Part shown: piece by piece, positions 1-36,836 of the stretch | Position numbering within the stretch: the first letter of the stretch is position 1 | Layout of the letters: each line of letters begins with the position of its first letter | Origin: Syntrophomonadaceae bacterium | GTDB lineage: Bacteria > Bacillota > Dethiobacteria > DTU022 | Length of the DNA: 36,836 nucleotides | NCBI GenBank assembly: GCA_007129055.1 | Contig: SKWE01000084.1 | Location: 1 to 36,836 of the forward strand | Reading direction: 5' to 3' | Translations under genes and position numbers: made by a program | Notes under the pieces: model-generated | Told to the model about the DNA's origin: nothing | What the model saw: the letters and a program-made list of their open reading frames with translations, nothing else | The model's database searches: none

Positions 1-57
1 GTTTCAGGGAGAAAACTGAATATGAATCGTTAAAAATAAAATTTTAACGAGGGAAAG

Positions 58-192
58 TGTGTCTAGGGTTCCGCCGCTTACTTATAAAACTTGGTTAAAA
101 AGTATGACAAAGCGGGCTGGTCCGAGTGACACAGGCAGCCGTGCCGTATAAAAAAATGGCTGCCACACCGGAGGGATAAAAGCCCAGGCGGG
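58..192 (+). promoter_or_regulatory. ykkC-family riboswitch aptamer (subtype-2-like; candidate PRPP-responsive)
   Basis: The conserved ykkC blocks occur in the expected order: CUAGGGUUCCG (63-73), CUGGUCCGAG (116-125), an internal hairpin GGCAGCC/GGCUGCC (134-140/158-164) and ACACCGGAGGGAUAAAAGCCC (165-185). The element lies upstream of purine transport and biosynthesis genes rather than guanidine-detoxification genes. Confidence 0.7.
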
Positions 193-232
193 TAGGTTTC
201 GCTCGATGCCTATCTGTTTGGGCTCATTCTAT
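181..232 (+). terminator. Riboswitch expression-platform hairpin (putative intrinsic terminator)
   Basis: A continuous 16-bp stem (181-196 paired with 209-224, several G-U pairs) has a 12-nt loop and is followed by CAUUCUAUU. Its 5' arm AGCCCA is shared with the 3' end of the aptamer, so the two structures are mutually exclusive. Confidence 0.5.
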
Positions 233-336
233 TCCGGGAGGTGATCTCTTTACTGCTAATATTTCCTTTCAGACTTCTTTATTATTTATAACCTTTTAGT
301 CTTTAAGTTTACCCAAATAACTTTAGGAGGAAGAGA

Positions 337-1629
337 ATGGAAAAGTTTTTTAAGTTTAAGGAATTCAACACTAATTTAAAGACCGAAACAACAGCCGGAG
401 CAACAACTTTTATGACCATGGCTTACATTATCTTTGTAAACCCCTTTATACTAAGCACAACTGGCATGGATTTTGGCGCAGTAATGACAGCGACTATAAT
501 TGCAGCCGGTGTAACCACTATATTAATGGGTTTGCTAACCAATTATCCCTTTGCCCTGGCCAGTGGTATGGGGCTTAATGCATTTTTTGCTTTTGTTGTG
601 GCTTCTCAGTTCGGCTGGCAGGCCGCCCTGGCAGCAGTTTTCATTTCAGGAGTGGTCTTTCTTATATTAGCTGTAACAGGGGCTATCGCACATATAGATG
701 CTGCTGTACCAACCAGCCTGAAAAGCGCAGTTGCTGCCGGTATCGGTTTGTTTATTGCATTTATCGGGTTACAAAATGCAGGTATTATTGTTGGCTATGA
801 AGCTACCCAGGTAACACTTGGCAACCTGACTGACCCGGGCCCCATGCTTTCATTAATTGGCCTTTTATTTATTGCTGTGTTGATGGCCAGAAAAATTCGC
901 GGGGCAATTTTGATTGGAATTCTGCTTACGACAATTGTTAGCTTCATTATGGGCTTTCAACCAGCCCCAACAGGATTTGGTGACATTTTTGGGCCTCCGG
1001 CCAGCTTATCGCCAATATTATTACAGTTAGACTTCAGGGCAGTCTTTGCCATTCCTTTATTTGTTATATTTTCATTTGTTTTTGTTGATGTATTTGATAC
1101 CATGGGCACGCTGCTTGGAACAGGTGCCAGGGCAGGGTATCTTGATAAAGATGGCCGCTTGCCGAAAGTCAATAAGGCAATGCTGGTGGACTCAATCGGA
1201 ACAATGGGTGGAGCCCTGATAGGAACCAGCACTGTCACAACCTATATCGAATCAACAGCCGGTATTTCTGAAGGCGGTAAAACTGGATTTACATCAGTTG
1301 TGACCGGGATCTTGTTCTTCCTGACCCTTTTCCTCGCCCCGCTTGCCGGGCTGGTACCGGCTGAAGCAACTGCACCGGCTTTAATTATAGTGGGTGTATT
1401 GATGGTCGGGGCAGTTATGAAAATCGACTTTGATGATTTTACGGAGGCATTCCCTGCCTTTTTAACCATTATATTTATGCCATTGGCCTACAGCATTGCC
1501 GATGGGATTGCATTTGGTTTTATCGCATTTCCACTGGTAAAAGTTGTAGCCGGAAAATCCAAGGAAGTACATTGGCTGCTCTACATTCTGGCAGCTATAT
1601 CTCTCGTTCACTTTTTCGGGCTGTTTTAA
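337..1629 (+). CDS. Purine (adenine/guanine/hypoxanthine) permease, AzgA/PbuG-type NCS2 family
   Basis: 430-aa polytopic membrane ORF with AGGAGG 6 nt upstream of the ATG. The N-terminus FKFKEFNTNLKTETTAGATTFMTMAYIIFVNP is typical of AzgA/PbuG permeases. Confidence 0.9.
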   Translation: MEKFFKFKEFNTNLKTETTAGATTFMTMAYIIFVNPFILSTTGMDFGAVMTATIIAAGVTTILMGLLTNYPFALASGMGLNAFFAFVVASQFGWQAALAAVFISGVVFLILAVTGAIAHIDAAVPTSLKSAVAAGIGLFIAFIGLQNAGIIVGYEATQVTLGNLTDPGPMLSLIGLLFIAVLMARKIRGAILIGILLTTIVSFIMGFQPAPTGFGDIFGPPASLSPILLQLDFRAVFAIPLFVIFSFVFVDVFDTMGTLLGTGARAGYLDKDGRLPKVNKAMLVDSIGTMGGALIGTSTVTTYIESTAGISEGGKTGFTSVVTGILFFLTLFLAPLAGLVPAEATAPALIIVGVLMVGAVMKIDFDDFTEAFPAFLTIIFMPLAYSIADGIAFGFIAFPLVKVVAGKSKEVHWLLYILAAISLVHFFGLF

Positions 1630-1796
1630 AGCGTAGTAATATAAGGTTTATTACAGGTTTAAGTATTATTAAAAAAAGCTTTTGATAGTATATATTTAAA
1701 GGTGAAAACCGGAATTCGAAACCTGTGGTGATTACATTAAGAGAATTAACCCGGGTTTCGTTTTTCCGGCTGCCGACCAATAGAGTGGAGGCGAAA

Positions 1797-2324
1797 ATGG
1801 TAATGACAAAAAAGGTTGGAATAATAATGGGCAGTGATTCAGATCTACCGATCATGGAAAAGTGTGCAGAAGCTCTTGAACAATTTGGCATAGAATGGGA
1901 AATGGTAGTATCAAGTGCACATCGGCATCCTGAAAAAACTGCAAAATTTGCCCGCGGCGCAACCGAAGCAGGTATCGGAGTTATAGTGGCCGGCGCCGGA
2001 GGCGCAGCCCATCTGCCGGGTGTTATAGCATCAATGACATATTTACCGGTTATCGGGGTTCCAGTAGCTATTGAACCGCTTCAGGGAGTAGATTCGCTGC
2101 ATTCAATTGTCCAGATGCCCCAGGGGATTCCGGTAGCAACTGTGACTATTAACGGCGCATATAATGCCGGTTTACTTGCAGCACAGATCCTGGCAGTGGA
2201 AGACGAAGCTTTACAGAAAAAGCTATCGGCTTATCGTGATGCACTGGCCTTAAAAGTAGAAGAAAAAGACAAAAAATTACAGGAAAAAATTAAAGAAAGA
2301 AAACGAAATGGAGCAGGTGAATAA
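1797..2324 (+). CDS. purE: N5-carboxyaminoimidazole ribonucleotide mutase (class I PurE)
   Basis: Motifs GIIMGSDSDL, SAHRHPEK and AGGAAHLPGV...VQMPQGIPVATV are present. GGAGG at 1787-1791 favours the ATG at 1797 over the ORF-track start at 1725. Confidence 0.93.
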   Translation: MVMTKKVGIIMGSDSDLPIMEKCAEALEQFGIEWEMVVSSAHRHPEKTAKFARGATEAGIGVIVAGAGGAAHLPGVIASMTYLPVIGVPVAIEPLQGVDSLHSIVQMPQGIPVATVTINGAYNAGLLAAQILAVEDEALQKKLSAYRDALALKVEEKDKKLQEKIKERKRNGAGE

Positions 2325-2326
2325 AA

Positions 2327-3619
2327 ATGATTGAACGCTATACCGGGGAAGAGATGGGCAGGATATGGAGCCTGGAGAACCGTTACAGGAAATTCCTGGA
2401 GGTAGAAATACTAGCTTCACAGGCCTGGGCTGAACTGGGTGTCATTCCCCGTGAAGCAGCCTCATTGATCGCTGAAAATGCTGCTTTTACTGTAGAGCGG
2501 ATTGAAGAATTGGAAAAAGAGACGCGCCATGATGTGGTAGCTTTCACAAGAGCTGTAGCTGAGTCCCTGGGTGAAGAAAGCCGTTATTTTCATTACGGGC
2601 TTACTTCTTATGATATTGTTGATACCGCTCTTTCTGTAATGCTTAAAGAAGCTTCGGTAATAATTGCTGCAGGTTTGCAGGAAATGGAAGATATTTTAAA
2701 ACAACATGCTTTAAAACACAAGGATACAGCCACCGTGGGAAGAACACACGGTGTACATGCTGAACCGACCAGCCTCGGTTTAAAATTTGCTCTCTGGATG
2801 GCAGAGATTCAAAGAAACCGGAAGCGATTTGAAGAAGCGACAAAAAGTATAAGTGTTGGAAAACTATCTGGTGCGGTTGGAAACTTTGCCCATATCGATC
2901 CTTTCATCGAAGAGTATGTCTGTAAAGAGCTAGGCTTGGAACCTGCTCCAGTATCGACCCAGGTTCTGCAGCGTGACCGACATGCTGAGTACCTGGGAAT
3001 ATTGGCTTTAATCGGTGCTACTTTAGAGAAGGTGGCTCTTGAAATCAGGAACCTCCAGCGGACTGAAGTTCGTGAACTTGAAGAACCATTTTATAGCGGG
3101 CAGAAAGGATCATCAGCAATGCCCCATAAACGCAACCCTGTTACCTGCGAAAAAGTTTGCGGTATTGCCCGTCTTCTCAGGGGGTATGCTGTTGCAGCAT
3201 TGGAAAATGTAGCGCTTTGGCATGAACGGGATATTTCACACTCCTCAGTGGAGCGCGTCATCCTGCCGGACAGTACGATTGCCACAGATCACATCTTACA
3301 AGAGATGATCAGGGTGATTAAAGACATAAAAATTAATGATCAAAACCTGTCTGAAAACCTGGAGATAACCGGAGGGTTGATCTATTCCCAGCGGGTACTT
3401 CTTGAACTGGTTGAAAGCGGGTTGTCCCGTGAAGATGCTTATGACCTTGTACAGGGATGTGCAATGAGAGCCTGGGAGGAAAAGCTTTCTTTCAAAGATC
3501 TTCTGGCATCTGATACTATAGTTGAGGAAAAATTAGGTTTAGAAAAATTAAATGAATGTTTTAACCCGGCTCATTATTTGAAACGGGTTAACTATATATA
3601 TAAAAGGCTTGGAATATAA
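2327..3619 (+). CDS. purB: Adenylosuccinate lyase
   Basis: 430 aa with the fumarate-lyase signature GSSAMPHKRNP. N-terminus is MIERYTGEEMGRIWS. Confidence 0.95.
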   Translation: MIERYTGEEMGRIWSLENRYRKFLEVEILASQAWAELGVIPREAASLIAENAAFTVERIEELEKETRHDVVAFTRAVAESLGEESRYFHYGLTSYDIVDTALSVMLKEASVIIAAGLQEMEDILKQHALKHKDTATVGRTHGVHAEPTSLGLKFALWMAEIQRNRKRFEEATKSISVGKLSGAVGNFAHIDPFIEEYVCKELGLEPAPVSTQVLQRDRHAEYLGILALIGATLEKVALEIRNLQRTEVRELEEPFYSGQKGSSAMPHKRNPVTCEKVCGIARLLRGYAVAALENVALWHERDISHSSVERVILPDSTIATDHILQEMIRVIKDIKINDQNLSENLEITGGLIYSQRVLLELVESGLSREDAYDLVQGCAMRAWEEKLSFKDLLASDTIVEEKLGLEKLNECFNPAHYLKRVNYIYKRLGI

Positions 3620-3640
3620 CAGGTAAAGGAGTTTGAGCTG

Positions 3641-4351
3641 ATGAAAAAATGTGAATTTATGTATGAGGGCAAGGCAAAAAGAATTTATAAGACAGAAGAT
3701 CCGGCATTGGTAATTGTTGAGTTTAAGGATGATGCCACAGCTTTTGATGGTGTAAAAAAAGACACACTGGTTGATAAAGGTATTTTAAATAATCGCTTGT
3801 CATCAATATTTTTTGAGCTGTTGGAAGATAATGAGGTAGCTACTCATTATGTGAAACCGCTCTCAGAGCGTGAGATGCTTGTTAAGGGATTGGAAATTAT
3901 TCCTGTTGAAGTTATTGTCCGGAATATAGCCGCAGGCAGCCTTTCTAAACGTCTTGGCATAGAAGAAGGAAAGGAAATGAAAAAAACAGTGCTTGAGTTC
4001 TCCCTGAAGGATGATGAGCTGCATGACCCGATGATCAATCATTACCATATTTATGCCATGGAGTTGGCAACCGCTGAAGAGATGGATGAAATTGAAAAGG
4101 CAGCGCTGAGAGTAAATGATATCCTTGTTCCATATTTGTTGGAAAAGGGGATAATTCTTGTTGATTTTAAACTTGAATTCGGCAGACATAAGGGCGAAAT
4201 TTTATTAGGTGATGAAATATCACCTGACACCTGCCGTTTCTGGGATAGCAGCAGTAAAGAGAAATTGGATAAAGATCGTTTTCGCAGGGATATGGGCGGG
4301 GTTGTTGAAGCATATCGTGAAGTACTTCGTCGCCTGGAGGGGGGAGAGTAA
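3641..4351 (+). CDS. purC: SAICAR synthetase
   Basis: 236 aa beginning YEGKAKRIY, with DTCRFWD and KDRFRRD motifs, in the pur operon. An alternative start is the ATG at 3659. Confidence 0.93.
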   Translation: MKKCEFMYEGKAKRIYKTEDPALVIVEFKDDATAFDGVKKDTLVDKGILNNRLSSIFFELLEDNEVATHYVKPLSEREMLVKGLEIIPVEVIVRNIAAGSLSKRLGIEEGKEMKKTVLEFSLKDDELHDPMINHYHIYAMELATAEEMDEIEKAALRVNDILVPYLLEKGIILVDFKLEFGRHKGEILLGDEISPDTCRFWDSSSKEKLDKDRFRRDMGGVVEAYREVLRRLEGGE

Positions 4352-4352
4352 C

Positions 4353-4610
4353 CTGCAATTCATTGCTAAAGTGGAGGTTACCCTGAAAAAAGCGGTTCTC
4401 GATCCACAGGGGGTTGCTGTAGAGAATTCGCTGAAGGCGCTGGGTTATAATAACACTTCGGGTGTACGGGTAGGTAAATATATAGAATTAACCCTGGAAG
4501 CGGGTAATAGCAAAGACGCCGCATTACAGGTGGAAGAGATGTCACGCAGGCTGCTCAGTAACCCTGTAATTGAAGATTTCAGCTATACAATACAGGAGGC
4601 CGGCAGATGA
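4353..4610 (+). CDS. purS: FGAM synthase subunit PurS (start codon uncertain: CTG 4353, ATT 4362 or GTG 4371)
   Basis: [28 protein letters not shown]...NPVIEDFSY matches the roughly 80-aa PurS fold as I recall it. The ORF-track extension back to 4209 overlaps purC and is not credible. GGAGG at 4336-4340 lies just upstream. Confidence 0.8.
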
Positions 4611-5317
4611 AATTTGGAGTAGTAGTCTTTCCCGGATCGAACTGTGATCTTGATGCTTACCACCTGTTAAAAGATGTTCTGAACCTGCCGGTTGAATACA
4701 TTTATTATAACCAAAAAATAGTTAATAATTACGACCTGATTATTTTGCCGGGAGGTTTTACATATGGTGATTACCTGCGGTCCGGTGCTATAGCGCGTTT
4801 CAGCCCTGTTATGGATACTATTGTTGATTTTGCTGAAAGAGGCGGCTTAATACTGGGAATATGTAATGGTTTCCAGGTGTTGACTGAAGCAGGCCTCCTG
4901 CCCGGTGCCCTCTACCGCAATAGTCACCTCCAATTTCGATGCGAAAAAGTATACCTGAAAGTTGAAAATAATAATTCACCTTTTACTGTTATAGCAAAAG
5001 AAGGTGATGTTCTGAAAATTCCTGTTGCCCATGGTGACGGGAATTATTATGCTGATCCAGCTACTCTGAAAGAGTTAGAGAATAATAAGCAAATACTTTT
5101 CCGTTATTGTGATCAGGAAGGGAATGTTACGGAGCAGGCAAATCCTAATGGGTCCCTGTTGAATATTGCTGGAATTTGTAACAGTAAACGAAACGTAGCA
5201 GGAATGATGCCTCACCCGGAAAGGGCAGGAGAAGCCCTGCTGGGCTCTACAGACGGTCTGGTAATATTTAAATCAATTCTCAAGAGCCTGGAAAGGGGTG
5301 GATGGACTGATGGATAA
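4607..5317 (+). CDS. purQ: FGAM synthase glutamine amidotransferase subunit
   Basis: Contains the nucleophile motif GICNGFQ and the C-terminal MPHPER. The start overlaps the purS stop by 4 nt. Confidence 0.95.
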
Positions 5318-7508
5318 TGTTGCCTGGCGTGAACTCGGCTTAACGGATGAGGAATACAGAATGATTGTTGAACAGGTTGGCAGAGAGCCAAATTTAACAG
5401 AGCTGAACATGTATAGTGTAATGTGGTCAGAACACTGTAGTTATAAGCATTCACGCTCATCCTTAAGTCTTTTTCCTACCTGTGGGCCAAGGGTAATCCA
5501 GGGGCCGGGAGAAAATGCAGGTGTTGTTGATATTGGAGATGGATGGGCAGTTGTTTTTAAAATTGAAAGCCATAATCATCCCTCGGCTATCGAGCCGTAC
5601 CAGGGAGCAGCAACAGGTGTCGGCGGTATTTTAAGAGATATATTTACGATGGGTGCGCAACCTGTGGCATTTTTGAATTCCCTGCGGTTTGGAGACTTGG
5701 AAGATCCCCGGGTCCGTTATTTATTTGACGGCGTTGTTGCCGGTATCGGCGGTTATGGAAACTGTGTAGGAATTCCAACTGTTGCCGGAGAGATCTATTT
5801 TGATCCCTGCTATAGCGGTAATCCGCTTGTAAATGCCATGTGCGTCGGCGTAATGCCCAAAGACAGCCTAGTATTGGGTAAGGCTTGCGGTATTGGGAAC
5901 CTGGTTATTCTTGTAGGTGCCCGGACTGGCCGCGACGGCATTCATGGAGTAACTTTTGCCTCTGAAGAACTATCAGAAGAATCGGAAGAGAAACGCCCTG
6001 CAGTCCAGGTAGGAGATCCTTTTCTTGGTAAATTATTAATGGATGCAACCCTTGAGACAATCAGGAAAAGTTTGGTTTGCGGGGTTCAGGATTTTGGTGG
6101 CGCTGGTTTAACATGTGCCCTCACAGAAACTGCTTCCCGGGCTGGAACAGGGATTGAAATAGATCTGGACCAGGTCCCGCTGAGGGAAGAAGGAATGCAG
6201 CCTTACGAAATATTAACTTCTGAATCACAGGAACGCATGCTTTTAATTGTTGAGCCCGGCAAGCTAGCTGAAGTGGAAAAGGTATTTCAACGTTGGGAAC
6301 TGCCCCTGGCTGTGCTGGGAAAAGTAACCTCTGACGGTAACGTGGTGGCTCTATACCGGGGAGAAAAGGTAGTAGAATTACCTGCTGACAGTGTGGCAGG
6401 CGGAGCTCCTGCCTACAACCCGGAATATAGAGAGCCTGTGTACTACAATGAGTTGGCAAAATTTGATCCTTCTGTAATGCCGCCACCCGGGGGTTTCGGG
6501 AAAGCTCTTTTAAAACTGCTTTCGTCACCTGATGTGGCATCAAAGGAATGGGCCTGGCGCAGATACGATTACTCTGTGCGGACATGCACGGTTCAGGGTC
6601 CGGGAGGAGAGGCTGCAGTTATCCGGCTGCGTGAAACCGGAAAAGGGCTTGCCCTTTCCGTTGATGGTAATGGAAGGTTAACCTATTTGAACCCCTACAT
6701 AGGCGGTATGATGGCTGTAGCAGAGGCGACGAGAAACCTGAGTTGTGTTGGTGCCGAACCGATTGGCATTACAGACTGCCTTAATTTCGGTAACCCTGAA
6801 AAGCCTGAGATATTCTGGCAGTTCAGACAGGCTGTAACGGGTATGGCAGAAGCCTGTCGCGAGTTAGAAGTGCCTGTAGTTGGAGGCAACGTGAGTTTTT
6901 ATAACGAAGTCGAAGGGGAAGCAATTTACCCGACACCGGTGGTCGGGGCAGTAGGACTTCTTGATAATCCGGAAAAAGCATGTTCAAATGCTCTTGGAAG
7001 CGAAGGTGACTTAATCTGCCTGCTTGGCGCTCCTGAGGTTTCCCTGGGCGGCAGCCAGTATTTGAAAAGCTGCTGTAATAAGGTGGCAGGCAGACTGGCC
7101 GATATTGATCTGCAGTTTGAAAAACGGCTACAGGAAAAGCTGCGCTTGTTAATAGCAGAAGAACTATTAGTGTCAGCACGCGATCTATCAGATGGAGGGC
7201 TATCTGTTGCCCTTGCAGAAAGCTGTTTGGCTGGCAACAGGGGAGCGGTAATTGATTTGGGCCGGATGGATAACCTGGTTATGCAGTTATTTGGAGAAGG
7301 GCCATCAAGGATTCTTATCTCTTTTAAACCCGGTAATAGAGATAAAATAGTTATGCTTTCAAAGGAAAGTTCTATTCCATTGACATTTTTGGGAATAGCT
7401 ATTGAAAACACTTTGATAATCAAAAGTGACGATGATATAATACTTAAGTTGAGTCTCGATGAAATGAAAGAGGCTTACGGGGAGGTTTTTTCATGTATTA
7501 TGGGGTAG
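5298..7508 (+). CDS. purL: FGAM synthase II (large subunit)
   Basis: 736 aa with SEHCSYKHS and [21 protein letters not shown] motifs. It overlaps the end of purQ. Confidence 0.95.
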
Positions 7509-8890
7509 CTGCTGCGGATAAACCGCGGGAGGCCTGTGGCGTTTGCGGTGGATTTGCAGAAAACCAACCCCTTGCTTTTCTAACCTGTTTTGCCTTATAT
7601 GCCCTGCAGCATCGTGGACAGGAAAGTGCAGGTATTGTGGCCGGACCTGGAGATGGAAGGAAACTATGGGTGAAAAGGGATATGGGCTTGGTTTCTGATG
7701 TCTTTCCAGACACTGCTGACCTAAAAGGCATAGTCTGTAAATTAGCAGTCGGACATGTACGCTACTCTTACGGTTCTGACGGCCGGGATCCTGAGAATAC
7801 TCAACCATTGAAACTCCGTTACCGCCATGGAGAACTTGCTATTGCCCACAACGGACATTTATTAAATGCTCTTGAATTGCGTGAAGAGCTCGAAAAGCAA
7901 GGAGCTATATTCCAAACTGATACAGATAGTGAGCTTTTAGCTCACATGGTGGCAAGGCAGGGTAGCGAATCTCTGGAGGAAGCCCTTGCGCAGGTAGCGC
8001 CCCGTTTAAAAGGCGCTTTTGCCTTTGTCGTCACCGACGGCAGAAAAATTGTTGGATTGCGAGATGGTTACGGTTTCAGGCCCCTGTCTGTTGCGAGCCT
8101 GGAAGGAGGAGGCTATTATCTTGCTTCCGAAACTTGTGCTTTTGATACCATAGGCGCATCTTTTATACGCGATTTGGAGCCGGGCGAAATGATTGTGCTT
8201 GATGAAAATGGGATGCACAGCAGACAGATTGTTGAAAGCAAATCTGAAAACCTCTGCATATTTGAATACATATACCTGGCCCGACCGGACAGTAACATGA
8301 AGGGCGTAAATGTTCACCTGGCCAGGCGCGAAATGGGGCGTCGTTTAGCACGGGAACACCCGGTCGATGCTGATATAGTTTCCGGGGTTCCAGACTCAAG
8401 TATAGCAGCAGCATCAGGCTTCGCAGAACAGGCAGGTTTGCCATACGAAATGGCTTTGGTTAAAAATCGTTATATTGGCAGGACATTTATTAAACCAACC
8501 CAGAAAATGCGGGAAGAAGGGGTTGATTTGAAGTTAAATGCTGTAAACAAGATTGTTGATGGGAAGCGTGTAGTCCTTGTAGACGATTCCATAGTTCGCG
8601 GGACAACCAGTTTAAAGTTGATCAGAATAATGAGGCGTGCCGGTGCAACAGAAGTGCACCTTAGGATAAGTTCTCCACCTGTAATCGGTTCATGCTATTA
8701 TGGCATAGATACACCTGACAGGGACGATCTTATTGCCTATAGCCGATCTGTTGATGAAATTGCCAGGCTTACCGGTGCCGACTCAATTGGATACCTGAGC
8801 ATGGGAGAAGTTGTTGCTGCTCTTGGCCTACCATCTGGGCAATTATGCAGGGCCTGTTTTAGCGGCGATTATCCCATAATACACGATTGA
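7493..8890 (+). CDS. purF: Amidophosphoribosyltransferase (Fe-S type, with propeptide)
   Basis: A propeptide precedes the Ntn Cys (REACGVCG). The PRPP loop [12 protein letters not shown] is present, as are Cys clusters SCYYGID and [17 protein letters not shown] lies 6 nt upstream of the ATG. Confidence 0.95.
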
Positions 8891-9012
8891 TGCAGGATTT
8901 AAATGATTCGAAAGAGAATTGTTTGAATGTGGTTTTACAGTATATTATGTTTTATTGCTTACTTATTAAATACTATTTAAGTCAGACAAAAGCTATTGGG
9001 AGGTAGAAAGAA

Positions 9013-10995
9013 ATGGATATGTTGATTTATGTTGCACCGGCCTGTGCCCTGGTTGCCCTTGTTTTTGCTCTTATTTTATGGATTAGGATGGGCAAGGTCG
9101 AAGCAGGAAGTGAGCGGATGCAGGAAATTGCTTCCGCAATTCATGAAGGGGCAATGGCCTTCATGAAACGAGAATATACTTATCTCGCTATCTTTGTTGT
9201 GGTGCTGGCTGTTGTTCTGGCAGCAATCATTAATCCGCTGACATCAGTCAGTTTCGTAGTTGGAGCTTTATTTTCGGCAACTGCTGGATATGTGGGAATG
9301 ACAGTTGCAACGAAAGCAAATGTACGCACTGCACATGCTGCCCGGTCAGGTATTAATCCTGCCCTGACTATAGCATTTTCCAGTGGAACTATAATGGGAA
9401 TGATGGTGGCCGGGCTCGGTCTTTTTGGACTGGGCATGCTTTTTATAATAATCCGTGATCCATCTGTGATCAATGGTTATGCCCTCGGTGCCAGCTCGAT
9501 TGCTCTTTTTGCCCGTGTAGGCGGTGGAATTTATACAAAAGCCGCTGATGTGGGGGCTGACCTGGTGGGCAAGGTTGAGGCTGGTATCCCTGAAGATGAT
9601 CCACGTAATGCCGGTGTTATTGCTGATAACGTGGGTGATAACGTGGGTGATGTTGCAGGCATGGGAGCGGATCTTTTTGAATCTTATGTTGGGTCAATGA
9701 TTGCAACAATGACTCTGGGAGTTGTTATTACACAAAGCATTGGTGGAGCCTTACTGCCCCTGTTAGTTGCATCAATTGGAATACTGGCATCGGTTTTTGC
9801 CTTTTTCTTTGTCAGGGCAAAAGATGGAGTTCGCTTAGGCGCAGTTTTAGAGCGCGGTATTTGGGTAAGCGCCATTGTAGTTTTAGCAGGTTCCTTTTTC
9901 CTGGTTCGTTCTTTTATCAGCCAGGGAGTATTTGAAAACTACGGTCCATTCTTTGCGGTAATTGCCGGTTTACTGGCAGGTGTAATTATTGGGCGGGTTA
10001 CCGAGTATTATACTTCAGATCATTTTAAACCGGTCCAGGATATTGCCAGGGCTTCGCTTACAGGACCGGCAACAAACATTATCAGCGGTTTGGCAGTTGG
10101 AATGAAAAGTACAGTGTTCCCAATTATTGCCATAGTTGCTGCAATTCTTGTGTCATACCAGGTAGCAGGTATTTACGGGATTGCCATATCAGCTGTCGGC
10201 ATGCTTTCAACTGTCGGCATGACAGTTGCTGTTGATGCATATGGACCTGTTGCTGATAACGCCGGTGGAATTGCTGAAATGGCAGAACTTGAACCTGAGG
10301 TGCGTGAGATTACCGACCAGCTTGATTCTTTAGGGAATACCACTGCTGCAATCGGGAAGGGCTTTGCAATTGGTTCAGCAGCCCTTACTGCCCTGGCCCT
10401 TTTTACCGCTTATGCACAGGTTGCCGGATTAAGTGTAATTGATATAACAAGTCCCCGGGTTATTGCCGGTCTTCTAATCGGCGGGATGCTAACCTACTTC
10501 TTTACATCCAGGACAATGGAAGCTGTAGGCAACGCAGCCTTTTCACTGATTGAAGAGATACGCCGCCAGTTTAAGGAAATTGAAGGTTTGATGGAGGGCA
10601 AGGCAAAACCTGAATACGCGCGTTGCGTTGATATAAGTACCAGGGCAGCCCTGAAGGAAATGGTTGTCCCCGGTTTAATGGCTGTAATAGTTCCACTTGC
10701 GGTAGGTTTAATACCGTTTCTTGGCAAAGAGGCGCTTGGAGGTTTATTGGCCGGGGCCCTGGTAACCGGTGTATTGCAGGCTATAAACATGGCGAATGCC
10801 GGCGGCGCCTGGGATAATGCCAAGAAGTATATAGAAGCAGGGCACCATGGTGGAAAGGGAAGCGAACCACACAAAGCTGCCGTAGTTGGAGATACTGTTG
10901 GCGATCCATTCAAAGATACAGCAGGCCCTTCGCTGAATATATTAATTAAGCTGATGAGTATAGTAGCTTTGGTATTTGCACCACTATTCTTCTAA
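9013..10995 (+). CDS. hppA: Membrane-integral ion-translocating pyrophosphatase (K+-dependent type)
   Basis: 660-aa polytopic protein with [38 protein letters not shown] and [21 protein letters not shown] motifs. Confidence 0.95.
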
Positions 10996-11004
10996 ATCAT
11001 GGAG

Positions 11005-11035
11005 AAGCCCGGCTTAGGCCGGGTTTCTTTTTTTT
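11005..11035 (+). terminator. Rho-independent terminator after hppA
   Basis: A 9-bp GC-rich stem AAGCCCGGC/GCCGGGUUU with loop UUAG is followed by a CUUUUUUUUU tract. Confidence 0.85.
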
Positions 11036-11050
11036 AAAGGGGATTTCAGG

Positions 11051-12085
11051 ATGGCAGATGGAATGGACTATAAAAAAGCCGGTGTTGATATTGAAGCAGG
11101 TGAAGCTGCTGTTGAGCGGATCAAGGTTTTGGCCCGGTCAACATTCAGGCCAGAAGTTTTGCAGGAACTGGGCGGATTTGGGGGTTTATTCGCCCCTCAG
11201 CTTGAAGGCATAGCTGAACCGGTTTTAGTTGCCGGGGCGGATGGTGTTGGTACCAAACTGAAGATTGCCTTCGCTTCAGAGAGGCATGGCACTGTTGGTA
11301 TAGACTGTGTGGCTATGTGCGTGAATGACATTTTGGTTCAGGGTGCAGAACCTCTCTTTTTCCTGGACTATCTGGCTGTCGGCAAACTGATTCCCACCCA
11401 GGTGGAAGAAATTATTAGTGGCGTAGCTGAAGGGTGCCGCCAGGCAGGATGCGCACTGCTGGGGGGGGAAACTGCCGAAATGCCCGGTTTTTATACCCGT
11501 AATGAATATGATCTGGCTGGTTTTGCAGTAGGTATGGTTGACAAATCTGCTGTTATTGATGGATCAGGCATCATGGAAGGGGACGCCGTAATTGGTATAG
11601 CATCGACAGGCTTACACAGCAATGGTTACTCGCTGGCCCGCAAAGTATTGCTCGAAGACGCTGCCCTGGTGTTAACGGATAATCAGTCTGCCCTGGGAAT
11701 AACTCTTGCGGAGGAGTTATTAAAACCGACACGAATTTACGTAAAACCGGTATTGCAATTATTAAATAAGCATAATATCAAGGGTATGGCAAATATAACG
11801 GGCGGCGGCTTGCCAGGCAATCTACCCCGTGTATTGCCTGATGGACTGCAAGTCGAAGTCTTAGATGGATCATGGCCGGTCCATGCCATATTTGATTTAA
11901 TCAAAGAGCTTGGTTCGATTCACAGGGAAGAAATGTTCCGTGCTTTCAATATGGGGATTGGGTTTTCGCTCTATGTTGCTGAAGAAGTCGTAGAAAATGT
12001 TATTAAGGATTTAACAGAAGAAGGTATTGATGCTTACAAAATTGGTATGGTAACAAAGGGTCACTCCGGCTGTATATTTAAGTAA
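11051..12085 (+). CDS. purM: AIR synthetase
   Basis: 344 aa with the motifs YKKAGVDIEAG and DGVGTKLKIA. Confidence 0.95.
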   Translation: MADGMDYKKAGVDIEAGEAAVERIKVLARSTFRPEVLQELGGFGGLFAPQLEGIAEPVLVAGADGVGTKLKIAFASERHGTVGIDCVAMCVNDILVQGAEPLFFLDYLAVGKLIPTQVEEIISGVAEGCRQAGCALLGGETAEMPGFYTRNEYDLAGFAVGMVDKSAVIDGSGIMEGDAVIGIASTGLHSNGYSLARKVLLEDAALVLTDNQSALGITLAEELLKPTRIYVKPVLQLLNKHNIKGMANITGGGLPGNLPRVLPDGLQVEVLDGSWPVHAIFDLIKELGSIHREEMFRAFNMGIGFSLYVAEEVVENVIKDLTEEGIDAYKIGMVTKGHSGCIFK

Positions 12086-12179
12086 GCATGCTAGTAGCTC
12101 TAACCCAAGTTTTTGCTTAAAGGAATTGCAAATAAAAAAGTCGAAATATAAAAGAGAAAACCTGCCTGGAGGAATCTAT

Positions 12180-12785
12180 ATGAAACGTGTTGCCGTCCTG
12201 GCTTCAGGTTTTGGCAGCAACCTGGAAGCTATATTGGAGGCCCAGTCAAGAGCTGAAATACAGGGTAAAGTAGTTTTGGTAATCAGTGATCGGAGAGATG
12301 CAAAGGCCCTTGAAAGAGCTGAAAAACGAGGAATTAAAAATTTATTTATTGACCCTCGGAATTATGACGATCGGGAGAATTACGATCTTGCCCTGGCTGA
12401 AATTTTAAAGAGTGAAGAAGTAGATCTCGTTGTGTTAGCAGGTTTTATGAGGTTGCTCACCCCTTATTTTATAAAATCATTTCCATTGAAAATAATAAAC
12501 ATCCACCCCTCGCTTCTGCCGTCTTTTCCTGGAACTGACGGAATAGAACAAGCTTACGCTCACGGTGTGAAAGTGTCCGGATGCACGGTTCATTTTGTAG
12601 ATGAAGGGCTGGATAGCGGCCCAATTATATTGCAGGAATCAGTCCCCCTCATCCAGGAAGAGTCAATAGAAACCCTTAAACAGAGAATCCAGGCATTGGA
12701 GCACCGTCTATATCCTATTGCAATAGATCTATTTTGTCGTGAAAAGCTTCAGGTTAACGGAAGAAGGTGCTATATTGTCGAGTGA
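12180..12785 (+). CDS. purN: GAR formyltransferase
   Basis: Starts MKRVAVLASGFGSNLEAIL and contains NIHPSLLP. GGAGG at 12169-12173 supports the ATG at 12180 rather than the TTG at 12126. Confidence 0.93.
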   Translation: MKRVAVLASGFGSNLEAILEAQSRAEIQGKVVLVISDRRDAKALERAEKRGIKNLFIDPRNYDDRENYDLALAEILKSEEVDLVVLAGFMRLLTPYFIKSFPLKIINIHPSLLPSFPGTDGIEQAYAHGVKVSGCTVHFVDEGLDSGPIILQESVPLIQEESIETLKQRIQALEHRLYPIAIDLFCREKLQVNGRRCYIVE

Positions 12786-14325
12786 AAAACGTAGAGCTTT
12801 AATCAGTGTTTCAGACAAAACTGGAATTATAGATCTGGCTCGTGAGCTAACAGAGCTTGGTTATGAGATAGTTTCTACAGGGGGCACTGCCCGTACACTT
12901 CGGGATGCAAGTATTTCTGTAACCGAGGCAGCAGATGTAACGGGTTTCCCCGAGATACTGGGAGGCAGGGTTAAAACACTGCATCCATTAATTCATGGCG
13001 CTATACTGGCCAGGTTAGACCTGCCGGAACAGCAGAATGAACTTGAAGAGCACGGTATTATTCCTTTTGAAATTGTTGTCGTTAATCTATATCCTTTTGA
13101 AGAAACAGTAGCACGGGATGGAGTGCGCCTGGAAGAAGCGATCGAGAATATTGATATCGGGGGGCCGGCAATGCTGCGCGCTGCAGCTAAAAATCATAAT
13201 CACGTGGCCGTTATGGTAAACCCAGCGCGTTATAACAGCCTTTTAGATGAGATAAAAGCTGAGGGTTCTGTAGGAAAGAGCACACGCTGTAAGCTCGCAG
13301 CAGAAGCATTTGCGCATACAGCAGCATATGATGCTGCTATAACAAAATATTTAAACACATTATACGAATACCAGGCAGAAAAATATCCGGAATATCTTCC
13401 AATGGCATTCAAAAAAATTCAAGACTTGCGCTATGGTGAAAACCCGCAGCAGTTGGCGGCATTTTATGCAGACAGTGGTCCATTGACGGGACTGGCAGCA
13501 GCAAGGCAGCTGCAGGGTAAAGAACTTTCATTTAATAACATAAATGATTTAAATGCCGCTTTGGAACTAGTACTCGAGTTTGACGATCCCACGGTAGTGG
13601 CGGTAAAGCATGCCAACCCATGTGGAGTAGGCTCAGGCCCTACCATATTTGAAGCATACAACCTTGCTTACGATGCGGATCCTGTTTCAATATTCGGTGG
13701 TGTATTAGCTCTAAACAGGCCCGTCGGAGCGGCAACGGCAAGGGTAATGGTTGAGATATTTTTAGAGGTAATAGCTGCTCCGGGATTCACAGCTGAAGCA
13801 TTGGAAATATTAAAAGAAAAAAGCGATATTCGTTTACTTGATATTCAATTGCCAGAACGTAGGCGAAATGACTTTGATTTGAAAAAAGTAATTGGCGGCA
13901 TGCTAACCCAAACCTTAGATCGCGAAAAAGTAGATGTAAGGCAGGGAACTGTAGTTACAGAAAAAAAACCAGGTGATGAAGAATGGAAAGCTTTAGATTT
14001 TGCTCAAAAAGTAGTTAAACATGTTCGTTCAAACGCAATAGTGGTAGCCGGCAGCAACCAGACTTTCGGGGTAGGAGCAGGGCAGATGAACAGGATCGGG
14101 GCAGCAAAAATTGCCCTTGCACAGGCAGGTGAAAAAGCCAGGGGAGCAGTGCTTGGTTCCGATGCTTTTTTCCCATTTCCAGATACTGTAGATGAAGCAG
14201 CCAAAGCAGGGATCAAAGCAATTGTACAACCCGGTGGTTCATTAAGAGATGAAGAATCTATCAGGCTTTGTAACCAACTTGGACTGGTCATGGTCTTCAC
14301 CGGGAGAAGGTATTTTAAACATTAG
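12775..14325 (+). CDS. purH: Bifunctional AICAR formyltransferase / IMP cyclohydrolase (start TTG 12775, alternative GTG 12739)
   Basis: RRALISVSDKTGI sits near the N-terminus and the C-terminus is VFTGRRYFKH. A GAAGGTG RBS precedes the TTG at 12775, giving a canonical N-terminal length. Confidence 0.93.
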   Translation: MSSEKRRALISVSDKTGIIDLARELTELGYEIVSTGGTARTLRDASISVTEAADVTGFPEILGGRVKTLHPLIHGAILARLDLPEQQNELEEHGIIPFEIVVVNLYPFEETVARDGVRLEEAIENIDIGGPAMLRAAAKNHNHVAVMVNPARYNSLLDEIKAEGSVGKSTRCKLAAEAFAHTAAYDAAITKYLNTLYEYQAEKYPEYLPMAFKKIQDLRYGENPQQLAAFYADSGPLTGLAAARQLQGKELSFNNINDLNAALELVLEFDDPTVVAVKHANPCGVGSGPTIFEAYNLAYDADPVSIFGGVLALNRPVGAATARVMVEIFLEVIAAPGFTAEALEILKEKSDIRLLDIQLPERRRNDFDLKKVIGGMLTQTLDREKVDVRQGTVVTEKKPGDEEWKALDFAQKVVKHVRSNAIVVAGSNQTFGVGAGQMNRIGAAKIALAQAGEKARGAVLGSDAFFPFPDTVDEAAKAGIKAIVQPGGSLRDEESIRLCNQLGLVMVFTGRRYFKH

Positions 14326-14336
14326 GGGGTATACAA

Positions 14337-15623
14337 ATGCGCGTATTAATAGTTGGCAGCGGGGGCCGTGAACACACTCTGGCCTGGAAATTGGCCCAGA
14401 GTCCACTCCTGGAAAAACTGTATTGTGCCCCTGGAAATGCCGGTATAGCAAAGCTGGCAGAATGTATTGATATTCAGGCTGATAATATTGGTGGTTTAAA
14501 AGATTGGGCCCAGAAACAGAAAATAGATTTAACTGTAGTAGGACCGGAAGTGCCCCTGGTAATGGGCCTTGCCGACCAGTTCAGGGCTGTTGGCTTAAAG
14601 GTTTTTGGGCCAGGGGAAAAAGGGGCAATGCTTGAAGGAAGCAAAGTATGGGCGAAACGAAAAATGAAAAAATGGGGCATACCTACAGCAGACTTTACTA
14701 TATTTGATGATTTTGATGATGCAAGAAGGCACCTGGCCCGTTTTTACGGAGGTGCAGTTGTAATTAAGGCCGATGGCCTGGCCGCCGGAAAGGGTGTTAC
14801 CGTAGCCTCCGGACCGGAAGAGGCTGAGCAGGCTTTATACGATATTCTGGTTGAAAGGGTTTTTGGCGATGCGGGCAACCGGGTAGTGATAGAAAACTGC
14901 CTGAGCGGTGAAGAGGTGTCTGTTTTAGCGATCACTGACGGTAAAAAGTTAACTATTTTACCATCCGCTCAGGACCATAAAGCGATATTTGAAGGAGACA
15001 AAGGGCCCAATACTGGTGGTATGGGTGCATATTCACCTGCGCCGATTTACACGGATAAGATGGCCAATAAAACAATAGAAAAGGTTTTTAAACCGCTGCT
15101 TAAAGGATTCCAGGATGATGGTATTAATTTCAGCGGTGTCATATATGCCGGACTGATGGTGTCTGCAGATGATTTTAATGTTCTCGAATTTAATGTGCGG
15201 TTTGGTGATCCCGAAACACAGGCAATTATACCACGGATGCAATCGGATCTTTTACCCTTGTTAGCTGCTTCTGCAGAGGGCGATTTAAAAGATATTGAGC
15301 CGCGCTGGAAGGATGAGCACGCTGTATGTGTGGTTATATCCTCCGGGGGGTATCCGGGAGAATATAAAACGGGCTATCCAATAGAAGGCCTTGCAGATTT
15401 AGAGAAAGAAAAAGATGATAAAGCAGCAGTATTTCATGCTGGTACTGCTTTAAAAGATGGCTGGATAATTACAGCTGGCGGGCGAGTGGTAGGTGTGACT
15501 GCCTGGGACAGTAACTTAAACGGAGCCCTTAAACGCGTATATGGGGTAGCAGAAAAAATCAGGTTTGAAGGTGCTTACTACCGGCGAGACATTGCTCACA
15601 GGGCTCTTAAACATTATAAGTAA
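14337..15623 (+). CDS. purD: GAR synthetase
   Basis: 428 aa starting MRVLIVGSGGREHTLAWKL, with ATP-grasp motifs. Confidence 0.95.
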   Translation: MRVLIVGSGGREHTLAWKLAQSPLLEKLYCAPGNAGIAKLAECIDIQADNIGGLKDWAQKQKIDLTVVGPEVPLVMGLADQFRAVGLKVFGPGEKGAMLEGSKVWAKRKMKKWGIPTADFTIFDDFDDARRHLARFYGGAVVIKADGLAAGKGVTVASGPEEAEQALYDILVERVFGDAGNRVVIENCLSGEEVSVLAITDGKKLTILPSAQDHKAIFEGDKGPNTGGMGAYSPAPIYTDKMANKTIEKVFKPLLKGFQDDGINFSGVIYAGLMVSADDFNVLEFNVRFGDPETQAIIPRMQSDLLPLLAASAEGDLKDIEPRWKDEHAVCVVISSGGYPGEYKTGYPIEGLADLEKEKDDKAAVFHAGTALKDGWIITAGGRVVGVTAWDSNLNGALKRVYGVAEKIRFEGAYYRRDIAHRALKHYK

Positions 15624-15638
15624 AGAGGTGTAACTATT

Positions 15639-16820
15639 ATGGAGTCTTCTGTAGTTGTCGGTTTTGCACGCACGCCTTTCGGCCGATTTATGGGTGGATT
15701 AAAGGACATCCCGGCAGTTGATCTGGGCGCCGCTGTTGTCAGGGAAGCGTTAAAGCGTTCCGGAGCCTCAACTGATCATGTTGAAAATGTTATACTGGGC
15801 ATGGTTGTGCAGGCAGGAGCAGGCCAGATACCTTCAAGGCAGGCAACTATAAAAGCCGGTCTTTCTCATACGGTTCCATCGGAAACTATCAATAAAGTTT
15901 GCGCCTCTGGCTTAAGGGCGGTTAATATTTGTGACATGATGATTAAGGCTGGTGAAGGAAAGCTGCACATCGCAGGCGGTATGGAAAACATGAGTGCAGT
16001 TCCGTATTTTGTGCCAGGTTTGAGACGCGGAAGCCGCATGGGAGATTCTGAGATGATTGATGGAATGATCCATGATGGGTTATGGTGTCCATTTCACAAT
16101 GTTCACATGGGGGTTCACGGAAGTGAAGTCCCGGCGGAACATGGTATAACCAGGCAGGCTATGGATGAATGGTCGCTGCGCAGCCATCAACTTGCTGTAA
16201 CAGCTAACGGTAAAGGCTTGTTTAAAGATGAAATCACTGCTATTGAAGTGCCAGTTAAGAAAGGCGATCCGGTTATTTTAGATACTGATGAACTTCCGAG
16301 AAGTGATACAAGCCTTGAAAAACTGGCCAAATTACCGCCAGCTTTTAATAAAAATGGGCTGATAACCGCCGGTAATGCGCCTGCAATTAGCGATGGTGCA
16401 GCAGCACTGGTTTTGGTTTCCCGCGAGAGGGCCAGGGAATTAGGTTTAAACCCCCTGGCAGAAATTGTTTCACATGCTACAGCCTCGCTGGAACCACGAT
16501 ATATCGCTACCGTGCCGTATGAAGCTGCCGAAAAAGCTCTTAAAAAAGCTAGCTTAACAATTGAGCAGATAGACATGATTGAGGTTAACGAAGCCTTTGC
16601 TGCAGTCGCACTTACCTGCATGAAGCTCGGTGGATGGGATGAAAAGATTGTTAATGTTAACGGGGGTGCAGTTGCCATTGGGCACCCGATCGGAGCAAGT
16701 GGTGCTAGGATATTGATGACTTTAATCGCAGAACTAAGACGTCGTGGAGGAGGATACGGACTTGCTACTATATGCAGTGGAGCTGCCCAGGGTGAGGCTA
16801 CCATAATTAAGGTTTATTGA
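15639..16820 (+). CDS. Acetyl-CoA C-acetyltransferase (thiolase II)
   Basis: 393 aa with the active-site motif NKVCASGLRA and C-terminal NVNGGAVAIGHPIGASGARIL and GLATICSG. Confidence 0.9.
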   Translation: MESSVVVGFARTPFGRFMGGLKDIPAVDLGAAVVREALKRSGASTDHVENVILGMVVQAGAGQIPSRQATIKAGLSHTVPSETINKVCASGLRAVNICDMMIKAGEGKLHIAGGMENMSAVPYFVPGLRRGSRMGDSEMIDGMIHDGLWCPFHNVHMGVHGSEVPAEHGITRQAMDEWSLRSHQLAVTANGKGLFKDEITAIEVPVKKGDPVILDTDELPRSDTSLEKLAKLPPAFNKNGLITAGNAPAISDGAAALVLVSRERARELGLNPLAEIVSHATASLEPRYIATVPYEAAEKALKKASLTIEQIDMIEVNEAFAAVALTCMKLGGWDEKIVNVNGGAVAIGHPIGASGARILMTLIAELRRRGGGYGLATICSGAAQGEATIIKVY

Positions 16821-16900
16821 TTAAGGTATGGCTTTTTAAGATAAAATATAGATAAACAGGTTGGTTAAATGAATGCTAGCTTGTTTAGGAGATTATAAAT

Positions 16901-18028
16901 ATGTTCTTTAGCCTTTTGGAAGAGATGCATAAAAAGAGAGACGAATACAGGTGTTTTGCAGAAAATGAACTTGATGAGGGAGATCATTTTCCATATGAAA
17001 ACCTGGCAAAGGCAGCCGAACGTGGTTACATGGGCTGCCCCATTCCCAGGGAATGGGGAGGTATGGGAGAGAGTTTTTTAAGTTATACCTTACTGATTGA
17101 AGAAATATCACGTGTATGCGCTTCTACAGGAGTTATTATGGCAGTTCATACATCAGTTGGTACTTATCCTATCCTTTATTTTGGCAGTGATGATCAAAAA
17201 AACAGTTATCTGCCCGGTTTAGCCAGGGGTGAACTGCTGGGGGCCTTTGCTCTAACTGAAGCCGGGGCTGGTTCTGATGCAGCTGCACTTTCGACAACCG
17301 CAACTGCAGTCGATGGAGGTTACCTGATAAACGGTTGCAAGCTGTTTATTACTGCAGGCGGTGAAGCAGATCTTTATCTGGTTTTTGCAACACTGGACCA
17401 ATCGCAGGGGGTTAAAGGGATTACAGCTTTCCTGGTGGAAAAATCTTCTGCAGGCCTGACCGCTGGAAAACCGGAAAAGAAAATGGGATTAAACAGGTCA
17501 CACACAACAGAATTGAGGATGGATGATCTTTTTGTTCCCACCGGTAGCAGGCTGGGTAAGGAAGGTGAAGGTTTTAAAATTGCAATGTCTCTGCTGGATG
17601 GAGGAAGGATAGGAATATCGGCCCAGGCCTTGGGTTTGGCAGGTGCTGCGATAGATTTTACAGTAGGCGATATGAAATCCCGGGAAAAAGAAGGTTTTAA
17701 AGTGGAGCAGAATGCAGCCTTTATCATTGCAGATCTTGCAACCAGGTTTGAAGCCGCCCGTCTGCTCTCTTACAGTGCTGCTTCTGTTAAACAATCCGGT
17801 GAACGCTGCACAAAGGAGGCATCAATGGCTAAGATGTTTGCATCTGATCTTGCCGTTGAAGCTGCAACAAAATGCCTTGACCTTTGTAGAATCGAAAAGA
17901 GAACAAGCGACAGCCCTCTATCAAGATATTTCTGCGATGCAAAGGTAACCCAGATTTATGAAGGGTCAAATCAAATCCAACGAATTGTAATTGCAAGGGA
18001 ACTAACGAAAATAACTGGATTGGCTTAA
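16901..18028 (+). CDS. Acyl-CoA dehydrogenase paralog with a diverged C-terminal domain
   Basis: 375 aa. The N-terminal and middle domains are conserved ([25 protein letters not shown]) and IYEGSNQIQ is retained. The REQFG and GGYGY motifs seen in the neighbouring paralog are replaced. Confidence 0.8.
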   Translation: MFFSLLEEMHKKRDEYRCFAENELDEGDHFPYENLAKAAERGYMGCPIPREWGGMGESFLSYTLLIEEISRVCASTGVIMAVHTSVGTYPILYFGSDDQKNSYLPGLARGELLGAFALTEAGAGSDAAALSTTATAVDGGYLINGCKLFITAGGEADLYLVFATLDQSQGVKGITAFLVEKSSAGLTAGKPEKKMGLNRSHTTELRMDDLFVPTGSRLGKEGEGFKIAMSLLDGGRIGISAQALGLAGAAIDFTVGDMKSREKEGFKVEQNAAFIIADLATRFEAARLLSYSAASVKQSGERCTKEASMAKMFASDLAVEAATKCLDLCRIEKRTSDSPLSRYFCDAKVTQIYEGSNQIQRIVIARELTKITGLA

Positions 18029-18099
18029 TAATCCGGGTTTAAGGGTGAAAATTATTTCCGGATATTTTATAAGAAAAGAGCTATGAGGAGGATAAAATA

Positions 18100-19239
18100 A
18101 TGAATTTTGTTTTAACTGAAGAACAGGAAATGACCCGTAAGATGGTCCGTGATTTTGCAGAGAATGAAGTAAAGCCCGGTGCGGAGGAACGTGATGATAA
18201 AGAGGAGTTTTCAAGAGAACTATTTGATAAAATGGGAGAGCTTGGTTTGACAGGAATCCCCTGGCCTGAAGAATACGGTGGCGGAGAATGTGACTTTATA
18301 AGTTATGTAATTGCCGTTGAGGAACTTTCAAGAGTTGATGCCTCAGCAGGAACAACCCTTTCAGCCCATACCTCGCTAGCCGGTTGGCCTGTTTACAAGT
18401 ATGGAAGTGACGAACAGAAGAAAAAATTTCTTGAACCAATGGCCCTGGGGGAAAAATTAGGAGCATATGCTCTTACGGAAGCAACAGCCGGGACTGATGC
18501 TGCCAATCAGAAAACAACTGCTGTTTTAGACGGAGACAGCTATGTTTTAAACGGTAACAAAATATTTATAACCAACGGTGGGGACGCAGAAATTAATATT
18601 GTATTTGCCGTTACAGATAAGGAGAAAAAAGCAAAAGGGGTTAGCGCATTTATAGTGGAAAAAGGAACTCCAGGTTTTTCTTTTGGCAAAAAAGAACGAA
18701 AGATGGGCTTGCGGTCTTCACCAACGCTGGAATTGATTTTCGAAAACTGTCGTGTTCCGAAAGAAAACCTTCTCGGACAGGAAGGTGAAGGTTTTAAGAT
18801 TGCCATGAGTACCCTGGATGGTGGAAGGAATGGGATTGCGGCTCAGGCTGTTGGTATTGCCCAGGGAGCACTGGAAGAGGCGGCAGCATATGCCAAGAGC
18901 AGGGAACAATTTGGGCAACCGATTTCTAATTTCCAGGCAATATCATTTATGCTGGCTGATATGGCAACTAAAATAGAGGCAGCCCGCCTGCTTACATACC
19001 AGGCAGCATATCTAGAAAATGAGGGCTTGCCTTATGGGAAAGCGTCAGCAATGGCTAAACTTTATGCTGCGGAGACAGCCATGGAAGTGACTACAAATGC
19101 AGTTCAAATTTTCGGGGGATATGGTTATACGCGCGATTATCCTGTAGAAAGATTTATGCGTGATGCAAAAATAACACAGATTTACGAAGGAACCAGTGAA
19201 GTGCAGCGCCTGGTTATTTCAAGATACCTGCTTTCCTGA
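18100..19239 (+). CDS. bcd: Short-chain (butyryl-CoA-type) acyl-CoA dehydrogenase
   Basis: 379 aa with canonical ACAD motifs [54 protein letters not shown]. Confidence 0.9.
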
Positions 19240-19280
19240 TACCTTTGATAGCAGATAAGAATGTGAAAGGAGTTTAAATA

Positions 19281-19808
19281 ATGACTATAGAAAAGCCCGG
19301 CCTGATAATGGTTTACACTGGCGATGGTAAAGGTAAGACGACAGCCGCAGTCGGCCAGGCTGTGCGGGCCCTGGGGCACGGTTACAGGGTATATATGATT
19401 CATTTTATGAAAGGCCGGGATTACGGTGAATTCCTGGCGACTGCAAAGATGCCAAACCTGACTCTTGTTAAAGCCGGTCGCGATACTTTTGTCTGTCGAG
19501 ATAAGCCTGATCCTGTTGATGTTGAGCTGGCAAGGGATGGTTTTATGCAGGCAGAAAAAGCTGTTATGAGTGGAGATTATGACCTGGTAGTTTTGGATGA
19601 AATCAATGTTGCTGTGGATTACGGCCTGGTTAAAGAAGAAAAATTGCTTGATTTAATCAGAAACAAGCCGAAGAATGTTTCCATTATACTTACCGGACGC
19701 AACGCTTCGCCAGAAGTGGTAAAAATGGCTGATACGGTTAGTGAAGTTCTGGCTATTAAACACCATTATGATGAAGGGGCAGAGTGCTGCAAAGGAATTG
19801 AATTCTAA
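19281..19808 (+). CDS. cobO: ATP:cob(I)alamin adenosyltransferase (CobA/CobO/BtuR type)
   Basis: 175 aa with the P-loop YTGDGKGKTTAAVGQAVRA, plus FMKG and VLDE motifs. Confidence 0.88.
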   Translation: MTIEKPGLIMVYTGDGKGKTTAAVGQAVRALGHGYRVYMIHFMKGRDYGEFLATAKMPNLTLVKAGRDTFVCRDKPDPVDVELARDGFMQAEKAVMSGDYDLVVLDEINVAVDYGLVKEEKLLDLIRNKPKNVSIILTGRNASPEVVKMADTVSEVLAIKHHYDEGAECCKGIEF

Positions 19809-19852
19809 GGTCGCCAGCGGTAGATTATCGTTAAATATGATGAGGTGAATAT

Positions 19853-20818
19853 ATGCAGCAACTGGTTGCAGAGCTGCTTAAGGGTAATCGCAGGGCAGCT
19901 GCGCGCATGATATCGCATGTTGAAAATGATGATCCATTGAAAAGGATGCTACTGACAGAGCTCTATCCTCATACAGGTAAAGCTTACGTGATTGGGGTTA
20001 CGGGTGCGCCCGGCTCTGGCAAGAGTTCGCTGGTTGACTGCTTGCTTCAACAAATGCGCCGGGACGGTTTAAAGATTGGGGTGATAGCTGTTGACCCAAC
20101 CAGCCCTTTTAGCGGTGGAGCCATACTTGGTGATCGGATAAGAATGCAGGATCATGCCCTTGATCATGACATTTTTATCCGCAGCATGGGGACGAGAGGA
20201 AGCCTGGGTGGACTTTCTCGTTCAACGCGCGAAGCGATACAGGTGCTTGATGCATTTGGAAAAGATATCATTTTAATCGAAACAGTTGGCGTGGGTCAGT
20301 CGGAAGTTGATATAGTCAAAGCTGCTGATACTACAGTTGTTGTTTTGACTCCTGCCGGTGGAGACAGTGTTCAAACAATCAAAGCAGGCATTATGGAAAT
20401 TGCCGATCTTTTTGTGGTAAACAAGGCAGATTTACCGGGGGCAGAACGAACAACCACCGAGATAAATATTATGCTGGACATGAAAAAAGGTGATCATTGG
20501 AGACCGCCAGTTGTTCAAACAGTATCTGTCCAAAATAAAGGTCTCGATCAACTGTGGGAATTATTGCAGGAACACAGAAATTACATGAATGAAAGTGGCA
20601 AACTTGAAACGGTAAGGCTGGAGAGAGTTAAGCGTGAGCTTACTGACCAGGTAGAATACCTGCTTAAGAATAGCGTATGGGAACAAGTTAAAGAGGAGGT
20701 AAAGCTGGAGAAGTTGGTAGAGGAGATTGCCAACAGAAAAAACGATCCATACAGCGCCGCTTCCGAGTTGCTGGAGAAAATTAGCTTTTTTGATCAAAAA
20801 ACAGGGAAGGATGACTGA
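19853..20818 (+). CDS. meaB: MeaB/ArgK-type G-protein chaperone of B12-dependent acyl-CoA mutases
   Basis: 321 aa with GVTGAPGSGKSS, DPTSPFSGGAILGDRIRM, ETVGVGQSE and NKAD motifs. It lies 3 nt upstream of the mutase large subunit. Confidence 0.92.
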   Translation: MQQLVAELLKGNRRAAARMISHVENDDPLKRMLLTELYPHTGKAYVIGVTGAPGSGKSSLVDCLLQQMRRDGLKIGVIAVDPTSPFSGGAILGDRIRMQDHALDHDIFIRSMGTRGSLGGLSRSTREAIQVLDAFGKDIILIETVGVGQSEVDIVKAADTTVVVLTPAGGDSVQTIKAGIMEIADLFVVNKADLPGAERTTTEINIMLDMKKGDHWRPPVVQTVSVQNKGLDQLWELLQEHRNYMNESGKLETVRLERVKRELTDQVEYLLKNSVWEQVKEEVKLEKLVEEIANRKNDPYSAASELLEKISFFDQKTGKDD

Positions 20819-20821
20819 TTT

Positions 20822-22483
20822 ATGGAGAGAGAAAAATTTCATCATCTGGATGACCAAAAAAGAGCCTGGGAAAAGCATGCTGAGAGTCTTGAAGGACGGA
20901 AAGAATCTTTCGTAACCGTGTCAGGCCGCCCTGTTAAAATGCTATATACCCCATTAGACACAGAAAAACTTGATTATGAAAAAGATCTTGGTTTTCCGGG
21001 CAGCTATCCCTACACCCGGGGTGTGCAGGGCAATATGTACAGGGGCAGGTTATGGACTATGCGCCAGTTTTCCGGTTTTGGCGATGCTTATGATTCAAAC
21101 CGCCGTTACCGGTACCTGCTGGAACAGGGACAGACCGGCTTAAGTGTTGCTTTCGACATGCCGACTATCATGGGTTATGATTCTGACCATGAACGGGCAA
21201 TGGGTGAAGTAGGACGCTGCGGTGTGGCTATTGACTCCCTGGAAGATATGGAGATACTTTTTGATAATATCCCTGTTGATCAGGTTACTACTTCAATGAC
21301 TATAAACGGTCCGGCTTCCATTCTATGGTGCATGTATTTAGCAAATGCAGAGAAACAGGGCGTTAATCTGAAACAAGTTGGCGGAACCATTCAAAATGAT
21401 ATTTTGAAAGAATATATTGCCCAGAAATCCTGGATATTCCCCCCCGAACCTTCGATCCGTTTAATAACAGATATATTTGCTTTTGCCGGTGAGCATGTGC
21501 CGCGATGGAATACGATAAGTATTAGCGGTTATCATATCCGTGAAGCGGGCTCTACAGCTGCACAGGAACTTGCCTTTACCCTTGCAGATGGCTTTGCATA
21601 TGTCGAAGCTGGAATAAATGCCGGGTTGGATGTTGATTCTTTCGCTCCGCGGCTTTCCTTTTTCTTTAATGCCCATATCGATTTTTTTGAGGAAATATGT
21701 AAATACCGGGCAGCGCGACGGATTTGGGCAAAAAGGATGAAAGAACGATATGGGGCCAAAGATGAACGTTCCCTGAAACTTCGTTTTCACACCCAGACAG
21801 CAGGGTGCAGCCTGACGGCAAAGGAGCCGGAAAACAATATTATTCGTACCACCCTCGAGGCACTCTCAGCCGTATTGGGAGGAACACAATCGCTGCATAC
21901 AAACTCTATGGACGAAGTTTTGGCCCTGCCTACAGAAAAGGCTGTTAAAATTGCATTACGTACCCAGCAGGTAATTGCCTGTGAGAGTGGTGTGGCAAAT
22001 ACGATTGATCCGCTGGCCGGTTCTTACTTCATCGAAACCCTTACAGATAAACTGGAAAGTGAAGCAGAGGAATATTTTCAAAGAATTGAGGACCTGGGCG
22101 GTGTATTGGCCGCAATTGACCAGGGCTTTTTCCAACAGGAGATAGCGGATGCGGCATATAAATACCAGCGGGCAGTTGACAATGAAGAACAGGTAATAGT
22201 TGGTGTTAACCGCTATAATAGTAATGAACCACTTGAAATCGAACTGTTGAAAATTGATCCTGCCGTTGAAGAAAAGCAGGTTAGCAGGTTAAGAAAGCTG
22301 AAAGAAAAACGTGATAACCTTGCTGTAAGACAGAGCCTTGATAACCTGGTAAACTGTGCTTCCGGAAATGATAATATCATACCGGGAATACTGGAGGCAG
22401 TGAAGGTATATGCTACAATAGGTGAGATTGTGGCATCGCTTAAAGAAGTATTTGGTGAATATAAAGAAAAACCTCTTTTCTAA
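20822..22483 (+). CDS. icmA: B12-dependent acyl-CoA mutase, large (substrate-binding) subunit; isobutyryl-CoA-mutase-like signature
   Basis: 553 aa containing [45 protein letters not shown] and [21 protein letters not shown]. Phe and Gln occupy the positions where methylmalonyl-CoA mutase has Tyr89 and Arg207. Confidence 0.85.
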
Positions 22484-22528
22484 TCATGCTTGTTTGGGTC
22501 AGAATGAAAGTGAAAGTGGTGAAATGAG

Positions 22529-24960
<2,432 letters not shown>

Positions 24961-24995
24961 GCGAACTGGATAAATTATCACCGTTTCTTCACAGT

Positions 24996-25020
24996 TAATT
25001 GTACAGTTCAGATACAATTA
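24996..25020. terminator. AT-rich hairpin between convergent ligA and abfD (weak bidirectional terminator candidate)
   Basis: An 8-bp stem TAATTGTA/TACAATTA with a 9-nt loop, flanked by T-rich sequence on both strands. Confidence 0.35.
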
Positions 25021-25055
25021 TTTGCTTAGCCTGCCCTCGAGAAGCGTCATCCATA

Positions 25056-26525
25056 CTACTCTTTAGTTTTCATCCCGGCCAGCTTTCTGACAATCTCCTT
25101 CTTTGCTTCAATATCGTATTGCGACGTAATTGCTATCTGCTCCATAACCGGAGATCCCCCACCGTGAAAAGCCCCGTAAAGCATGGAGCCAGATGAACCA
25201 GACAAGGCAAAATCAACAAAACTGAGCCAGAACTTAATCTGCTCTTCCATCGGTATATCAGGATTACGCTTAATATACTTTTCGAGTATATCTTTAGTTT
25301 CGGGATTAATCAGATCTTTTTCATAGGGGAATGTAGCAGGCATACCTCCTGCAATATTGCAAAGAATCTCCTGTTCATGAAAAACTGCTTCACCACTCAG
25401 ACATCTACCCACGTTGGCGTAAATAGAATGGGGGATGCAGTTGCCAGGGCCATAAGGAAGAAATCCCATTCCCGGGATATAAACTTCGGGTTTTCCAAGG
25501 GCGGAAGAAGTATACCCGGCAGCATAACCAAGTTCACCAACCATAATCAACTCGGATAACATTTCACGAACGTGCGGTGTTTTCTCGATTCCGTTAATCT
25601 CTGCGGCCAGGGCGGCAAGGCCGATGACATAGTCTAGCATTGCAGGTTTGCACCCTGAATATGAGTGACGGTGGAAAAGGGCAAATAGTAGGGCAGCAAC
25701 TCCCCCATGTTCCGTCTCCCCGCACGTGTAAACCCATTCCCATGGAATAAAACAATCTTCAAAGATAATATATGAATCTGTATAACCTATCTCCATTCCC
25801 CGCTGGTAATGTTCTCTTTTGCGCAGGTTATGAAAATGCACGATCTGTTTAACACCATCGTGGTCTGCAGGAACAGAAAAAGCCAGGGCATATTCTTTTT
25901 CATTATGCTTTAAGGCACGTGTTGGAACTACAAGGATTTCATCAGCTATGGAAGCTTCAGATATATGAACCTTTGAACCACGAACAACGATACCGTCACT
26001 TTTTTCTTCAACCACACGGACATACATGTCAGGGTCGCTTTGTTCAGAAGGCCTTTTTAATCTTTCACCTTTTACGTCTGTCTGGGCACAGCAGCCAACC
26101 AGGTCTTCATTCTGAAACCTTTCTAAAAACTTAAGCCAGTTGTCATGATAGGCAGTTTTTGGCTCAGGTGATTGCTGCGCCATGTAGGAGACTGCATGTA
26201 TAGCATTGGCAGCATCGGTTCCCATGCAGCGCTGTATGCACTGGCCCACCTTGTTGCAGAGGTAGCGAGTCATATCTTGCTTTTTATGCAGATCATCCGG
26301 TCCCTGGTGGATATGTGTAAAGCGGTTTATAGTATTACCCGTCAGGTGAGAAGTGGCAGTGCATAGATCCCTGCCTTCAGGATCAAGGGCTGCATCAAAT
26401 GTCAACCCCATAACATTTAAAGCAGGTTCCTGTCTTTCATCCAGGCGGTCGATCTTTTCTCCGTTAGCGTAAAGGTTGCGGTTCATTTTCGATAGGCGCT
26501 TAAAATATTCATCTCGTGTTATCAT
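25056..26525 (-). CDS. abfD: 4-hydroxybutyryl-CoA dehydratase / vinylacetyl-CoA isomerase (AbfD family)
   Basis: 489 aa, HpaB/AbfD fold family. CIQRC and HRHSYSGC align with the [4Fe-4S] ligands Cys99/Cys103 and His292/Cys299 of Clostridium aminobutyricum AbfD as I recall them. Confidence 0.85.
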   Translation of the reverse strand: MITRDEYFKRLSKMNRNLYANGEKIDRLDERQEPALNVMGLTFDAALDPEGRDLCTATSHLTGNTINRFTHIHQGPDDLHKKQDMTRYLCNKVGQCIQRCMGTDAANAIHAVSYMAQQSPEPKTAYHDNWLKFLERFQNEDLVGCCAQTDVKGERLKRPSEQSDPDMYVRVVEEKSDGIVVRGSKVHISEASIADEILVVPTRALKHNEKEYALAFSVPADHDGVKQIVHFHNLRKREHYQRGMEIGYTDSYIIFEDCFIPWEWVYTCGETEHGGVAALLFALFHRHSYSGCKPAMLDYVIGLAALAAEINGIEKTPHVREMLSELIMVGELGYAAGYTSSALGKPEVYIPGMGFLPYGPGNCIPHSIYANVGRCLSGEAVFHEQEILCNIAGGMPATFPYEKDLINPETKDILEKYIKRNPDIPMEEQIKFWLSFVDFALSGSSGSMLYGAFHGGGSPVMEQIAITSQYDIEAKKEIVRKLAGMKTKE

Positions 26526-26594
26526 CCAGGCTTATTCCTCCCACAACTGAAATTTAATAGCAGAGTAAATAACAATAATTTTCTAATATTTAAA

Positions 26595-26603
26595 ATTATA
26601 ACA
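26595..26603 (-). promoter_or_regulatory. Candidate extended -10 sigma-A promoter for abfD (TGTTATAAT)
   Basis: The minus strand reads TGTTATAAT about 70 nt upstream of the abfD start. There is no good -35 element. Confidence 0.3.
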
Positions 26604-26655
26604 TCAACCTGTTCTTAATGCTACCTGAAAATTAAGAGCCATATGCAGATCAGGA

Positions 26656-26671
26656 TGGATGACCGGTTGCA
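26656..26671 (+). promoter_or_regulatory. Candidate sigma-54 (-24/-12) promoter upstream of the EBP gene
   Basis: TGGATGACCGGTTGCA has correct GG-N10-GC spacing and a consensus TTGCA -12 element, but the -24 element is imperfect. It lies about 70 nt upstream of the ATG at 26741. Confidence 0.4.
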
Positions 26672-26740
26672 TAGTTTTAGACGGTGCTATAAAATCAAAA
26701 ATAAGTTTGAATATACTAATTTCCCTGGGGTGAAAAGCTA

Positions 26741-28129
26741 ATGGAAAAGGATGAATTATCATCCCTGGCAGGCGATGGTAAAAATAAACTTTTATTGCAG
26801 ACAATTATCGATTCTTTATCCGATGCTGTATCTGTAGTTGATGAAAATGGTATAGGGATTATGATAAACCGTGCCTATACCCGTATTACCGGAATGACAG
26901 AAGAACAGGTATTACGAAAACCCGCTACAGTTGATATTGCTGAAGGGGAAAGTGTTCATATGAGGGTTCTGCAAACGAAAAAACCGATTAAGGGAGTCAG
27001 AATGAAGGTGGGGCCTTTCAGGCGTGAAGTTATTGTTTCCTGTGAACCACTGATCATAAACGGGGAGCTGAAAGGCAGTGTAGGTGTAATTCATGATATC
27101 TCAGAGCTGCGCAGGGTCATGGAGGAACTGGAGAGAACTAGGAAGTTAGTTAGAAAATTAGAGTCGCGCTATACCTTTGACGATATAATCGGTAACAGCG
27201 AACAGATAAAGAAAACTATTGAGCGGGCGAGTCATGCTGCCGCTACACCGGTTTCTGTTTTACTGCGGGGAGAAAATGGAACTGGGAAAGAACTGTTTGC
27301 ACATGCCATTCATCATGCCAGCGATCGATCAGAAAAACCTTTTATCAGGGTCAATTGCGCTTCTTTAACCGACACCCTGCTCGAGAGTGAACTTTTTGGT
27401 TATGCTGACGGAGCTTTTACAGGGGCCAAGAAAGGCGGTAGGAAGGGTTATTTTGAAGAAGCAGAGGGGGGCACTTTATTTCTTGATGAAATAGGCGCAA
27501 TGAATCTTGAAGCACAGGCCCGACTTCTACGTGCTCTCCAGGAAGGAGAAATAATCAGGGTTGGTGAATCACGAACGCGCAGGATTGATGTTAGGATAAT
27601 CGCCGCTACAAATTCTGACCTGGAGAAAATGGTTGAAAAAGAACATTTTCGTAAAGATCTTTATTATCGCCTTAATGTATTTCCAATAGACATGCCCCCA
27701 TTAAGGGATATTAAAAGTGATATACCACTTTTTGTTAATCACTTTTTAGCACGATTTGCACAGGAATATGGTAGAACGGTTGTAGATATTTCCACTGCAG
27801 CAACCAGGCGTCTTAAAGATTATGATTGGCCGGGGAACGTTCGCGAGCTTCAAAATGTAATTTCACGCGCCCTGATCAACTTGGAACGCGAAGAAACAAT
27901 AATTGAAGAGAAACATTTAATTATGCCTTTTACAAAAACAGAAGGAACAGTCGAGTCATATGAAGAACCGCTAACAGGTTCTTTAAGAGAAATGCATTTA
28001 ACCTGGGAAAGAAATATTTTACTCCAGGCGTTACAGGAAGCGGAGGGTAATAAAGCTGAAGCAGCTAGAAGGCTTGATATTTCAATTCGTAATTTATACA
28101 ACAAATTGCACCAGCACAAGCTGGTCTAG
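26741..28129 (+). CDS. Sigma-54-dependent transcriptional activator (PAS sensor - AAA+ - Fis-type HTH)
   Basis: 462 aa with an N-terminal PAS-like domain. It has Walker [24 protein letters not shown] (GAFTGA loop), [19 protein letters not shown] and the C-terminal [19 protein letters not shown]. Confidence 0.93.
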
Positions 28130-28173
28130 GTAAAGAATTATGAATTACAAAAATAACAGGAGGATTAAACTAA

Positions 28174-29337
28174 ATGCAAAAAATATTTAGGATGCCGCCG
28201 ACAGTAATTACCGGAGCAGGGTCTGCTGGTCACACAGGAAGCGAAATTAAGAAAATGGGCGTTAAAAAAGCTTTGATTATTACGGATAAGGTTATTGTGG
28301 AAATTGGCGCTTTGAAAAGCATTGAAGATTCATTAAAAGAAAATGGGATTAGCTATTCTGTTTTTGACGATATACCTACAGAGCCTACGGTTGAATATGT
28401 TGATAAAGGCATTAAAGCATACAGGAATGACAAATGTGATTGCCTGCTTGCTATAGGGGGTGGCAGTGCAATTGATACTGCCAAGGCAATTTCTGTAATG
28501 TTGACGAATGAAGGCGAAATATCAGATTATATGGGCCTTGATAAAATAAAAAATAGCGGTGTGCCTTTAATTGCTGTTCCTACCACTGCCGGAACAGGCA
28601 GTGAAGTTACTATATTTACAATTATCACCGACACACATAATGATGTTAAGATGCTAATTGGTGGCGGCCTTTTGATGCCCCAGGTTGCTATAGCGGATCC
28701 GCTGCTGACCATTTCAATGCCACCGGCGTTAACAGCAGCTACAGGTATGGATGCCCTGTGTCATGCAATAGAAGCCTACGTTTCTCTAAAAGCGAATCCT
28801 TTAAGTGATATATTTGCTCTTTCAGCAATCGAGTTGTTATCGGATTTCCTGAGGGCTGCCTGGGCCAATGGCAATAACCTGGAAGCGAGAGAAAAAGTTA
28901 TGATAGCATCGTTGAAAGCCGGAGTTGCCTTTACCAACTCGTCTGTTACCCTGGTGCACGGAATGTCCAGGCCGATCGGAGCAAATTTTCATGTTCCCCA
29001 TGGTTTATCCAACGCAGTTTTACTGACAACTGTTATGGAATATAGTTTAATGGCAAATCCGGAAAGATACGCAAAAATTTCCGAAACTATGGGATTTAAT
29101 ACTTATGGATTAAACGTTCTTGAAGCTGCAAAGCTTTCTGTTGATGCCGTAAAAGATCTCGTCCGGGATATCAAGATTCCTTCAATGCAAGAACTCGGGA
29201 TTGAAGAATCAAGACTAATTGAGAAAGCGCCCAAAATGGCGGAAGCCGCAATAAAAAGTGGCAGCCCTGGCAATAACCCACGACAGGTAACAAAAGAAGA
29301 TATAATAAATTTATATAAAGCAGCATATTCTAGTTAA
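28174..29337 (+). CDS. Iron-containing (group III) alcohol dehydrogenase; possible 4-hydroxybutyrate dehydrogenase
   Basis: 387 aa with GGGSAIDTAK, metal-site His motifs (CHAIEAY, VHGMSRPIGANFHVPHG) and an AGGAGG RBS. Substrate assignment rests on context only (abfD nearby). Confidence 0.85.
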   Translation: MQKIFRMPPTVITGAGSAGHTGSEIKKMGVKKALIITDKVIVEIGALKSIEDSLKENGISYSVFDDIPTEPTVEYVDKGIKAYRNDKCDCLLAIGGGSAIDTAKAISVMLTNEGEISDYMGLDKIKNSGVPLIAVPTTAGTGSEVTIFTIITDTHNDVKMLIGGGLLMPQVAIADPLLTISMPPALTAATGMDALCHAIEAYVSLKANPLSDIFALSAIELLSDFLRAAWANGNNLEAREKVMIASLKAGVAFTNSSVTLVHGMSRPIGANFHVPHGLSNAVLLTTVMEYSLMANPERYAKISETMGFNTYGLNVLEAAKLSVDAVKDLVRDIKIPSMQELGIEESRLIEKAPKMAEAAIKSGSPGNNPRQVTKEDIINLYKAAYSS

Positions 29338-29363
29338 AATAATAAGGATAAGTTATATCGTAG

Positions 29364-29395
29364 CCCCTGGTTAACGCAAACCGGGGGTTTTTATT
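29364..29395 (+). terminator. Rho-independent terminator after the alcohol dehydrogenase gene
   Basis: A 9-bp stem CCCCUGGUU/AACCGGGGG with a 6-nt loop, followed by UUUUUAUUUU. Confidence 0.8.
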
Positions 29396-29443
29396 TTATA
29401 AAGTTATTGATACAAGTCAGTCCGATGCTAGAAAAGTGAAACA

Positions 29444-29459
29444 TGGTACGATAATTGCA
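29444..29459 (+). promoter_or_regulatory. Sigma-54 (-24/-12) promoter
   Basis: TGGTACGATAATTGCA is a near-perfect match to TGGCAC-N5-TTGCA. It lies downstream of a terminator, upstream of the OFOR operon, and 1.3 kb from a sigma-54 EBP gene. Confidence 0.7.
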
Positions 29460-29588
29460 AATATTTAATAGAGAAAAACAAATTTTGAACTTAAGCGTCG
29501 GTCCGGAGCAGATGTTTTAATGATTGCCCAGTGTATGATCTATAAGCCAGTGAAAGCGAGAGTCCACTTAATTGCAGGCAGCTAAGCA

Positions 29589-29602
29589 TGCAATATATTG
29601 CA
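29589..29602. repeat. Perfect 14-bp palindrome TGCAATATATTGCA in the OFOR leader, overlapping a 10-bp direct repeat ATTGCAGGCA (29571-29580 and 29597-29606)
   Basis: Read directly from the sequence. An 8-bp palindrome CTTGCAAG at 29628-29635 abuts the RBS. Confidence 0.6.
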
Positions 29603-29648
29603 GGCAAACAATTACATCATGCATAATCTTGCAAGGGAGGGGTAAGGT

Positions 29649-30239
29649 TTGGAAAATGAAATGCTGGAGTTTAGGATACACGGCAGGGGCGGACAGGGAA
29701 TTGTTGTTGCTGCTGCGATCTTTGCCGAAGCAGTTTTTATGGAGGGTTATTATGCCAGGGCTTTTTCACTTTTCGGAGCGGAAAGAAGGGGTGCCCCGGT
29801 TACGGCTTTTATCAGGGCGGGAAAAAACAGGCTTATGCCCCGCAGCAGGGTGTATCACCCCGATTATGTAGCAATCTTTGATTCGACCATGACCGGCGCT
29901 TCGCTTGTTTCCGGATTAAAGAAGAGTGGAACATTACTGTTGAACAGTAAAAATGACTTTAAAAATAGCTTATTTAAAGATATCCCCAGGGACATGGATA
30001 TTAAAACATTTTTTGTGGATGCTACCGACATAGCCTGGAAGCATAACCTGGCGATAGGCAGTTTCCCAATGGTAAACACGGTGATGCTCGGAGCAATGGC
30101 GCATAACAGCGGCATGGCTTCACTGGACAGTTTAGTCGAGTCAATCCGGAAGAGAGTTTCAGCAAGGCTGGAAGAAAATATTGCAGCAGTTAAAGAAGGA
30201 TTCGAGAGTGTAAAGGAGGTGGGAAGTTTTGTTAACTGA
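29649..30239 (+). CDS. 2-oxoacid:ferredoxin oxidoreductase, gamma subunit
   Basis: FRIHGRGGQGIVVAAAIFAEA...FGAERRGAPV is typical of Por/Vor/Kor gamma subunits. TTG at 29649 is 8 nt after GGGAGGGG; ATG at 29661 is the alternative start. Confidence 0.9.
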   Translation: MENEMLEFRIHGRGGQGIVVAAAIFAEAVFMEGYYARAFSLFGAERRGAPVTAFIRAGKNRLMPRSRVYHPDYVAIFDSTMTGASLVSGLKKSGTLLLNSKNDFKNSLFKDIPRDMDIKTFFVDATDIAWKHNLAIGSFPMVNTVMLGAMAHNSGMASLDSLVESIRKRVSARLEENIAAVKEGFESVKEVGSFVN

Positions 30240-31776
30240 TACAGTGCAACATGAAAAACCATGTTACTCATGTGGCTTTGAACCAAGCACGGCAAATAAA
30301 ACAGGGGATTGGAGATTTCTAACACCTGAAAAGAGGAGCAGGCTTTCGCCCTGTCGGCAGGATTGCCTGCTTGATGGAGAAATACCACAGTGGATGGAAG
30401 CAGTAAAGCAGGAAAAGTGGGAAGAGGCCTGGGATATAGTAAGCAGATATAATCCATTTCCCGCGATAACTGGATATGTATGCTATCATCCATGCAGCGA
30501 TAACTGTAACAGGGGGGAACTCGACCAGGGTATTGCCATTGAAGAAGTTGAAAAGGCAATTGGCGAGTGGCGATTAAACAATATTAAGCCACAGCAAAAA
30601 CTTGTAAAACTTAAAGGACGGGTTGGAGTTGTAGGTTCCGGACCGGCTGGTTTAAGCTGTGCTTATTATCTTAACAAAGCAGGTTATGAAGTAACAATAT
30701 ATGAAAGAACAGCCTTAATTGGTGGCATGCTTGCTCTTGGAATACCGGAATATCGCTTGCCCCGAAATATACTTTCCAGGGAACTAAATTTTTTAGAAGA
30801 AGAAGGTGTTCGCTTCATAGAAAGCTGCTCCATAGGAAATGACTATGACCTTTGCCAGCTATACGAAGAGTTTGACAGTGTTTTTCTGGCAACTGGCGCC
30901 TGGAAGCCCCGCAGAGCATTTATTCCCGGTGAAGAAGATAGAAAAGTATACAACGCCCTGGATTTTCTCAGCGCGATAAATAGTGGGGAGAAAATTGAAA
31001 TATCTGATCCGGTAATTGTCATCGGTGGGGGAAATGCAGCAATTGACAGTGCCCGATCTGCCTTAAGGCTTAAAGGGATAAACCATGTCAGCCTGGTTTA
31101 CAGGCGCAGCCGGGCTGAAATGCCGGCGAACCAGGAAGAAGTAGAAGCAGCAGAGCGAGAAGGCGTGGAAATGGTTTTCAACGCTTTGCCCAGGGAAATA
31201 GAAAAAGAAGAGCAAACTATAAAGGGCTTGCTGTTTGATTACTGCAAGACTGATTTGAACGGTCTTTCAATTGACAGGAGCCGCTCTTTTAGCAAAGGCT
31301 GCGGAACTGTTATTATGGCTCTTGGGCAGCAGGCAGATCTCTCTTTATTCTGTAATGTTGAAAGTAACGTGTCTTTATTTGCCGGGGGTGACCTGGTTAC
31401 AGGACCGTCAACTGTCCCCGAGGCTATTAGAGCAGGTAGGGTTGCAGCATACAGTATAATTTCAGAACTTGAAGGTTCTCCAGCACCGAAACTGATGCTT
31501 CCTGAACAACCTGTTGTAACATTTGAAGAACTGAACCTGGCTACAAAGCTTAATGTAAAGATGCAGCACAGAGAAGAGACGCCAGCATTGGAAGCATCTC
31601 GATGCCTTGGTTGCGGAACCTGCAATTCATGCGGAACATGCTTTGTCTTTTGCCCTGATATGGCTGTTGACATAATTAATGGCCGATATGAACTTAACCT
31701 TGATTATTGCAAAGGTTGTGGAATTTGTGTCAAAGAATGTCCGGCCCAGGCGCTGGTAATGGAAGGAGGTAGATAG
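30229..31776 (+). CDS. OFOR delta-subunit with inserted GltD/NfnB-like FAD/NAD(P)H oxidoreductase module
   Basis: 515 aa. Residues 23-30 (NKTGDWRF) resemble the delta-subunit N-terminal arm. Residues 41-110 form a GltD-type Cys region (CRQDC...IPQW...NPFPAITGYVCYHPCSDNC). Two Rossmann motifs are present: VGVVGSGPAGLSCAYYL and VIVIGGGNAAIDSA. Residues 459-506 form a 2x[4Fe-4S] ferredoxin (CLGCGTCNSCGTCFVFCP ... CKGCGICVKECP). The gene occupies the delta position in a G-D-A-B gene order and overlaps the gamma gene by 11 nt. Confidence 0.85.
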   Translation: MLTDTVQHEKPCYSCGFEPSTANKTGDWRFLTPEKRSRLSPCRQDCLLDGEIPQWMEAVKQEKWEEAWDIVSRYNPFPAITGYVCYHPCSDNCNRGELDQGIAIEEVEKAIGEWRLNNIKPQQKLVKLKGRVGVVGSGPAGLSCAYYLNKAGYEVTIYERTALIGGMLALGIPEYRLPRNILSRELNFLEEEGVRFIESCSIGNDYDLCQLYEEFDSVFLATGAWKPRRAFIPGEEDRKVYNALDFLSAINSGEKIEISDPVIVIGGGNAAIDSARSALRLKGINHVSLVYRRSRAEMPANQEEVEAAEREGVEMVFNALPREIEKEEQTIKGLLFDYCKTDLNGLSIDRSRSFSKGCGTVIMALGQQADLSLFCNVESNVSLFAGGDLVTGPSTVPEAIRAGRVAAYSIISELEGSPAPKLMLPEQPVVTFEELNLATKLNVKMQHREETPALEASRCLGCGTCNSCGTCFVFCPDMAVDIINGRYELNLDYCKGCGICVKECPAQALVMEGGR

Positions 31777-31777
31777 T

Positions 31778-32920
31778 ATGGCATACGAAATGTTAAGCGG
31801 CAGTCAGGCTGCGGCTGCAGCAGTCCAACGGGCGAATGTTGACCTTGTAGCGGCTTATCCTATAACACCCCAAACCGCCATAGTTGAAACCCTGGCTAAT
31901 TTTGAGGCAAAGGGAGAACTGGGCGGAGATTTTGTAAGTGTTGAATCAGAATATGCAGCACTGGCCTGTTGTTATGGTGCAGCTGCAGCCGGTGCAAGAG
32001 TGTTTACCGCAACAGCGTCACACGGCCTTGCCTACATGCACGAAGTTATTCATTGGTGCAGCGGAGCCAGGGTGCCGGTAGTAATGGTAAACGTTAATCG
32101 CGCAATTGGCGCTCCATGGTGCCTTGATCCAGACCAGGGCGATAGTCTTAGCCAACGGGATACCGGGTGGATGCAGATCTACTGTTCCGGAGCCCAGGAG
32201 GTATTTGATACTGTTTTGCAGGCTTATGTGTTGAGTGAAGAACTCCTGCTACCCTGCCTGGTCGTATTTGATGGCTTTTATATATCTCACACATATGAAG
32301 CCGTTGATGTGCCTGAAAAAGAGAAAACGCTTGAATTTGTGGGTGAAAAGAAGTTTAAGGCGCAGGTAATACCCGGAGCACCTGCCAACCTGCATGGTTT
32401 AACAACTGGCGACAACCAGATATTACTTGTTAAGAATCGCCATGAAACCATGATTAAAGCTATAGATTTATTTAAAGATGTTAACAAAAAATATGAAGAA
32501 TTTTTTGGACGAAGTTACAAGGTAGTGGATAGTGTAATACCACCAGGTTCTACTACTGTTTTTATGGCAGCAGGAGCCACGGTTGAAACTATTCGCTGGG
32601 CGCTTCCTGAACTTGACGATTGTGGCTTGATCCAGTTAAGGATGTTTCGTCCTTATCCGGCGGAAGAGCTTTGTGCCATTCTTGAAGCGCACGAGGTTGA
32701 AAGAGTTATTGTCGTTGACAGGAACTGCTCGGTAGGTATGGGCGGTATATTTTCGCAGGAATTGAGAGCCGCTCTGTATAAAATGGAAAAACCACCGGTG
32801 GTTGAGGATCTTATTTTGGCTGGTGGAATAGATTTAACTGTTGAGATGCTGCACAAAGCATTAGAACCTGTAAATGAAGATAGGCTAACAGATCAGAAAT
32901 GGGGGGTTGATGTGCGATGA
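31778..32920 (+). CDS. 2-oxoacid:ferredoxin oxidoreductase, alpha subunit
   Basis: 380 aa containing SGSQAAAAAVQRANVDLVAAYPITPQT. The start is 1 nt after the preceding stop. Confidence 0.9.
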   Translation: MAYEMLSGSQAAAAAVQRANVDLVAAYPITPQTAIVETLANFEAKGELGGDFVSVESEYAALACCYGAAAAGARVFTATASHGLAYMHEVIHWCSGARVPVVMVNVNRAIGAPWCLDPDQGDSLSQRDTGWMQIYCSGAQEVFDTVLQAYVLSEELLLPCLVVFDGFYISHTYEAVDVPEKEKTLEFVGEKKFKAQVIPGAPANLHGLTTGDNQILLVKNRHETMIKAIDLFKDVNKKYEEFFGRSYKVVDSVIPPGSTTVFMAAGATVETIRWALPELDDCGLIQLRMFRPYPAEELCAILEAHEVERVIVVDRNCSVGMGGIFSQELRAALYKMEKPPVVEDLILAGGIDLTVEMLHKALEPVNEDRLTDQKWGVDVR

Positions 32921-33816
32921 AAACAGGTGAACTGAACAAAGACTCCGAGATGCTTTATTCAGGACATAACGCCTGCCCTGGTTGTGGAGCGGCACTGGCG
33001 GTAAGGTATCTTACAAGGGCACTGGGGCCAAACCTTGCCATAGTATTAACAGCTTCCTGTTGGAGTATAATTTCCGGTATGCCACCGCTAACCGCCTTAA
33101 AGTGCCCCATACTACACTGCCCTTTTCCCAGTGCAGGCTCTGTGGGAAGTGGTGTTAAAAGGGGATTGAAGGCAACGGGTCAGAGCGATACAACTGTTGT
33201 TGTTCTCGCCGGGGACGGCGGTACTTTTGATATAGGCCTCCAGGCTATGTCGGGAGCAGCCCAGCGTAATGAAGACTATATATTTGTCTGTTATGACAAT
33301 GAGGCGTATATGAATACGGGTATGCAGACAAGTTCAGCAACTCCATTTGGGGCAAGAACTGCTACGGCCCCATACCCACTCTTTAAAGCCGGGCAGAAAA
33401 AAGATATTATGCAGATTATGGCTGCCCACGGGATTCCTTATGCAGCTACGGCAACAGTAGCCTTTCCTGATGATATGGAAAATAAATTAAAAAAAGCTCA
33501 GAAAATAAGTGGATTTCGATTTATTCATATTTTATCACCCTGTCCACCTGGTTGGGGGACAGAATCTTCCGATACAATACACCTATCAAGGTTGGCTGTT
33601 TCGAGCGGATTTTTCCCCCTGTATGAAATTGAAAACGGTGTGACATGGAGAATGACCAATTTACAGGAAGAGAAAAGAACTCCATTAAAAGAATACCTTT
33701 CTGCCCAGCGCAGATTTAAACAAATGGACGAGGCAAGAATGGCACAGCTGCAGCAGGAGGTAGATCATGATTGGGATTGCCTGATGGAAAAGGTTGTCAC
33801 CTGCCCCTCTGAATAA
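32917..33816 (+). CDS. 2-oxoacid:ferredoxin oxidoreductase, beta (TPP-binding) subunit
   Basis: 299 aa with the motifs CPGCGAALAVRYL and GDGGTFDIGLQAMSGA...YDNEAYMNTG. There is a 4-nt ATGA overlap with the alpha gene. Confidence 0.9.
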   Translation: MKTGELNKDSEMLYSGHNACPGCGAALAVRYLTRALGPNLAIVLTASCWSIISGMPPLTALKCPILHCPFPSAGSVGSGVKRGLKATGQSDTTVVVLAGDGGTFDIGLQAMSGAAQRNEDYIFVCYDNEAYMNTGMQTSSATPFGARTATAPYPLFKAGQKKDIMQIMAAHGIPYAATATVAFPDDMENKLKKAQKISGFRFIHILSPCPPGWGTESSDTIHLSRLAVSSGFFPLYEIENGVTWRMTNLQEEKRTPLKEYLSAQRRFKQMDEARMAQLQQEVDHDWDCLMEKVVTCPSE

Positions 33817-34033
33817 ATGGGAAAGATTCAAACTGAGCCCAATTCAGGGAAATGTGCAGGTGAGAAATAGCTTTGATAAATCAATATGACTTCTAGTCGT
33901 CATGTGCGAAAATAAATTTTAGAATTATAATAAAAATTATAACCTGCAGCAGGAATTTTATCAGAGAAGCAGAAAATTAGAATAATGCAGGTTGTTTTTA
34001 ACCTGGAAATTAATTATCTGGGAGGTGTCAGGT

Positions 34034-34879
34034 TTGCGGGAAATAGCCGCGTCAACGATTTCTGATCATGTGGCTGAGATGTGCGAGGAAGCGAATATTT
34101 ACCTGGGCGAGGAAGAATTTCAGGCTTTGAAAGACGCGCTTGAAACTGAAGAATCGCCAACCGGCAGGGAAGTTCTGAAACAGTTGATTGAGAACGTGGA
34201 AATTGCCCGGAATGAGCAAATACCGATTTGTCAGGATACGGGATTTGCTGTTTTTTTTGTTGAATGGGGCCAGGAATTACACCTTACGGGAGGAACCCTG
34301 GAAGAAGCGATTAATGCAGGTGTACGCAGGGGTTATGATGAAGGATACCTGCGCAAGTCTATAGTAGACGATCCTCTTTATGACCGTAAGAATACAGGTG
34401 ATAATACTCCCGCTGTAATATATACAGATATTGTGCCAGGCGATAAAGTAAAAATTGCTTTTGCTCCAAAAGGTGGGGGCAGTGAAAATATGAGTACCGT
34501 GAAAATGTTAAAACCTTCAGATGGTGAAGATGGCCTGGTAGATTTTGTTGTAAATCATGTAAAAGCTGCCGGCCCTAACCCCTGCCCACCTATTGTGGTT
34601 GGTGTTGGTATAGGAGGAACCTTTGACAAAGTTGCAGTTCAGGCGAAAAAAGCTTTATTCCGTCCTGTGGGTACACCGCATGCCGACAGCAGGTTTGCAG
34701 CTCTTGAAAAGAAAATCCTCAATAAAATAAACGATCTGGGTGTTGGGCCCCAGGGTTTTGGAGGGAGAACCTTCGCCCTGGCAGTTCATATTGAAACGTA
34801 TCCTTCTCACATTGCCAGCATGGCTGCGGCAGTCAACATTAACTGCCATGCCTGCAGGCATCTTGAAAGAACATTATAA
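34034..34879 (+). CDS. Class I (Fe-S) fumarate hydratase / L-tartrate dehydratase family, alpha subunit
   Basis: Contains PICQDTG and GGGSENMS motifs. TTG at 34034 is 6 nt after GGGAGGTG and gives a typical length of about 281 aa. The ORF-track start at 33992 has no RBS. Confidence 0.88.
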   Translation: MREIAASTISDHVAEMCEEANIYLGEEEFQALKDALETEESPTGREVLKQLIENVEIARNEQIPICQDTGFAVFFVEWGQELHLTGGTLEEAINAGVRRGYDEGYLRKSIVDDPLYDRKNTGDNTPAVIYTDIVPGDKVKIAFAPKGGGSENMSTVKMLKPSDGEDGLVDFVVNHVKAAGPNPCPPIVVGVGIGGTFDKVAVQAKKALFRPVGTPHADSRFAALEKKILNKINDLGVGPQGFGGRTFALAVHIETYPSHIASMAAAVNINCHACRHLERTL

Positions 34880-34906
34880 TTTAAAAAGTGAAAGGAGGCA
34901 TTGATA

Positions 34907-35458
34907 ATGGAACCAAAAAAAATTCAGGCTCCCCTGAGCGATGAAGATGTAATGTCTCTGAAGGCAGGAGATAATGTACTTATAAATGGCGTTATTTATA
35001 CAGCAAGGGATGCTGCGCATAAAAAACTGGTTGAACTGATGGATAAAGGGGAATCACTGCCAATTGATTTAGCCGGTCAGTTCATTTATTATGTCGGTCC
35101 CACACCGGCAAAGCCGGGCCAGGCGATAGGCTCTGCAGGACCGACAACAAGCGGCAGGATGGATGTATATACTCCAAAAATGCTAGATAAAGGTATGAAG
35201 GCCTGCATCGGCAAGGGGCTGCGCAGCCAGGCTGTAAAAGATGCCCTGCAGCAGTATAAAGGGCTTTATTTGGCCGCTGTGGGTGGGGCAGGTGCACTGC
35301 TCTCAAAGCGGATTAAAAAATGTGAAGTTGTGGCTTATCCCGAGCTTGGCGCTGAAGCAATTCACCGTCTTGAAGTCGAGGACTTTCCTGCCACAGTTAT
35401 CAATGATGCTTATGGAAATGATCTTTATGCCGAAGGGGCAAAAGAATACGCAAGGTAG
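34907..35458 (+). CDS. Class I (Fe-S) fumarate hydratase / L-tartrate dehydratase family, beta subunit
   Basis: Contains YYVGPTPAKPGQAIGSAGPTTSGRMD and GKG motifs. GGAGG lies 10 nt upstream of the ATG at 34907. Confidence 0.88.
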   Translation: MEPKKIQAPLSDEDVMSLKAGDNVLINGVIYTARDAAHKKLVELMDKGESLPIDLAGQFIYYVGPTPAKPGQAIGSAGPTTSGRMDVYTPKMLDKGMKACIGKGLRSQAVKDALQQYKGLYLAAVGGAGALLSKRIKKCEVVAYPELGAEAIHRLEVEDFPATVINDAYGNDLYAEGAKEYAR

Positions 35459-35494
35459 TAAAAGAAAATATAAATTGAAAGTAGGGACAGGATT

Positions 35495-36835
35495 ATGACA
35501 ATGAATAAAGATGAATTGCTGGCAAAAGCGAAAAAGCCGGCCGAAGACGCAATGAAGCTTCACCCATTTTATAAGGGTAAACTGCAGGTTGATTTAAAAT
35601 GCTGTGTTCGCGATATTAAGGATTTTGCCATCTGGTATACACCAGGTGTAGCTGAGCCCTGTAAGGCAATTGCAAAAAACAAGGAAGATGTTTTTAAATA
35701 CACCAATAAGGCAAACTTTGTAGCAGTTGTTTCTGACGGAACCAGGGTCCTGGGGTTGGGTGATATCGGCCCTGAAGCCAGCATGCCGGTTATGGAAGGG
35801 AAAGCGCTGCTGTTTAAATATTTAGGCGGTGTAGACGCATTCCCGGTGTGCGTTGATACGAAGGATGCTGATGAATTGATTAATTTTGTAAAACTGATGC
35901 AGCCCTGTTTCGGGGGAATTAACCTTGAAGATATAGCAAGCCCGAAATGTTTTTACGTTCTTGACAGGCTAAGGGAAGAATGCCATATCCCCGTATGGCA
36001 CGATGATCAGCAGGGAACTGCCATGGTAACAGTGGCCGGTTTGATCAATGCGCTTAAGATTGTCGACAAGACTATGAAAGATGCCAAGATCGTAATGATG
36101 GGTGCAGGTGCAGCTAATATATGTACTATCCGCCTGCTTGAAGCAGCCGGTGCTGATCCCGGCAATACAGTGATGATCGACAGCAAGGGTGCTTTACATA
36201 AAGGGCGAACAGAATTGAAGGAGCAGCATCCGGTTAAGTGGGAACTCTGCCAGACTACTAATGCTGCTAACATAACAGGCGGTGCCGCAGAGGCCTGCAA
36301 AGGTGCCGATGTAATCATCGGCCTTTCCACACCCGGTCCGGATACTATCAAGAAAGAGTGGATTGAGAGTATGGCGGATGATGCAATTGTCTTTGCCTGT
36401 GCCAACCCGATCCCTGAAATTTGGCCCTGGGAAGCGCTTGAAGCAGGGGCAAGAATTGTCTCCACCGGACGTTCAGATTTTCCAAACCAGGTAAACAATT
36501 CTCTTGGTTTCCCGGCTATTTTCCGTGGAGTCTTAGATGTACAGGCTACTACCATAACCGACTCGATGTGTATAGCAGCTGCAGAAGAATTGGCAGCTTG
36601 CGCTCCCGATGGCGGTATGAATCCTGAAATGATTTTGCCCACTATGGATATGTGGGAAGTGTTTCCCCGTGTAGCTACAGCAACAGCCATGAAAGCTATA
36701 GAAGAGGGTGTGGCCCGACTGGAGCTGAGCCGCGATGAAATCTATAAGCTGGCGGAAGAATCTATCAGTAAAGCACAAAAACAGACAAAACTCCTGATGG
36801 ATGAAGGTTTCATTCCAGCACCGCCTGCCGAATAA
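35495..36835 (+). CDS. NAD(P)-dependent malic enzyme (short form, no PTA domain)
   Basis: 446 aa containing YTPGVAEPC, VVSDGTRVLGLGDIGPEASMPVMEGKALLFK, FGGINLEDI and the dinucleotide motif MMGAGAANI. The stop codon is at 36833-36835. Confidence 0.92.
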   Translation: MTMNKDELLAKAKKPAEDAMKLHPFYKGKLQVDLKCCVRDIKDFAIWYTPGVAEPCKAIAKNKEDVFKYTNKANFVAVVSDGTRVLGLGDIGPEASMPVMEGKALLFKYLGGVDAFPVCVDTKDADELINFVKLMQPCFGGINLEDIASPKCFYVLDRLREECHIPVWHDDQQGTAMVTVAGLINALKIVDKTMKDAKIVMMGAGAANICTIRLLEAAGADPGNTVMIDSKGALHKGRTELKEQHPVKWELCQTTNAANITGGAAEACKGADVIIGLSTPGPDTIKKEWIESMADDAIVFACANPIPEIWPWEALEAGARIVSTGRSDFPNQVNNSLGFPAIFRGVLDVQATTITDSMCIAAAEELAACAPDGGMNPEMILPTMDMWEVFPRVATATAMKAIEEGVARLELSRDEIYKLAEESISKAQKQTKLLMDEGFIPAPPAE

Positions 36836-36836
36836 A

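What the first reader, a model, noticed from the sequence alone, without database searches (positions are those of the whole stretch)
30229..31776. OFOR delta subunit with an inserted GltD/NfnB-like flavoprotein: a predicted 2-oxoacid:NAD(P)+ oxidoreductase, possibly electron-bifurcating
Seen in sequence: the gene in the delta position of a gamma-delta-alpha-beta operon encodes 515 aa instead of about 100. The genes show overlaps or 1-nt junctions that suggest translational coupling. The protein begins with the delta-arm motif NKTGDWRF (compare NKTGSWRV in archaeal PorD, as I recall it). It ends with a 2x[4Fe-4S] ferredoxin core. Between these lies a full GltD/NfnB/SudA-like unit: a Cys-rich N-region with IPQW and NPFPAITGYVCYHPC, an FAD Rossmann motif GSGPAGLSCA, and an NAD(P) Rossmann motif GGGNAAIDSA. 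The first ferredoxin motif is unusually Cys-dense (CLGCGTCNSCGTCFVFCP, six Cys). Inference: electrons from TPP-dependent 2-oxoacid oxidation could pass directly through the delta clusters to FAD and NAD(P)+. This would bypass free ferredoxin, or, since NfnB-type flavins are bifurcation sites, couple ferredoxin and NAD(P) pools. Partial precedents exist, namely NADP-reducing KGOR (KorABC) of Azoarcus and the eukaryotic PFOR-CPR fusion (PNO). I am not aware of a characterised four-subunit enzyme with this domain-insertion architecture.
Basis: partly seen in the sequence, partly recalled or inferred. Interest (0 to 1): 0.7.

Follow-up and report, generated by a model that had tools for sequence, protein, structure and literature searches.

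The report
NADP-linked 2-oxoacid oxidoreductase, flavoprotein-bearing delta subunit
The small iron-sulfur (delta) subunit of a four-subunit 2-oxoacid oxidoreductase carries a complete NADPH-binding flavoprotein spliced into it, so this widespread but unstudied enzyme probably passes electrons from keto-acid oxidation directly to NADP+ rather than to free ferredoxin.

Summary
ORF 30229-31776 (515 aa) lies between the gamma, alpha and beta genes of a Por/Vor-type OFOR, with overlapping or 1-nt junctions. It is not a frameshift artefact. More than 120 full-length homologue clusters exist. About 100 clusters at 50% identity carry both hallmark motifs. The gamma-X-alpha-beta order recurs in Bacillota, Planctomycetota, Actinomycetota and Syntrophales. 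Thirteen representatives also have gamma fused on.

Removing residues 39-462 restores a colinear PorD that passes the family cut-off, so this is a true insertion. New here: the inserted GltD/NfnL module is circularly permuted. Its first CxxC lies at its C-terminal end (RC459LGC462), next to the delta core. This explains the six-Cys motif. It gives 15 invariant Cys plus Glu108, enough for four [4Fe-4S] clusters.

The closest solved relatives are the inserted NfnL-like domains of NfnA/StnC. These share the permuted order, bind NADPH and are non-bifurcating. No NfnS-like partner is encoded nearby.

The best reading is a linear wire from TPP to FAD to NADP+. Bifurcation is unsupported but not excluded. 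The substrate is unresolved: branched-chain 2-oxoacids or pyruvate. Azoarcus KGOR is a biochemical precedent. I rate this a new variant of a known kind, of moderate interest.

The parts
26741..28129 (+). PAS / sigma-54 AAA+ / HTH_8 enhancer-binding protein, the likely activator of the operon
   Evidence: Pfam: Sigma54_activat 238 bits, PAS, HTH_8. An 82%-identical orthologue lies upstream of the same operon in L002 and L003. EBPs with the same Pfam domain set lie upstream in L033 and L034.
29443..29459 (+). Sigma-54-type -24/-12 promoter element, ATGGTACGATAATTGCA
   Evidence: It is the only match in the window (0.23 expected). It lies after the terminator at 29362-29389. Equivalent boxes lie between the EBP gene and the operon in L002, L003, L033 and L034.
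29588..29640 (+). Conserved non-coding element just upstream of gamma; it contains the palindrome TGCAATATATTGCA and further TGCA boxes
   Evidence: Nearly invariant in the window and in L001-L003 although the flanks diverge. No Rfam match. No RNA-structure signal (z = -0.36). Function unknown.
29649..30239 (+). OFOR gamma subunit
   Evidence: PF01558 POR, 130 bits. TIGR02175 PorC_KorC, 171.9 bits, above the 81.1 cut-off.
30229..30342 (+). Delta N-terminal arm (aa 1-38, with NKTGDWRF)
   Evidence: TGxWR is invariant in the family. Adding the arm to the C-terminal core raises the PorD_KorD score from 56.3 to 77.5 bits and extends the match to model positions 7-75. The spliced sequence is colinear with M. 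acetivorans PFOR delta 9bt4_G, residues 12-80. pLDDT is below 50 in the monomer model, as expected for a segment that folds only in the complex.
30346..30588 (+). Second part of the GltD/DPD-type Fe-S domain (aa 40-120: C42, C46, C85, C89, C93, E108)
   Evidence: Fer4_20 matches only profile positions 30-110. The five Cys are invariant and E108 is at least 90% conserved.
30604..31488 (+). FAD and NAD(P)H Rossmann domains (aa 126-420: GSGPAG, GGGNAA, YRR)
   Evidence: Pyr_redox_2, 85.8 bits. PDB sequence hits: NfnA 9n5u (E 1.8e-70), NfnB and GltD. AF2 model: pLDDT 86.9, pTM 0.86. Foldseek best hits: 9bov_A, 9n5u_A, 8oh5_C.
31582..31620 (+). Displaced first part of the GltD-type Fe-S domain (aa 452-464, ..EASRC459LGC462GT)
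   Evidence: Joining aa 440-464 to aa 40-125 raises Fer4_20 from 54.9 to 78.4 bits and extends the match to profile positions 9-110; a control gives 55.4 bits. The construct aligns colinearly with T. maritima NfnB residues 31-130, E 9.4e-13. The same holds in 34 of 34 family members.
31621..31776 (+). Delta-type 2x[4Fe-4S] ferredoxin core (aa 465-515: C465/468/471/475 and C494/497/500/504)
   Evidence: The best NCBIfam hits for this segment are PorD_KorD and PorD_Arch. All eight Cys are invariant.
31778..32920 (+). OFOR alpha subunit
   Evidence: POR_N 211 bits and PFOR_II. The best NCBIfam hits are PorA_Arch (340.9) and a 2-ketoisovalerate alpha model (310.5), both below their equivalog cut-offs.
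32917..33816 (+). OFOR beta subunit (TPP and proximal [4Fe-4S])
   Evidence: TPP_enzyme_C. The best NCBIfam hits are the VorB-type PRK11864 (364.7) and PorB (340.3), both below the 405 cut-off. CPGCG, GDGG and SPCPPGW are visible in the translation.
33992..35458 (+). Class I fumarate hydratase alpha and beta genes (conserved neighbours, possibly a separate transcript)
   Evidence: Fumerase and Fumerase_C. PRK06246, 401 bits, above the 276 cut-off. Also a neighbour in L001, L002 and L033-L035.
35495..36835 (+). Malic enzyme gene (neighbour; its stop codon ends at 36835, one base before the window end)
   Evidence: ORF list. NADP-dependent malic enzyme subfamily, 331 bits, below cut-off. Conserved in L002 and L034.

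Best explanation
The four genes encode a Por/Vor-type 2-oxoacid oxidoreductase with a built-in NADP+ reductase.

Proposed electron path:
1. TPP in beta oxidatively decarboxylates a 2-oxoacid to an acyl-CoA.
2. Electrons pass to the beta [4Fe-4S] cluster.
3. They move to the two delta-type [4Fe-4S] clusters.
4. They move to the two GltD/NfnL-type [4Fe-4S] clusters.
5. They reach FAD.
6. FAD reduces NADP+ by hydride transfer.

The net reaction is 2-oxoacid + CoA + NADP+ -> acyl-CoA + CO2 + NADPH. It needs no free ferredoxin and involves no bifurcation.

The flavoprotein is a circularly permuted cassette inserted between the delta arm and the delta core. Its last two cluster ligands (C459, C462) lie three residues before the first delta-core ligand (C465). 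One loop therefore ligates neighbouring clusters of the two modules and ties them together.

In the Bacillota members, expression is sigma-54 dependent and uses an adjacent PAS-containing activator. The operon often begins with a Leu/Val/Phe-type amino-acid dehydrogenase. This makes it an anaerobic counterpart of the Bacillus bkd operon. Branched-chain 2-oxoacids are therefore likely substrates there. Pyruvate is the alternative.

Shown here: the architecture, its conservation, the ligand count and the permutation. Inferred: the direction of electron flow, the NADP+ preference, the absence of bifurcation and the substrate.
For: Architecture and operon.

True insertion into delta:
- The spliced arm plus core scores 77.5 bits on PorD_KorD, above the 60.05 cut-off. 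The core alone scores 56.3 bits.
- The spliced sequence is colinear with 9bt4_G, E 8e-18.

Permuted cassette. The same order is seen in the solved 9bov_A, where 'EASRCLECG' follows the module, and in a 1394-aa multidomain protein in L018.

Ligand count: 15 invariant Cys plus Glu108, enough for four clusters.

Structure: the AF2 model has pTM 0.86. The best structural matches are the NfnA/StnC chains, with TM 0.75-0.77 over about 590 columns. Free NfnL and GltD give 0.65-0.69.

Literature on NfnA/StnC: the NfnL-like FAD domain is described as inserted, binds NADPH, and has a non-bifurcating FAD that feeds a linear cluster chain (PMC10482914; PMC12018979).

NADPH motif: identical in pattern to that of T. 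sibiricus NfnA. R292 and R293 are at least 90% conserved.

Integral OFOR subunit:
- The gamma-X-alpha-beta order is conserved in four phyla.
- Gamma is fused to the flavoprotein-bearing delta in 13 representatives.

Precedent: the NADP+-reducing Azoarcus KGOR has a GltD-homologous subunit (PMC10134865).

Regulation and substrate context. The best NCBIfam hit for beta is the VorB type.
Against: - No member has been purified or assayed.
- Delivering electrons at about -500 mV to NADP+ at -320 mV discards energy that anaerobes normally conserve through ferredoxin. This is odd for a syntroph-like organism.
- The proximal-cluster ligand is Glu108, as in bifurcating NfnL, although GltD also has Glu. 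The non-bifurcating NfnA/StnC have Lys at this position.
- The Arg of the YRLP motif is present, so a bifurcating flavin cannot be excluded from sequence.
- The second delta cluster may still be exposed to ferredoxin.
- No coordinates were available, so cluster-to-cluster distances were not measured.
- Substrate clues conflict. ELFV dehydrogenases point to branched-chain 2-oxoacids. Pyruvate is suggested by the fumarase and malic enzyme neighbours, a lactate-dehydrogenase-like pair in L004 and CstA in L011.
Confidence: 0.6

Rival explanations
1. Dual-acceptor or branched enzyme. The delta core still reduces free ferredoxin, and the cassette acts as a built-in ferredoxin:NADP+ oxidoreductase. 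Electrons from 2-oxoacid oxidation would be split between ferredoxin and NADP+ according to the redox state of the cell, without energetic coupling.
For: The delta core is intact, with all eight Cys, and is very close to free-standing PorD. The cassette ligands C459 and C462 abut the first Cys motif of delta. From my recollection of the D. africanus PFOR structure, this motif binds the medial cluster. That would leave the distal cluster as a possible second exit.
Against: No ferredoxin gene lies in the operon. The model gives one compact body (pTM 0.86), so the cassette may cover the usual ferredoxin docking face. The cluster assignment rests on memory and was not tested.
Confidence: 0.17
2. 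Flavin-based electron bifurcation or confurcation. The cassette FAD would couple NADP(H) to ferredoxin and a second carrier, as in NfnSL. This could, for example, allow NADPH-assisted reductive carboxylation.
For: The cassette belongs to the NfnL/GltD family. It keeps the Glu ligand (E108) and the YRLP Arg (R176) found in bifurcating NfnL.
Against: No NfnS-like (PyrK-type FAD plus [2Fe-2S]) partner or other second exit from the flavin is encoded in the window operon or in L033-L035. Glu and Arg also occur in non-bifurcating GltD. The cassette's closest sequence and structural relatives are the non-bifurcating NADPH entry domains of NfnA/StnC.
Confidence: 0.1
3. Anabolic 2-oxoacid synthase. NADPH would feed electrons through the cassette to drive reductive carboxylation of acyl-CoA, for pyruvate or branched-chain amino-acid synthesis.
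For: OFORs are reversible. The architecture occurs in Brocadiia-related Planctomycetota. Relatives of these are known, from general knowledge, to fix CO2 through acetyl-CoA.
Against: The reaction is thermodynamically uphill by about 180 mV without bifurcation. The Bacillota operons sit with catabolic genes: an amino-acid dehydrogenase, an aminotransferase and a sigma-54 catabolic-type activator.
Confidence: 0.05
4. The flavoprotein module reduces a different acceptor, such as polysulfide, a disulfide or oxygen, or has a regulatory or protective role rather than reducing a pyridine nucleotide.
For: From general knowledge, GltD-family proteins such as SudA/NfnB were first described with polysulfide reductase activity. 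Public names for these proteins are generic, for example 'FAD-dependent oxidoreductase'.
Against: The second Rossmann motif GGGNAA and the YRR 2'-phosphate motif are invariant or nearly so. This argues for a conserved NADP(H) site.
Confidence: 0.05
5. Artefact: two genes (gltD-like and porD) merged by a sequencing or assembly frameshift.
For: None found.
Against: The same uninterrupted architecture occurs in more than 120 independent clusters and in four phyla. The delta arm lies N-terminal and the delta core C-terminal of the insert. No simple merger of two adjacent genes could produce this.
Confidence: 0.01

Closest known systems
Four-subunit pyruvate/2-oxoisovalerate:ferredoxin oxidoreductases (PorGDAB/VorGDAB; for example M. 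acetivorans PFOR, PDB 9bt4)
   Same: Same gamma, alpha and beta subunits and the same gene order. Same delta arm and 2x[4Fe-4S] core. Once the insert is removed, the delta sequence aligns colinearly with 9bt4_G and passes the PorD_KorD cut-off.
   Different: Delta carries a roughly 424-residue FAD, NADP(H) and 2x[4Fe-4S] cassette. Alpha and beta fall below every equivalog cut-off. The acceptor is predicted to be NADP+ rather than ferredoxin.
NfnL-like domain of Bfu-type NfnA/StnC (T. sibiricus and C. saccharolyticus NfnABC, S. ovata StnABC; PDB 9n5u, 9bov, 8oh5)
   Same: These are the best sequence and structural matches. The cassette has the same permuted order, with the RCxxCG segment after the Rossmann domains. 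It is likewise inserted into a host Fe-S protein and carries the same NADPH motif. In those enzymes it acts as a non-bifurcating NADPH port wired by two [4Fe-4S] clusters (PMC10482914, PMC12018979).
   Different: The host is a PorD-type delta subunit of a TPP enzyme, not a NuoG/Fdh-like subunit. The proximal-cluster ligand is Glu108, not Lys. No NfnB/NfnC bifurcating core is present.
2-oxoglutarate:NADP+ oxidoreductase (KGOR) of Azoarcus evansii
   Same: It is a biochemically characterised OFOR that reduces NADP+. It contains a GltD-homologous subunit, called 'KGOR-alpha', placed in the GltD family tree in PMC10134865 (citing Ebenau-Jehle et al. 2003).
   Different: From my recollection, that enzyme is built on a two-subunit KorAB core with the flavoprotein as a separate subunit, and it acts on 2-oxoglutarate. 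Here the core is four-subunit Por/Vor type and the flavoprotein is spliced into delta.
NADH-dependent phenylglyoxylate dehydrogenase PadEFGHI (Azoarcus/Aromatoleum)
   Same: A Por-type OFOR that reduces a pyridine nucleotide. Gamma, delta, alpha and beta here all give sub-threshold hits to the PadE, PadF, PadG and PadI models.
   Different: By my recollection, Pad has a separate fifth flavoprotein subunit, PadH. No Pad flavoprotein model appeared among the 25 best NCBIfam hits for the 515-aa protein. PadH is therefore not a close GltD-type relative.
Pyruvate:NADP+ oxidoreductase (PNO) of Euglena and Cryptosporidium
   Same: A covalent fusion of a PFOR with an NADP+-reducing flavoprotein. The principle of bypassing ferredoxin is the same (general knowledge).
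   Different: PNO joins a single-chain PFOR end to end with a cytochrome P450 reductase-type FMN/FAD module. That module belongs to a different flavoprotein family, there is no domain insertion, and PNO is eukaryotic.
GltD / NfnB (NfnL) / N-terminal part of dihydropyrimidine dehydrogenase; NCBIfam PRK12771 'NAD(P)-binding protein'
   Same: Same fold and cofactor set. The PRK12771 model (566 positions) aligns over the whole protein, at model positions 28-481 and 504-563.
   Different: Canonical members have the Fe-S domain in one piece at the N-terminus. Here it is split and permuted. The PRK12771 score is 434.5, below the curated cut-off of 516, and that model carries no functional name.

Membership tests
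Four-subunit Por/Vor-type 2-oxoacid:acceptor oxidoreductase | Gamma subunit with a POR domain | tested here: met
   PF01558, 130 bits. TIGR02175, 171.9 bits, above the 81.1 cut-off.
Four-subunit Por/Vor-type 2-oxoacid:acceptor oxidoreductase | Alpha subunit (POR_N + PFOR_II) and beta subunit (TPP-binding, Cys ligands for the proximal [4Fe-4S]) | tested here: met
   Pfam hits. CPGCG, GDGG and SPCPPGW are visible in the beta translation.
Four-subunit Por/Vor-type 2-oxoacid:acceptor oxidoreductase | Delta subunit: N-terminal arm plus 2x[4Fe-4S] ferredoxin core (TIGR02179) | tested here: met
   The native protein scores 50.8 bits and the core alone 56.3 bits, both below the 60.05 cut-off. With aa 39-462 removed the score is 77.5 bits over model positions 7-75 of 78. 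The spliced sequence is colinear with 9bt4_G.
Four-subunit Por/Vor-type 2-oxoacid:acceptor oxidoreductase | Equivalog-level identity as PorA/PorB or VorB (substrate assignment) | tested here: not met
   PorA_Arch 340.9 (cut-off 550). PorB 340.3 (cut-off 405). VorB-type PRK11864 364.7 (cut-off 405).
Four-subunit Por/Vor-type 2-oxoacid:acceptor oxidoreductase | Ferredoxin as the physiological acceptor | not testable with these tools
   This needs enzyme assays.
GltD / NfnL / DPD-type Fe-S flavoprotein | Fer4_20 Fe-S domain with seven Cys plus a Glu/Gln ligand set for two [4Fe-4S] clusters | tested here: met
   The native match covers only profile positions 30-110. The permuted construct covers positions 9-110 at 78.4 bits. 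The invariant residues C42, C46, C85, C89, C93, C459 and C462, plus E108, give the full set. Actual ligation was not verified structurally.
GltD / NfnL / DPD-type Fe-S flavoprotein | FAD and NAD(P)H Rossmann domains | tested here: met
   Pyr_redox_2, 85.8 bits. GSGPAG and GGGNAA are invariant. The fold matches NfnL and GltD with TM 0.65-0.69.
GltD / NfnL / DPD-type Fe-S flavoprotein | Curated cut-offs of the GltD or gltA models | tested here: not met
   TIGR01316 233.5 (cut-off 471.75). TIGR01318 219 (cut-off 482.95). TIGR01317 183.9 (cut-off 447.7).
NfnSL-type electron-bifurcating transhydrogenase | NfnS partner (PyrK-like FAD plus [2Fe-2S]) giving a second electron exit from the L-FAD | tested here: not met
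   No such gene lies among the annotated neighbours in the window or in L033-L035.
NfnSL-type electron-bifurcating transhydrogenase | Glu-ligated proximal cluster and an Arg at flavin N5 | tested here: inconclusive
   E108 and R176 are present. Non-bifurcating GltD has the same residues. The Arg is also present in NfnA/StnC.
Inserted NfnL-like cassette of Bfu-type NfnA/StnC | Permuted order, with the RCxxCG segment after the Rossmann domains, and insertion into a host Fe-S protein | tested here: met
   The same order is seen in 9bov_A. These chains are the best fold matches.
Inserted NfnL-like cassette of Bfu-type NfnA/StnC | Lys ligand to the proximal cluster; a NuoG/Fdh-like host with an NfnBC core | tested here: not met
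   Glu108 aligns with that Lys. The host is PorD, and no NfnB or NfnC genes are present.
NCBIfam NF009410 (PRK12771, 'NAD(P)-binding protein') | Score at or above the curated cut-off of 516 | tested here: not met
   434.5 bits. The alignment does span model positions 28-481 and 504-563 of 566.
Azoarcus-type 2-oxoglutarate:NADP+ oxidoreductase | KorAB-type two-subunit core, a separate GltD-type subunit, 2-oxoglutarate specificity | not tested
   The sequence and the original paper were unavailable. Alpha and beta here match Kor-type models only weakly, at 67-114 bits.

The most novel reading that the evidence does not exclude
The cassette FAD is a bifurcating or confurcating site inside a TPP enzyme. 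It would couple 2-oxoacid oxidation, or acyl-CoA carboxylation, to both NADP(H) and ferredoxin, with the still-intact distal delta cluster serving as the ferredoxin port. This would be a new class of flavin-based bifurcating enzyme, found in four phyla.
Probability: 0.1. Interest if true: 0.85.

Novelty: new variant of a known kind. Interest (0 to 1): 0.5.

Why it matters
OFORs are routinely scored as ferredoxin-reducing steps in metabolic reconstructions of anaerobes. This family may instead produce NADPH directly. It comprises about 100 or more clusters at 50% identity and occurs in Bacillota, Planctomycetota, Actinomycetota and Syntrophales. If so, redox and energy budgets inferred for these organisms are wrong at a central step: pyruvate or branched-chain keto-acid oxidation.

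The gene is currently annotated with generic names such as 'FAD-dependent oxidoreductase', which hides its role as an OFOR subunit.

The permuted cassette also suggests why the NfnL/GltD module recurs as an insert. A cluster shared between its two ends would bring them close together, which suits insertion into a loop of a host protein. It turns up in NfnA/StnC, a 1394-aa multidomain protein and PorD. NCBIfam also aligns E. coli-type YgfK across the cassette and core.

A ferredoxin-independent, NADPH-generating keto-acid decarboxylase could also be useful in pathway engineering.

Tried and rejected
1. Frameshift or merger artefact. Rejected on conservation and on the arm-insert-core topology.
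2. I recalled that the fifth subunit of the Hydrogenobacter/Aquifex five-subunit OFORs was GltD-like. This is wrong. It is CODH/ACS-epsilon-like (PMC10052474), so that family is not a precedent.
3. PadH as a GltD-type precedent. I could not verify it. No Pad flavoprotein model was among the 25 best NCBIfam hits, and a paper search gave nothing useful.
4. The original Azoarcus KGOR and bzd papers are not held. Only a secondary citation was obtained.
5. Literature searches for a described delta-GltD fusion found nothing.
6. Cys12 and Cys15 as cluster ligands. Rejected because they are not conserved.
7. Loci L015-L027 from the genome scan are GltD-cassette proteins in other hosts, for example a 1394-aa multidomain protein in L018. 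They have no OFOR neighbours, so I excluded them from the family.
8. The conserved TGCA-box leader as a riboswitch or RNA structure. There is no Rfam hit and no folding signal.
9. Cluster-to-cluster distances could not be measured, because model coordinates are not exposed by the tools.
10. Cluster-member names gave only MAG labels and no cultured or characterised organism.

Full report
**1. Observation**

The ORF at 30229-31776 (+) has a TTG start and encodes 515 aa.
- Pfam places Fer4_20 at aa 40-117, Pyr_redox_2 at aa 131-385 and a 4Fe-4S dicluster at aa 464-510.
- The gene before it is an OFOR gamma subunit (PF01558; TIGR02175 171.9 bits, cut-off 81.1).
- The genes after it are alpha (POR_N + PFOR_II) and beta (TPP_enzyme_C).
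- Gamma and delta overlap by 11 nt, and AAGGAGGTG lies just upstream of the delta TTG start.
- Delta and alpha are separated by 1 nt. Alpha and beta overlap as ATGA.

**2. Not an artefact: a large family**

A search of 5.8 billion proteins returned at least 120 clusters at 90% identity. All but one are 505-556 aa and cover at least 95% of the query, at 91% down to 43% identity. Nearly all come from Bacillota metagenome-assembled genomes (MAGs) and carry only generic names.

A genome scan found the nearest relatives (82% and 66% identity) in Syntrophomonadaceae MAGs. It found the same end-to-end architecture in Planctomycetota/Brocadiia, Actinomycetota (Thermoleophilia, Gaiellales) and Syntrophales.

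Wherever the contig extends far enough, and apart from one Gaiellales locus (L012), the gene lies between gamma and alpha-beta homologues.

An exhaustive phmmer search against 1.84 billion representatives at 50% identity gave 3383 hits at E <= 1e-30; these include GltD-like proteins generally.
- Of the best 150, 98 carry both the arm motif and the downstream six-Cys motif.
- Thirteen representatives of 710-780 aa also have a gamma subunit fused at the N-terminus (blastp E 1e-13 to 1e-43).

This fusion is independent evidence that the flavoprotein-bearing delta is an integral OFOR subunit.

**3. Anatomy: a true insertion**

The C-terminal 64 residues alone score best against the PorD families, but below threshold (TIGR02179 56.3 bits; cut-off 60.05; model positions 26-75).

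I then joined aa 1-38 directly to aa 463-515.
- The score rose to 77.5 bits, and the match extended to model positions 7-75 of 78.
- The spliced sequence aligns colinearly with the delta subunit of the solved M. acetivorans PFOR (9bt4_G residues 12-80 of 85, E 8e-18). Only a one-residue gap falls at the splice point.
- Including RCLGC in the splice lowers the score to 68.5 bits.

Residues 39-462 are therefore foreign to delta.

**4. Anatomy: the insert is circularly permuted**

In an alignment of 34 family members from four phyla, exactly 15 Cys are invariant:
- C42, C46, C85, C89 and C93
- C459, C462, C465, C468, C471 and C475
- C494, C497, C500 and C504

Cys12 and Cys15 are not conserved. 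A second alignment of 41 sequences gave the same result and showed E108 conserved in at least 90%.

The Pfam Fer4_20 match starts only at profile position 30. The first CxxC of the canonical CxxCxxxxCxxxC motif is therefore missing at the N-terminus.

I tested whether the missing piece lies at the C-terminal end of the insert.
- The native N-terminal region (aa 26-125) scores 54.9 bits on Fer4_20, over profile positions 30-110.
- Joining aa 440-464 (..EASRCLGCGT) to aa 40-125 (SPCRQDC..) raised this to 78.4 bits, and the match extended to positions 9-110.
- A control 25-mer (aa 415-439) gave 55.4 bits.
- The construct aligns without a gap across the artificial junction to T. maritima NfnB residues 31-130 (E 9.4e-13) and to A. 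brasilense GltD.
- The permuted construct beats the native N-terminus in 34 of 34 family members.

The first two Cys are ligands of the GltD-type cluster pair. The next four are the first Cys motif of delta.

The count of 15 Cys plus Glu108 gives four [4Fe-4S] clusters in this subunit. C462 and C465 lie three residues apart. The cluster each helps bind must therefore be a close neighbour of the other (inference).

**5. Relatives of the cassette**

By sequence, the best solved match is NfnA of T. sibiricus NfnABC (9n5u, E 1.8e-70). Next come 9bov and StnC (8oh5). All rank well ahead of GltD, and 9n5u and 9bov ahead of free NfnB.

An AlphaFold2 model has pLDDT 86.9 and pTM 0.86, with only aa 1-26 disordered. 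It matches the same three chains best, with TM 0.75-0.77 over about 590 columns. NfnL and GltD give 0.65-0.69 over about 425 columns.

9bov_A has 'EASRCLECG' after its module, which is the same permuted order. So does a 1394-aa multidomain protein in L018. NCBIfam's YgfK model aligns across aa 39-507.

The literature describes the FAD domain of NfnA/StnC as inserted. It is the NADPH entry point, and its flavin is non-bifurcating and feeds a linear chain of clusters. Bifurcation takes place elsewhere in those complexes (PMC10482914; PMC12018979).

The NADPH-region motif VYRRSRAEMPANQEEVEAAEREGV is almost identical to that of T. sibiricus NfnA.

One difference stands out. The non-Cys ligand of the proximal cluster is Glu108 here, as in NfnL and GltD, but Lys in NfnA/StnC.

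**6. Mechanism**

The most economical reading is a linear wire: TPP, beta cluster, two delta clusters, two cassette clusters, FAD, NADP+. This gives a ferredoxin-independent 2-oxoacid:NADP+ oxidoreductase.

Bifurcation as in NfnSL requires a second exit from the flavin. No NfnS-like gene lies in the window or in three further loci. The Glu and Arg residues are shared with non-bifurcating GltD and are therefore not diagnostic.

I put bifurcation at about 0.1. A non-coupled dual-acceptor enzyme, in which ferredoxin still docks at the delta core, is about 0.17.

**7. Context and substrate**

A terminator follows the upstream Fe-ADH gene. A sigma-54 -24/-12 box (ATGGTACGATAATTGCA, 29443-29459) precedes the operon. 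A PAS/AAA+/HTH activator gene lies upstream.

Equivalent boxes occur in all four further loci that have the activator. In L002, L033 and L034 the first gene after the box is a 345-369-aa Leu/Val/Phe-type (ELFV) dehydrogenase, followed by gamma, delta, alpha and beta. L033 adds an aminotransferase.

This mirrors the sigma-54/BkdR-dependent bkd operon of Bacillus, which contains leucine dehydrogenase and the branched-chain keto-acid dehydrogenase (PMC4428206). The best NCBIfam hit for beta is the VorB type. Branched-chain 2-oxoacids are therefore plausible substrates in the Bacillota.

Other clues favour pyruvate:
- Fumarase and malic enzyme (or Mdh), with Sdh-like genes, are conserved neighbours.
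- The Brocadiia locus has a GlcD/CCG lactate-dehydrogenase-like pair.
- The Syntrophales locus has CstA.

Alpha and beta miss every equivalog cut-off. The substrate is unresolved.

**8. Comparison and novelty**

The principle of an OFOR made NADP+-dependent by a GltD-type flavoprotein is known. The example is Azoarcus evansii KGOR, whose GltD-homologous subunit is placed in the family tree in PMC10134865. PNO and PadEFGHI are looser analogies.

The extra subunit of the Aquificales five-subunit OFORs is CODH/ACS-epsilon-like and is not related (PMC10052474).

NCBIfam already has a nameless full-length model, PRK12771; the protein scores 434.5 against a cut-off of 516.

I found no paper that describes or characterises the delta-insertion architecture. 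The library excludes most subscription journals.

My verdict is a new variant of a known kind. The architecture is firmly established. The function is inferred. Interest is moderate (0.5).

Noticed in passing
window 29588-29640; L001 ~447-500; L002 ~2786-2840; L003 ~5363-5417: A non-coding element of about 50 nt lies directly upstream of gamma: TGCAATATATTGCAGGCAAACAATTACATCATGCATAATCTTGCAAGGGAGG. It has a perfect 14-bp palindrome and further TGCA boxes. It is nearly invariant across loci whose proteins are only 65-80% identical. It has no Rfam match and no RNA-folding signal. It may be an operator or an internal promoter (TTGCAG-18-CATAAT).
   Followed up: partly
window 29443-29459; L002 ~1661; L003 ~4240; L033 ~5177; L034 ~5245: A conserved sigma-54 -24/-12 box, TGG(C/T)A(C/T)G-N4-TTGC(A/G), lies between the PAS activator gene and the operon in all five Bacillota loci that have the activator. 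This resembles the BkdR/SigL-dependent bkd operon of Bacillus.
   Followed up: partly
window 28174-29337, compared with L002 1666-2775, L033 5349-6416 and L034 5299-6336: In the window, an Fe-type alcohol dehydrogenase with its own terminator occupies the slot that in related loci holds a Leu/Val/Phe-type amino-acid dehydrogenase. That dehydrogenase gene looks co-transcribed with the OFOR. The window therefore appears to carry a gene replacement at this position.
   Followed up: partly
proteins P0141, P0142, P0173, P0184, P0203, P0207, P0210, P0214, P0248, P0254, P0263, P0272, P0279: These representatives of 710-780 aa carry an OFOR gamma subunit fused N-terminally to the flavoprotein-bearing delta, making a triple fusion. 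P0281 (1131 aa) has a weak beta/TPP-like segment ahead of the cassette.
   Followed up: partly
L018 5779-9963 (Desulfoferrobacter suflitae), also L015, L019 and L021: Multidomain proteins of about 1250-1500 aa lie at the GltD-like hit in these loci. The L018 protein (1394 aa), the only one examined, contains the same permuted NfnL/GltD cassette; its later domains look HdrA-like by eye but were not annotated. None of the loci has OFOR neighbours. The cassette appears to be a mobile NADPH module used by several host Fe-S proteins.
   Followed up: no
window 15639-22933: A cluster of genes lies next to the purine operon: thiolase, two acyl-CoA dehydrogenases, corrinoid adenosyltransferase, MeaB and a two-part methylmalonyl/isobutyryl-CoA mutase. 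LigA (22951-24960) separates it from the OFOR region. The mutase-LigA-activator-OFOR order is also seen in L034.
   Followed up: partly
window 9013-10995: A membrane H+-translocating pyrophosphatase gene (930 bits) lies in the middle of an otherwise contiguous purine-biosynthesis gene cluster.
   Followed up: no
window 25056-26525 (-): A 489-aa HpaB-family protein (weak match, 119 bits) is encoded on the opposite strand, just upstream of the activator. Its size and family would fit a 4-hydroxybutyryl-CoA dehydratase-like enzyme. This was not tested.
   Followed up: no
L002 10171-10854; L034 14003-15557: Downstream of malic enzyme in related loci lie a 226-227-aa Fe-S protein (2Fe-2S plus 4Fe-4S) and a FAD_binding_2 protein. 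They look like a succinate dehydrogenase/fumarate reductase pair. The window ends before this point.
   Followed up: no
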